From positions 1 through 51,111 of the IMG/VR virus record IMGVR_UViG_3300009786_000019: a DNA stretch of 51,111 nt; one strand, written 5' to 3'. The DNA comes from a virus. Taxonomy: Duplodnaviria; Caudoviricetes. Positions 1 through 51,111 of the stretch are shown piece after piece. Every line of letters begins with the position of its first letter. Within the stretch, counting starts at the first letter, position 1. The translations under genes and the position numbers were made by a program. Under the pieces are notes generated by a model. The model saw nothing but the letters and a program-made list of their open reading frames with translations. It was not told the DNA's origin and did not search any database.

Positions 1-123
1 GACAGTATTTGGCCGTTATCTTCCGATATGGTGACAATATACGGGACTTTTATCCCCGTAGGTTCGCCTTCTTCGTCCACATCTTCGTATCCTTCAAGGT
101 CTAAATTGGCGTGAACCTCTAAA
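1..123. repeat. Terminal direct repeat (copy 1), assembly overlap of a circular contig
   Basis: Identical to 50989-51111 (gacagtatttgg...gaacctctaaa). Confidence 0.95.
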
Positions 124-1058
124 ACCGTGCAATCGTAGTCATAATTGCTGGGTTCAACCCCATCAACATAGTCAATTTCTTTGCGAACCTCGTCAATGGA
201 CCCTTGGCCGGGTAAAACCTCAATATCTCGGTACTGTCCCCCAAGTTGTTTCTTCTTCAGATCGTTCAAAGACATGCGAACAACCTGCGTAATGTTCTCG
301 CAAGTGTCTAAATCCGACGTTTCATAGGGAACAACAAGGTTTTCCGCAGGTACAAACCTACTGACACAACGGCCCATCGCCTCATCATAGTAAATTTTCT
401 TAAAAGTGCTCCCTGCAAGCGGCAGATAGAACAACATCTGGTCCATGTCGGGGGTGTAATCCTCCATGACAGACGTTATGTAGTAGTTCATAAACTGCTG
501 AACTCGCCGGGCCTGATCCTTCTTCTCCAGCGTTTCTTCGCCCAAGACTTCTGTTTTTACAGGGCCACGGGAAGGCAATAATTCATTGAAAGCTTGCGCC
601 TGAAACTGCGTTGCAGCCTCCGCTAACAAGGGGTGGGTCACACCGCTGGAGCCTCGAAAGGGTTGTTCTCGCTCTTCGTAGTTAAAACCAAGCAGTTCCA
701 AGCCGTTTGCATACGCATCTTCCCAGTCGTGACGCCCCGCTTTGTTGGCATCAAACTGCTCAAGGAGATTGCTGGCAATGGCCCCCAGATCACGATCTGG
801 TATTTCTTCGGCTAAGTTGGCGTAAAAATCTTCGTTGGTGCCGCGATCATCGGTTGGATCAAAATCTACCGTAGCTCCGCCATCGGCTTCTAAAATAATT
901 TCAATAGAAGGCTCACCCTCAATATCCGACAGATTAACCAAAGGAGCTTGGGAATCGGGAATCTCTATCTCAAGTTCTGCCTCTAAATCTGCTTCATCCA
1001 GTTGTGACGGTACGTTGTTGTCCATCAACGAGCCACGGCCTCTTTGTTCCTCTGCCAT
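1..1058 (-). CDS. Portal protein, N-terminal part (joins 49602..50988 across the junction; about 814 aa in total)
   Basis: ATG at 1058 (MAEEQRG...), open through position 1; motifs HPLLAEAATQFQAQAFNELLP and LPLAGSTFKKIYYD; 1058+1387 nt = 815 codons. Absent from the ORF track. Confidence 0.85.
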   Translation of the reverse strand, partial: MAEEQRGRGSLMDNNVPSQLDEADLEAELEIEIPDSQAPLVNLSDIEGEPSIEIILEADGGATVDFDPTDDRGTNEDFYANLAEEIPDRDLGAIASNLLEQFDANKAGRHDWEDAYANGLELLGFNYEEREQPFRGSSGVTHPLLAEAATQFQAQAFNELLPSRGPVKTEVLGEETLEKKDQARRVQQFMNYYITSVMEDYTPDMDQMLFYLPLAGSTFKKIYYDEAMGRCVSRFVPAENLVVPYETSDLDTCENITQVVRMSLNDLKKKQLGGQYRDIEVLPGQGSIDEVRKEIDYVDGVEPSNYDYDCTVLEVHANLDLEGYEDVDEEGEPTGIKVPYIVTISEDNGQIL

Positions 1059-1061
1059 ACA

Positions 1062-2675
1062 TCACCTCTCCGGGTCTGTGCGATCCAGTATTATATCAAT
1101 CTGCTCTTGGATTTCAGGTTCTATGTCAGCGGCATCAGCAGTAGAGTTAACTGGCAACCCCGCCTCTCTCATTTGTTTGCTCAAAGCCGCCTTGTTTCTA
1201 ATGTTCTTTTCTGAACTTTTTCTCACGGGCTTGTCCATATCAAGTGTCCCTATTCCTTTTTCAGAAACTGTATCTGCTTGTTGTTGAGCCATAGCTTGTT
1301 CAGGTGTAAGTGTCGCTGCCCCAACCGCCGCCGCCAAAGGAATTGCCAATTTATATTTTCTAGCAATAGAAATAATCGCTGGATCATAAACCACCATGTT
1401 TTTAGTTTTTCCAGTCTTCGCGGTTCTTGAAAGGCGATCATTGTACTGGGCACCTTTTATGCCTTTCTTCGCCAACTCAATAGACAAAATATTTTCTACC
1501 CCAAATCCTAGATCAAAGGCTTGGCTCAAATCTTCAAAGCTTCTGTCTTGAGCAAGTAAAGCTTCTGTCAGACCTCTTCGTAAATTTTCTATTGGCATAT
1601 CTACCAAAGAATTTTTTAATTTTTCATTTGCTGGGCTTGGGACGCCAAACTCTTCCGCTACATCTTGTTTTTTCAAAATGCTTAAACCAACGTTAACTAG
1701 CCGTTCTTTTGGCAAGCTGTCTAAACTTCCATCGACAACGTCGATAATAGCATTTTTTACGTTTTGGGACTGGTTTATCAGGGTAGCATCATAATCTGCC
1801 AATAAATTAGGATCTACTTCAACATCGACATCATATCCGTAAGCCTTTGCCTTTCCCATAGGGATCATACGTGCGGCATTACCCTCCTCGTTGTACTTGA
1901 TGACGTAAGCTGATCCATCTTCAAACTCCAATCTTGTTAGGTTTTCTCGACCAAATTGGCGTGTAGTATCTACCACATTGGAACCAATCTCACCCTCACC
2001 TATCATTTCATCAACAAAGGCAGAAAAATTTTCTTGTGGAGCATCAGGCCCCTGCCTAAATTGAGGATCGTTTGGCCGCATGTCACCAAAACCAAACTGA
2101 TCTTCCAAATCTGCTGCCATTGAACCCTCTGGGGGCGGTTGTCGCTCGGCTTTCATTGTCGCCATCTGGCGATAATATTCGTCTACCTCTGCTGCCTTTG
2201 GATCGGACAGAAAAACACCTTGACCTTGAACATTTGCACCTTCCCCGGTTTTTATTGTTGTTGGATCAAGTTTAAATTCTTCAAAGCTATGGGGACTAGA
2301 GTGTTTGCGACGAAAAATCTGTTCAATGCCCTCTTTAGGAGCACCGCTTCCAATAGTAGACTTTGTTCCTCTGAAAATTTTTGGTAACTTTGCTGCAAAA
2401 CCCACCAAAGGAATTCCCCCCAATAGCTGTAAACCGCCATCAAGATATTCGCCCTCTAGCAAATTTTTATAAAGAGAGGGGTACCGCTCCCCGCTTCGTA
2501 ACATTTTACTAAAAGAAGTTTTTTTATCTGGCGAGGCTGGCCAAAAACCAAATAAATCTGCTATGCCTCCGGCACCTGTCATCAATCCTGCAAATTGACT
2601 AATCTCTGCTGGAGTATAGTTTTGAGCAATACGAGAAGTGTCTTGTACTAAGGATTGAATATACGGGTCAGACAT
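1062..2675 (-). CDS. Accessory protein with ADP-ribosyltransferase-like (ART-PolyVal-like) motifs
   Basis: HSSPHSFEEF..KTGEGANVQGQGVFLS and GIKGAQY..KNMVVYDPAIISI resemble the HGSPH..F..GTGEG.Q..G.G.YF and GI.G..Y..NYVVFD motifs. Confidence 0.55.
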   Translation of the reverse strand: MSDPYIQSLVQDTSRIAQNYTPAEISQFAGLMTGAGGIADLFGFWPASPDKKTSFSKMLRSGERYPSLYKNLLEGEYLDGGLQLLGGIPLVGFAAKLPKIFRGTKSTIGSGAPKEGIEQIFRRKHSSPHSFEEFKLDPTTIKTGEGANVQGQGVFLSDPKAAEVDEYYRQMATMKAERQPPPEGSMAADLEDQFGFGDMRPNDPQFRQGPDAPQENFSAFVDEMIGEGEIGSNVVDTTRQFGRENLTRLEFEDGSAYVIKYNEEGNAARMIPMGKAKAYGYDVDVEVDPNLLADYDATLINQSQNVKNAIIDVVDGSLDSLPKERLVNVGLSILKKQDVAEEFGVPSPANEKLKNSLVDMPIENLRRGLTEALLAQDRSFEDLSQAFDLGFGVENILSIELAKKGIKGAQYNDRLSRTAKTGKTKNMVVYDPAIISIARKYKLAIPLAAAVGAATLTPEQAMAQQQADTVSEKGIGTLDMDKPVRKSSEKNIRNKAALSKQMREAGLPVNSTADAADIEPEIQEQIDIILDRTDPER

Positions 2676-2687
2676 CGGGACCTACTG

Positions 2688-4142
2688 TCAGTAATACATT
2701 TTCATTTTAACAGACTCAGCTTCCGCTTCCTCGTCCCAATCGTCACTTGGCAACTGTACAAAGTTACCCTGCCGATAGCGCATCAGCGCCTGAGTCATGC
2801 TATCCACTAAATCGTCATGCTCCCCGTTGGGGAAAGCCGCGACTTCTTCAATCAGTTCTTCTGCAAAAGCGGTGTCCGGATACCATACCATACCCGATTC
2901 AAATAAAGGAGAAACAGAATGAACCCTCGTGATCTTATCATTACCCCTAGAAGGCGTAAAGTTCACTACCGGTATACCCATCTGCCGCATTTCCTGCGTC
3001 AACGGCGTACCACTGGCCTTGGCCTCAACAATTACAGTATCGGGGTCCCAGAACTTATACTCATCAAACGCCATCTGTTTAAGCTCAGGAAAATCCCATC
3101 GACCTTTTTTACTGTCTAGTAAAATTAATCCGGGGGTCCCTGACTCGTTCGGGTAAAAAACACCCCACGTCGTAATCGCACTATAGTCGGCTGTCTCGCG
3201 CTTACTAAACGCGGTGTCATAACTCTGGATCACATAATTAAGATTCGGAACCTCTTCCTTATCCCACATCTGCCACCACTCGCGCTTGATAATCGCACCC
3301 TCTTCGTTCGTCGGATTCTGCTGATACTGCGCGTTCCACTTGCCCAAAGGTATTGATGCGCGAACCGCGTTCAAATCATCAAGACTCCAGAACTCAGGCC
3401 AACACGGCGTACCATCTTCAAAAATTGCCGGAAGCTCTACAATTTCCCACTGATCCGCTAAAGGATCTTTCGCCATTGCACGTAATAACTGGCCCGTCAT
3501 ATCCTTCTCAGACCAGCGCGTCTGCACCAGAACTATCGAACCACCGGGCTGTAACCGCTGCCGAGGACCACCCGTGTACCAATCCCACGCATCCTCAAAC
3601 CCAGAAGCCGACATCGCCGTCTGCTCCGAATGCGGATCGTCAATAATAATTAGATCACCACCACGTCCCGCTAAGTTAGAACCAACGCCCACGGCATAGT
3701 ACATGCCACCCGAACTCGTGTCCCACCGACCAGATGCCTTACTGTCAGCCGCTAACTTTACGTTGGAAAAAATTTCTTTGTACTCGTCCGAATCCAAAAG
3801 ATTCTTTGTCTTACGACCAAAGTTCACCGCAAGCTCTGTCGTATGCGTCGCCTGAAGTATCTTCATTCGCGGATTACGGCCCATCATCCACGCAGGAAAA
3901 AGAAAAGATGCAAACTCACTTTTCGTGTGCCGTGGAGCCATGTTGATGATCAATCGCTTTAAATCACCACTAGCCACGCGCTCAAGCTTTTCCGCAATAA
4001 TTTGATGATGACGACCAGCAATAAAGTCCGGCCACATGTTCTTTACAAAAACTAAAAAATTTTCCTTACACGTTTCGTTTTTTTCAATTTGAGCCAAACG
4101 AAGTTGCAATTTTAGTTCTTGCTCACTGACCTCTACATCCAT
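2688..4142 (-). CDS. terL: Terminase large subunit
   Basis: Walker A variant MAPRHTKS, Walker B IIIDDP, C-terminal nuclease motif HDDLVDSMTQAL. Confidence 0.95.
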   Translation of the reverse strand: MDVEVSEQELKLQLRLAQIEKNETCKENFLVFVKNMWPDFIAGRHHQIIAEKLERVASGDLKRLIINMAPRHTKSEFASFLFPAWMMGRNPRMKILQATHTTELAVNFGRKTKNLLDSDEYKEIFSNVKLAADSKASGRWDTSSGGMYYAVGVGSNLAGRGGDLIIIDDPHSEQTAMSASGFEDAWDWYTGGPRQRLQPGGSIVLVQTRWSEKDMTGQLLRAMAKDPLADQWEIVELPAIFEDGTPCWPEFWSLDDLNAVRASIPLGKWNAQYQQNPTNEEGAIIKREWWQMWDKEEVPNLNYVIQSYDTAFSKRETADYSAITTWGVFYPNESGTPGLILLDSKKGRWDFPELKQMAFDEYKFWDPDTVIVEAKASGTPLTQEMRQMGIPVVNFTPSRGNDKITRVHSVSPLFESGMVWYPDTAFAEELIEEVAAFPNGEHDDLVDSMTQALMRYRQGNFVQLPSDDWDEEAEAESVKMKMYY

Positions 4143-4433
4143 CTGGGGGACCCTAAAGTATGCGACTTTAAACGATTTAATAAGATAGTTAATCGCGGGT
4201 CAAGGATCATATCATTTTTCTGGTGATTATTTGCGAAGAACATGGCCCTTGTACTCGACTGACAGCCGCCGGGTCGCGGCCCGCGATGCGCTGCGCGGGC
4301 TGGATTCGACGGTTTCGATTAGCCTCGATTGCCGGAGGACCCGTGGAAGTTACTTTTAACGTATGGACTATCCCGGCAGGCTGCGGTCTGCGACGAATCG
4401 GGGAATGTGGAAGTTAACGTGATCACTTCCAAC

Positions 4434-4536
4434 TGGTCCGGGGATCGTGGATCGTGGATCGTGGATCGTGGTCCGGGGATCGTTACCCAGGTGACCTGGG
4501 TAAAGTCTCATACCGGGAACCGGGAACCGGGAACCG
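4434..4536. repeat. Heptamer tandem repeats and palindrome (candidate pac/terminus region)
   Basis: (GGATCGT)x4 at 4442-4469; inverted repeat TTACCCAGGT-G-ACCTGGGTAA at 4483-4503; (ACCGGGA)x3 at 4512-4532. Confidence 0.7.
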
Positions 4537-4541
4537 CGAGC

Positions 4542-4569
4542 AAAAAAAAGCCCGCACGGCGGCGGGCTT
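4542..4569 (-). terminator. Rho-independent terminator
   Basis: GCCCGC/GCGGGC stem plus U-tract after ORF 4587..5309. Confidence 0.85.
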
Positions 4570-4586
4570 GGGTAGATCGGGGAAGG

Positions 4587-5309
4587 TTACCAACTATGCT
4601 GAATATCCCCGTGCAACATCTTAGTACCGCTGGCCGTGGTTAGATCCGCGTGATCTCGCAGCGCGGACCAGTCATCGTCATCGGCGGACATCCCCTCGTG
4701 ATTGATCCATTCGCCCGAATACCAGTCCACGCCCGTGTATTCATCAAAGCCCGGACCAGTGGATGCGCTGAACATTGCGGTTTCAAATATAGAGCAGTCG
4801 CAATAATCGTCGATCCGGAATAGCTGCGCGTCGGTGTACCCGCCGCGAACGTCGGCACCATTATGGATTTGGATTAGTTCGTAAGTATCCCCGTCTGAAT
4901 TTTCCAACGTTTGCCCCTGTAAGACCTGACTTAAAATGCTGTCATGGTTGTACGTGTTCCATCCTTGCCCGGTAGGTGATAACCCGTGATCCTCCAGCCA
5001 AGCGCATTGGTCCGCGCTGGTACCGTAAAAATCCCCGTGCCAGTCGTCACAATCTAACGCATTGAATTCCTGCGCGGTGTCGTCCAGTTGAAACGCGCCA
5101 GAGGTGAGAAAATGAAACACACTAATTTCCGCCTCTGGGTAGTCCGGTTCCAGAATGAGAGACGCGTCCGGCTCATTCTGGAAGTCCACAATGGTTCGCT
5201 TTTGATTGTGCTGCCAATGTCTACCCGAACCGCCGCCACTGTCTAGAAAATGCGTTCCGGTACTCTCGGTTAACATCTCAAAAATTACCTTTTCTATTTC
5301 ACTTGTCAT
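4587..5309 (-). CDS. Acidic hypothetical early protein
   Basis: 240-aa ORF with its own promoter, SD and terminator. Confidence 0.75.
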   Translation of the reverse strand: MTSEIEKVIFEMLTESTGTHFLDSGGGSGRHWQHNQKRTIVDFQNEPDASLILEPDYPEAEISVFHFLTSGAFQLDDTAQEFNALDCDDWHGDFYGTSADQCAWLEDHGLSPTGQGWNTYNHDSILSQVLQGQTLENSDGDTYELIQIHNGADVRGGYTDAQLFRIDDYCDCSIFETAMFSASTGPGFDEYTGVDWYSGEWINHEGMSADDDDWSALRDHADLTTASGTKMLHGDIQHSW

Positions 5310-5326
5310 GCGTTGCCCCTTGGGCT

Positions 5327-5371
5327 GTTAGTTGAGATTACATTCTACCAATCTATATGGGATAAACGCAA
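5327..5371 (-). promoter_or_regulatory. Sigma70 promoter + operator + leader seed
   Basis: TTGCGT-18-(TGG)TAGAAT; TATGGGA at 5356-5362; leader TCAACTAAC at 5327-5335. Confidence 0.7.
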
Positions 5372-5455
5372 TGAAGGCCCCCGGTCACAGAACTGGTAGG
5401 TTTGGACCACGGCCCACGGCCCTTGGGCGGCTTGTTTAACTGTCAAACACGGAGC

Positions 5456-5483
5456 AAAAAAAAGCCCGCACGTGGCGGGCTTT
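5456..5483 (-). terminator. Rho-independent terminator
   Basis: GCCCGC/GCGGGC stem plus U-tract; nearly identical to 4542-4569. Confidence 0.85.
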
Positions 5484-5496
5484 GGGAAGGGTAGGA

Positions 5497-6087
5497 TTAG
5501 TAGATGAGGCGAGATTTAACCTCGACACTATCGAGCGCGTCCTTGATAAGGTCCTCGATTTTTTCTGTGGCGATAGTTTGTGCGTCCTCTTTTGCGGTAT
5601 CGATTGCTTCACAAATCAAAGTCTGCACATCGTCGCGATCAACTAGTGTGCCCTCAACTTGCATATCTATAATGCGCTCGCTAACAACTTCCTCGATATC
5701 ACCAAGATCATCTTCGATCATCGTCTGCACATCGTCCCGCTCTACAAAAAGACCTTCATTTTGAAATGATTCCAGTTGCTGGCTCACTTTGACATAAAGC
5801 CAGTCATCAAAATGCGGGATGCTCTCGAACAAATTATACATCTGCTCTCGATGCTCAAAGATTGAGTCATTGACAACCTGCCTTTGCGAATTGGTCTGCT
5901 CATCGACGATATTTTGTGCAGTTGATAACTGTTCCTTAAGTTCTTTCACACGATCCATTAACTGATCGCGTTGCAGTTTGATCAGGGCTGAATCGTCTTC
6001 CTCTTTAACCAGAGTCTCGCCAGAAAAATGAATTGTAGCGCTGGGCTGGTCCTGCTTTTCGTTTTGGTTTTCGTTTTGCTTTTCCAT
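5497..6087 (-). CDS. Acidic coiled-coil hypothetical protein
   Basis: ATG at 6087 after GAGGA; internal repeat EGLFVERDDVQTMI / EGTLVDRDDVQTLI. Confidence 0.7.
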   Translation of the reverse strand: MEKQNENQNEKQDQPSATIHFSGETLVKEEDDSALIKLQRDQLMDRVKELKEQLSTAQNIVDEQTNSQRQVVNDSIFEHREQMYNLFESIPHFDDWLYVKVSQQLESFQNEGLFVERDDVQTMIEDDLGDIEEVVSERIIDMQVEGTLVDRDDVQTLICEAIDTAKEDAQTIATEKIEDLIKDALDSVEVKSRLIY

Positions 6088-6100
6088 TTTAAATCCTCGT

Positions 6101-6168
6101 TTAGTTGAAAGGTGCAACATCATTGCTGCACGTATGCGATTTTAGCAACCAACCTTGTAAAAAGTAAA
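6101..6168 (-). promoter_or_regulatory. Sigma70 promoter + operator + leader seed
   Basis: TTTACT-18-TAAAAT; TATGCGA at 6133-6139; leader CTTTCAACTAA at 6101-6111. Confidence 0.65.
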
Positions 6169-6171
6169 GCC

Positions 6172-6197
6172 AAAAAAAAGCCCGCACGTGACGGGCC
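6172..6197 (-). terminator. Rho-independent terminator
   Basis: GCCCG stem plus U-tract. Confidence 0.8.
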
Positions 6198-6213
6198 TTC
6201 TCATGGTTAAGGT

Positions 6214-6615
6214 CTACAAACCGGCTTCTTCGTCTATTGTTCCGCACTCGTCCCTGTAGACGGGATGCCATAACGTCTTAATAGGATCGCCCGGTTTGTG
6301 AGAATCACGCGCCCCTTGCCGAAATTCTAACTCCTCGTCGTAACTCAATTCCCGGAAAAGCAACTTTTGGTATGGTATCTGCTCGACGAATGGCAGATTG
6401 TCAGGGCTTTCGCTACAACGTAGAAAACCAGCCGCGTATCCATCCCATCTATCCGCAGTAGCATCGTGACCCAATCGTGACCCGCCCTGTTCCCTTATAT
6501 GGTCTGCCTTTACGCTGCACACCTCGGCAATGTAATCCATCAATCCGGTCAATTGCTCCTCATCAATAATAGACTCGATAAGGTCAAATCGTTTGTTATT
6601 CTGCAATACGTTCAT
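6214..6615 (-). CDS. Hypothetical protein
   Basis: 133-aa ORF with GAGGG SD, followed by a terminator. Confidence 0.7.
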   Translation of the reverse strand: MNVLQNNKRFDLIESIIDEEQLTGLMDYIAEVCSVKADHIREQGGSRLGHDATADRWDGYAAGFLRCSESPDNLPFVEQIPYQKLLFRELSYDEELEFRQGARDSHKPGDPIKTLWHPVYRDECGTIDEEAGL

Positions 6616-6618
6616 CTT

Positions 6619-6756
6619 TCAACCCTCTTCGTCAGTAAGCAATATTTTTTTCAGGTCAGGGACGGTTAATCCGGTTTCGCATGACAAATCTAAAAGTGAC
6701 ATGTTCATGTTTCGATCATAAAACTCACGTATTTCTGCGGGTGTCATTTCATTCAT
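6619..6756 (-). CDS. 45-aa small protein, possible HTH-like DNA binder
   Basis: Hand-translated MNEMTPAEIREFYDRNMNMSLLDLSCETGLTVPDLKKILLTDEEG; GAGG SD; below the ORF-track cutoff. Confidence 0.65.
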   Translation of the reverse strand: MNEMTPAEIREFYDRNMNMSLLDLSCETGLTVPDLKKILLTDEEG

Positions 6757-6770
6757 CTTTCAAGCCTCGT

Positions 6771-6815
6771 CGTTAGTTGAAAGCTAAGAGTATGCGATTT
6801 AAGCAATAGACACAA
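6771..6815 (-). promoter_or_regulatory. Sigma70 promoter + operator + leader seed
   Basis: TTGTGT-17-TACTCT; TATGCGA at 6791-6797; leader GCTTTCAACTAACG at 6771-6784. Confidence 0.6.
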
Positions 6816-6818
6816 GCC

Positions 6819-6847
6819 AAAAAAAAGGCCCCCATGATGGAGGCCCT
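6819..6847 (-). terminator. Rho-independent terminator
   Basis: GGCCTCCAT/ATGGGGGCC stem plus U-tract. Confidence 0.8.
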
Positions 6848-6863
6848 GAAAGGTTGGTGAAGT

Positions 6864-8036
6864 TTACGCGGCGATTTTGTCGAGCAATGCCCCCGCTTTG
6901 CGTTCAAGATTAACTCGCGCATCCTGATGCGGAATATCTCGCGCAATGGCAGTGATACCTTGGGCCGCATCCCACACATTACGAATCGGCTTTTGCTCCT
7001 CCTGAATGTGCCGAGCCATTGCAGCCTTTGCCATTCTGGCAGATAACCCGCCACGCTTAGTTAGAAACTCCAACGCATCGTCATCATCCTTGGCGATCTT
7101 CGCATCACGTGCCGCCTCGACTCCCGCTAACAAGGTGCTAGTGGAATGATGACTGTAGGTTTCCAGTGCTGGTGCCATTTCATCATAGAACCGATAGACC
7201 GCATTCTTGGTATGCCTGATTTTGATTTCCTCAAAATTCTCGACGCCCCATAGGTTCCGGTTCTGGCAGACCCCGCGCAAGTACATACAGGCAAGCCCGG
7301 CAGTTTTAGAACCTACCTCACTGTTCCACCAGTAAAATCCACGGAACACTAGATCAGGTTCGCCATTCGGAAGTTTGCCTATTTCAATGGGGTTCAAATC
7401 ATCGCAGAGAAAACCGAACATATCCCGGTCACTCGCAAACAAAGTGCTACCCGTGCTGGAATGCGGGTTATACGTGCCATTAACTGACATGCTGCCGGGC
7501 ACTTTCCACTGGCCCTCATTAGCTACCTTGACTACCGGCGCTAACATTTCACGATTCAAAATGCGGCCATAGTCTGGACCAGTGGCAGCCCGTAGATTAC
7601 CGCCGTCACGATGATCATACGTCTTGATGATTTCGCGGCCCCGGTTATGGCGTAATCCCCACGTCAAACAATCCGCAGCTAATGGTGCGGGCAGGTCTTT
7701 TATGTATCCCGCTGGGGCACCCGCTAGGGTTGCCAGTTGACCGGCTGACCAGTTGGTAGGTTCGCTGCTGATTACGGCACCCGTCTTAGGGCAGTCATAC
7801 TCTACGCGCAGTTCACCTTGACTGATGTTCTCTTGGTCAAATTTCCCGACGATGTTGAGTTTATGTGTATCAACTACGCGACTGGTCATACCTTGGCAAT
7901 CGGTATTAGCAAAGGCTACCAGTTCTTCCAACGTATCAAACCGCTCATCTTCCGGGCGGTTAGCGTAATTGCTGGCAAGGTGTGAACCTTCACTACTGAT
8001 GCCGTGCTGTATTGCTGATGTTTTATATGCATCCAT
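6864..8036 (-). CDS. DUF932-family protein
   Basis: NSEVG..LRGVCQN..IRHT motifs; ATG at 8036 after GAGGA. Confidence 0.7.
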   Translation of the reverse strand: MDAYKTSAIQHGISSEGSHLASNYANRPEDERFDTLEELVAFANTDCQGMTSRVVDTHKLNIVGKFDQENISQGELRVEYDCPKTGAVISSEPTNWSAGQLATLAGAPAGYIKDLPAPLAADCLTWGLRHNRGREIIKTYDHRDGGNLRAATGPDYGRILNREMLAPVVKVANEGQWKVPGSMSVNGTYNPHSSTGSTLFASDRDMFGFLCDDLNPIEIGKLPNGEPDLVFRGFYWWNSEVGSKTAGLACMYLRGVCQNRNLWGVENFEEIKIRHTKNAVYRFYDEMAPALETYSHHSTSTLLAGVEAARDAKIAKDDDDALEFLTKRGGLSARMAKAAMARHIQEEQKPIRNVWDAAQGITAIARDIPHQDARVNLERKAGALLDKIAA

Positions 8037-8058
8037 TTTGTAAATCCTCAAATTAAAA

Positions 8059-8125
8059 GTTAGTTGAATACCGGCAATAAAAAAACCGATATGCGAATCA
8101 TCCCATACCGGTTTATTTTTATCAA
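8059..8125 (-). promoter_or_regulatory. Promoter overlapping a palindromic operator/terminator hairpin, plus leader seed
   Basis: TTGATA-17-GATGAT; TATGCGA-ATCA-TCCCATA at 8090-8107; seed at 8059-8068. Confidence 0.6.
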
Positions 8126-8140
8126 CTACTTTTTGAAAAG

Positions 8141-8263
8141 TTATCTGTTTCGTTTACGGACCCTTTTTCTTTTCGGGGGCCTTTTCACAATATCTACCTG
8201 ATCCATCCTTTCTATCTCTTCCTTTGAGTAAAACAATCGTGCAATCCACGTCAAAAAAAACAT
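8141..8263 (-). CDS. 40-aa small protein with a basic C-terminus
   Basis: Hand-translated MFFLTWIARLFYSKEEIERMDQVDIVKRPPKRKRVRKRNR; GGAG SD; own promoter. Confidence 0.65.
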   Translation of the reverse strand: MFFLTWIARLFYSKEEIERMDQVDIVKRPPKRKRVRKRNR

Positions 8264-8277
8264 ACGTGCTCCGTCAA

Positions 8278-8321
8278 TTAGTTGAGCATGTATTGTATAG
8301 GAAATTATGGGATTTAATCAA
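8278..8321 (-). promoter_or_regulatory. Sigma70 promoter + tandem operator + leader seed
   Basis: TTGATT-18-TACAAT; TATAGGA at 8296 and TATGGGA at 8306; TCAACTAA at 8278-8285. Confidence 0.7.
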
Positions 8322-8719
8322 GGACTATCAGTGATTGCTTTGAACACTTCGTCGAAATGAAACGGTTGTGGCTGGTGCAAATAGGGCTTTAGCCTGACCC
8401 CCACTTCTGCCAGTTCAATAGCGTCCTGCGCTTGATACAAAAAAAGTTCTGCGGGTGTCTCTGAATTTTTTTGTTTGCGAATGAGAACCCATGCACTCCC
8501 GTGGGCATGGCGGGTTAACCAACTAATCTGGTGCGGGCGTAACCCTACCTTGTATGCCGTGATGACTTTGAGTTCAATGAAATGAAAAAGACCCTGCCTG
8601 TCACAGACACAAAGATCAGGTACACCGGCGGTAGCGGTACTTTCAATCCTAGTGGATTTCAGCCCCATCGTTGATGTCTTTAACCACCGTCTTATCTGGT
8701 TCCAAAAGTCCTTTTCCAA
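8318..8719 (-). CDS. PD-(D/E)xK nuclease (VRR-NUC/Holliday junction resolvase-like)
   Basis: GVPDL..FIELK..LRPHQISW motif. Confidence 0.8.
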   Translation of the reverse strand: MEKDFWNQIRRWLKTSTMGLKSTRIESTATAGVPDLCVCDRQGLFHFIELKVITAYKVGLRPHQISWLTRHAHGSAWVLIRKQKNSETPAELFLYQAQDAIELAEVGVRLKPYLHQPQPFHFDEVFKAITDSP

Positions 8720-9275
8720 CTTCGCCGCTGCTATCAGATTCTCCTTTTGGGGGTGTAATGTCTTTGATTACAGGGGCCGCGTACTGCTCCTTTAAATGTT
8801 CCAGTGCCTTTTGAACTTCTTCCTTGCTCATGCTGTCAATCGAGCCATGCCTTATCTCAGACTTGTTGACATAGATATCACCCTTCGCCTGACCTCGACG
8901 GTACTCCGCCTGAACTGCCGCAGAGTACGCCCCGTTTTGCAAAGCCGTATCCCGGATCAATTGCATGTCCCGCAAGTGTCGCTGATAAGTGATGCCAAAT
9001 TTCTGATCGAGTTCGTCCCGATAAGCCTTGATAGCAGAGACAACGTGGGGACTGATATGGGGGTTAGTCAACTCATACGCCCTAGTGTGCGCGGATGATG
9101 CTGGATACCCTGCATTGATAGCAGCTTCCCGCAAAGTAATCTGCCCATCGTTAGCTACGAGTTCTTTGACAAACAGTTCTTGCTTCCGAGTCAACGGACT
9201 CCGAGTAGATGATTTGGGCCTACCCCGCTTTCGTGGTACGGGGTCAGATTTTTTAGGAGCAGCTTTCCGTGGCAT
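8649..9275 (-). CDS. terS: Terminase small subunit
   Basis: LTRKQELFVKEL..EAAINAGY..AHTRAYEL HTH signature; N-terminal AT-hook RKRGRPK. Confidence 0.75.
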   Translation of the reverse strand: MPRKAAPKKSDPVPRKRGRPKSSTRSPLTRKQELFVKELVANDGQITLREAAINAGYPASSAHTRAYELTNPHISPHVVSAIKAYRDELDQKFGITYQRHLRDMQLIRDTALQNGAYSAAVQAEYRRGQAKGDIYVNKSEIRHGSIDSMSKEEVQKALEHLKEQYAAPVIKDITPPKGESDSSGEVGKGLLEPDKTVVKDINDGAEIH

Positions 9276-9319
9276 ATCAGTAGTTAACCTAAGTGAGTCG
9301 AGACAAATCTTAGTCTAAG

Positions 9320-9567
9320 CTATATAGAGATGTAAAATTATAAATAAATATTTTGATTTTCAGGCGCATTAAGGCACTTTCGCTATTTGAACCCTAAAAG
9401 GTTACATAATAGAGAAAACAAAGAAAAATAAGTAACCCAATAAGTAACCCATAAGTTATTGTTTTAGTTACCTATTGTATAGTGGTTACGTCAGTTACAC
9501 TGGTTACGGGTTGAAATTAAAAAAAATAAAAAAAATAATTCTCTGTCTATATAGGTAGAAGCGTAAC
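9320..9567. other. Putative replication origin
   Basis: AT-rich non-coding stretch with 8 GTAAC/GTTAC pentamers and CTATATAG palindromes near both ends (9320, 9547). Confidence 0.6.
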
Positions 9568-9575
9568 TTTCATTC

Positions 9576-9600
9576 AAAAAAAACCCCGCCGAAGCGGGGT
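9576..9600 (-). terminator. Rho-independent terminator
   Basis: ACCCCGC-UUCG-GCGGGGU plus U-tract. Confidence 0.9.
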
Positions 9601-9610
9601 AAGGTTAGGG

Positions 9611-10363
9611 TTAAAATTCGGCACATAAATCAAATTTACGCAAGTGATGTTCCGGGTGCCGTGGATGGTGTTTCGCGTATTCTGCGACGAGGTATGCAAC
9701 ACCCTCAAGGCTATACGCAAAATGAGCGTCGTAAGCAGGGTCTTCGTCTATCCACTCTGGGCAGTTGATGTACCACCTTTCAAACTCGGGTTCATGTTCA
9801 AAAGCGATGTCCCACTTTTTGGCGAACCGTCTGATCTTCGACACTTCAGCATTATGCTTTCGCTTTGATGCTTCGACCAACTTTGGTTTCTCGGCCAACT
9901 CCGTTTTGCCTTCAGCGGTTAGTCCAACTCTGCCAGAACAAGTGAGTTCCCAAACGTCCGACACTCTGGCACGACGCTTAACCACTTCTCCTTTGATGCT
10001 CACTATGTCTTTTGATATGCCGCAAACGTAACGTTTACCTGATACCAGTTGATAGTGATTACCGGCAACCAGTAAAAACACTCGCCCTGCCGTTCGATCT
10101 TCTTTTGATTTTTTCAGCCATTGCGTAAGCGTTGGCCGGTTTTTGCGATCAGAGGAAAAAACTTCAGTTGCTTCAATGTTCCAGTATTTTTTCAAAGCCT
10201 GTAACAAGACTGAACGGTTAGTTCCTCGAACTGCTCTCTGACCGCTGACCAATCGGATGGCTAATGCCGCCATATTAGTGTCGCAACCAGTGAGAGCAGA
10301 GATAGCGGCGGGGCCGCAGTATCCATTGTGGCCTTTGGGCCGGTTTACTTTTTGAATTTTCAT
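9611..10363 (-). CDS. Early protein with a possible papain/C39-like Cys-His domain
   Basis: GYCGPAAISALTG...LLVAGNHYQLV. Confidence 0.5.
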   Translation of the reverse strand: MKIQKVNRPKGHNGYCGPAAISALTGCDTNMAALAIRLVSGQRAVRGTNRSVLLQALKKYWNIEATEVFSSDRKNRPTLTQWLKKSKEDRTAGRVFLLVAGNHYQLVSGKRYVCGISKDIVSIKGEVVKRRARVSDVWELTCSGRVGLTAEGKTELAEKPKLVEASKRKHNAEVSKIRRFAKKWDIAFEHEPEFERWYINCPEWIDEDPAYDAHFAYSLEGVAYLVAEYAKHHPRHPEHHLRKFDLCAEF

Positions 10364-10429
10364 AATTGAAAACCGTAAAGGGTTACCCCCTCACGTCCTT
10401 TAAGTAAGTTGAAAGCGTTTGTATCCACA

Positions 10430-10462
10430 TTGTTAAAGAGCGGATGGGACCGGGTCCCACCG
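10430..10462 (-). promoter_or_regulatory. rrn/nut-type boxA preceded by a hairpin (antitermination site)
   Basis: Minus strand GGTGGGAC-CCG-GTCCCATC immediately followed by CGCTCTTTAACAA. Confidence 0.65.
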
Positions 10463-10477
10463 TTGACACTATTTGAT

Positions 10478-10522
10478 AATGTCAATATTGACATTGTCTC
10501 ATATACCAACCGTTAAGTCCAA
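10478..10522 (-). promoter_or_regulatory. Promoter with operator and perfect 18-bp palindrome
   Basis: TTGGAC-18-(TGA)GACAAT; TCTCATA at 10497-10503; AATGTCAATATTGACATT at 10478-10495. Confidence 0.5.
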
Positions 10523-10567
10523 CTATTTATTTTCTTCAATTAAATCAACAACTTAGGAGGGGTCTTA

Positions 10568-10750
10568 TCAGCCTTGTTGAACTCGCCGCCACGCTTCATC
10601 AATTTCTTCCGAGGTGTAGGGCATCATAAAATTTGAACGGTCCGTTGAAAAATACTTCGCAGCGGTGGCTTCATCGTGACTCACGGTCCGTGCAAAGCGC
10701 ACCACGGCCTCGATAATTCTAACGGCCTCTTTGTAGCTTAACTTTTCCAT
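10568..10750 (-). CDS. Hypothetical protein
   Basis: 60-aa ORF translationally coupled (TAATG) to the upstream ORF. Confidence 0.65.
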   Translation of the reverse strand: MEKLSYKEAVRIIEAVVRFARTVSHDEATAAKYFSTDRSNFMMPYTSEEIDEAWRRVQQG

Positions 10751-11196
10751 TAGGGTTTCTCCCGGGTAGTGACTTCGTTGAAAAGTTCTTGTTCGGTTGG
10801 TGAAAGCGCTCGTTCATTAATTTCCAAAAGAAATTTCTTCATCTTTTCGCGCATCCCTTGGTAATCGGCAATCGGCCACAACTCAGTTTTTTCAACGCCG
10901 TAGTAGATGAACTGCGCCCCACCACTCAATAGTCTTGGTGTTTCCGCGATATCTTCTTCAAGAACGTCATATTCTTGTCCCAAGTACATCGCGCCGTCGT
11001 TATAGTCGATACCGCTGATCAACAGATGTTTGTTGAGTTCCGGGCACCAGTATACTTCGTTCATCTCTACTGGTTGGCTTTCCATCCTTTTGTTGTAAAA
11101 CATTTTTCTCAGGTGCGCCCAAGTGCTGGCTTCTTCAAAAACATCCCTCTTTTTTCTCACTTGTAGCCAAGTGCTGCCTTCTTCAAACACATCCAT
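10750..11196 (-). CDS. Hypothetical protein with a duplicated N-terminus
   Basis: 148 aa; GGAG SD; 16-aa repeat DVFEEGSTW.. / DVFEEASTW.. Confidence 0.7.
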   Translation of the reverse strand: MDVFEEGSTWLQVRKKRDVFEEASTWAHLRKMFYNKRMESQPVEMNEVYWCPELNKHLLISGIDYNDGAMYLGQEYDVLEEDIAETPRLLSGGAQFIYYGVEKTELWPIADYQGMREKMKKFLLEINERALSPTEQELFNEVTTREKP

Positions 11197-11211
11197 ACCA
11201 TTCTCCGGTTT

Positions 11212-11254
11212 GTTAGTTGAGTAAGAAGTATAGGACGGTATGAGATAATGTCAA
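11212..11254 (-). promoter_or_regulatory. Sigma70 promoter + tandem operator + leader seed
   Basis: TTGACA-16-TATACT; TATAGGA at 11229 and TATGAGA at 11239; TCAACTAAC at 11212-11220. Confidence 0.75.
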
Positions 11255-11261
11255 TTAGAAT

Positions 11262-11336
11262 AAAAAAACCCCGCGAGGAGCGGGGTCTGAGGGGGTAAAA
11301 GTCCCTCCGAAGAGGGACACGCTTTCAACTAACGTT
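11262..11336 (-). ncRNA. Candidate trans-acting antisense sRNA (~75 nt)
   Basis: Promoter TTGCAT-17-TATCCT (11370-11342); 5' seed CGUUAGUUGAAAGCGU; GUCCCUC-UUCG-GAGGGAC hairpin; terminator ACCCCGC-UCCUC-GCGGGGU plus U-tract; seed complementary to seven early leaders. Confidence 0.65.
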
Positions 11337-11362
11337 CTTTGAGGATATCCGTGATGATATCG

Positions 11363-11521
11363 CTATGCAACTTTTTCTGAGGCTTTCCGCGTGTGCGTGT
11401 AAAGTTCTTGCACTTTCCGTAGCTGACCACTAATGGTCCGGCCCTCGCGTTTCGCGTCCCGTTTAATCTGTTCATAGACGGCTTTCGGCACCAGTACCGA
11501 CTTCCATTTATTGGTATCCAT
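11363..11521 (-). CDS. Ribbon-helix-helix (Arc/CopG-like) repressor, 52 aa
   Basis: KWKSVLVPKAVYEQIKRDAKREGRTISGQLRK fits the strand-helix-G-x-T-helix pattern; ATG at 11521 after GGAG. Confidence 0.7.
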   Translation of the reverse strand: MDTNKWKSVLVPKAVYEQIKRDAKREGRTISGQLRKVQELYTHTRKASEKVA

Positions 11522-11540
11522 GTGTTTCTCCAAACTGATG

Positions 11541-11575
11541 TCTGCGATTATATGGGAACATATATAATAAGTCAA
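11541..11575 (-). promoter_or_regulatory. Near-consensus sigma70 promoter with an autoregulatory operator
   Basis: TTGACT-17-TATAAT; TCTGCGA at 11541 and TATGGGA at 11551 overlap the -10. Confidence 0.8.
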
Positions 11576-11599
11576 AAAAAGCCCCGTCGAAACGGGGCT
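11574..11599 (-). terminator. Rho-independent terminator after DNA polymerase
   Basis: AGCCCCGT-UUCG-ACGGGGCU plus U-tract. Confidence 0.85.
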
Positions 11600-11661
11600 A
11601 AGGACCCTTGCAGAGAGTCACGCGCTTGAAAGAGCTGACCACAAACAGGGGGCCAATGCAA

Positions 11662-13554
11662 TTATTTTGCTTCGCCCCACGAGTCACCAATCTCGACATC
11701 GCATAAACTAGGTACTTCCAAAGGCACCGCCTCAGTCATAATCTTGGCTACCGCTTCTGCTTCGGCTTTATTTTTCACGGACATCGCTATCTCATCGTGA
11801 ATCTGAAGCATGGGCAATCGTCCGGTGTTATAGATATCGACCATCGCTTTCTTGGTCATGTCAGCAGCAGACGCTTGGATCAGGCGGTTCAGGGCTTTGT
11901 AGGTAAACGCCCGCTTTAATCGCGTGGTTTCACCGTACTCTTTGACCGCATCTTTATACGGCATCGCTTTGCTCATCCCAAAAGTATCGGGTTCCCAGAG
12001 ATCGAACCTGCATTTCCTGCCCAGAATGCTGCGGATCGAGCCACTGGCTGACCGGTCATTCAAGCGGTTTTGCACACCTTGCATCAAACCTTTCACAAAC
12101 GGTACGCGGTTGTGGTATTGCTTGACCAAATCCTTGGCCTCATCCACGGGGATATCTAGCTGTTCACTCAGCTTGTTAACACCCATACCGTACATCATGC
12201 CTAGATTGATCGTCTTAGCCTGTTTGCGCTTAATTTTCGCCATCTCTGCGACCATCGTGTGGAAGTCAGTTGTGGCATCGTTACAATAGCCGTCCACAAA
12301 CTCCTGTACGCCCTCTAACGGGATTCCCCGCGACTGCCCATATATGTGTGCATAATGAACCAAGATCCGTGGTTCCTGCTGAGAGAAGTCTATGGCCGCC
12401 CACTGCTCACCTTCTTCCGGTAGAAACAGACTGCGGATCATGGGGCCAATCTCAGGATCTCTGGCGGGAATTTGTTGCAGGTTAGGATTGTTCATGCTGA
12501 TCCTTCCTGATACCGTACCCCCATCGTCTGAACGAATTTGGTTAATGTGACTATGGATGCGGCCATCTGTGTGCGTGTGACGCATGATTGTGTTGATGAA
12601 GGTCCCGCTAGTCTTGTTCAGGTTCCTAGCTTCAAGGATGAGCTTCGCGAGTGGGGCCTGATGCTCCTGAAGGAAGAGTTTCGTGAACGACGGACTGCCA
12701 TTTTTGGTCTTTGGGAATGTGATCCCGCACTTGTCGAAAGCCTTGGCAACCGATTGTGCTGCCCAAATCTCCACATCCATCCCAGCTTTTTTCTTGATTT
12801 CTTTGATGACGGCCCGTTCCCGTTTGAGAATTTCATCTCGCGTTCGCTCAACTCGGTCAGTGTCCACTCGGACACCCTTCATAGTCATTTCGACGAGGAC
12901 TGGGAGGAGATCAAGTTCGAGATTAACAATGTCCCAAAGGTCTTCCTTGCCAAGCTCGACCCGGAAGTATTGCCAAAGTTCAAGCGCAAGAACCGCGTCA
13001 GTCTCAGCGTAGGGACCGACATACATGGACGGCATCTTCCACATCTCAGCCTTCGGATCGACACCAAATTCCTTCGCAGCAGCGACTAAATCTTTTTCGG
13101 ATTTTGTTTTGTTGAGGTAGTCGTAAGAGCAAGCGTTGAGCGAATAACTAAATCGGTTTTCGTCCAACAGACTGGCGATCAGCATGGTATCTATGATCCG
13201 CCCATTGACTTCAAAGCCACTGGCGCGGAGCCAACCCAGATCATATTGGGCGTTGTGCATGACTTTCTCGCACGGCAACTTTAATAACTTGGTCATCCAT
13301 TTGTCGACAATGCGCTTGTCGATGTTGCCCCCGCCAAAATGTGCGATGGGCACGTAACCCTTCCAATCCTCCGTGGCAATTGCGTATCCGCAGATTTCGC
13401 CATTATTGGTTGCCCAACCCGGTCCCTTTGTTTTCAGGTCCGGGTCCCGCGTTTCGAGGTCAATCGCTATACGTTTTGCGCTGGACAGATCGGGTAGCTC
13501 AAGCGGCGGCACCCACTCCGTCTTTGGTGGAAACATTGCCATCTGTAATGTCAT
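11662..13554 (-). CDS. polA: DNA polymerase family A with 3'-5' exonuclease
   Basis: ExoI DLET; motif A DFSQQEPR; motif B RKQAKTINLGMMYG; motif C QIHDE. Confidence 0.95.
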   Translation of the reverse strand: MTLQMAMFPPKTEWVPPLELPDLSSAKRIAIDLETRDPDLKTKGPGWATNNGEICGYAIATEDWKGYVPIAHFGGGNIDKRIVDKWMTKLLKLPCEKVMHNAQYDLGWLRASGFEVNGRIIDTMLIASLLDENRFSYSLNACSYDYLNKTKSEKDLVAAAKEFGVDPKAEMWKMPSMYVGPYAETDAVLALELWQYFRVELGKEDLWDIVNLELDLLPVLVEMTMKGVRVDTDRVERTRDEILKRERAVIKEIKKKAGMDVEIWAAQSVAKAFDKCGITFPKTKNGSPSFTKLFLQEHQAPLAKLILEARNLNKTSGTFINTIMRHTHTDGRIHSHINQIRSDDGGTVSGRISMNNPNLQQIPARDPEIGPMIRSLFLPEEGEQWAAIDFSQQEPRILVHYAHIYGQSRGIPLEGVQEFVDGYCNDATTDFHTMVAEMAKIKRKQAKTINLGMMYGMGVNKLSEQLDIPVDEAKDLVKQYHNRVPFVKGLMQGVQNRLNDRSASGSIRSILGRKCRFDLWEPDTFGMSKAMPYKDAVKEYGETTRLKRAFTYKALNRLIQASAADMTKKAMVDIYNTGRLPMLQIHDEIAMSVKNKAEAEAVAKIMTEAVPLEVPSLCDVEIGDSWGEAK

Positions 13555-13937
13555 TCTCCCCACACCTTAGTTTTAGTGCCACCAAAATAAGGTACTGCCA
13601 ATCCCTCCTCGATCAACGTTTCGCAAATGTTAACGCCGGTTATACCTTTATCGTCAACGGTATAGGGTGCGGCTAACACACGCCCATACTTGTCTAACTC
13701 CTCACTGACGAACCGTACTTTTTCGCCGCATAGTTCTTCAACGCGGGCCGTGGCCTGAAGACCAAGCTTTTTCTCTGCGAGATTACGGGTCCGTTTTTCG
13801 GGGGTGTCGATCCCCAGAAAGCGCAGCCTTTTCTTTTTCAGCACTATGCCAAAGCCAAGGTCCACATCCACATCAATGGTATCGCCGTCCACCACGCGCA
13901 CCACCGTCCCTTCATAGTAATAAAGAGGGTTACTCAT
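13551..13937 (-). CDS. Thermonuclease (SNase-like)
   Basis: RVVDGDTI..RFLGIDTPE..DKYGRVLA. Confidence 0.9.
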   Translation of the reverse strand: MSNPLYYYEGTVVRVVDGDTIDVDVDLGFGIVLKKKRLRFLGIDTPEKRTRNLAEKKLGLQATARVEELCGEKVRFVSEELDKYGRVLAAPYTVDDKGITGVNICETLIEEGLAVPYFGGTKTKVWGE

Positions 13938-14275
13938 TTTTCATTATCCTCACACGGAGCACCATCTAAATTGATTTTCAGAGTTTCAAGCAAATCCAAT
14001 TCGCTTTCGGTGGCTTTAAAGAAAAAGGCAGGGGTTCCATCCCCCATAGAGGCTCCGGCTATGTTGTATTCGTAATATTCGATGGCTTCGTCATAGGACA
14101 TTCCATCACCTATGAGGAGGTTGATAACCTTATCCTCATCGTACAGAAGGCAGTCGTCGTGACCCGATTTCCTACAAAGCCCTATAATTGCTTCATCAAA
14201 GCCATCTATCTTTAATACCTTACCATCCAAGTCCCAACGTCCCGACTCGTCATATTCATACAGTGAATCATTCAT
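13934..14275 (-). CDS. Hypothetical protein
   Basis: 113 aa; DGFDEAIIG..EAIEYYEYNI; ATGA-coupled on both sides. Confidence 0.7.
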   Translation of the reverse strand: MNDSLYEYDESGRWDLDGKVLKIDGFDEAIIGLCRKSGHDDCLLYDEDKVINLLIGDGMSYDEAIEYYEYNIAGASMGDGTPAFFFKATESELDLLETLKINLDGAPCEDNEK

Positions 14276-15786
14276 AACTGGTAGCTCCTGTTGTGGTCTT
14301 GGGGTTCGACCAAAAATAAATTTTTTAAACTCCGTGTTATTGCAACATAAAAGGTTCTGTGCATGTCATCGGGGTTCAAGCTCATTTGTTGATCGGCGGC
14401 GGGGGATAGATCGGTGAACACAACAACGTTTTCCGCCTCCCCACCTTTGGCACCGTGGATCGTGGACACTGTGATACGCGGCACGGCGGTAAACTGCTCG
14501 CCCCGGCGTAACATGGCGATAATGTAAGCCCTGTCCTGTTCGGGCAGCTTGTCCATCGCCTGATGCCATAGCATGTCTTTGGTAGCCACTAAGCCATGAT
14601 GTTCCTGCAACTCCTGAAGATTTACCATATCCTCATCGTCGAGGGACGGCAACTTCTTAAAGCCGCGTAACACCCTTGTTTTTAGGGACATAAAGCTATA
14701 AATCTTCCGTGCAGTATCCCCTGTGATGGGACGGCCCTTTCTTAGTTCTTCCCAACCAATCACCGACGCGCTGATTTTTTCGCTGATGCTCCTGAAGCCA
14801 CGGTAGGTAAATAGGTAGCCACTGGATTTCAAATCCTGTTGTACCGGCTGTAGCAGGTACCCAGCCTGACCTAAAATGAGCCATGTGCCGTGGGCCATGT
14901 CCAGTTCGTCAACATTGTCTATTCGCTCTACCCGCCCCTCTTCCTTACGGGGTTCGTATTTTTTGGGGAACCGGTTGCGGATGCGGTTCACAACCTGCTC
15001 TGCAAGACTATGTACCTTGCTGGGTATCCGGTAGCTTTGGGTCAGGGTTTCTACCCCACCCTCCAGATTAATGAAATGATCAACGTCAGCCCCTGCCCAA
15101 CGATAGATGGCTTGGTCATCATCCCCCGCGCAGTACATCTTCTCTGACTTATCATCGAGCAGATGGGCAATGTCCCACTGTAAAGGACTGAGATCCTGCG
15201 CTTCGTCCAAAAAGGTTAACTTAAAATGTGGGCAGTACCGCGCACCAGACTCCACAAACACGGCAAGCATGTCGGTGAAATCGTACAGATTGAAGCGGTG
15301 CTTGTATTCACGTAGCGTCTTGTCCACGTAATCAACCAGATTCCATTCCTCGTCGATGTCGCTGATGTTGTATTGTTCTCTGAGCGATACTTTTCGTAGA
15401 CGGGCCAGATTGATGACCCCAAGGACAGGGTCAGCCGCGCTGTTGATTGACGGCAGATCATCGTCCACCGTGGATTTTGCGCCGTTCAGCGTGACCCCAC
15501 AAACCCGTGACAGTTCCCGATAGTTTTCGGCTTGCATCACCTGATCCCGTTTGATGTCGGTTAGGGTCAAGGCGAGACTGTGCAGTGTCCTGAAGTTTGG
15601 CAGGTCCTCTTTTGGGCAGAGATCAAACCGTTTAGCAGCACGTTCTTTGGCCTCGTTCGCGGCTTTGCGCGTAAAAGCCAGAAACGCAATCTCCGTGGGC
15701 CGTGTGCCCTGCTCCAAGGCTTGGTCAACCATATCCAAAAGTGTCGTAGTCTTACCCGTGCCGGGTGGACCGAAGATACGGAACAT
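14272..15786 (-). CDS. SF1 UvrD/Rep-like helicase
   Basis: GPPGTGKT, DEAQD, GDDDQAIY, STIHGAKGGE, YVAITR. Confidence 0.92.
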   Translation of the reverse strand: MFRIFGPPGTGKTTTLLDMVDQALEQGTRPTEIAFLAFTRKAANEAKERAAKRFDLCPKEDLPNFRTLHSLALTLTDIKRDQVMQAENYRELSRVCGVTLNGAKSTVDDDLPSINSAADPVLGVINLARLRKVSLREQYNISDIDEEWNLVDYVDKTLREYKHRFNLYDFTDMLAVFVESGARYCPHFKLTFLDEAQDLSPLQWDIAHLLDDKSEKMYCAGDDDQAIYRWAGADVDHFINLEGGVETLTQSYRIPSKVHSLAEQVVNRIRNRFPKKYEPRKEEGRVERIDNVDELDMAHGTWLILGQAGYLLQPVQQDLKSSGYLFTYRGFRSISEKISASVIGWEELRKGRPITGDTARKIYSFMSLKTRVLRGFKKLPSLDDEDMVNLQELQEHHGLVATKDMLWHQAMDKLPEQDRAYIIAMLRRGEQFTAVPRITVSTIHGAKGGEAENVVVFTDLSPAADQQMSLNPDDMHRTFYVAITRSLKNLFLVEPQDHNRSYQL

Positions 15787-15989
15787 CAGTCGTCGCAGTT
15801 GGGGCAGCTACCTCTGGTGTAGTCCCCCTTTGCAAACCAGTTCTCCTCGGTCTGACTTTTCATTCGCTCAAACACCTGACGAACACGTTCACGGGACAAA
15901 CCCAGACGCTCACCGATAGCGGTGAACGTCATGTCCTCGACATGTCGCATTCGGTAAATTTCTGCATTTCTATCTGATTTTTCCTGCAT
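15786..15989 (-). CDS. Sigma70 region-4-like HTH protein
   Basis: TFTAIGERLGLSRERVRQ. Confidence 0.75.
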   Translation of the reverse strand: MQEKSDRNAEIYRMRHVEDMTFTAIGERLGLSRERVRQVFERMKSQTEENWFAKGDYTRGSCPNCDD

Positions 15990-17521
15990 TAGAACACTGC
16001 CTCTTTCGTTTCAAATTGTGGTGGGTCTATTTCAAGGTCCATTGCTTCAAAGGCGGGGATCACCCAGACCCGCACACTTCTTCCTTTGATTTTCAACACC
16101 GTTGATTCGCCATGAATGTCTCGTAGCCGCTGTGCAATCCGGTGCGATTTGTACTCAAACCATTTGTTTTTCTTCAGGTAGTTTTCAAAATCCTTCAATC
16201 GGAAATACGTCCGGTTGATCTCTTCATCCGTCCACGGTCTGCGTAACAGAATCTCTTCTTTATCCTGCGCCTGCTGCATGTGGCGGCAGAACTCCTCAAG
16301 GTAGTCATAGAACTGTCCACTGACGCTCGCGTCCTGCGATACCTCTACTATGGCGGATTCATTCTCTTTCATGTCGTTCAACAGCGAACTGATACGCCCT
16401 TCCCACGTCTGCTTCACAACACTGCGCGGCATGAAGTTGAGTTGCTCAAGACAGGCTTTTTGAAAAGCTGTCTGATTCATCAAGCCCTCAGTATCTAGCT
16501 CTAAAGGTTCTGAATTTACGTCCATAAACCAGACCGGCGGGGTGCTGTTGTATTTTCTGAGGTTGCCAATGCTGGCCCCCTGCACGGCAGACCCCACACC
16601 AAACTTTCGGGTATAGCAAAGCTCTTTGTTGCAGTGAGCGTTGATCGGTGCGTCACTACACTTATAGGCGTAGTCTTTGCGCTGCACCTGTTTCGCCACT
16701 ACGTTAACTTCGTTCAGCGGCAAGGGCGGAACGAGGTATTGCATGTTGTAGCTTAAAATCTCGCTCTCCCAGCTATCCGGGAACGCTTTTCGCAGATATA
16801 CCCCAATGTTAAATAAACCATTGTTGCGACCACCCTCGCTGATCTTGTCAGTACAAAGGATTTGAAGGCACGGCGGGCCGTCTGCCAGTAATTTCTTTTC
16901 TTTTACTTTGACGACCTGTAAGCCAATTACCTGCTCTGGGGTCTGGACGTGGGCTTCGTAAATCTCAAAAAACTCTTGAATCGTAGCGGAGGTGCCATCA
17001 TCCTGAATCGCGTACCGCAATCCCTCTTCTGCATTAAAATAAGGAAGATTGAGAAAGTTACCCACATCGCCGCGATCTAAATGCAGCTTGATCTGTTTCG
17101 GAAATATCTCGCTTTCGCCATAACCCAGCGCCGCAGCCATACACTGCAACGCTTTCTGCATATCTTTTGCTGCGACCCACTCTTTGGCAAACAAGAAACA
17201 ATGTGCGCCGCCGGACTTACTGCGACACACCACCAAAGGTAATTTCATTTTCCTAATCTTTTCAACAAGAAGTTTGTGATCGAGAGGGTATTGGTCTACA
17301 TCAATGCACCCCCACCGACACTCATCGTCCCGGTTAATTGGGATTATCCCAATCCCGGTCTTGCCTTTTAAATGGTTCTCCCACAAGACCGTGGTCCGTG
17401 ATTCACGCACGACGGCGGCTTTGCCTTGCATTTTGCCACTAGCACTTTCCTTTTCGATCCGGAAAGTGCCGTACGCTTCTTGGAGTCCATCAAAAATATC
17501 AATAAATTTTTGGACACTCAT
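15989..17521 (-). CDS. AEP-family primase (primase-polymerase) with PriCT domain
   Basis: WGCIDVD, SKSGGAH, PPCLQ..GGRNNGLF. Confidence 0.8.
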   Translation of the reverse strand: MSVQKFIDIFDGLQEAYGTFRIEKESASGKMQGKAAVVRESRTTVLWENHLKGKTGIGIIPINRDDECRWGCIDVDQYPLDHKLLVEKIRKMKLPLVVCRSKSGGAHCFLFAKEWVAAKDMQKALQCMAAALGYGESEIFPKQIKLHLDRGDVGNFLNLPYFNAEEGLRYAIQDDGTSATIQEFFEIYEAHVQTPEQVIGLQVVKVKEKKLLADGPPCLQILCTDKISEGGRNNGLFNIGVYLRKAFPDSWESEILSYNMQYLVPPLPLNEVNVVAKQVQRKDYAYKCSDAPINAHCNKELCYTRKFGVGSAVQGASIGNLRKYNSTPPVWFMDVNSEPLELDTEGLMNQTAFQKACLEQLNFMPRSVVKQTWEGRISSLLNDMKENESAIVEVSQDASVSGQFYDYLEEFCRHMQQAQDKEEILLRRPWTDEEINRTYFRLKDFENYLKKNKWFEYKSHRIAQRLRDIHGESTVLKIKGRSVRVWVIPAFEAMDLEIDPPQFETKEAVF

Positions 17522-17535
17522 TTCACACTCCGCAG

Positions 17536-17566
17536 AAAAAACAAAAAGGGCGACTTACGCCGCCCC
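17536..17566 (-). terminator. Probable terminator after the SSB-like gene
   Basis: GGGCGG/TCGCCC stem plus U-tract. Confidence 0.55.
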
Positions 17567-17573
17567 GCAACAA

Positions 17574-18347
17574 TCAAAAAACGTCTTTTGTTGCCTTCTG
17601 TTCTTCCTGCTCATGCTTCACAAGCACATCGCCTTCAGATATCGAATCGTGGAACTCCTTAGCACGAACGTACAAACTTTTGTCCGTGATCGGTCCAACG
17701 CGGGACATCTCCCAACCATGCCAACTGCCCTTAGAATTTTCTTCCTTAACAGTCTTCATTTCGTAGAGGTGCGAATATCGGGGCGGGTTGAAGGGACCCT
17801 TTGCCCCCACCATCTGCACCGATTGCATCATCGAGTTCCACTTGCGAGACTTTTTAAGCTGCGTGGATTTCATCGCAATCAACGCTGTTTCCGCTGATCC
17901 GTCCTCGTTCACCACCACGACAAAGTGCTGGTGCGTTTCCTCAATATACTCGCCCGAACCGCCGACAACATATTCTTTGTTATCTTCGGGTGACCGCTCC
18001 GTTTTGGGCATTTCCTGTCCCGGCTCATAGATCGCCTGTGGTGCGCCGCTGCCTTCGCCACGCGGTGCCCAACAAATGAACCTACGGTGATAAGCGCAAG
18101 GTATCACGGTGATGCCCTCACCACCCGCATAGATAGTGCCGGTAACAGTGTTGTAAATATCACCTTTTCGGGCATTCGTGTCTGCGTCATCCAAAACGGG
18201 ATCATTGCCGCTTAGAACTTTCAGAAAGGGTAACGCTAAATCCTCTTGCCCCATGTCCTGCAAGCCAGAACCCGCGTCGTCCTCAAACAGACCCAAAACT
18301 TCCGTGCTAACTTCCGTACTTGCTTTTTCTTTTAATGCTTTAGCCAT
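17574..18347 (-). CDS. Probable ssDNA-binding protein
   Basis: Located in the replication module; MKSTQLKKSRKWN motif; C-terminal ..DVF tail. Confidence 0.5.
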   Translation of the reverse strand: MAKALKEKASTEVSTEVLGLFEDDAGSGLQDMGQEDLALPFLKVLSGNDPVLDDADTNARKGDIYNTVTGTIYAGGEGITVIPCAYHRRFICWAPRGEGSGAPQAIYEPGQEMPKTERSPEDNKEYVVGGSGEYIEETHQHFVVVVNEDGSAETALIAMKSTQLKKSRKWNSMMQSVQMVGAKGPFNPPRYSHLYEMKTVKEENSKGSWHGWEMSRVGPITDKSLYVRAKEFHDSISEGDVLVKHEQEEQKATKDVF

Positions 18348-18349
18348 CG

Positions 18350-18928
18350 TTACTTACTCCTCTTGATAGTGGCACGTTGCCCAATAAAAGCCCCGAACAA
18401 ATCCATCGGGAACTCATTTCCATTTTCAGTTTGCTCTTTGACCCACGCCCGCAACGTCTGCGGATGGACAGCCGTTTTCTGCTCCGGAGCAAAACCTTTC
18501 TCTTCAGCCATTGTTGAAAAGGCAGCAGCCTGATCATCTTCACCTCTGCCGAATTGGCAGGTAACAGTATTTTTGATGATGTCATCGTGACCGTACTGGC
18601 GGAGCCAACCGTGCGCTTCCTCTTTGTTGGCTTGCGTAATGCTGCCACCGTAAGTTTGCTTGACGACTACCTCGCTGCCATCGTCGAGCGAGAACTTGCT
18701 GATGCCCATTTCATTCAGCATCGCAGGGAGTTCTTCGTCGGTGAGCTTCAGGAGGCTTTTCTTCTCTTCTTTCACGTGCTGCTCAAGAGCAGCAATCGTA
18801 GTCTCAGTAGCTAGAATTTGTCGAGAGATTGCGGCGACGGACGTAAGCCCGCCCTGATCCACTTTCTCGACGCTAGAGGCTTGTTTAGCCTCAAATTCGG
18901 ATTCAAACATCTCATTTAAATCGTCCAT
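18350..18928 (-). CDS. Hypothetical replication-module protein
   Basis: ATG at 18928 after GAGGA; coiled coil, VHPQTLRAWVKEQ. Confidence 0.7.
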   Translation of the reverse strand: MDDLNEMFESEFEAKQASSVEKVDQGGLTSVAAISRQILATETTIAALEQHVKEEKKSLLKLTDEELPAMLNEMGISKFSLDDGSEVVVKQTYGGSITQANKEEAHGWLRQYGHDDIIKNTVTCQFGRGEDDQAAAFSTMAEEKGFAPEQKTAVHPQTLRAWVKEQTENGNEFPMDLFGAFIGQRATIKRSK

Positions 18929-18967
18929 CGTGTTTCCTCTTTCGTAGTTAAAGGCACCGTTCGGGCC

Positions 18968-19008
18968 TTGACAATTACCCATATTATCGTATCATGGGAT
19001 AATGTCAA
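18968..19008. promoter_or_regulatory. Overlapping divergent promoters forming a pseudo-palindrome
   Basis: TTGACA at both ends (18968 +, 19008 -); operator-like ACCCATA and CATGGGA inside. Confidence 0.7.
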
Positions 19009-19021
19009 CAGGAATAATCAG

Positions 19022-20473
19022 ATGGACTTTAATTTTAAGACTCAGCCTTACCAGCACCAGTTAGCAGCCCTAGAAGAATCGTGGGCCGCGCCTCATTATG
19101 CGTTGCTCATGGAGATGGGAACCGGCAAAACAAAAGTCGCACTCGATACGATGGTAAAACTTTACGAAGAAAACAGACTTGAAGCCGCGCTAGTTATCGC
19201 CCCAAAGGGGGTATACGACAACTGGATAAAAAACGAAATCCCAACTCACGTTCCCGACGAAATCGAGCCTTTGATATTACGTTGGCAACCTGCCCAAAGC
19301 AAGAAATACCAAGATGAAGTGTCCCAGTTCTTGTTTGACAAGACGGGCGTACTAAAAATATTCGTAATGAACGTCGAAGCTTTCTCTACGCCAAAAGGCA
19401 CAAAGATGGCAAACACCTTTTGTAAGCGGCATCCAGACAACATGGTGCTTGTGGACGAAAGCACGACGATCAAAAACCGTAAAGCAAGACGTACCAAGAA
19501 CATCGTAGCGCTCAACAAAGTTAGCAAGTATCGACGCATCTTGACGGGCAGCCCAATAACAAAATCCCCAATGGATTTGTTCAGCCAGTGTTTGTTTCGG
19601 GACTAAAAAGCCTTGGGATTTGAGAACTTCTTAGCCTTTCAAGCGCGTTACAGCATCCTTGCCCGCCGTGTCATCAACAACCGCAGCTTTCAGGAAGTTA
19701 CAGGGTATCGCAGACTCGACGAGTTAACGGAAAAGCTTGAGCATTTTTCTAACCGGGTTCTGAAGAAAGATTGCCTTGATTTGCCTGATAAAATTTACAT
19801 GCGCCGAAATGTGGATTTGACGGACGAACAAGTTAAGTTGTATCGACAGATGCAGAAGCTGGCCCTTGCGAAGCTGCAAAACGGTGAGCTTGCTACAACG
19901 CAGAGTGTTTTGACCCAAATTATGCGTTTGCAGCAGATTTGCTGTGGTTTCTTGCAGCCCGACGAAGGAGAACTCCAACCTATCCCCAGTAAGCGTATGA
20001 GCGCCCTCAGAGAGATTGTGGATGAGGCTGATGGTAAGGTCATTATCTGGGCTACGTACAGACACGACATTGCTAAGATCACTGAGATGCTGCAAAAGGA
20101 GTTTGGCCCAAGGTCCGTGGCTTCCTATTTCGGAGACACGCCGCAAGAGGACCGGCAAGATATCGTGAATCGGTTCCAAGACCCAACTTCAGATTTGCGG
20201 TTTTTCGTCGCTCAACCCAAGACCGGGGGCTACGGGATTACGCTCACGGAAGCCAGCACCGTAGTGTACTACAGCAATTCCTATGATTTGGAAATCCGTT
20301 TACAGAGCGAGGACCGCGCACACCGGATCGGGCAAAAACGAGCCGTTACCTATATTGATCTGGTATCTCCAGACACGATTGACGAAAAGATCCTGAAAGC
20401 CTTACGGAGCAAAATTAACATTGCCAGCGAAGTGTTGAACGAAGATACGATGTCTTGGCTTAGTGAGTCATAA
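19022..20473 (+). pseudogene. SNF2-like SF2 helicase interrupted by one in-frame TAA (19604-19606)
   Basis: EMGTGKT, DEST and LTGSP before the stop; GGYGITL and QSEDRAHRIGQ after it, in the same frame. Confidence 0.75.
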
Positions 20474-20567
20474 AAAACTCAAATCCAAATCCAAAAACAC
20501 CCTGTGTTGGCATAGAGAAAACTGTAGCAATGCCCGGAACGAACATTCTCTTTGGATTCAAACATTT

Positions 20568-20915
20568 TTACCCACCCGGCAGTAGTTTAAGGGCGTGAGG
20601 CTCATCAAGATGATCGTCAAATTCTTCTTGAATTTTGGCTAGTTCTTTCTGAATATACTCAATATTTAAATCCTGAACGGCGTCGTCCGGTAAGGCTCCC
20701 AATTCGCCGCGAGGCCACTTGATCCTGAACTCTTCGTTGGTTTTTACCGAGTCTTGCATCCGGATAACATCAATTTGGAGCGCGGAAATCTCGCTTGTCA
20801 ACGTGAAATAAACACCCGCCACAAACAGCAGCAGAGCCAACACACCTACCAGACTTTTTATGTCAATGGTCACGGTGCTGTCCTCGCTAACCTGCAAATT
20901 GCTTTCGTTTTCCAT
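20568..20915 (-). CDS. Hypothetical membrane protein
   Basis: One TM segment plus coiled coil. Confidence 0.65.
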   Translation of the reverse strand: MENESNLQVSEDSTVTIDIKSLVGVLALLLFVAGVYFTLTSEISALQIDVIRMQDSVKTNEEFRIKWPRGELGALPDDAVQDLNIEYIQKELAKIQEEFDDHLDEPHALKLLPGG

Positions 20916-20928
20916 CGTTAGTAACTAA

Positions 20929-21156
20929 TTACTTAGGGTTGGGTTTTTGAGTATCTGACAGCACTTGATAGGACTCCATCAAAATGTGAATAACATCCTC
21001 AATTTCGGAGGAGTCTAGCCACATCTTTACCGATTTGTTTTTTTCAACTTGTTCTAGCAACACGCCGGGCACCTGCCCGGAGTCGTTTTTTGCGTAAACG
21101 TTTGCCCGGTATTTGACAACGTTTTTTGCTCGCATCTTGTGTAGATATTCTTTCAT
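20929..21156 (-). CDS. Hypothetical protein
   Basis: ORF-track frame; probable ATG at 21156, start uncertain. Confidence 0.5.
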   Translation of the reverse strand: MKEYLHKMRAKNVVKYRANVYAKNDSGQVPGVLLEQVEKNKSVKMWLDSSEIEDVIHILMESYQVLSDTQKPNPK

Positions 21157-21187
21157 GCTTGTGACGTTGTTTTTCAACGGCAGCACA

Positions 21188-24100
21188 TCACTCGCTCCGC
21201 AAAGAACCAATACCCTGTTCTTCCGCCCGAATCAGACCAGACGTAATGTCTGACGGAAATAGGGCGGCGTACCGAGACCGGTCCACCGGCCCACTAGGGG
21301 CCGGGGCCGGAGCAGCAGGGGGCGGAGACATGGTGGGAGTAGTCTCTGCTCTCTGAAGTTGGCGTGATTCGCGGTCCATGAACTGCGGCACGGGTTGTAA
21401 CGAAGCTTGCGGGTCTGGCAACGGAACTATGGTTGTCGCTGGCTGTTCTTCTCTAACCTCCTCTTCTATTACGGGAGGCACTTCTTTAACAAACATAGGG
21501 TTTCGTCTAATTAAAGTTTCCCCTAAAAGTTGATTTACTGCGCTAACAGACTTTCCAAATTGTTTCTCGTCTGTTGTTTCTCGTAACGCTGCCGCCAATG
21601 CTTTAGGGTTTTCCATTATTCGTACCATTTCTTGTACGATTAAAGTTTCAGGTCCGGTAATAAACAAACGAGGACCCGCTTGAGCGCCAACACTACCGGC
21701 TACAACTCCTGCACCAACCAAATCGCCCTGTATAACATTGCCAAAACCCGGAATACTTTTTATTAAACCCTTAAACCTTTCTAAAGCTGTGCCTACGGCT
21801 AATGCGCCAGCAATTTTTAACGCTCCTAATTTTGCTACACTACCTTTCTTAAAAAGAATTGGAGATAAGTCTCCTGTTTCAAAAGCTTCATCCACAGAAT
21901 TTATGGTTTTAATCATTTGTTGAAGATTTTTAACGTATTGATCATCAACTAAATCGTTTTTCTTCATAAAGTCTATGAGTTTAAAATCTAAACTCAAATC
22001 AACGCTTTTCAAAGGATCAAAAAGATAAGACTGAAAAGCTTTTGCGTTAAATTTTGTGCCGAAATTACCAGACTTTAAAGCGGCTGCGTTGATTAGAGAT
22101 GCACGGAAACCCTCAAGAACTTGCTTTGTGGTGTAGGATACCCCTGTTTCGGGGTCTACAACGTCACCAAGTTGTTTTATGTTATCAACCATTCTTTGTA
22201 AGGTTCTAGCCGGAGGTATATTTACACCTTCTGAAGACGTTCCTGATAAAATCTGTGACATCGTTGTTGCCGCAGATTCCGGTCTTTTTAAAAACAAACG
22301 AAAAGCAACGTTTTCTGATGTGTTTTTTAACACGTTATTATCAATAGTAGTTGCGTTTATAAGTTGCTGTGCTTTTTCCAAAGAACTTAAATCTTTTTTT
22401 AATGTTGGAAACGTACTAAAAAGTCTTTGCGCTCTTTCAGAATTTCTAAAAGTTTCTAACTTTTTAGAATCTACAGTTCGAGAAACAACTTCACCTGTAA
22501 CCGGATCTGTTGTTTGGTTAACAAACTCTCTATTAACATTTCTGATTGCTTCTAAAACTGTTTCTCCTAGCTCTTCCTCTTGTTGTGCAGCATTAAAAGG
22601 CACATTTCTCTGTTGACGACCAGCAGAGTCCGTAAAATCAACAGTCTCTACGCCTTCAAATTTTTCTTCAAAACCTATTTCTTTAAAAGCTTTCCTGTCC
22701 ATGACTCCGGGCGCAAAAGAATCATCAAACTCTTGAGCGGCCCTCATAATCTGCTCTACTCTTTGTGCTTCTATTCGTGAGCCTTTCTTTAAAAGATTTA
22801 AAGCGTCCGAAGCGTCAATTAAACCCGCTCCGTCGCCTGTAGTTCTTGTCATTTGTCCTAAAAGAGTTCTTTTAAAAACGTTTGCCCCAGCAAAACTGTA
22901 CGCTTTTGCATCAAGATATGCTTGTCTACCCGCTGTTTGTGGATCTAATGAATATAAATCCTCGTCCATTGCTCTTACTAATCTACCTAAAAATTCACCT
23001 CCTTGCGCGTTCGGCACTACACCTGAAATCATGGAGCGAGTTTTTTTCTTTAACGCACTGCGAATACTTTGAAACGTTTCTAAATCGAGAGGGTTGACAG
23101 TTACTTTGAGACTTCCATCTTGATTCGTTGCGCCTGTAAAAAAATCAATAATATCGTCAATGTCAGCTTTGTAGTCTCCAAGGGCCGATTCAAACTCAGC
23201 TTTGCTACCTCGAACACGTCCAAAATCTAAACCTCCTTTGTTTGCTGAAAGGCCGAAAATTTCAACCATTGCAGGTACACCAGAAGAACTCCCATCTTGT
23301 TTGTTGAAAGGACCGGCTATGGTGAAATTAGGTATTTCGTCCCAAAGTTGGCCTTCTCTCTTTTTAAAAGCAGCAATTTGCTTTTCTAGTAGCTCATAAA
23401 GTTTGGGAGCAATTTCGTTGGCTTTGTCTTGCGGTATCTCATCTAAATTTGTAATGTCTGGATAAATTTTTCGCAAAGAAGTTTCTAAAGTATTAACGGC
23501 AAGTTCCATGCTGTTAACAAGCTGCTGTTCCATTAAGCCTTGTTGAATAATGCTTGCCATCGTCAAAGCTTCAGGATGATCAACTAAAGCTAATGCTTCT
23601 ATTTTTCGTTTTGCCTCTGAAATAAACTGCTCTTTACCTGCATCTGAAGCCATCGCTAAAGCATCACTGGATGCACTTAATTGTCGGTCAAGCTCTTTTA
23701 AAATAGATGAAAAAGGAGTGTCTTTTACTTGTGCAGAAGCAGTAGCAGCAATGTCGTCTGGAAGTTCAATAGAAGGATCTAATAAAATTTTCCTTAATGC
23801 CGCTATTTCTTCTTCTGGAGTGCCAGAGGTAGGAAACTCCGGATGGGTAAAAATAAACTTAAACAAACGGCTTGCAGCTTGTTTTCCGGTTTTGTCCCCT
23901 ACAAATGTTTCTGCGGCCTCTTGCGGGCTTTTAGCAATGGCTATAGCTCGTTTTCCGTAATCAAGAAGACCTCCGAATAAAGCTGTCCCTGTTTTTGTAA
24001 CAAGAGGAGTAGCCCCCGCTGTTGATAATTCAAATCCTAATCTAGCTAACACGCTACCGGGAGCAATTTCTTCTGCTAAATAAGCACCGCTCGCCGCCGC

Positions 24101-25183
24101 ACCGGACATTAAAGATTCCAAGCCAATAAAAGCTTTAGGGTTTTTTGCAGCTTCAGTCAAACCTTTTGCCACACCTTCTGCAATCGCAGTCGGAAGTCTT
24201 GCTTTAATAGGCCCTTTTGTTGCATCAGGCCTAACTTTCTCTTTAAGTTTTCCGATACGAGTTGTAGGTGCGGGCCGGTCTCTAAGCCTCATTGCCCGTT
24301 CAAACTCTTTTCGGCCCAGACTTCTGATTAAAGCCTCATCCATTACTTTCGGATCAAATTTACCAGACGCTACCGCTTTAAAGTTTTTTAAGAACTTTAG
24401 ACCTTGAAAGCTTTCTACAACGGGTTTTATAGCTATTTTTGCGGCTGCCGCTGGGGTTGCCAAGGCGCTAATACCATAAGTAAACGTTTCCCCCGCATTG
24501 TATGAAGATTGCAAAGAAGGCAACAAAATGGGGTCATCTGCATCAAAAATAAAATCATCAACTAAACTGCCTAAATAAGCAGCAGCACCCCCGCCAATAA
24601 ACCCGCCTACAATAGCAGCACCACCTACAACCAAAGGTCCATAAGGACCCGCATAAGCCGCAGGTACAGCAGCCGCTATAGCAGCCGCTCTTGCACCCGC
24701 AAGGCCCCCCGGTATAGAAAAAGCCGCAGGTACAGCAGCCCTCCCTGCACCAGCTCTTAAAGCGTCTAATCGCGGGGACGGCTCTACAAATTTTTGTTCG
24801 CCAGTTTCTTCGTCAACCACAGGGATGTTGTCGTATTTACCGTAGTCTTCTACATCTGTAAACAGTGTTAAAATCTGTTCGTCATTTTGCCGCCTTCCAG
24901 ATGGGCCAAGGGACTGATCAACACTAGGCAATATGTCCAAAATTGGTGAAGTTCCATCCAGTAATTCTTCATATATAATTTCAGTTTCAGGGAACAAAGC
25001 ATTAACAACCTCAACAACTTCTTGAGTAACTCCGGTTAATCCTTTTTCTTTTATTTTTTCTTGAAAATAAAGAGGGTCGTTAAAACTGTAAAGTGCGCCA
25101 GACAGAGGCGCAGGAGTTGTTGAAGCAGGAACGCTACTTTGTCCATTAGTTAAAGCGGGGGAGCTAGTCGTTGTCGTAACCAT
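21188..25183 (-). CDS. Large internal virion/ejection protein
   Basis: 1331 aa; Ala/Gly-rich hydrophobic segments; last gene of the ejection cluster; ends QGIGSLRSE. Confidence 0.65.
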   Translation of the reverse strand: MVTTTTSSPALTNGQSSVPASTTPAPLSGALYSFNDPLYFQEKIKEKGLTGVTQEVVEVVNALFPETEIIYEELLDGTSPILDILPSVDQSLGPSGRRQNDEQILTLFTDVEDYGKYDNIPVVDEETGEQKFVEPSPRLDALRAGAGRAAVPAAFSIPGGLAGARAAAIAAAVPAAYAGPYGPLVVGGAAIVGGFIGGGAAAYLGSLVDDFIFDADDPILLPSLQSSYNAGETFTYGISALATPAAAAKIAIKPVVESFQGLKFLKNFKAVASGKFDPKVMDEALIRSLGRKEFERAMRLRDRPAPTTRIGKLKEKVRPDATKGPIKARLPTAIAEGVAKGLTEAAKNPKAFIGLESLMSGAAASGAYLAEEIAPGSVLARLGFELSTAGATPLVTKTGTALFGGLLDYGKRAIAIAKSPQEAAETFVGDKTGKQAASRLFKFIFTHPEFPTSGTPEEEIAALRKILLDPSIELPDDIAATASAQVKDTPFSSILKELDRQLSASSDALAMASDAGKEQFISEAKRKIEALALVDHPEALTMASIIQQGLMEQQLVNSMELAVNTLETSLRKIYPDITNLDEIPQDKANEIAPKLYELLEKQIAAFKKREGQLWDEIPNFTIAGPFNKQDGSSSGVPAMVEIFGLSANKGGLDFGRVRGSKAEFESALGDYKADIDDIIDFFTGATNQDGSLKVTVNPLDLETFQSIRSALKKKTRSMISGVVPNAQGGEFLGRLVRAMDEDLYSLDPQTAGRQAYLDAKAYSFAGANVFKRTLLGQMTRTTGDGAGLIDASDALNLLKKGSRIEAQRVEQIMRAAQEFDDSFAPGVMDRKAFKEIGFEEKFEGVETVDFTDSAGRQQRNVPFNAAQQEEELGETVLEAIRNVNREFVNQTTDPVTGEVVSRTVDSKKLETFRNSERAQRLFSTFPTLKKDLSSLEKAQQLINATTIDNNVLKNTSENVAFRLFLKRPESAATTMSQILSGTSSEGVNIPPARTLQRMVDNIKQLGDVVDPETGVSYTTKQVLEGFRASLINAAALKSGNFGTKFNAKAFQSYLFDPLKSVDLSLDFKLIDFMKKNDLVDDQYVKNLQQMIKTINSVDEAFETGDLSPILFKKGSVAKLGALKIAGALAVGTALERFKGLIKSIPGFGNVIQGDLVGAGVVAGSVGAQAGPRLFITGPETLIVQEMVRIMENPKALAAALRETTDEKQFGKSVSAVNQLLGETLIRRNPMFVKEVPPVIEEEVREEQPATTIVPLPDPQASLQPVPQFMDRESRQLQRAETTPTMSPPPAAPAPAPSGPVDRSRYAALFPSDITSGLIRAEEQGIGSLRSE

Positions 25184-27858
25184 TATTTTCTCTCCCGCTG
25201 TCGATTAAGCTCATCTCGTAAAGTGCTTTGATCGTCATTTCGATTACCTGACTGTGTTTCACCAAAAGCAGAGTTTGGAAAGCCTAAAGCAAGTTTTAAG
25301 TTATCTTCAAAAGCAACCAGTTCTGCAATTACACTTTCTAAACGTCTTTGTTCTCGTTGAATTGGCAACAATTTAGAAGCTTCAGGTACATTAATATTAA
25401 AATAGTCAGGCAAACTCAAAGCATTATCCGCAAACAAAATTTGCAACTGTTCACGTATACCGCCTACGGCTGCTAAATTATTTGCATCGTATGCAAAAAT
25501 ACCTGAATTAACTTCATCTTTTACACGTTCAATTTCTGCCGAAATACGAGCGGGTATACGGTTCTCAATAGTTGTATCAACTAAAGCTCCTGTCAGTTGC
25601 AACATCAAATTTTGCATTTTTCTATCAACGTCAAATTTCATTTTGCCGTCTGGGGTAAGGCGGTCCTCTTTAAGACCAAGTTCTCGAAAAAGTTCTCTCG
25701 CATTGTCTATAACTCTATCGGGAATGCTGCCAATTCCAATATATTTTTCGAGTTCTAGGTCTTCTGCTGAAAAAATTGACGTTGGGCGTAATCGCCAAGC
25801 CAAAGAATCAGGATTTACCTGACCGCTAGGATTAAAATATAATTTTTTAAACTCAGGGCTTTGATAAATTTCTACAGGAACTTTACCGTCTTTATACTGT
25901 CTTCCAATTTCAGCAGCAATTTTTATCTGGTTTTGTAGTTTAGTCTCTCTTCTTTGCGCTTCGTTTAGTACAGCTTCGCCTTTTGCTACGTCCCCTGCGT
26001 TTAGAAACTTTTCAAGCTCTGGCGTAACAGGTTTAATTTGAGGAAACAGCTTTGAAAAATCTGAAGTAGGTAGACCGCTTTCTAAACGAGTTCTGTAAGA
26101 ATTTGTTACTAATTTGGTCGGAGTGTCTGCACTTGTAATAGTGCCGCCCTGACCGTCTGGTCGTTCTTTTGGCGAATATTGTTCCGCTATGGCTGCTTCA
26201 ATAATTGCAACACTTTCAGGATCTAAAGCTCCGGTTCCGTAAGCCGCCATACTAGTTGGATCTGATAAAATTCGTAATGTATCGCTTAGTTGTGGCTTGT
26301 CAGCTTTGATAGCGGCAGTTCCCGCTAAAACGAGACTATCAGGGTGTAATGCCTGAAGCTCAGAAAGACGATTTGCACCATCGGGACTGGTAACGTCAAT
26401 TAAATAAGTTTGGCCTGTATCAGTATTCACGAAATTCTTATAATTAACGCGCTGTGCGGCAGTAGATTGTGTAGCCGGACCTGTAAGAACTTGGTTTGGG
26501 TCCTTAACAAGTGCGTCGTACTCAGGTGTTCTTTTTATTACAGTGGTAAGATTTCCAGTTGTTTGGTCTTGAAAATTTACTGGTTTTGGTCCTGTATCGC
26601 TTTGACTAGCGGCACCAAACTCGACAAACCCCATTTGCGAGTAAAAGCGTTGTACACTTTTTGGAACGTTTATCATAGTATCTGGTCGGCCTTGCAAACC
26701 AATATTTACCATTCCGGTAGGCATGTTTTTAATTCGTTGCAATGCCCTAGCTTGTTCAGAAGCAGTTAAATCGCTTCTACTTTTTATTGCGCTTTGTAAT
26801 GCCGCCGTGTCTAAAGTTAAAGTCTGTTTTTGTCGAGTTAATTCTTGTTCTTTTTTTAAATCAAACAAGCTTTGACTTCTTGCCCCAAGCTTATCGAACA
26901 ACTGTGTTTCTTGTGCGGATTCTGCCAAACGTTCAGCGGGACTCATTTGCCGTGAGCCGGGAGTCGCGAACGCTAACGCGGTGTTCGCAACGTCAAACAG
27001 CATTTGTGCTTGCGTTTGCTCTCTTTGTTGTTGCAATAGTTGCTGGTTCAACTCGTCACTAGGCCTGATACTTCGATATACGTCTTTGAACTCACTAAAT
27101 TCTTCTTTCAAAGTTGGTACATCAATTGTTGGATATTGATTTTGCAATAAAGCTAATTGTTCAGGCGTGGGGACTTCAGGACGAACAACACGTTGCAGAT
27201 TTTCATCAGCAAAATACTGTACGGCACCCCCTTGGTTAAAATTTACAGGGGGCTGACTACCAACCTCCATCATTGCAGCTTCGGCGGGCATCTCAGGAGC
27301 CATATTGACGGTAGACATAATGCCCTCGGCCATCGGACCCTCTACCGAAGTTTCCATCATTTCTTCTTCGGCTAAACTGCCAATACCCTGATCAATACCG
27401 GCAAGCTGCATGACAGGCTGCACCAGAGCTAATACTGTATCCGGCGTTTGTTGTGCATCATCAGGACCCACATATTCTGCAAGTTCTGCTCGGCGGGCTT
27501 CAACCGGTTGCACATCTCCGCGAACCGCGTTCATCATTTCTTCCAAATCGTCAGAATCTTCAAGCGTGTCCATCTGCCCTTGCATTTGCTCAAAAATTTG
27601 AGTAAATCCTTCGGGAGAGGCTTGTCCTTCTTGCGGCATCATCATGGGATCTTGCGGCATCATTGCTGGTCCGGGAGCCGCGATCATCGGTTCTTCCATC
27701 ATCATGGGCGCTTGAGGGACCATGCCACCCTCTTGCTTTTCGATTACGCCGCGCCCCATCAAAATGTCTTTTTGGGTAACTTGCCCATCACCGCTCAAGT
27801 CAGGAAAGGCTACGCCCCCCATCTTAAACATCTGACGATTCATTAAACCTCTGTTCAT
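25183..27858 (-). CDS. Internal virion/ejection protein
   Basis: 891 aa; coupled to its neighbours; xxGG motifs and DLSGDGQVTQKD. Confidence 0.65.
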   Translation of the reverse strand: MNRGLMNRQMFKMGGVAFPDLSGDGQVTQKDILMGRGVIEKQEGGMVPQAPMMMEEPMIAAPGPAMMPQDPMMMPQEGQASPEGFTQIFEQMQGQMDTLEDSDDLEEMMNAVRGDVQPVEARRAELAEYVGPDDAQQTPDTVLALVQPVMQLAGIDQGIGSLAEEEMMETSVEGPMAEGIMSTVNMAPEMPAEAAMMEVGSQPPVNFNQGGAVQYFADENLQRVVRPEVPTPEQLALLQNQYPTIDVPTLKEEFSEFKDVYRSIRPSDELNQQLLQQQREQTQAQMLFDVANTALAFATPGSRQMSPAERLAESAQETQLFDKLGARSQSLFDLKKEQELTRQKQTLTLDTAALQSAIKSRSDLTASEQARALQRIKNMPTGMVNIGLQGRPDTMINVPKSVQRFYSQMGFVEFGAASQSDTGPKPVNFQDQTTGNLTTVIKRTPEYDALVKDPNQVLTGPATQSTAAQRVNYKNFVNTDTGQTYLIDVTSPDGANRLSELQALHPDSLVLAGTAAIKADKPQLSDTLRILSDPTSMAAYGTGALDPESVAIIEAAIAEQYSPKERPDGQGGTITSADTPTKLVTNSYRTRLESGLPTSDFSKLFPQIKPVTPELEKFLNAGDVAKGEAVLNEAQRRETKLQNQIKIAAEIGRQYKDGKVPVEIYQSPEFKKLYFNPSGQVNPDSLAWRLRPTSIFSAEDLELEKYIGIGSIPDRVIDNARELFRELGLKEDRLTPDGKMKFDVDRKMQNLMLQLTGALVDTTIENRIPARISAEIERVKDEVNSGIFAYDANNLAAVGGIREQLQILFADNALSLPDYFNINVPEASKLLPIQREQRRLESVIAELVAFEDNLKLALGFPNSAFGETQSGNRNDDQSTLRDELNRQRERK

Positions 27859-30503
27859 CCGAATAACCCCGCTCTATTTGCACCTGCCGCAGCAGACAAA
27901 CCTGCTACACCCAAGCCAAGGAATGTTTGTGCTGGTGACACATTAGGTGAAGATTGTGCAGTCACTGACATTTGTGACGATGGTGCGCCTTTGTAGATGT
28001 CAGACAAAAAGCCCACTCGTTGATAAGGCTCGTAAATCTGCGCCATTTGGTTCTGCCGGTTTGCTTCCAGAACTGCTTGATTCTGCGCTTGCTCAGTTTT
28101 ACCAAGATCGAACAAGAATCCTTGCTCACGTTGTCCCAGATTCTGACCAAGTTCGCCAAGACTGGCCTGTTGTAAGCCCAGTGTACCAAGTTGCTTGCCC
28201 TGCTCAAGCCCTAATCGGGCAACATCGCTGCCAAGTGCCGCGATCCCTTTGCCTATATCCGCTTGCATACCCAGACCTTGTAAACCTAGCTGACCCGACG
28301 CTTGTGCTCCCTGCATACCCATTTGAGCCATGCCTTGGCCCAATCTCCCCGATGTTTCAGCACCTTGCATACCCATCTGAGCTATGTTTTGACCTAATCT
28401 CCCCGATGTTTCAGCACCTTGCATACCCATCTGGCCCATGTTTTGACCTAATCTCCCAGATGTTTCAGCGCCTTGCATACCCATCTGAGCTATGTTTTGA
28501 CCTAATTGACCAGAAGTCTGAGCACCCTGCATACCCATCTGGGCCATGCTTTGTCCTAATTGACCGCTACTTTGCGCTAATCGTCCGGCAAGTTCAGAGG
28601 CTTGCATACCAGTTTGCGCGGCGGCTTGCTCCAGACCTAAGCCTGTTGATGCCAAAGACTGAGCATTAGCAGAGGCAAATTGTTCTGCGGTCATGCCCAG
28701 TTGCGCGGCTTTAGCAGTGTTCTGAGCGGCTTGCTGTTGCGCGGCAAGCCCTAATTGACCCCCGCTCAATGCTCCAGTCTGTCGCAGTTGTTGTGCATCA
28801 AGTCCAGTACGAGCCATTAGCTGCTGACCCGTCAAATCAAGTTGGCCTTGTTGCATAGCTTGTTGTGCGGCTAGTTGTTCCGCCGAAAGTCCAAGACTAC
28901 CTGCGGCTTGTGCCGCCCCTGCTGCGGCCTGAGATCCTTGAGAACCCAGTGCGCCGGTTAATTGTGCGGCTTGTTGTTGACGCGCTTGCTGTTGTTCAAA
29001 GGCTTGTTGCGCTCTTTGCGAGGCGCTTTCAAAACCTGATTGACGTAATTGTGAAGCCGCTTTTGCTTGCTGCTCTAAAACATTTCTTCCCAGTTCACTT
29101 TCCATGATACCGCTTCGGGAACCACCGAAAGCCCCTGCTGACACAGCCTGTGCTCTTTGTTGTTCGCGCTGAATATCGCCCTGCCTTGCAATATCTCCAA
29201 GCGTTCGGTCAATAACCTCTTGTTCAAAAGGGTTCATAAACCGTTGCGACGCATTCGGATCAAACTCGCCGGTAGAACCATACAAATCGGCAATACCCCG
29301 CGCCGCAGTGCCCATGCCGAACTGTCCGGCTCTGGATAAATCTTGTGCCGCTCCCGCAGTAATATCTCGACTACGCGCAGTAGCATCTGCGGCGTCGTCA
29401 TAAGATCTTTGACGGGACCGTAAAGTACCCGCTTGCGCCTGACGTTGAACGTTTTCCGCTGCGCGGCCAACATCCTGAACACCCGACATTGTTTGCCCAA
29501 ACACATCTAAACCGCCTTGTGTGGCGGCACCTAACTGTTGTCCGGCTTGTCCTGCAAGCGCCCTACTCGTTTCCGTAGTAGGCGCTAAACTAGCGCCTAA
29601 TTGCCCAACAATTTCTCTGCCCCGTGTTCCAAGGCCCGTGGCTACTCCAGCAGCACCCGTTGCCGCCGCTTGCATTCCTGCTTGTGCTTGACGGGTATCA
29701 CCTAAACCAGTTCTTAAAGCATCGCCTATTCCCGCTTGCGCTTGACGAGTGTCTCCTAGACCAGTTCTTAAAGCATCGCCTATTCCTGCTTGTGCTTGAC
29801 GAGTGTCTCCTAAACCAGTTCTTAAAGCATCGCCTATTCCTGCTTGTGCTTGACGGGTGTCTCCTAGACCAGTTCTTAAAGCATCGCCTATTCCCGCTTG
29901 TGCTTGACCGGTATCCCGAAAACTTGAGCTTAAAGCATCGCCTATTCCCGCTTGCGCTTGACGGGTATCACCTAGACCAGACCGTAAAGCACTGGTTAGG
30001 CCTCTTTGTGCAGCGCCCGTATCGCGTATACCCGCCCCCAAAGCGCCCGTAATTCCTTGTTGTGCTCCAGAAACTTGAGTACCTACTCCTTGACCGGCGG
30101 CATCCATATATTGTGCCGCTCTGGTTTGATAGGGCTGCGCTTGTGCAATTGCGCCAGATGTTGCTGTTTGTGCCTGACCTAACGTGTTGGTAGCGCCTTC
30201 TAAATAAGGTTGAAAGCCCCCAATACCTCCAGCAGCTTGCGCCAAAGCTTCTCTTTGCAAAGGCGTCATTCCAGCAATTTGCTGTTGTGGGAGTTGTACA
30301 AAGGGCCTTTGCTTCTCTTCAATCTCACCCGTTTCCGGGTTACGCTCTTTGTACGTTTCCATGATCATGTTGCCGTCAGCGTCGTACTGAGGCACACCCA
30401 CGGGTTGTCGTGCTAGGTCTAGAGAATCCCGTAAAAGCCCTAGCTTATAGGCTTCAATATCCGGGGATTCACGGATAATCTGTTCTGTAGTGTCAACGGC
30501 CAT
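27855..30503 (-). CDS. Ejection/DNA-transfer protein with 18-aa repeat arrays
   Basis: Q/A/G-rich; FMNPF..GAFGGSR core; two 5x54-nt arrays. Confidence 0.7.
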   Translation of the reverse strand: MAVDTTEQIIRESPDIEAYKLGLLRDSLDLARQPVGVPQYDADGNMIMETYKERNPETGEIEEKQRPFVQLPQQQIAGMTPLQREALAQAAGGIGGFQPYLEGATNTLGQAQTATSGAIAQAQPYQTRAAQYMDAAGQGVGTQVSGAQQGITGALGAGIRDTGAAQRGLTSALRSGLGDTRQAQAGIGDALSSSFRDTGQAQAGIGDALRTGLGDTRQAQAGIGDALRTGLGDTRQAQAGIGDALRTGLGDTRQAQAGIGDALRTGLGDTRQAQAGMQAAATGAAGVATGLGTRGREIVGQLGASLAPTTETSRALAGQAGQQLGAATQGGLDVFGQTMSGVQDVGRAAENVQRQAQAGTLRSRQRSYDDAADATARSRDITAGAAQDLSRAGQFGMGTAARGIADLYGSTGEFDPNASQRFMNPFEQEVIDRTLGDIARQGDIQREQQRAQAVSAGAFGGSRSGIMESELGRNVLEQQAKAASQLRQSGFESASQRAQQAFEQQQARQQQAAQLTGALGSQGSQAAAGAAQAAGSLGLSAEQLAAQQAMQQGQLDLTGQQLMARTGLDAQQLRQTGALSGGQLGLAAQQQAAQNTAKAAQLGMTAEQFASANAQSLASTGLGLEQAAAQTGMQASELAGRLAQSSGQLGQSMAQMGMQGAQTSGQLGQNIAQMGMQGAETSGRLGQNMGQMGMQGAETSGRLGQNIAQMGMQGAETSGRLGQGMAQMGMQGAQASGQLGLQGLGMQADIGKGIAALGSDVARLGLEQGKQLGTLGLQQASLGELGQNLGQREQGFLFDLGKTEQAQNQAVLEANRQNQMAQIYEPYQRVGFLSDIYKGAPSSQMSVTAQSSPNVSPAQTFLGLGVAGLSAAAGANRAGLFG
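28299..28568 (-). repeat. 5x54-nt coding repeat (SGxLGQxxxQMGMQGAxx)
   Basis: Seen in both DNA and protein. Confidence 0.9.
29679..29948 (-). repeat. 5x54-nt coding repeat (GIGDALRTGLGDTRQAQA)
   Basis: Seen in both DNA and protein; two degenerate units precede it. Confidence 0.9.
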
Positions 30504-32320
30504 TAGGACATAGCCCTCCCTCGTGATTCTAAGTTACGCATTACCGAATACATATTATTGATACCTTTGTTCATATCTCCGTTCCCTGCCCCACGGACAG
30601 CGTTGGTAGTCATTACAAACTCACCGGGCATCAACATGGCTTTCACACTATCTTCGTTCGGTATGCCTTCATTTGGCATTATACCACCGGTCCTACGTGG
30701 GAATATCTCGCCCCCTTCAGCCGCCATTTGCGTTTGGTAAGGGACCAACGGGGAGGCGTATGGACGGTAAGTGGGCCGAAAGCCTTCCGGAAAAATTCGA
30801 TATTTATAAGGATCTGCATCAACATAATCTGAGCCAGTGCGTAGCTTGCCGTCTTCGTCACGGTCTAGTAGACCGGCTTGTTCCTGCTCTGGTACATCAA
30901 AAAACCCCATTGGTGCCGCAGCAAGTGACAAACCAGCCGCTGCCGGTCCAAAACGCCGCATTAAACCGGGGGCTAAACCAGCATCTGCCAGTAGTCTTTT
31001 CGCCGCTTCTTCTTGTAGGGTAGTAGCAGTTGCCTTACTTACCCCTTCTGGCAAAAATTTTGCGTAATCACCGGTCTTTGGAAGAAACAAATCTCTACTT
31101 GCTTCAAAAAACCCTTTCTGACTATCGCCCAGACCAAAATCAAACATTTCTTTGAGGTTTCCCAAAGTCGTGCCAGAGCCGGTTTCGGCAAGTTTTTCAA
31201 TTCCTGAAATTTCGGGGAATGTAGTCTGCCCATAATCAACCTCAAGCGTACCCGGTTTATAAAAACTTGTTGCATCACTAGCTTTTTCAATACCAGTAAG
31301 AACATCAGTAGGGTCTAAAAGATTAGCGTCAGTACCAGTAAGAACACTTTCCCTTGGACCCGCCCCGGCAAGGTTGCTGACCTTACGGAGTTCGCTGGCA
31401 TTAGTACCAGCAACACCAGCGTCAGGACCCAATCCCGATTGGTCAATCGGTATTTCAAGAACGTTTATTTCTTTGTTAAAATCTGCGTTTATCCTATCGG
31501 AAGCACCTGTAACTTCTTTTGGAATATCTGCGTAATTACCGGTCTTTGTGGGATTAAAATCTCTTCCCAACGTTTTGAAAAAACCCTCGCCTCCTTTGCC
31601 AGTAAAAGCATCTTTAAAAGCAGTGCCTGTTTGAGCAAAACGAGCGCCGGGACTAGCTAAAGATTCGCTAATAGCTTGACCTGCTGTCATGTTAGGATCA
31701 ATCGCGCCTTGAATACCTTTAAAAACTCCAGCCGTTGCCCCGGCTATTAAACCCGCTTTTAGGGCATCTTTTATACTGCCGCCTTGTATCAGCGTCCCTA
31801 TGCCAGAACCTAAAGCAGCACCATAAATAGCTCCAAGACCGGTCATGGCTAGACCAATTGCAAGAATCGTTGGCGCAGCTTTCTTGAGGACCTTACCAAT
31901 CTTCTTAAATGCTTTTTTAATGCCTTTGAATATCTTGGAGAAAAAACCAAACTCCATCAGCCCTGTTTCCGGGTTGATGCTGTTTTCGGCATCTCCTACA
32001 ACATAACGCTCCGGATCTTCGATACCGGCTTCGCGTAAGTGTTGAAAAATAGATTCTTTGAGTTCAGGGCTTTGATCAATAAGCCGTCGTGGAACAATTA
32101 ATTCGCCCGTTTCAACGTGCGCTACCTGATCGTCACCAAAACGACCATACGCAGCAATCCGACCAGCCGTGTTTTCAAACCGGGCTATACCTTCATTTCC
32201 GTACTCTTGTTCGGCATTTTGTCTTTCAAGGGCTTGAAAAGCCTTTTCAGACATCACAAAATCACCGATACCGCCGGACGGAACCTCTTCGATTTCGAGT
32301 TGTTCGGCTGTGTTCGCCAT
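30503..32320 (-). CDS. Internal virion protein
   Basis: GDDQVAHVETGELIVP, INPETGLMEF, DSVKAMLMPGEFVM; amphipathic and TM-like segment. Confidence 0.65.
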   Translation of the reverse strand: MANTAEQLEIEEVPSGGIGDFVMSEKAFQALERQNAEQEYGNEGIARFENTAGRIAAYGRFGDDQVAHVETGELIVPRRLIDQSPELKESIFQHLREAGIEDPERYVVGDAENSINPETGLMEFGFFSKIFKGIKKAFKKIGKVLKKAAPTILAIGLAMTGLGAIYGAALGSGIGTLIQGGSIKDALKAGLIAGATAGVFKGIQGAIDPNMTAGQAISESLASPGARFAQTGTAFKDAFTGKGGEGFFKTLGRDFNPTKTGNYADIPKEVTGASDRINADFNKEINVLEIPIDQSGLGPDAGVAGTNASELRKVSNLAGAGPRESVLTGTDANLLDPTDVLTGIEKASDATSFYKPGTLEVDYGQTTFPEISGIEKLAETGSGTTLGNLKEMFDFGLGDSQKGFFEASRDLFLPKTGDYAKFLPEGVSKATATTLQEEAAKRLLADAGLAPGLMRRFGPAAAGLSLAAAPMGFFDVPEQEQAGLLDRDEDGKLRTGSDYVDADPYKYRIFPEGFRPTYRPYASPLVPYQTQMAAEGGEIFPRRTGGIMPNEGIPNEDSVKAMLMPGEFVMTTNAVRGAGNGDMNKGINNMYSVMRNLESRGRAMS

Positions 32321-32387
32321 TATCTTGCTCCACCGACAATGATCCGTTTTGATCATTGTACTGAGTTTAGTTTATTCAGTCTACGAG

Positions 32388-32684
32388 TTAACTTATCGTC
32401 ACTGTAACTGATCCAACTGCACTTGTTCCCACCGAACCCCGTACATAGGGTGAATTTATTACCGGAACCCTTAACGCCCCACCATGTTCAAAAACAGCCC
32501 CTGTTTCCAAGCCGCTGTCATCGGTCTGTAGATTAGTCAGCGTTATGCCCGTGGCCCGTGATTCTCCGGGGGTGTTAACTTGCTCCTGAAACACGGAAAA
32601 AGTCCGTGTTAATTGCGCCATATAATCCGGCGTATAAGCTTCCGGAGGGTTAGGAAATGGTAAAAAAGTTAAAGCTCTTGCCAT
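32388..32684 (-). CDS. Hypothetical virion protein
   Basis: 98 aa, coupled to the upstream tail gene. Confidence 0.6.
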   Translation of the reverse strand: MARALTFLPFPNPPEAYTPDYMAQLTRTFSVFQEQVNTPGESRATGITLTNLQTDDSGLETGAVFEHGGALRVPVINSPYVRGSVGTSAVGSVTVTIS

Positions 32685-34603
32685 TATTGTCTACCATCCG
32701 GCCTGATATCGACTCTGGGTGCGCCGAACCGCCACTGTGTTCCTTGAGCCGTGGACTCTACCCTGACTGCAAAGGACCTGCCCCGTAATCTCACAAAAAG
32801 CTGGTCTGTAAACTGTTCTACCGGTGAAGTTGCAGAGCGTGTCACGCCGCCTTCATCTGTTTGCAAGTAGTTTCCACCCGGAAAATTCCTTGCTTTCATC
32901 GTAAAATTAGCAGAGGGCGCGTCTGAAGTAGACCCCACAAACGTCAAATCCGGTAAAACCCGACGCATAAACACAAACTTATCACCATCGCCAATATCAA
33001 TCTGACTGCTTTCGACATAAGACGTAATTGACGACACAGGGTTTGTGCTGCCGTCATCGTTACCCACTTCCTGCAAATACAAAAATCCTTCCGAAGCAGC
33101 GGTAGGATCGTCGTCTATACCCTTATCAACCCACGCGGTGCGCGATAAAGTACCGTAGTACCACGTCTTTTCGAGGTAGTTATACACCACATACCGATCA
33201 TTTTCGTCGCTGTCGGCAGAAGGATAAAACCACCAAATTTCAGAAAAAGCACTGTTTGACCCTGCAATTACTTTTTCCCGTTGTTGGTCATTAAAATCAT
33301 TAAAAACATAACTTTTGACAGTACAGGGCAGTTTTTGCGTTTGCCCGGTATAGACATAAAAGTCGCCCTGACCCATCCAAAACACGTTGTCATCAACAGC
33401 CGTCACGGACAAAGGCCCCGCTATCGTCGTATTTTCACCCACTTGTTGAATACCGAACGTAAACGGAGGACCTATAAACTGTAGCGCGTGAACGCCAACA
33501 TCTGTAATTACAACGATCTGTTGTTTGGTTTCAACGGCTTTTACAATCTTGGTTCCAGAGCCTATCCGTAAATCACCGGCTGAATTGGTAACTTCAGACT
33601 TCCAAGTTGTCAGGCTTGCAGAAGAAGAAAAACGTATTAGCAGCGGATCTTGTGTGCCAATACTGGTTTCGGCATCACAACCAAATGCCAGTATATGCTT
33701 GTCATTATCAGAAACTAATATTTGTTTTGCTACAGTGGGTGTTTCAGTATCCGCTCCTGCAAGATCCTTTAAAGCTACGGCTCTTGCAGAAGTGCCACCA
33801 CTTTCATCCCAATAAAAAATACCGGCATCTCTGGCGTTAAATAACAGGTCTTCACCAAAATTATCGTGTTCCCAGATACGAATAGAATTACCTGCGATGG
33901 CAAGACTAGCTGACGATCCCCACGTGCTACGGCCCCATGCTCCTGCGCCCCAACCTGTGCCAAGGACCGTGGTGTTCAATCCAATGTTGACTTGGTAAGC
34001 ACCAACAATACTGCCGCCGCCATTTCCAGTATCTGAGCCGTTTGCTTCAACAGCGGTTGGAACGAGTGCCCCTGCGACTGTAATGTCTGGGATTGTTGTA
34101 CTAGCAGTACGTGCCGTAAAAGTATAAGAGTTTACGTTGACGATGGTGTCGATCTGATATTCTTGATTCAACACATTGGCGGTTATAGTGCCGCCTAAAG
34201 AAGCCGCCCCAGAAAAAGTAACAAAGTCCCCTTTGATTGCACCGTGATCCGCGTCTGTTGCTGTAATGGTAGAGGAGCCGTTGGTCGCGGCGAACGTGAC
34301 ATCCCCCGCGCTTGTAGTAACACGCAAAGGCGTAATGTCTGCGTAAGCCCCGCCAGATTCTAAAAAATATTTTAAATTAGTGCCAAGCCCCCGGTAGCGT
34401 TCACCATCGAGCGCGGCAAAAGGATGTATACTTCTTGCGGTGCCTAAAAATGAAATAATAGAAAGTTTTTGCCAGCCGCCTATTTTTTCCGGCGTACCAA
34501 ATCGGAACCTGACTTTATCACAGTCAAACCAACCCCCTTCGTTTGCGTAGGAAGTTGTTTCTCTATTAACACCCGGTCTAAACTCTAATTTTGTTAAAGG
34601 CAT
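32684..34603 (-). CDS. Tail hub/nozzle (tail tubular B or P22 gp10-like) protein
   Basis: 639 aa, beta-rich; position between fibers and ejection proteins. Confidence 0.6.
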   Translation of the reverse strand: MPLTKLEFRPGVNRETTSYANEGGWFDCDKVRFRFGTPEKIGGWQKLSIISFLGTARSIHPFAALDGERYRGLGTNLKYFLESGGAYADITPLRVTTSAGDVTFAATNGSSTITATDADHGAIKGDFVTFSGAASLGGTITANVLNQEYQIDTIVNVNSYTFTARTASTTIPDITVAGALVPTAVEANGSDTGNGGGSIVGAYQVNIGLNTTVLGTGWGAGAWGRSTWGSSASLAIAGNSIRIWEHDNFGEDLLFNARDAGIFYWDESGGTSARAVALKDLAGADTETPTVAKQILVSDNDKHILAFGCDAETSIGTQDPLLIRFSSSASLTTWKSEVTNSAGDLRIGSGTKIVKAVETKQQIVVITDVGVHALQFIGPPFTFGIQQVGENTTIAGPLSVTAVDDNVFWMGQGDFYVYTGQTQKLPCTVKSYVFNDFNDQQREKVIAGSNSAFSEIWWFYPSADSDENDRYVVYNYLEKTWYYGTLSRTAWVDKGIDDDPTAASEGFLYLQEVGNDDGSTNPVSSITSYVESSQIDIGDGDKFVFMRRVLPDLTFVGSTSDAPSANFTMKARNFPGGNYLQTDEGGVTRSATSPVEQFTDQLFVRLRGRSFAVRVESTAQGTQWRFGAPRVDIRPDGRQ

Positions 34604-34658
34604 AATTCACCTTGTTAGGCCGCTGGGGGTCAGGTTTGAATATCATAGCAATTAAAAA

Positions 34659-34826
34659 TTACTTGAGATAACTGACTGTTAGAACAAGGGTGACCATGAA
34701 GGGGTAGAGCGCGTAAACCGCCATTTCAACACGAGTCACTCTGTCACTGGCAATCTTAAACTGCTCTTTAAAACCTTCATAACGAAGGGCGCACTCGGTT
34801 TCATGTTTTTGTAAATCAGTTTTCAT
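34659..34826 (-). CDS. 55-aa coiled-coil protein with a C-terminal TM
   Basis: Hand-translated MKTDLQKHETECALRYEGF...VYALYPFMVTLVLTVSYLK. Confidence 0.6.
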   Translation of the reverse strand: MKTDLQKHETECALRYEGFKEQFKIASDRVTRVEMAVYALYPFMVTLVLTVSYLK

Positions 34827-34858
34827 AAAAACTACCCTACTTACAGTTAACTTCTATG

Positions 34859-35167
34859 CTAGCTTCCGAGCGTTGGCTTGGTATCTGGGAAATCATCTGT
34901 TGAAGGCCAATCTCTGAGTGCTGTTCTATACGCTGCAATCTCAGTTTTTTGCGGATGGTCTGTCAGCACAGACAAAGAGTCAGTTCTTGCTAACTCACTA
35001 TCCCGCCACTGCCTAGCCTCTTGTTCTTTTTCCGCAGCAATTTCTGAATCAGTGGGAACATAGGTTACATCCTCACAAGTGTGGTCAGGGTAGGTCGCTT
35101 GCGCCCAAGCAAGATCAGCAATAATGTTATTGCTTACGCCATCTTTTGTAATTTTAATAGTTGCCAT
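34859..35167 (-). CDS. Tail fiber assembly chaperone-like protein
   Basis: RQWRDSELARTD..YRTALRDWP. Confidence 0.65.
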   Translation of the reverse strand: MATIKITKDGVSNNIIADLAWAQATYPDHTCEDVTYVPTDSEIAAEKEQEARQWRDSELARTDSLSVLTDHPQKTEIAAYRTALRDWPSTDDFPDTKPTLGS

Positions 35168-36121
35168 TTATCCCATCCTTATTGGAAAAATCATTACTAA
35201 TCCAGAACCGCCACAACCACTAAACCCATAATTTGTGCCGTTAGAATTCATTCCTGCTCCACCTCCAGCTCCAACACCGCCAGCCATAGCGTAAACATTT
35301 CCACCACTTTTGTTTCCTTTGAAACCCGCTCCACCGCAAAAAGGCCCAGCTATAGCGTAAACTTCCTGATTCGCCGTTGTTTCACCCTTGAACATGTTTG
35401 ATAAGGTCAAATCATGCCCATTGTTTTTATCGGTTGAGTCTAGGCCGTTTCCATGGAGAATTAAGTTTGAGAAAAAACTTATTGAAACTGCAGCATCTTT
35501 GTATCCAGAAACACCCGTTGTCAGATAGTCACGATTATAATTCGTTTCATATGACCAGCCGACAGGTGTTCCGCCTCTGGCATATCTACTTTGCTCCCCC
35601 TCGCCATGACAGTTAGAGCCATACAAATTAACACCGCCTCCTGCACTAACTTTAGCAGCAGCGCTAGTGTTTGCACCACCACCACCTCCGGTATTATTCA
35701 TCAGGCTGCCTCCTGAAGCAGTACCGCCTCCAGTGGTGACGTCTTGGGCGCTAGTACTAACACCACCAGCAGCACCCCCATTTGTAGTCATCGTTGTAAT
35801 CCCTGTCCCTGAAAGTTCTGAATTACCACCAGCATCTCCAGCTACGGAATTACCCGAATTTACATCATCACCGCCACTTCCAATTGTTACTGTATAGTCT
35901 TGAGCAGCTAATGTAAGCCTTGAAACAGCGCATCCTCCTGCTGCTCCACCTCTGGCGTTAGTAGTAGAATCTAGGTGGCCCCCGACTGCTCCACCACTTC
36001 CTCCCGCACCAATGACATAAACTATCGCTTCCATAGCCACAGGACACGCCCATGTTTGACTTTTTTGAAAAATAATTGATGGATAAGCACCCTGTTCATT
36101 GTTTGTTCCTAAAACTGCCAT
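35168..36121 (-). CDS. Glycine-rich tail fiber/receptor-binding protein
   Basis: VIGAGGSGG..YTVTIGSGG..GGSGLVMI. Confidence 0.65.
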   Translation of the reverse strand: MAVLGTNNEQGAYPSIIFQKSQTWACPVAMEAIVYVIGAGGSGGAVGGHLDSTTNARGGAAGGCAVSRLTLAAQDYTVTIGSGGDDVNSGNSVAGDAGGNSELSGTGITTMTTNGGAAGGVSTSAQDVTTGGGTASGGSLMNNTGGGGGANTSAAAKVSAGGGVNLYGSNCHGEGEQSRYARGGTPVGWSYETNYNRDYLTTGVSGYKDAAVSISFFSNLILHGNGLDSTDKNNGHDLTLSNMFKGETTANQEVYAIAGPFCGGAGFKGNKSGGNVYAMAGGVGAGGGAGMNSNGTNYGFSGCGGSGLVMIFPIRMG

Positions 36122-36133
36122 ACTATTTCTCCG

Positions 36134-37456
36134 TTAAATCTCAAACCAGCCAATTGTATCGTCCACATAAACCAACTGGACTGAATTTCCTTGGGGGACT
36201 GTGCCATCCGCTGCAACACTGTTAATTTTCTGACTTCCATTCCTCCCAACTGTTACCAACGCTGCTCCTGCATTTGAAATTATCACAGTGTCGTTTGCAG
36301 AACCTGCTGGCAGAGTTATTGTGAAAGCCGTACTCGCGTGGTTGCACACTAGTTGATCACTAGCACTTGCTGTGTAGTTAGTTGTCTTGATTGCCCAAGC
36401 AGTGTACGCCCCGCCAGATGTAACCCAGTCCAAAACCCCACTGCCATTTGTGCTTAAAACCTGATCCGCATCGCCGTCATCCGCAGGAAAAGTCAGGGTC
36501 ACATTGCTTGCAACTGTTGCAGGAGCCTGTAGAGCGATATATTGCCCACCACTACTGTCCTGTAAGCGCAAATCGCCTTGGGCTAAAATATTTACATTTC
36601 CGTGAAAGTTTGCATCGGTTCCCCCGGTGGGGATTGCAATTACATCCCCATCTGCATCGTTTTTGATGGTGACATCGTTGGTAGCCCCCTGACCGGTCAG
36701 TATCAAGCCTTCAGCAGCGGTATAACCCATTGCCGCATTGTCGTCTGCTGCGGTATCGCCATCTGCATTTACCGTTGCCGCTGTAACATCTCCGACAATA
36801 TCTACATTTGTTGTGCCGGTAGGAATTGTTAAAACCGCGCCGTCAGCGTCATTCTTTAAAGTAACGTCTGAGGTAGCCCCCTGACCGGTCAGTATGGCCC
36901 CTTCAGCAGCGGTATAACCCATTGCCGCATTGTCGTCTGCTGCGGTATCGCCTGTAGCCTCTACGGTTGAACCGGTTATAACACCTGAAGCAGTTAAGGC
37001 CGCAACCGTGGTTGTGCCAGTAAGGTCCAAATCTACGGTTGCCTCAACAACAGCCCCGCCACTACCTGCGCCATCCAAATAAACAATTTTTACGCCGCCA
37101 TTTGGTATATTGACCGTCGCACCGTCCCCTTGTTTTATAGTAATAACCTGAGAACCGGTGGTAGCATTTTCAATAATCATTACACGAGACACGGTGTTCG
37201 GGGCGATGGTTAAAACCCGTGTAGTCGATAAAGTGGCTCCAGACGTTACTTTGTAATAAAAAGAACGTGCTGGATCAGTAGAACCGTCAGCAACCGTAGT
37301 GGTTGCATTTGCGTCAGACCCAAAAGCAGCTTCTGTTCCGTAGCTTAAAGACTCTCCGATAAGTTCTAAATTCACATTTGTAGTGGTGCCCCAAGTTCCT
37401 GAACCTTCGCCAGTAGCAAGCTCAGTCAACCTCAAATCATTTACATAAGTAGCCAT
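36134..37456 (-). CDS. Tail fiber protein
   Basis: T/A/G-rich; LTFPADDG..VLSTNGSGVL.W; internal 64-aa duplication. Confidence 0.7.
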   Translation of the reverse strand: MATYVNDLRLTELATGEGSGTWGTTTNVNLELIGESLSYGTEAAFGSDANATTTVADGSTDPARSFYYKVTSGATLSTTRVLTIAPNTVSRVMIIENATTGSQVITIKQGDGATVNIPNGGVKIVYLDGAGSGGAVVEATVDLDLTGTTTVAALTASGVITGSTVEATGDTAADDNAAMGYTAAEGAILTGQGATSDVTLKNDADGAVLTIPTGTTNVDIVGDVTAATVNADGDTAADDNAAMGYTAAEGLILTGQGATNDVTIKNDADGDVIAIPTGGTDANFHGNVNILAQGDLRLQDSSGGQYIALQAPATVASNVTLTFPADDGDADQVLSTNGSGVLDWVTSGGAYTAWAIKTTNYTASASDQLVCNHASTAFTITLPAGSANDTVIISNAGAALVTVGRNGSQKINSVAADGTVPQGNSVQLVYVDDTIGWFEI

Positions 37457-37475
37457 AATTCATGCCTCTCCTTCA

Positions 37476-37796
37476 CTAAGGCGTTGCAACAATCTCTGTC
37501 CAAGTCACTGTTGCGTCCGGTATAATTCTACCCCAAACCAAAACTTGATTGGTAGCTCCTGTTGCTTGCACTCCTGTCACACTAACAGAAATTCCTGTCC
37601 CGTCTATTACCGTAACGCCATTAAGCAAGGCAGACGCAGCTATCCCTGTTAGTGTAACACTGTCGTTTAATAATACAGTGACCGCACTTAACGCACCGGT
37701 AGCTCCCGGTACTGCTGTATCTCCGCCCCAAGTGCCTGAATTCCATGTTGTATTAGAGGAATTCCAGCCACTAAAAGCAACACTTGCGTCGGCCAC
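37476..37796 (-). CDS. Virion structural protein
   Basis: GW/TW repeats; tail cluster. Confidence 0.55.
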   Translation of the reverse strand: MADASVAFSGWNSSNTTWNSGTWGGDTAVPGATGALSAVTVLLNDSVTLTGIAASALLNGVTVIDGTGISVSVTGVQATGATNQVLVWGRIIPDATVTWTEIVATP

Positions 37797-38230
37797 TAGG
37801 CGATCCTAATTATCGCGTTACTCGCATCCGCAGTTGGAAAGACAATTACGAAATCACCGCTTGAAGACTCTTTATCAGAACCAAAATCTAAAACCAAAAC
37901 AGTTGGGTCTCCAGAAGCTGAATCATTGAATATCAAGGCTCCACGAGCCGTAATGGTGCTGCTTCCGAAAGTGACATCTGCAAAATCTGTCAAAGCTGTT
38001 GTGCTTGAGGTTGTTGGGGTAACGTTTGTCAACGTCGCACCTTTTGCCGTATACCCGGTGCCACTAACCTCATTTCCAGTGGTATATGCTGTTGTTGCGG
38101 CTGTAAAAGTTGCACTATTCGTATACAACGCAATTTTAAACGTGTTCCCGCTGGTATTAGTAAAGTTGTGCGTACCAGTAAGGAGTTCCTTCTTAAAACT
38201 GGTACACATAAAATTTCCGTCAAATGCCAT
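37796..38230 (-). CDS. Virion structural protein
   Basis: SFKKELL..FKIALYT..GYTAKG; tail cluster. Confidence 0.6.
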   Translation of the reverse strand: MAFDGNFMCTSFKKELLTGTHNFTNTSGNTFKIALYTNSATFTAATTAYTTGNEVSGTGYTAKGATLTNVTPTTSSTTALTDFADVTFGSSTITARGALIFNDSASGDPTVLVLDFGSDKESSSGDFVIVFPTADASNAIIRIA

Positions 38231-38523
38231 TATATTCTCCTCAACGCTTCCGCTAATTTAGGTTGTCCCGCATCACGCAACATGTTGTAAACATTTGTTC
38301 TGTCGCTTTTAACTGCTTCTTTTAAATAAAAAGAAATCAGAACCAACATTTGCTCTTTGTAAGCCAAAGCCTGTGCTTTAATAACCTCCGGTGCGGTGTC
38401 TGATACAGATATAATGTGCTTTACACATCTTTCCGCTATTTCTTCGGGGGTAGAACCACGGTTTTGCGTTGTAGTAACTGTAATCCCAAAATCAGTTGGA
38501 GTGCTTGCGCTATCTGTCCACAT
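38230..38523 (-). CDS. Hypothetical protein
   Basis: 97 aa, coupled to its neighbours. Confidence 0.6.
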   Translation of the reverse strand: MWTDSASTPTDFGITVTTTQNRGSTPEEIAERCVKHIISVSDTAPEVIKAQALAYKEQMLVLISFYLKEAVKSDRTNVYNMLRDAGQPKLAEALRRI

Positions 38524-39170
38524 TATGTTTTTTGCCTCGTTACAAGTCCTGTTCTATAAGCATCTGTAACTTCTTTTGCTTCACCAAACATTTTCAAAGC
38601 CGTTAAAGCTTGCAAAAACTTTTTGTCATACTCTTGCATCAAATCTTTTTCGCCTTTCATATAAGTATAACATTCAATTAAAGACCCATAAAGTAAGGTA
38701 ACTTCAGCATTTTCACTAAGCCAAGTTGTTCCAGAATCTGCTCCCGCAGTTAAACTGGCGGGTCTGTAGTAATAATGTAGCTCCGATTCATAATTTGCGG
38801 ATGCCGTAGGCGCTAAAATAAGGTTTTCAATGTCAAACAATGCGTAATATCTAGGAACCCCGGTTGTTGCGGGGTTCGGGTTAAAGGATTGTAAAAAGTT
38901 AACGTCTTTGAATTCTAAAAATATTTTTTCATTACTGTTTGTTAAAGCAAAAGAAAAAGGCGCAAGAAAGTCCTCCGGAAGATTAAGATACAAACTACCG
39001 GACGCAATTGTTCCCTCAACATTTTTACGAAACAATGTTAATTGGACGTTTTTAAGAATACGTTCTTCGGCTTGTCTTATGAAAACAGGCAGATTATTAA
39101 CAAAGCTGGTTTCTTGGTTTTCAGTATAATCCTGCAATGCAGTTTTAAGTTGCGCGTAAGTAAAGCTCAT
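38523..39170 (-). CDS. Head-tail adaptor-like protein
   Basis: TYAQLKTALQDY..FIRQAEERI..LLYGSLIE. Confidence 0.55.
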   Translation of the reverse strand: MSFTYAQLKTALQDYTENQETSFVNNLPVFIRQAEERILKNVQLTLFRKNVEGTIASGSLYLNLPEDFLAPFSFALTNSNEKIFLEFKDVNFLQSFNPNPATTGVPRYYALFDIENLILAPTASANYESELHYYYRPASLTAGADSGTTWLSENAEVTLLYGSLIECYTYMKGEKDLMQEYDKKFLQALTALKMFGEAKEVTDAYRTGLVTRQKT

Positions 39171-39469
39171 GTAGTCACCGTTACTTGCCCAACAAACCCT
39201 ATTCCTTTAAAAGGTTTAGGGGTCATGTCTTCTACATTAAGTATACCCACGTAAACTTCCATAGGTTCTACACGATCCGGACGAGCATCTCGCAAAGCTT
39301 GTGGATCTACATCAGAGCGAAACGGCCCCAATTGTGGCTGTTTGGGTTCATATTCATCTTTGCCAACCAACATGCCATTCCACTCTTTACGCATATCTCT
39401 GTACCGATATCGAAAACCAGATCGGTCAGATATAGCATAAGCGTGTTTTCCTGAAGCATACTTTGCCAT
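39167..39469 (-). CDS. Hypothetical protein
   Basis: ISDRSGFRY..EWNG..EPKQPQ. Confidence 0.65.
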   Translation of the reverse strand: MAKYASGKHAYAISDRSGFRYRYRDMRKEWNGMLVGKDEYEPKQPQLGPFRSDVDPQALRDARPDRVEPMEVYVGILNVEDMTPKPFKGIGFVGQVTVTT

Positions 39470-39470
39470 T

Positions 39471-40136
39471 TTAAGTCCTAAAATACATATAGCTTGGCGT
39501 TATGTTGAAAGAGGCTCTATCCCTGTCTTCATTTGCCGCCCTCTCAAATTCTTCTTCATAAATAGTTTTCAACAACGGAGTTTTCTGAGGGGCTTTCTTT
39601 ACGGATATGTAGTAAGCCAGACCTGCTGCAAGACAAGGGAAAAACCTGAAAGGAAGCTCTACAGTGTTGGTGTATTCCCCCGCGTCATCTATGCGGGTTA
39701 GAGCATCATATATAATCACATCCGTACTGTTGTCTGGTGTAGGCCAAACATTCAAAACCGGGGTGATTTGTCTATCAAGGAAAAACTGATTGGGTCGTGC
39801 TTGTGTCGTTTTGTTGGGTATGTTTAAAAACCCACTACGACTTAATCTTTCCGCAGAAATATCCGTACTATCTCGCCTTACCACTACGGACAAGATGTCA
39901 ATTACATCGGTGCCTAGACTATAAGAAGCCGTACCTGCGGTTACTGTTTGTGTGCGTTGGGTGATAGTCCACTGGTTCAAGCCCCTATTTGCCCAATCTG
40001 CAAAAAGAATATTTAAAGACCTTCTGGCTGATTTTAGGTCATAGCCCGTTCGTGCTTCTAAGCCGCAACGCTCAAAAGCTTCTTCAATGTAATCATTTAC
40101 ATCTAGTTCAAAAGTTGTGGTCCCAGACGTAGCCAT
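39471..40136 (-). CDS. Adaptor/tail tubular protein A-like
   Basis: IEEAFERCG..SARRSLNILFADWANRG. Confidence 0.55.
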   Translation of the reverse strand: MATSGTTTFELDVNDYIEEAFERCGLEARTGYDLKSARRSLNILFADWANRGLNQWTITQRTQTVTAGTASYSLGTDVIDILSVVVRRDSTDISAERLSRSGFLNIPNKTTQARPNQFFLDRQITPVLNVWPTPDNSTDVIIYDALTRIDDAGEYTNTVELPFRFFPCLAAGLAYYISVKKAPQKTPLLKTIYEEEFERAANEDRDRASFNITPSYMYFRT

Positions 40137-40145
40137 TTCCGCACC

Positions 40146-40835
40146 CTATGAGTCTTCTGTCTCATTATCGTGATAAAGATTGTCAAATACAATGGAGGGG
40201 TCCATATAGCTTTCATGTCCCTCTGCGGAATGAATAGTTTGGCTAGGCCGAAAATCCGGTGCGCCCTCTCCTGTAGCCCATAAAGCAGGGCTTGTAGCCC
40301 TTACTCGATTATTAGGTAACGCCACCATATTACCGTACCAAGCTCCCGGCTCTGTAATATACATGACATGACTTTGTTTATGCTGGGCAGGATCATCCGC
40401 GATATTATGGTCCGTATAATCGACGGTAAACATATATCGAGCAGAGTAAAATTCATGGTCAATCTTTGCAACCCACGGACTACTACTCACCCGATCCATC
40501 ACAACTACGCCATGATTTCTCGATTCGCAATCCCACGGTTGTGCTAAATGATCTATCATCCTTTCGGGCCATTCATCCATTACTATATCGGCAACAAGTG
40601 CCTGTATGGGCATTCTGGCCCACATCGCCCCACCATGCAGGTTTGGTTCATCGTCCTCTGGATCTACTTCACATCCAGTGAAAACCACCTGAAAACTTAA
40701 ACTTCTATCCGGTATTGTGTTTACAGCAATTGCCATTGCATGAAGATAATCCCCATGATGACGCATGTGGTTACACGTAAACTCTCTCCGAACCCAACAA
40801 TTAAAATGCGGTATATTGCTTATTAAATACGGCAT
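40146..40835 (-). CDS. Hypothetical protein
   Basis: 229 aa; GAMWARMPI, QHKQSH, ALPNNR. Confidence 0.65.
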   Translation of the reverse strand: MPYLISNIPHFNCWVRREFTCNHMRHHGDYLHAMAIAVNTIPDRSLSFQVVFTGCEVDPEDDEPNLHGGAMWARMPIQALVADIVMDEWPERMIDHLAQPWDCESRNHGVVVMDRVSSSPWVAKIDHEFYSARYMFTVDYTDHNIADDPAQHKQSHVMYITEPGAWYGNMVALPNNRVRATSPALWATGEGAPDFRPSQTIHSAEGHESYMDPSIVFDNLYHDNETEDS

Positions 40836-40836
40836 T

Positions 40837-41040
40837 CTAAGCTTTTTTGTTTACAGAATACCCTTTGTCTTTCAAAAACGCTCGTGCTTTGGCAACAGTC
40901 ATTGCTCCGCCATTCGATCCGTTTTTGCTTTTCTTCACAGCGCCACCCTTTTTCATACCTTTCGGATAAGCCGCACCGCCTTTACGCATCATCTTAGGTG
41001 CGCCACCTTTTCTCATCATCTTAGGTCTTTTTCCAGCCAT
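40837..41040 (-). CDS. Small basic protein with KGG repeats
   Basis: PKMMRKGGA x2, MKKGGAV. Confidence 0.65.
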   Translation of the reverse strand: MAGKRPKMMRKGGAPKMMRKGGAAYPKGMKKGGAVKKSKNGSNGGAMTVAKARAFLKDKGYSVNKKA

Positions 41041-41049
41041 TTTCCCACC

Positions 41050-41193
41050 TCATACTGTTGAAACTGAACCCGTAGTTACTTTCCTACGATTTGGCAAAAT
41101 TGCACCACAACCTCTTGCAACCAAGCCGCCTTTCCTAAGGTAAGTAACTTTAGGAGTTTTTGGCTTTGGGCCTATTTTTACGGCACGTCCCAT
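41050..41193 (-). CDS. 47-aa basic protein
   Basis: Hand-translated MGRAVKIGPKPKTPKVTYLRKGGLVARGCGAILPNRRKVTTGSVSTV. Confidence 0.6.
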   Translation of the reverse strand: MGRAVKIGPKPKTPKVTYLRKGGLVARGCGAILPNRRKVTTGSVSTV

Positions 41194-41807
41194 TAAGCAT
41201 GGAAAGCAGTAATAGTAGTAAAAGTAGCTACTGTGTACTGAATATACACCCCATCCGTAAACATAACGCCTTCTTCCGGAATATTCACATCGCGTGTAAC
41301 AGTGGCACTAGCTACCGTCCCTAACTTCATCACAGAAGTACCTGAAGGGGACGTAGTTAAAAAATCTAAAGTACCCGCTGTACCAGAATTAACAATGTAA
41401 ATCCCTTTTAGACGGGATCTTCCTGCAAAGACAACATCTGCCGCTCCACCAGCCATTCCAATAGAAACATTAGCCGCAGGTTGCGCCGAAGCATCTGCCG
41501 CCGTTATTGTCTTAAAATATTTAGTGCCAGCATGGGCGGTAGCTGATGCAGAAAGCGTGATAACTTCTGTCTGAGAATCTCCATTAACGTCTGTACCGGT
41601 TAACGTTACGGTTTTACCGTTATCGCCCGTTCCGGCTGTCGTACAGGTGATGATTCTTCCTGCGGCAAAAGTAGCTACCCCACCATCGGTGTCTGTGCCA
41701 TCTATAGTAAAAGCCGTATTGGGACGAGCGGCGGCGGCTACTGAAGCCGCATCCACTGCATTTGTGTCGGCAGTAATAAAAACTGCTTGTGCATCAGAAC
41801 CTGCCAT
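41193..41807 (-). CDS. Virion structural protein
   Basis: 204 aa, T/A/G-rich, head cluster. Confidence 0.6.
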   Translation of the reverse strand: MAGSDAQAVFITADTNAVDAASVAAAARPNTAFTIDGTDTDGGVATFAAGRIITCTTAGTGDNGKTVTLTGTDVNGDSQTEVITLSASATAHAGTKYFKTITAADASAQPAANVSIGMAGGAADVVFAGRSRLKGIYIVNSGTAGTLDFLTTSPSGTSVMKLGTVASATVTRDVNIPEEGVMFTDGVYIQYTVATFTTITAFHA

Positions 41808-41810
41808 CGT

Positions 41811-41987
41811 TTATTCCTCTATTTCACCCCGTAAAACCAAAGCTTTACGAGCAGCACTTCCTATGGGGGGAAGTGCTGCCGTGTTGACTGCTTTAGGTTT
41901 TGCTTTAGGTTTAGGTTTAGGTTTAGCTCCAGTTTTAGCTTTAACTTTAGCTTTAACTTTAACTTTAGCTTTCTCTTTTGCAGCCAT
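41811..41987 (-). CDS. 58-aa Lys/Ala/Pro-rich histone-H1-like protein
   Basis: Hand-translated MAAKEKAKVKVKAKVKAKTGAKPKPKPKAKPKAV...GEIEE. Confidence 0.65.
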   Translation of the reverse strand: MAAKEKAKVKVKAKVKAKTGAKPKPKPKAKPKAVNTAALPPIGSAARKALVLRGEIEE

Positions 41988-41998
41988 AGCTAATTACC

Positions 41999-42715
41999 TT
42001 AACGGTTTTGTGATGTAAACAAATAATCAATAGTTGCTGATTTAGTTCCAGTCGCAGACCCTGAAAGCTCCATAGCACCGATAGTTAGGTTCTCGTTATC
42101 GGGAAGATTATCTGTATGCGTAGCAACAAGGTTCCTGTTTACAAAAAATTCAACTGAACCCGTTTCTTTAACGTGAAAACCAAGCGTTATATAAGTGCCG
42201 GGAACTATATCCACACCAGAGTCTGTTGTGGTTGCGGTGCCATCTTTTTCTGTTACGCAGTCAATATTGCTGTCGCCATCGTCAATTTGGAAAACAATTC
42301 TGTCGGTAGCGGTTAACATGGCTTCTGGATTAGTAGCAAAGTTAAGCGTCAGGCCAACACAAACGTCCATTGCATCACCTTCGTCGTCGGTAATAAACAG
42401 CTTTGTTTCAAACCAAATATCTCTTGACGAAGATAGGGCATATATTTCGTTACCCTGTACAGAAGCGCCATCATTGTCTGTGGTAGCTTGAGAAGTTAAA
42501 ACAAGAGTGCCGTTTTCAGCGTCAGCGCCCAAAGCAGCAGTGGCACTTGAATCTTTAACGACTGTCCAGTCGTTAGTTGCATCAAGCGCAATTCCCGTAA
42601 AATCGTCCATATAAGTGACGAAATCAGGGTTTTTATCAACCGGAAGGTTTTCAAACCACTTTCGTGGTGAATCCTTACCAGCAAAAAGAATAGGACCAGT
42701 AAAATGAACAGCCAT
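41999..42715 (-). CDS. Virion structural protein (possible capsid decoration)
   Basis: MAVHFTGPI..DDF; beta-rich; directly after the MCP. Confidence 0.55.
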   Translation of the reverse strand: MAVHFTGPILFAGKDSPRKWFENLPVDKNPDFVTYMDDFTGIALDATNDWTVVKDSSATAALGADAENGTLVLTSQATTDNDGASVQGNEIYALSSSRDIWFETKLFITDDEGDAMDVCVGLTLNFATNPEAMLTATDRIVFQIDDGDSNIDCVTEKDGTATTTDSGVDIVPGTYITLGFHVKETGSVEFFVNRNLVATHTDNLPDNENLTIGAMELSGSATGTKSATIDYLFTSQNR

Positions 42716-42812
42716 GATTTTCTCCCGTCTTGGCTAATGTCAGTCACCCAATGCGACTGTCAGGAAAGGAAAATCATACCCTAAAATAAAAAAGGCGGCA
42801 AGCGCCGCCTTT
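42714..42812 (-). promoter_or_regulatory. MCP terminator overlapping a promoter, and a structured leader
   Basis: AGGCGGC/GCCGCC stem plus U-tract; TTGCCG-17-TATGAT; CAGUCGC/GUGACUG hairpin. Confidence 0.6.
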
Positions 42813-42828
42813 CTCAATAGAGAGCTAA

Positions 42829-43740
42829 TTAAGCTCCCGGTGTACCGATCACTGATCTCCAATCGGAAACGCCGAACGAATAACGAGCACGGGCTTTAAA
42901 ACGCATGTTGCCAGTATCAAAGTCCCCTTCCATTGCCGTTTTAACCGGCGAACGGTTGAAGTATTTGAAACCATTTGGCGCATCAGTTTTAATGAAGAAT
43001 GCATCCGTATCAGTGAGGAAGTGGTTAACCACCGCACCTTCAGGGAGCATACCCATTGCCTTAGTAGCGTTAATGTCGTTATCAGCAGTTCCGGGTCTCA
43101 GGTTAGAATTAATAATTCTTTCTGAGATGAACTGGAGTTCTTTAGGAATAATAAGTTTCATTCCACGAACTGCGATCTTCAGGCCCCGCTCGTCGGTAAA
43201 GCCAGCAATATCGATTAACATTTGCTCAAGCGAAGTCTCGTTGAGATCCGCAGCAACTGCCAATACGTTAGTCTGATTACCGGACAAGGATGGGTGAGAA
43301 GCAGAACATAAAGCTGCGCCGTCACCCAAAGCAAAACCATTGCTGGTAGAAAAAGCGTTGTTGAGAACAGCAGCCGCTTTTATTTGCTTTGTGGTAGCCA
43401 TTGATCGAGCCAATGCCTTGGTATAGCGGGAAGCAAGACGGTCATAAAGATTATCTTCAATAGCTTCTTCTGTAATTGAAAAAGCGAGAGCGATAGTCTC
43501 ATGCGTATATCTTGCTGTATAGGTCTCTTGTGCGTCGTCAAAGCTTATTGTACCACCTTCACTTTTGACAGGAGCACTTGCGAAACCGCCCAGCATAACC
43601 TCCTCTTCAAAGGCTCTGTCCGAAGACTCTTCCTCAAAGATTTCAGCATCTTCGTTTTCGTAGCGATCATACTCTAAGCCGAACAGCGCATTAAGGCCGG
43701 GTTCTAGCTCTTTCGCTAATTGCGATCTTGAAATAGCCAT
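42829..43740 (-). CDS. Major capsid protein
   Basis: MAISRSQLAKELEPGLNALFG..RYSFGVSDWR; followed by a terminator; downstream of the scaffold. Confidence 0.85.
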   Translation of the reverse strand: MAISRSQLAKELEPGLNALFGLEYDRYENEDAEIFEEESSDRAFEEEVMLGGFASAPVKSEGGTISFDDAQETYTARYTHETIALAFSITEEAIEDNLYDRLASRYTKALARSMATTKQIKAAAVLNNAFSTSNGFALGDGAALCSASHPSLSGNQTNVLAVAADLNETSLEQMLIDIAGFTDERGLKIAVRGMKLIIPKELQFISERIINSNLRPGTADNDINATKAMGMLPEGAVVNHFLTDTDAFFIKTDAPNGFKYFNRSPVKTAMEGDFDTGNMRFKARARYSFGVSDWRSVIGTPGA

Positions 43741-43752
43741 TAGTCTGCCTCC

Positions 43753-44403
43753 TTAAATGCCTAACGAGGTCGCAGTAGTCTGCGAGTCGAAACGGCTTGT
43801 TGATGAGTTAAAATGAGCGTTAAGACGAACCAACAACGGTATACCCGCAGCAGCGAAGTCGCTGTTTGCTGCTTCATCAGCTACGCCGACGACTCTTAAA
43901 GGTAAAGTTGCAGTGGTTGCTATTGTGCTCACACCAAATGCAGAGTTTGAAACTCCGGTATTGCTATCTCCCGTTCTTGCAGAAGTTCCTAAAGAAGCAT
44001 TAGCGAAAACAGCCGCTTGCGCGGTTGCTCTGTCCGTTAAAGACGCATCGCTTGCTACTTTAAAAATTTGCATAGGATTATCTGCTACAAACGCTTTTAC
44101 AGGAAAATTTGTATCGACGCTTACAGATCCCGATCCGGGCCAGTAGTTAATCCAAACAGGTTTTTTTTGCACAGAATCTTGGTACTGTACGCCCATTAGA
44201 ACGCCCAATGCTTGTGTCGTTCCGCCATCGGTGGCTCCTGCAAAGGTTATTACGCCCGCAGCAAGAGGTACACAGATACCGTATTGATATATAGCATCGG
44301 TGTTGTTAGAAGCGATCTCATACTCAGTTACGCCAGTAGAGTTTACGCCACTTCCAACTATTCCAACAGGACGAAGACCAAAGGCAGTGTTGCTATTAGC
44401 CAT
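43753..44403 (-). CDS. Capsid-associated structural protein
   Basis: MANSNTAFGLRP; immediately upstream of the MCP. Confidence 0.6.
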   Translation of the reverse strand: MANSNTAFGLRPVGIVGSGVNSTGVTEYEIASNNTDAIYQYGICVPLAAGVITFAGATDGGTTQALGVLMGVQYQDSVQKKPVWINYWPGSGSVSVDTNFPVKAFVADNPMQIFKVASDASLTDRATAQAAVFANASLGTSARTGDSNTGVSNSAFGVSTIATTATLPLRVVGVADEAANSDFAAAGIPLLVRLNAHFNSSTSRFDSQTTATSLGI

Positions 44404-44430
44404 TTTACTTCCTCCAATAAAAAACGGTCA

Positions 44431-44916
44431 TCACTTACGTGGACCGCCAAAAGTTACACGAGATTGACGATCCGGGTGTGCAATCGCCATAGTTGAGTGT
44501 GCATTTTCCCGCAACATGTCTGAATCAACAGCTTCCATTTGATCTGAATTTTTTGAATTAAAATATGCAGTTCTTTCAGCTACTGTTTCTAAAGGCATTC
44601 TTGCAAGAAGCAGCCCACCTACTCCGAACACACCTTCGTATCTACCTGATTCAACAACAGGGGCTTCAAAATCGGGGTGTTCGTCTTTACGAACTAACTC
44701 CCAGCCCTCTCTTATTCTTGCACTGACGTTCTTGGTATCACTAAATCCCCGGACTTCATCACGAATCCAACGATGTTTATACCCATCAGGCGCAGGTGGT
44801 GCGTCGAGCATAGATGGTGGACTCCAAGGCTTACGCATAGCCTTTTTGTCTCTAGTGTTATTTGCGCGAGAAGCTCGTTTAATAGGCTCATCAACTGTAT
44901 TGATTTCTTCACTCAT
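44431..44916 (-). CDS. Hypothetical head-cluster protein
   Basis: PDGYKHRWIR..REGWELV..GGLLLARMP. Confidence 0.65.
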   Translation of the reverse strand: MSEEINTVDEPIKRASRANNTRDKKAMRKPWSPPSMLDAPPAPDGYKHRWIRDEVRGFSDTKNVSARIREGWELVRKDEHPDFEAPVVESGRYEGVFGVGGLLLARMPLETVAERTAYFNSKNSDQMEAVDSDMLRENAHSTMAIAHPDRQSRVTFGGPRK

Positions 44917-44920
44917 ATCC

Positions 44921-45790
44921 CTACTCCTTCACGTATTTCGCGTATTCTTCAAGCGGCACACCCAATTTTTTTGCTATCGAAATTTGGCTAGGGGTGAGTC
45001 TAACCTGTCTTTTCCCACTGCGCCCTGTTGTTTGTCTACTAGCAGAAGCCACTGTCTGGGCGGGACGGCGGTTCTGTTCTTTAAACTTATGCGGAAACTC
45101 TTCAGAGACTCTCCGATCCAATTCATTATAGTAATCATCGGACTGCGGGTCAAATCCCTGTTCTTCGACTAACTTTTTGTGTATGCCAAAAGCCGCATAC
45201 GTCATAGCCTCGTCTTCACCGAACCAGTCGTTTTTGACGGCCCACTGTTCTGCTTTAGGGTCGGGCCTTTTTGTTTGCGGTTGTTGTTGCGGCATCGGTT
45301 GGTTTAACTGAGCTTGTTGTTGGGCCGCAAGCTGTTGTTGATACCTTTCTTGCTGGACTTTAGCCTGTTGGGCGCGATCATTTTCAATCGCCAAAGACGT
45401 TAGTTGCCGTTGAGCATCTACAACCGCTTTTGTGTCCCCCACATCCATAGCGCGTTGCATAGTTTCTTCAGCTTGTTGCTGTTGAGTGTTTACTCGATTA
45501 CTAAACTCATTAACATAATGACTATCCAAACTGTTCATGCGAGTTTTTATTTGTTGAGACTCTTCTTGCACTTGTTTGGCGTAGCTTATTGCTTCAACTT
45601 CACGACGTTCGGCGTCCCGCATTTTTTTAGTCAAACGATTTATTCGTTTTTGCGTGGCCGAATCTGCTTTGTCAAACTGATCTTCAGTGGTTCCTTCAGC
45701 GCCTTCCTCTTCAGTACCCGGCACTTCAACCACGGTTTCTTTATCTTCTAATTCAAGTTCTACCTGTTCTGTTGCGTTTTCAGCATTCAT
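44921..45790 (-). CDS. Capsid scaffolding protein (probable)
   Basis: Coiled coil QKRINRLT; C-terminal AKKLGVPLEEYAKY. Confidence 0.65.
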   Translation of the reverse strand: MNAENATEQVELELEDKETVVEVPGTEEEGAEGTTEDQFDKADSATQKRINRLTKKMRDAERREVEAISYAKQVQEESQQIKTRMNSLDSHYVNEFSNRVNTQQQQAEETMQRAMDVGDTKAVVDAQRQLTSLAIENDRAQQAKVQQERYQQQLAAQQQAQLNQPMPQQQPQTKRPDPKAEQWAVKNDWFGEDEAMTYAAFGIHKKLVEEQGFDPQSDDYYNELDRRVSEEFPHKFKEQNRRPAQTVASASRQTTGRSGKRQVRLTPSQISIAKKLGVPLEEYAKYVKE

Positions 45791-45799
45791 AAGTCACCT

Positions 45800-46258
45800 T
45801 TAGTAATGTTTGACATTTTCGGGGTCTGATATTCTTGCAAGAATCTCATCATCGTTCAAAATCCTTACCTCCCCGCCGTCAATGGAAAACCGTGATCCGG
45901 CATAACGGGCAAACATCACCCAGTCTTTTTCTTTACACCACGGACCTATGGGAAACTTTTCGGGATCTTTGTACGCTAAATCGCCAACTTTCAAAACATA
46001 CCCTACTTGCGTGGAAATATGCTGTTGTTCCACGGACTCTTTGGGTAAAGCAATCCCCCCGGTAGTCTTACCTACACCTCTGTACGGAAGAATAAGTATT
46101 CTCCAGCCGGTAGGTGACGGCAATTTTTCCAGTAAGGTTTCGCCTATGTTTTCGGGTCTAAGATAAGGCTCTTCTTGATATGCATCCTCCAGCGTAGCTG
46201 CTTTAACGCTTTGGCTGGGGGCCGCAGAAAGGTCTATTTTTGACTTACTCATCATCAT
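45800..46258 (-). CDS. groES: GroES-like co-chaperonin
   Basis: PTGWRILI..TTGGIAL..ARYAG..ILNDDEILA. Confidence 0.85.
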   Translation of the reverse strand: MMMSKSKIDLSAAPSQSVKAATLEDAYQEEPYLRPENIGETLLEKLPSPTGWRILILPYRGVGKTTGGIALPKESVEQQHISTQVGYVLKVGDLAYKDPEKFPIGPWCKEKDWVMFARYAGSRFSIDGGEVRILNDDEILARISDPENVKHY

Positions 46259-46442
46259 GCTCCTGTTTTTCTAGCAGGTCTTTTAACTCCTGATCCACGT
46301 GATTTAGAGCTTCTAAATTGCCCATAAGTTCACGATATTGCTCCATAGACTTTACATTTCCGTAAATTAACGAATCTACAACAGATTGCCTACGATCTCT
46401 GGTGATTGAAAAAACTGCCGAAGCGGTTTTTATCTCATTCAT
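46245..46442 (-). CDS. Hypothetical protein
   Basis: 65 aa; first gene of the head operon. Confidence 0.65.
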   Translation of the reverse strand: MNEIKTASAVFSITRDRRQSVVDSLIYGNVKSMEQYRELMGNLEALNHVDQELKDLLEKQEHDDE

Positions 46443-46472
46443 TCTTATATTTACACATATAATCTTGGATCG

Positions 46473-46506
46473 TCAGATTTTATCTGATCAACTCTTATAT
46501 GTACAA
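46473..46506 (-). promoter_or_regulatory. Head-operon promoter with a palindrome over the -10
   Basis: TTGTAC-18-TAAAAT; TCAGAT-TTT-ATCTGA. Confidence 0.5.
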
Positions 46507-46510
46507 CACC

Positions 46511-46963
46511 TTATACGGTTTTACAGTCTTCTCCTTGCCACAACAGGGCTTCGGCCTCTCTTCTTCGCACCAGTCCTTCTAAAACTTTACCACCTGCTCG
46601 GTTCCAGCGTTTCATCTGATAAGGAATGTCAGCCCGGCTACTATCACTATCGTCGTTAATACGCTGAAGAAGAGTAGACTTCCGTAAGTTAGTTCCACCG
46701 AGGTTGTAGACCCAAGAAACGAGCGCATCGAACTCATTTTGTTTGAGAGGTACGTTGACAAGTTTTTGTATCGTTGCTTCAAACTCCTCAAGATCCTCCT
46801 GTAATAAAACATCAGATTCTCCCTGTGTACATGTATCACCTTCTTGAACGCCCGCAGTGTGTCCATAACCAATCGTCCATACGGAAGCACTGCACTGATA
46901 AGCTTCAAGTTCGCAGCCTTCAAATTTTTTAATAAGAGCAATCCCTTCCGCACTTGTTTTCAT
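46511..46963 (-). CDS. Endolysin (GH24 lysozyme)
   Basis: IKKFEG..AYQC..WTIGYGHT..GLVRRREAE. Confidence 0.92.
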   Translation of the reverse strand: MKTSAEGIALIKKFEGCELEAYQCSASVWTIGYGHTAGVQEGDTCTQGESDVLLQEDLEEFEATIQKLVNVPLKQNEFDALVSWVYNLGGTNLRKSTLLQRINDDSDSSRADIPYQMKRWNRAGGKVLEGLVRRREAEALLWQGEDCKTV

Positions 46964-47004
46964 CCTAACTCCATACATATAAGAGAAAGACTACCACAAA
47001 CCCT

Positions 47005-47172
47005 TTATTTTTTCTTGGATGTTTCACGTGGAACTTCAACGTAAGCTTCATTAACGTCAGGAGTCGATTTGTCATCCCCAACAAACTGGCCTTTAGCATC
47101 TCTTGCTCTTACTAAATCAACTTCTTTCTTAGCAAAGAATTTCAAACTAATACGTTTTAACCATTTAATCAT
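47005..47172 (-). CDS. 55-aa hypothetical protein
   Basis: Hand-translated MIKWLKRISLKFFAKKEVDLVRARDAKGQFVGDDKSTPDVNEAYVEVPRETSKKK. Confidence 0.65.
   Translation of the reverse strand: MIKWLKRISLKFFAKKEVDLVRARDAKGQFVGDDKSTPDVNEAYVEVPRETSKKK
47020..47035. promoter_or_regulatory. parS: parS-like ParB-binding site
   Basis: TGTTTCACGTGGAACT; the reverse complement matches TGTTNCACGTGAAACA at 15/16. Confidence 0.65.
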
Positions 47173-47181
47173 TTTAGTTTG

Positions 47182-47328
47182 TTAGTCCTTATCCTTTTTG
47201 TTGTGTAAATCAAATAAAGCTATTATTTGTTTTTTAATATGTCCCACATCGACATGTAATTTGATTAGGGAATAGACAACCACGGACACCCCCCCCAGAA
47301 TAAGGATTAGGGTGTTAATGACATCCAT
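47182..47328 (-). CDS. 48-aa TM protein
   Basis: Hand-translated MDVINTLILILGGVSVVVYSLIKLHVDV...KKDKD. Confidence 0.55.
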   Translation of the reverse strand: MDVINTLILILGGVSVVVYSLIKLHVDVGHIKKQIIALFDLHNKKDKD

Positions 47329-47342
47329 TAGCTTTATCTCTT

Positions 47343-47735
47343 CTATTTTGATACGCCCTTATATTTTTCAAAGGAGCGCAAAGAACCAAGTCCTAATAAT
47401 CCGCCTAAAACAGTAAGGAGCGACGACATGTCAAAGTCCGGTAAATCCGGTATTTCCTGACCTGCATAGCTTAGTATAAATATTAGAAGTGGTTGAAAAA
47501 CAAAGTGCCATCCGAAAGCAATTGCACAAACCCAACCGACTAAGGGCCTCCAAGACGATTGAAACCAGTTACCTTGGGCCTCAAGCTTATTTACCTCTAT
47601 CTGAGCTAAGGCAACGTCATGTGCCTGTTTTTCGGCCATTGTGGCAATCTCGTGGGCCAAGGCGTTTTTCTGATCTTTGTCCTCTACAAATTTGTCTAAT
47701 AGACCGGTAACTGGACCAATGAGGGCTTGTAACAT
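47343..47735 (-). CDS. Holin (3TM/GTA-holin-like)
   Basis: WRPLVGWVC..LLGLGSLRSFEKYKG; near the endolysin. Confidence 0.8.
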   Translation of the reverse strand: MLQALIGPVTGLLDKFVEDKDQKNALAHEIATMAEKQAHDVALAQIEVNKLEAQGNWFQSSWRPLVGWVCAIAFGWHFVFQPLLIFILSYAGQEIPDLPDFDMSSLLTVLGGLLGLGSLRSFEKYKGVSK

Positions 47736-47745
47736 TTAAGGCTCC

Positions 47746-48048
47746 TTATTTTCTACTCATAAAAGCCGTAGCCCCAAAATAAGCGGCTACGATTGAAGCT
47801 TGCGCTATGTAGAACAACCCTAGTAAATCAGAAAGAGCTTGCACTCTTGAATCCGGCATGGCTGGAAGCATTAGAAAAATAGAAAAAAGCAACATGCTAA
47901 TCATGGCAAGCCAAGCCATTTGTTTTTGACTTTCTGCTTTTTCTTCTCGTAATTCCAGTTCCACCAACTGTTGTTGACGTTCCAACTCTTTGTCGGTTAC
48001 TTCGCCATCCCCATCTAGGTCATATTTTTCATATTGTTGGGTCACCAT
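47746..48048 (-). CDS. 2-TM membrane protein with an EF-hand-like loop
   Basis: DLDGDGEVTDKE plus two hydrophobic helices. Confidence 0.65.
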   Translation of the reverse strand: MVTQQYEKYDLDGDGEVTDKELERQQQLVELELREEKAESQKQMAWLAMISMLLFSIFLMLPAMPDSRVQALSDLLGLFYIAQASIVAAYFGATAFMSRK

Positions 48049-48332
48049 TTGACTCGATCCGCCCAATAAGCTGCTGACATTTTGCCTTTTGCTATGTTCT
48101 TAGCGTGACGCGCCTTAAAACTTTTGCGCTTGCGCTTCACGGCCTCACTTTCTCCCTTTTTGGGCTTACCTGCCGTCTTAGCCCCTTGCTGTCCAAACCG
48201 TATTGTTTTAACTTTATCTCCAACTTTTGCCACGACAATATGACTTTTTGTCGAGTGGTTTGGAGTGCGCTTCGGTTCGTTGAACCCTTCAACTTTCGCA
48301 CGTTTTAGCCTTGGGTCTTTTTCTTTAGCCAT
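48042..48332 (-). CDS. Basic hypothetical protein
   Basis: IRFGQQG..RKSFKARH..SAAYWADRVKW. Confidence 0.7.
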   Translation of the reverse strand: MAKEKDPRLKRAKVEGFNEPKRTPNHSTKSHIVVAKVGDKVKTIRFGQQGAKTAGKPKKGESEAVKRKRKSFKARHAKNIAKGKMSAAYWADRVKW

Positions 48333-49393
48333 TATCGAACAAAGGAACCAATGCCTTGTTGAAAAGGTACTGGACCCCCTTGGTAATAAGCAACAATCTC
48401 ATTGGGGGCTGGACGACGATTACCCTCTAAATTCATAGGTAAAATAGTCTGCTGACTGAAAGGACTCGGTGGCGGAGCCTGAATCGTATTGACTGGCTCA
48501 GAAAACGGGTTTGTAGAGATTGGGGGAATACCAACAGTATCATAAGACGGGAATACGGCCTCGCGTTCCACAGGGGTAATTACGTTCGGATAAATCTCGC
48601 TTGCTGGTAAAGGATAGGTAGGCGCTTGCTGTTGAAGCATGGGATCGGGTCCCACGCCATAGAGGGGTCCCCCCATGTAGGGGGGTATCGGGGTAGTGGT
48701 CGGGGTATCGGTGGTGCCGTTATCGGTGGTGCCGTTATTGGTGGTATTGGTAGTGCCAACCGGATCATTAATAGAAGGGATATATGCACCACCAAGAGGG
48801 GAGCCATAGCCATACGGATCTTCTACTGGTACGAACGTTTCCGGCTGTATGGGCATTGTTCCCAATACGTTTCCTTGAGAGTCGAACATAGAACCGGAGC
48901 TATCATAAGTGGCCCCTTCAACAGTGACCGGTACTTCTATATCACCAAAAGGTCCAGAAATTATTTTAGTGCGAACGCCCTGAAACGGGTCCCCCGCCAT
49001 AGGACTAGTGGTTGTGTAATTTTCTGGATCAAACATAAGGCCACCCTCCGCCATAGAACGGACCCCTGCGTAACCTTCTGGATCAGGCAAAGAACCTATG
49101 CCTTGCAACATATCAAGCTGCTGCATTATAGGGCCTTGAAGAGGGGAAGATGGGGGCATTGGAGGGCTGGCAGGTCTATCCGGGGTTCTTTGTAGAGTAA
49201 CCGTATCAGCGCCTTCAGGCATTCTAGAATCAACGTTTGAAAAAATCTTGTCTATATAACGCTGTGGCATACCATACTGAGCGGCTTGTTGCCGCCCTTC
49301 CGCTATATCAGCCGCTATGGACGCTTGAACCTGTGCCTGTGAAGGAGCTTCTGGCTGGTTGCCCCGAATTTGATCCCTTGTGAAAAATCCCAT
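48332..49393 (-). CDS. Pro-rich low-complexity protein (probable virion cargo)
   Basis: MAEGGL, YYQGGPV, QGIGSL/QGIGSF motifs. Confidence 0.6.
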   Translation of the reverse strand: MGFFTRDQIRGNQPEAPSQAQVQASIAADIAEGRQQAAQYGMPQRYIDKIFSNVDSRMPEGADTVTLQRTPDRPASPPMPPSSPLQGPIMQQLDMLQGIGSLPDPEGYAGVRSMAEGGLMFDPENYTTTSPMAGDPFQGVRTKIISGPFGDIEVPVTVEGATYDSSGSMFDSQGNVLGTMPIQPETFVPVEDPYGYGSPLGGAYIPSINDPVGTTNTTNNGTTDNGTTDTPTTTPIPPYMGGPLYGVGPDPMLQQQAPTYPLPASEIYPNVITPVEREAVFPSYDTVGIPPISTNPFSEPVNTIQAPPPSPFSQQTILPMNLEGNRRPAPNEIVAYYQGGPVPFQQGIGSFVR

Positions 49394-49402
49394 AGTAAAC
49401 CC

Positions 49403-49600
49403 CTAAGAGTAACCCATGTACCCGCCACCTTTCACAGCAGCGCCCATACCTCTGGCCGTCATTTTTTTCATTTTTTCCGGAACCGCAACATCTTTTGCAG
49501 TGCCGTAAGGAATCCTACCTTGACCCTTAATATCGGCATACGGAACAGCCGCAGGTGACTTGGTGGGAGTGTTTGTCACTATCTTTACTGTTCTAGCCAT
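49403..49600 (-). CDS. Small basic protein
   Basis: ARGMGAAVKGG; directly after the portal. Confidence 0.65.
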   Translation of the reverse strand: MARTVKIVTNTPTKSPAAVPYADIKGQGRIPYGTAKDVAVPEKMKKMTARGMGAAVKGGGYMGYS

Positions 49601-49601
49601 T

Positions 49602-51111
49602 TTAACGCCCCTGTTGTTTTAAAATTTCACGTTCTCTTGCTGCTGCTATTCTAGCCGCAGTTTGCGATTCTTGCGAATCCAAACGCTGGTTAAACTGTCT
49701 GTCCCGCATAGCAATAGTCTCTGCATTAAGCTCTACTTTGGTTTGATCAATCTGAGCATCCGCTTGATCACGCTGCGCTCGTAGCTGTAATTCCTGCTCT
49801 TTCAGTGCTACCAGAGGATCTGGCCCTTCCTGACCCGCGCCTGAAAGCTGCTGAGAAAGCTGCTGAAGTTGCTGCATCCCTTCTGCAACAAACTGTGCCG
49901 TCAATGCCTCTACCTGAAGCATCTCTTCTGGCGATAGAGGCTCACCTTCGCGCTCCGTCACTTTCTGCATATAAGCCACCGACGCCCGTTCACGAGCCGC
50001 CAGCTTAACATGTTGCAGTACGTGTTTTTGTAGTTGTACGGCGATTGGCGGTAAAGAAGCAACCATTGGTGTACCACCAAAAATTAAATGCGCCGTGATG
50101 TGCGCTTGGTGATCCTGACCCTCAAAAGCTTGCAACTCCAGCATATTCATGGAGTCTATGTTCTCTTGGGCAGGGTCCGTGGGCCGTGGGTCGGGAAGTG
50201 CTTTCATAATCCGATCAATATCCGTCACGCCCAACGCCTCGTACATATCACGATATACTTCGTGCAGGTTATGCAAATCGGGTGCTGCCGTCGCAAGTTC
50301 TAACTTACTTTGTGCTAAAGCAATACGCTGTGCCTGACTGAAAGTATTAGGATTACTGATCGGGATGACATCAATGCGATCATCAAAATCGTCTGCCATT
50401 ACGCTACGATCCGCGCCCGCTACAGCATACGGGTACTCTGGAGGAAGACTCTCACCCATTACCCGCGCAAGAATCCTAAATTCAATCCGCATGGCGTAAT
50501 GCAAGCGTTTATGGACTGCACTCATCACTCGTGAGCCTTGCTCAATCATCGCCATCGTCGTGCCAACCGCCGCCGATGGATCAGTATCACCAATTTTCAT
50601 GTCAGTAATGGTCGCAAACCGTTGACCCGCCTGAACAACAAAGCCTAATAGCTGAAACAGCGTGGGATCGGGTCCCTTAAAGGGTAACGGCATCAAACTA
50701 TCCCGAATTGCCCCGCCGGGAGCGTCTACATCCCTGAATTCACCGGGCTGGAGAGGCTCATCATTGTCCCTGATCCGTAGGCCACGGGCCTTGAACCCTG
50801 CGGGAAGGTTACTAAGCGTCCCAGCATCAATAAGTTGCCGTAAAGCAGACGTTGCCGTGCGGGAAAGGCCACCAATGGTGTGAATTAGCCCTAATCCGTA
50901 GAATCCGAAGCCCGGAAGGAACTTATAATGAACAAAATATTGGATTTTTTTCTTTAATTCGTCATCTTCGCCGTAATTTCTACGAATCGACAGTATTTGG
51001 CCGTTATCTTCCGATATGGTGACAATATACGGGACTTTTATCCCCGTAGGTTCGCCTTCTTCGTCCACATCTTCGTATCCTTCAAGGTCTAAATTGGCGT
51101 GAACCTCTAAA
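49602..51111 (-). CDS. Portal protein, C-terminal part
   Basis: FLPGFGFYGLGLIH..ALRQLIDAGTLSNLP; continues from 1..1058. Confidence 0.85.
   Translation of the reverse strand, partial: LEVHANLDLEGYEDVDEEGEPTGIKVPYIVTISEDNGQILSIRRNYGEDDELKKKIQYFVHYKFLPGFGFYGLGLIHTIGGLSRTATSALRQLIDAGTLSNLPAGFKARGLRIRDNDEPLQPGEFRDVDAPGGAIRDSLMPLPFKGPDPTLFQLLGFVVQAGQRFATITDMKIGDTDPSAAVGTTMAMIEQGSRVMSAVHKRLHYAMRIEFRILARVMGESLPPEYPYAVAGADRSVMADDFDDRIDVIPISNPNTFSQAQRIALAQSKLELATAAPDLHNLHEVYRDMYEALGVTDIDRIMKALPDPRPTDPAQENIDSMNMLELQAFEGQDHQAHITAHLIFGGTPMVASLPPIAVQLQKHVLQHVKLAARERASVAYMQKVTEREGEPLSPEEMLQVEALTAQFVAEGMQQLQQLSQQLSGAGQEGPDPLVALKEQELQLRAQRDQADAQIDQTKVELNAETIAMRDRQFNQRLDSQESQTAARIAAAREREILKQQGR
50989..51111. 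repeat. Terminal direct repeat (copy 2)
   Basis: Identical to 1-123. Confidence 0.95.

Follow-up and report, generated by a model that had tools for sequence, protein, structure and literature searches.

The window, by which we mean the whole 51,111-nt stretch of phage DNA that was analyzed, carried a small ribbon-helix-helix gene on its minus strand, followed by a short stretch with two hairpins and a U run. Further along the same strand lay seven genes or short reading frames whose leaders contained a common motif, and an inverted copy of this motif was located behind the ribbon-helix-helix gene. The coordinates of these features are given in Table 1. Of 22 sequencing runs listed, none of which was an RNA run, 20 (from 17 studies) contained the phage, and relatives were found by the hundred.

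Table 1. The candidate small-RNA unit, the ribbon-helix-helix gene and the matched leaders in the window
Feature	Positions	Strand	Remarks
Ribbon-helix-helix gene, 52 aa	11363..11521	-	Pfam RHH_5, E 1.5e-6; seed inside its 3' untranslated region
Promoter-like site of ribbon-helix-helix gene, TTGACT-17-TATAAT	11547..11575	-	11/12 consensus positions
Possible small-RNA promoter, TTGCAT-17-TATCCT	11342..11370	-	From sequence; first hexamer overlaps the upstream gene's stop codon
Candidate small RNA, short form	11262..11337	-	5' seed, hairpin 1, second unpaired stretch, terminator hairpin, U7 tail; from sequence, fold and terminator scan
Seed 1, AACGUUAGUUGAAAGCGU in the RNA	11319..11336	-	Sole inverted motif copy in the window
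Hairpin 1, GUCCCUC-UUCG-GAGGGAC	11301..11318	-	In fold; pair changes relative to L201
Seed 2, UUACCCCCUCA	11288..11298	-	Complement of leader 10383-10393
Intrinsic terminator and U7 tail	11262..11288	-	Common to the ribbon-helix-helix mRNA; terminator scan, fold
Target 1, 9 nt, leader of 148-aa gene (start 11196)	11212..11220	-	6 nt past a TTGACA-16-TATACT promoter-like site
Target 2a, 12 nt, leader of 250-aa gene (start 10363)	10407..10418	-	
Target 2b, 11 nt, seed 2 complement, leader of 250-aa gene (start 10363)	10383..10393	-	Inside a local hairpin
Target 3, 8 nt (9 with a G-U pair), ahead of 40-aa reading frame (start 8263)	8278..8285	-	
Target 4, 10 nt, ahead of 390-aa gene (start 8036)	8059..8068	-	
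Target 5, 14 nt, ahead of 45-aa reading frame (start 6756)	6771..6784	-	Strongest duplex, -22.2 kcal/mol
Target 6, 11 nt, ahead of 196-aa gene (start 6087)	6101..6111	-	
Target 7, 9 nt, ahead of 240-aa gene (start 5309)	5327..5335	-	

The candidate unit contained no ATG, and its single GTG was not preceded by a Shine-Dalgarno sequence. An initial annotation of this DNA had predicted a hairpin-hairpin-U-tail architecture, and the minimum-free-energy fold (-31.6 kcal/mol, z = -3.41, equalled by 1 of 200 shuffles) contained both hairpins and the U7 tail; the second hairpin was also scored as a terminator by the terminator scan (positions 11288 to 11266). The stretch is a short non-coding unit, or an mRNA 3' end, and its last element is an intrinsic terminator followed by a U tail. 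The Rfam check that had been proposed as a test of novelty was run on both the window and its relatives. At the gathering score, the window matched Mu-gpT-DE alone and no family at the candidate unit, and the unit was likewise without a match in eight related loci (140 kb). A local Rfam search to E = 10 gave 17 weak matches, headed by anti-hemB (20.3 bits versus 49.5), and the c4 and CI antisense RNA families were absent among them.

The ribbon-helix-helix stop codon lies at positions 11363 to 11365, and the next terminators, which are the sole terminators downstream of the gene, lie at 11301 to 11318 and 11266 to 11288; the inverted motif copy sits between the stop codon and these terminators. 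Because the gene is preceded by a promoter-like site that matches 11 of the 12 consensus positions and the only terminators come after the seed, transcription of the ribbon-helix-helix gene would include the seed. The terminator is common to the candidate RNA and to the upstream protein-coding mRNA, and the candidate RNA may just as well represent the 3'-terminal part of that mRNA. The short form had been assigned a promoter of its own, TTGCAT-17-TATCCT. This sequence is present at positions 11370 to 11342, but it is weak: by our count, it matches the consensus at 7 of 12 positions, and it was unlisted by our promoter scan, which had a threshold of 9 of 12 positions. The aligned site in L201, a relative with a 95% identical polymerase, is TTGCGT-17-TATTAT, a better match than that in the window phage. 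The leader of the ribbon-helix-helix gene, which the initial annotation called a repressor gene, had been said to lack the seed motif, which agrees with the sequence. We retrieved 160 related loci, most of them fragments, via the neighboring DNA polymerase, and 149 of these contained a ribbon-helix-helix homologue. Promoter-like sites were found 7 to 30 nt ahead of the seeds in relatives. In roughly half of the examined relatives, 270 to 1600 nt separated the ribbon-helix-helix gene from a unit that had a promoter-like site of its own. As a separate observation, a second motif, ATCBCATA, had 9 matches versus 3.5 expected and clearly behaved as a promoter-linked DNA site.

All of the coordinates and match lengths given for the seven leader sites in the initial annotation (9, 11, 14, 10, 8, 12, and 9 nt) were reproduced. 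The motif has the form (GCUU)UCAACUAAC(G) and is located at the 5' ends of seven phage mRNAs that are predicted to be separately transcribed, as the targets are found behind their own promoter-like sites with terminators between them. The exact 9-mer GTTAGTTGA had five matches in the window, four on the plus strand, all in leaders of minus-strand genes, and one on the minus strand at the seed, which agrees with the claim of a single full inverted copy; 0.43 matches were expected, and none of 100 shuffles reached five. Three further leader matches (8, 11, and 12 nt) did not contain the exact 9-mer, and all of the sites were in leaders of one 6-kb block. Four of the motif copies in the window were located at a fixed distance of 6 to 8 nt from the -10 element, and in six of the seven leaders, 2 to 9 nt separated the complementary stretch from the Shine-Dalgarno sequence. 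The claim that the whole island is targeted stood for seven of the eight promoter-proximal leaders between positions 11254 and 5300, but the small-terminase unit (start 9275) was without the motif. The complementarity claimed for the second unpaired stretch was confirmed over 11 nt of the leader at 10383 to 10393: TTACCCCCTCA matched only positions 11288 to 11298 on the minus strand and 10383 to 10393 on the plus strand of the window (2 matches versus 0.07 expected). Similarly, the stretch AUCCUCAAA (11341 to 11349), which would be present in a longer form of the RNA, is the complement of 8044 to 8052 and partly of 6093 to 6098, as had been claimed. The long form also adds affinity for any Shine-Dalgarno sequence, and the target ranking becomes less specific.

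When duplex energies with the 18-nt seed were ranked for 59 predicted leaders, the proposed targets had ranks 1, 2, 4, 6, 7, and 8. Several mRNAs were matched at or near the ribosome-binding site beyond chance. With one mismatch allowed in GTTAGTTGA, the excess was weak (19 matches versus 12.1 expected, with 4 of 100 shuffles reaching 19). In a ranking of duplex energies over the whole genome, two targets stood out (-22.2 and -20.2 kcal/mol). Five of the seven duplexes in the window were short (8 to 10 bp), A/U-rich, and in the range of -11 to -15 kcal/mol, and sites in coding sequences reached -15 to -18 kcal/mol. The 9-nt A/U-rich sites were not above this coding background in the whole-genome ranking, and therefore the case rests on position and comparison instead of energy.

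The comparison with L201 covered a fragment of a 50.8-kb record. A 22-nt block containing the seed (11319 to 11340) was identical in L201 at all 22 positions, and the flanks of this block differed by a 26-nt indel and many changes. Hairpin 1 of L201 showed two compensatory pair changes, G:C to A:U and U:A to C:G, and led directly into the U run; seed 2 was absent. A TCAACTAA-type leader was not found in the 1.85 kb of downstream sequence of L201. The exact 14-mer of the seed was found in 119 stretches of viral_contigs, and the unit itself was found by BLAST only in L174, a 99.7% identical fragment. Two of the 14-mer matches (L091 and L136) were located within coding sequence and were set aside as chance matches. 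A near-DNA search of phage records gave no match. Contigs from four DNA runs over positions 4500 to 11700 revealed cassette swaps in the island, with joints, for example, at 6622 to 6765 and 9599 to 10559, and no difference at 11262 to 11370 among the differences listed.

The initial annotation had suggested covariation of seed and target across related phages as a check, and the motifs were indeed found to differ between phages and to match within each. At least ten different seeds were located directly upstream of a terminator, and each was complementary to the downstream ribosome-binding-site motif of the same phage. Examples of such seed and leader pairs are CUCCGUAGUUGA with AACTACGGAG, CCUCAUAAAAA with TTTTTATGAGG, CUCCAUGU with ACATGGAG, and GUUUUCUCCCAAAG with CTTTGGGAGAAAAC. 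A cross table of 14 small RNAs and 14 leader sets was block-diagonal; the window seed matched five of its own leaders and none in the other 13 sets. In 39 non-duplicate loci, seed CCCGUAGU was found with 27 CTACGGG leaders versus 1 CTACGGA leader and seed UCCGUAGU with 20 CTACGGA leaders versus 2 CTACGGG leaders; in these raw counts, which ignore kinship and include near-duplicates, seed and target changed together.

Unrestricted k-mer scans of whole loci were too noisy, and scans restricted to leaders were used instead. Specifically, 8-mers located at most 50 nt ahead of a terminator stem were compared, irrespective of any motif, with their reverse complements in ribosome-binding-site leaders of the same locus. 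At least three leaders were matched in 23 of 161 sources and at least four in 13; the other 138 sources, many of which had little downstream sequence, yielded two matches or fewer. At the level of three or more leaders, reversed 8-mers yielded no source and same-sense 8-mers yielded one, and complemented 8-mers yielded seven sources with exactly three leaders and none with more. G-U pairs at the edges of the duplexes were weakly positive (43/153 in leaders versus 37/222 in background).

In relatives, matches of at least 10 nt ended 3 to 10 nt ahead of the start codon and covered the Shine-Dalgarno sequence, and the distance from the motif to the best promoter-like -10 element varied from 3 to 62 nt. 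Some copies of the motif were located 3 to 9 nt past an upstream stop codon, and many leaders had a hairpin directly ahead of the motif. As the distance to the start codon was kept and the distance to the -10 element was variable, the motif in relatives is tied to the ribosome-binding site and not to the promoter. In an alignment of 37 distinct units of the YCCSGUAGU class, the invariant columns were CCGTAGT and one terminator G only, and the mean column identity was 49%. The seed was predicted to be more open than the rest of the unit (0.67 versus 0.37), which held for 28 of the 37 units; by alignment and prediction, then, the seed is conserved and accessible. RNAalifold found no consensus structure in this alignment, yielding three spurious pairs only, because the hairpins vary in length and do not align. 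Neither of two cultured relatives gave a clear signal: HTVC023P had nothing at the level of 8-mers and one A/U-rich 7-mer with four leader matches, and HTVC027P had nothing at 8-mers and at most two leader matches at 7-mers. A candidate of the same layout, with the seed 10 nt after a stop codon, was found in DSL-LC04, which is described as a metagenome-assembled phage, not a cultured one, in the available text of PMC10611076.

We conclude that the unit is most likely a trans-acting antisense small RNA that acts as a translational repressor for a block of phage genes, and we place the probability of this reading at about two in three. Positions 11262 to 11337 of the minus strand would yield a small non-coding RNA of about 75 nt, either transcribed from the weak promoter over the ribbon-helix-helix stop codon or derived from the 3'-terminal part of the ribbon-helix-helix transcript. 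The unpaired 5' stretch CGUUAGUUGAAAGC would pair in trans with the motif in the seven mRNA leaders, and the second unpaired stretch would pair again with one of them. This pairing would most likely lower translation initiation, and perhaps mRNA stability, for the small genes between the DNA polymerase and terminase genes, and one RNA would thereby set the output of a whole gene class. It is from the complementarity and its excess over chance, the terminator, the conserved seed, and the co-variation of seed and leader that we infer the production of the RNA, its pairing in the cell, and its repressive effect. The base-pairing idea at the core of the initial annotation received strong independent support from the matched pairs in relatives and from the seed being the sole conserved block of the unit, but its statement that the RNA silences translation is better worded as may silence, as the pairing in the window stops 2 to 9 nt ahead of the Shine-Dalgarno sequence and short, A/U-rich duplexes account for five of the seven.

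The same geometry raises an alternative that we consider unlikely, although it deserves some weight: the RNA may be real and paired with the leaders, but it may activate or time the gene block instead of repressing translation. It could do so by protecting the mRNAs from 5'-end-dependent decay, by creating a site for a double-strand-specific RNase, or by opening leader hairpins. In the window phage and in the relative L202, the motif occupies the 5' end of the transcript, where it begins about 6 to 8 nt past the -10 element and does not extend as far as the Shine-Dalgarno sequence; the hairpins directly ahead of the motif in many relatives, and the position of the seed 2 target within a leader hairpin containing a GAGGGGG stretch, point the same way. 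In most relatives, however, the complementarity covers GGAG or GGGAG and ends 3 to 10 nt before the start codon, which is the usual geometry of repression, and in the long form, AUCCUC additionally extends over the Shine-Dalgarno sequence in two or three of the window targets.

The remaining explanations dispense with a regulatory RNA. If the motif were a DNA site for a phage protein such as the ribbon-helix-helix protein, bound in either orientation, the inverted copy would be an extra operator and the RNA complementarity would be incidental. A drifting protein specificity would also predict co-variation of all copies, and the fixed spacing of four window copies from the -10 element and the promoter-linked ATCBCATA motif are in keeping with such a site. 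We nevertheless regard it as improbable, because the motif in relatives keeps its distance to the start codon and not to the promoter, some copies directly follow a stop codon, and the many copies all have one orientation and are in transcribed leaders. The inverted copy is always within a short, terminator-ended non-coding stretch and never at a promoter. The orientation control (23 sources for the reverse complement versus 1 for the same sense at three or more leaders) and the compensatory changes in hairpin 1 beside the seed also argue against a DNA site. Least probable of all, and in our estimate very improbable, is that the stretch has no regulatory role. In that case, the ribbon-helix-helix gene would just end in a 3' untranslated region with a double terminator, and the complementarity would be a relic of, for example, an inverted leader cassette. 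In favor of this reading, strains in other samples have exchanged cassettes within the mosaic island, and the leaders resemble copies of one promoter-leader cassette; but a relic would not have kept all 22 nt unchanged amid rearranged flanks, and it would not be found again in relatives in at least ten different matched versions.

Regulation by a trans-acting antisense RNA, the reading we favor, has partial parallels in known systems. In the c4 RNA of P1 and P7 and the CI RNA of P4, unpaired stretches (a'/b') pair with same-strand sequences located at a ribosome-binding site or close to it. The c4-type seed and its target differ between related phages and set specificity, as in P1/P7 heteroimmunity. 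The candidate resembles these RNAs in being a short phage-encoded RNA (about 77 nt there) with a same-strand complement at or near a ribosome-binding site. c4 itself is listed in a table of PMC12197685 as a trans-acting 77-nt RNA that targets ant. Unlike c4 and CI, which belong to temperate elements and are cut from the one operon that they regulate, the candidate would act on seven separately promoted and terminated mRNAs that do not share an operon transcript with it. In addition, a scan of 38 reading frames found no integrase, and the Rfam searches found no curated antisense-RNA family of that kind at the unit.

Hfq-type small RNAs combine a short seed with a terminator hairpin that is followed by a U tail. 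Like the bacterial multi-target RNAs of this type, the candidate has a conserved unpaired seed at its 5' end or close to it, an intrinsic terminator with U7, and several mRNAs matched by 8 to 14 nt on the ribosome-binding site or directly ahead of it, but here the regulator and all of its predicted targets are phage genes, and the targets have one leader motif, as if from one cassette. Small RNAs derived from mRNA 3' ends are a known class, according to the accessible part of PMC9438474. The candidate is similar to these in that its seed lies between a stop codon and a common terminator, with a possible internal promoter over the stop codon, and it differs in that many units in relatives, about half of those examined, are distant from the ribbon-helix-helix gene and come with a promoter-like site of their own.

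The T4 RegA protein is a translational repressor of many phage mRNAs that belong to the same temporal class and binds loosely defined A/U-rich sites. It is the closest functional analogue, as one phage factor would occupy the ribosome-binding regions of many mRNAs, but RegA is a protein and recognition here would be by base pairing. P22 sar is located in a region with ribbon-helix-helix repressors. The available text of a 2025 review (PMC12197685) describes sar and lambda OOP as short phage RNAs that block or destabilize a phage mRNA by pairing. Unlike these RNAs, which are encoded on the opposite strand of a single target, the candidate unit is on the strand of its targets, overlaps none of them, and is located 40 nt to 6 kb away. 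VpdS of vibriophage VP882, according to the same text, is a trans-acting phage small RNA with a length of about 50 nt and with effects on both phage and host mRNAs (PMC12197685). The candidate would likewise be a trans-acting small RNA encoded by a phage; VP882 is a temperate, quorum-sensing phage, and the part of the review on VpdS describes no targeting of a gene block via a shared leader motif (PMC12197685).

Our literature search found no published description of such a system. Within the available text of the 2025 review, the targets of the phage small RNAs are either single phage genes or genes of the host, almost all of these RNAs are from temperate phages or prophages, not one of the few RNAs of virulent phages has several phage genes as targets, and none is described as being aimed at a common leader motif of its own gene block (PMC12197685). 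The temporal gene tables of PMC12753301 might bear on early genes in a distant relative.

A further, speculative proposal, which we think doubtful, is that seeds and leaders together serve as a rapidly diversifying address code in phage-phage competition. If a phage of the same type entered the cell, the RNA of the resident phage would block the ribosome-binding regions of this gene class in the newcomer, and relatives would escape via a joint change of leader motif and seed. Compatible with this proposal, at least ten matched specificities were found among phages whose polymerases are 63 to 95% identical, in a mosaic island that swaps cassettes. If true, it would define immunity groups among abundant, apparently lytic marine phages and, in the absence of lysogeny, would be the RNA counterpart to P1/P7 heteroimmunity.

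The proposed repression of the gene block can be tested with reporters and compensatory mutations, and cultivation of the host is unnecessary. If real, it would be a simple RNA mechanism that switches a whole class of phage genes and whose specificity can be read from the sequence. It would also provide a natural collection of orthogonal seed-leader pairs. Relatives of this abundant marine phage show the arrangement again, and the mechanism, if real, would make gene classes predictable in phages that have not been cultured.

Comparison with related phages lent good support to a candidate trans-acting small RNA (sRNA) in the window, encoded on the minus strand at 11262 to 11337, whose unpaired seed was complementary to a motif repeated in leaders of the phage's own genes. 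The window was a complete virus record of 51,111 bp with terminal repeats and a G+C content of 46%, and all of its long reading frames were on the minus strand. Because the portal gene was split over the record ends, the record is a circular or permuted assembly opened within that gene. By polymerase, the nearest named phages were DSL-LC04 (56%), a lake phage whose genome was reported as a metagenome assembly (PMC10611076), and the pelagiphages HTVC023P (51%) and HTVC027P (49%). HTVC027P is a distant relative, and its biology served as context only; this type was described as lytic, with host RNA polymerase needed throughout infection and with early genes that were all of unknown function (PMC12753301).

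Coordinates of features in the window and related loci, with seed and leader motifs of relatives; gene order is along the minus strand
Feature	Position	Strand	Details
Primase	15989-17521	-	
Helicase	14272-15786	-	
Endonuclease gene		-	between helicase and DNA polymerase A
DNA polymerase A	11662-13563	-	
Ribbon-helix-helix gene, 52 aa	11363-11521	-	Pfam RHH_5, E 1.5e-6
Block, 6.6 kb	after ribbon-helix-helix gene	-	small genes mostly of unknown type, plus small terminase
Small terminase	8649-9275	-	inside block
Large terminase	2688-4142	-	
Portal gene	3-1058 and 49602-51068	-	split over record ends
Head, tail, lysis genes		-	last in gene order
Palindrome	10479-10494		perfect, 16 nt, ATGTCAATATTGACAT; between two block units; overlaps TTGACA hexamers pointing in both directions
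Non-coding, A/T-rich, ~320 nt	9280-9600	-	ahead of small terminase; repeated GTAAC / GGTTAC words, long T runs; possibly packaging site or origin
Non-coding, ~430 nt	4150-4580	-	ahead of large terminase; tandem heptamers GGTTCCC ~3x and CCACGAT 4x
Rfam Mu-gpT-DE RNA motif	42713-42765	-	64.9 bits (gathering score 49); just downstream of major head gene (42829-43740)
Hairpin ahead of leader motif	window 6112-6131; L014 about 11525-11561; L063 about 18070-18096; L070 about 13550-13572		
ATC(C/G/T)CATA	5356-5363, 6133-6140, 6791-6798, 8100-8107, 8306-8313, 11239-11246		also in relatives L013, L014, L017, L020
Related locus L014			seed UCUCCGUAGUUGA; leader (TTC)AACTACGGAG; 5 copies
Related locus L011			seed UCCCGUAGUUGA; leader AACTACGGGA; 6 copies
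Related locus L063			seed CCUCAUAAAAA; leader TTTTTATGAGG; 4 copies
Related locus L060			seed CUCCAUGU; leader ACATGGAG; 5 copies
Related locus L070			seed GUUUUCUCCCAAAG; leader CTTTGGGAGAAAAC
Related locus L071			seed UAAUGUGU; leader ACACATTA
Related locus L066			seed UCUCCAUUGUUAA; leader TTAACAATGGAGA
Related locus L270			seed UGUUCUCCAAUA; leader TATTGGAGAACA
Related locus L251			seed UCCUAUAUAAAAUG; leader CATTTTATATAGGA
Related locus L202			seed AAGUUAGUUGUAC; leader CAACTAAC(TTA); class closest to window

Re-checking confirmed every coordinate in the initial annotation. The motif GTTAGTTGA occurred four times on the plus strand (5327, 6772, 8059, and 11212) and once on the minus strand (11325); 0.43 matches were expected, and none of 100 shuffles reached five. 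When one mismatch was allowed, the excess was marginal. As minus-strand RNA the sense copies read (GCUU)UCAACUAAC(G), and they were located 6 to 8 nt past a -10-like hexamer in four cases, with a Shine-Dalgarno sequence 2 to 9 nt downstream in six of seven. The proposed target range, the whole early island, held in part: of the block's eight promoter-proximal leaders, seven contained the motif and the one of the small-terminase unit did not, and calling these genes early is a guess from promoter-like sites and a distant relative. Contigs from four other samples indicated that the block (4500-11700) was mosaic between strains, with whole cassettes skipped or replaced; for example, 6623-6764 was absent in three runs, which joined the motif at 6771-6784 to the next gene, and 9600-10558 was absent in one.

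The inverted copy was located between the ribbon-helix-helix stop codon (11363-11365) and two hairpins, the second of which was called as a terminator with a U7 tail. The predicted 76-nt RNA had a folding energy of -31.6 kcal/mol (z = -3.41). Its second unpaired stretch, UUACCCCCUCA, had exactly one complement in the genome, the 10383-10393 leader with which pairing had been proposed. The promoter suggested for the unit, TTGCAT-17-TATCCT, was not called by the promoter scan and matched the consensus at 7 of 12 positions by our count; the aligned position in L201, a metagenome relative with a 95% identical polymerase, read TTGCGT-17-TATTAT, and most relatives had a promoter-like site 7 to 30 nt ahead of the seed. 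The ribbon-helix-helix gene had an 11/12 promoter-like site at 11575-11547, and the terminator scan found no terminator between this site and the seed, so the seed probably belongs, at the least, to the 3' end of that mRNA. Should this long form exist, AUCCUCAAA, located just ahead of the seed, would form a correctly oriented second helix with the 8036 gene, covering its Shine-Dalgarno sequence (predicted 10 bp, internal loop, and 9 bp); the helices predicted to be added at the 6087 and 6756 genes were shorter.

The polymerase (63 to 95% identical) was used to fetch related loci, 80 each from viral and metagenome contigs. The window's own motif was missing from nearly all 160, and the arrangement recurred with other seed and leader sequences. 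Specifically, when the most repeated leader 8-mers adjoining a Shine-Dalgarno sequence were picked, their reverse complement had a single same-strand occurrence, within a short non-coding segment that lay downstream of the polymerase and ended in a terminator. The more distant DSL-LC04 had the same layout at 26669-26703, where UUCCUGUAUG lay 10 nt past a stop codon and was followed by a strong terminator, and four leaders (17102, 25049, 25280, and 25869) carried ATACAGGAGAAA. A ribbon-helix-helix gene followed the polymerase in 149 of the 160 loci, with the sRNA unit 36 to 1616 nt past it; thus, the pair was often, though not always, adjacent.

In an unbiased scan, we tallied, for 8-mers no more than 50 nt ahead of a terminator stem, the same-locus leaders containing the reverse complement. 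Of 161 sources, 23 reached at least three leaders and 13 at least four; the other 138 had at most two hits, and many of them had little sequence downstream of the polymerase. Reversed 8-mers never reached three leaders, complemented 8-mers reached three in seven sources and never four, and same-sense 8-mers reached three once. Seed/target covariation, which the initial annotation had put forward as a check, was evident in a block-diagonal cross table of 14 sRNAs and 14 leader sets, in which the window seed matched five leaders in its own set and no leader in any of the remaining 13. The largest class (37 distinct units) had a variable-sequence 5' hairpin, a seed predicted to be more open than the remainder, and a terminator; mean column identity was 49%, and the only invariant columns were CCGTAGT and one terminator G. 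Within this class (39 non-duplicate loci), the leader was GGG for C-type seeds by 27 to 1 and GGA for U-type seeds by 20 to 2, counts that ignore kinship.

Co-variation of this kind would also be expected from a DNA-binding protein whose specificity drifts, but four observations argued against that reading. In relatives, the motif kept a constant position with respect to the start codon, covering GGAG and ending 3 to 10 nt ahead of the codon, whereas it lay anywhere between 3 and 62 nt from the best -10, and there were copies 3 to 9 nt past a stop codon without a good promoter. The copies did not behave like an orientation-independent protein-binding site: wherever there were several, all read in the direction in which the leader is transcribed, the single inverted one always preceded a terminator and never lay at a promoter, and the orientation controls of the scan were clean. 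L201 and the window shared an identical block, AAAGAACGTTAGTTGAAAGCGT, preceded by a 26-nt indel that forms a 5' hairpin in L201, and hairpin 1 beside the seed differed by two compensatory pair changes, as expected of RNA; neither the second seed nor the second terminator of the window occurred in L201. A test of G-U pairing at the edges of the duplexes (28% versus 17%) leaned weakly the same way.

Another motif, ATC(C/G/T)CATA, came directly after the -35-like hexamer at most of the block's promoter-like sites (nine matches versus 3.5 expected, 0/100 shuffles). It formed operator-like inverted repeats, TATGSGAT ... ATCSCATA, both in relatives and at 8095-8112, and the conserved neighboring ribbon-helix-helix protein is an obvious candidate to bind it.

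In this phage, five of the seven predicted duplexes were only 8 to 10 bp and A/U-rich, with energies no better than those of sites in coding sequence, yet the proposed targets ranked 1, 2, 4, 6, 7, and 8 among 59 predicted leaders. Because pairing in the window ended short of the Shine-Dalgarno sequence, repression was less certain here than in relatives, and a live alternative is that pairing stabilizes the mRNA 5' end or triggers its processing. In many of the target leaders, the segment from the promoter-like site to the motif contained a stable hairpin, in some cases with a U run, which would leave only the motif and Shine-Dalgarno sequence unpaired in a 5' leader that is very short.

A cis-antisense RNA was ruled out. 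The proposed mode of action resembles that of multi-target trans-acting sRNAs, and the layout fits sRNAs derived from mRNA 3' ends. The mode of action also resembles that of the c4 and CI RNAs of P1, P7, and P4, but the unit's targets are on separate transcripts; this difference, the lack of any Rfam family at threshold over the unit in the window and eight related loci (the proposed novelty check), and the absence of temperate signs in the window (no integrase in 38 reading frames scanned) place it outside the c4/CI family. The nearest functional analogue is the T4 protein RegA. Since nothing equivalent was found in the literature considered, including the table of phage small RNAs in a 2025 review (PMC12197685), the unit would represent a novel form of a known sRNA type.
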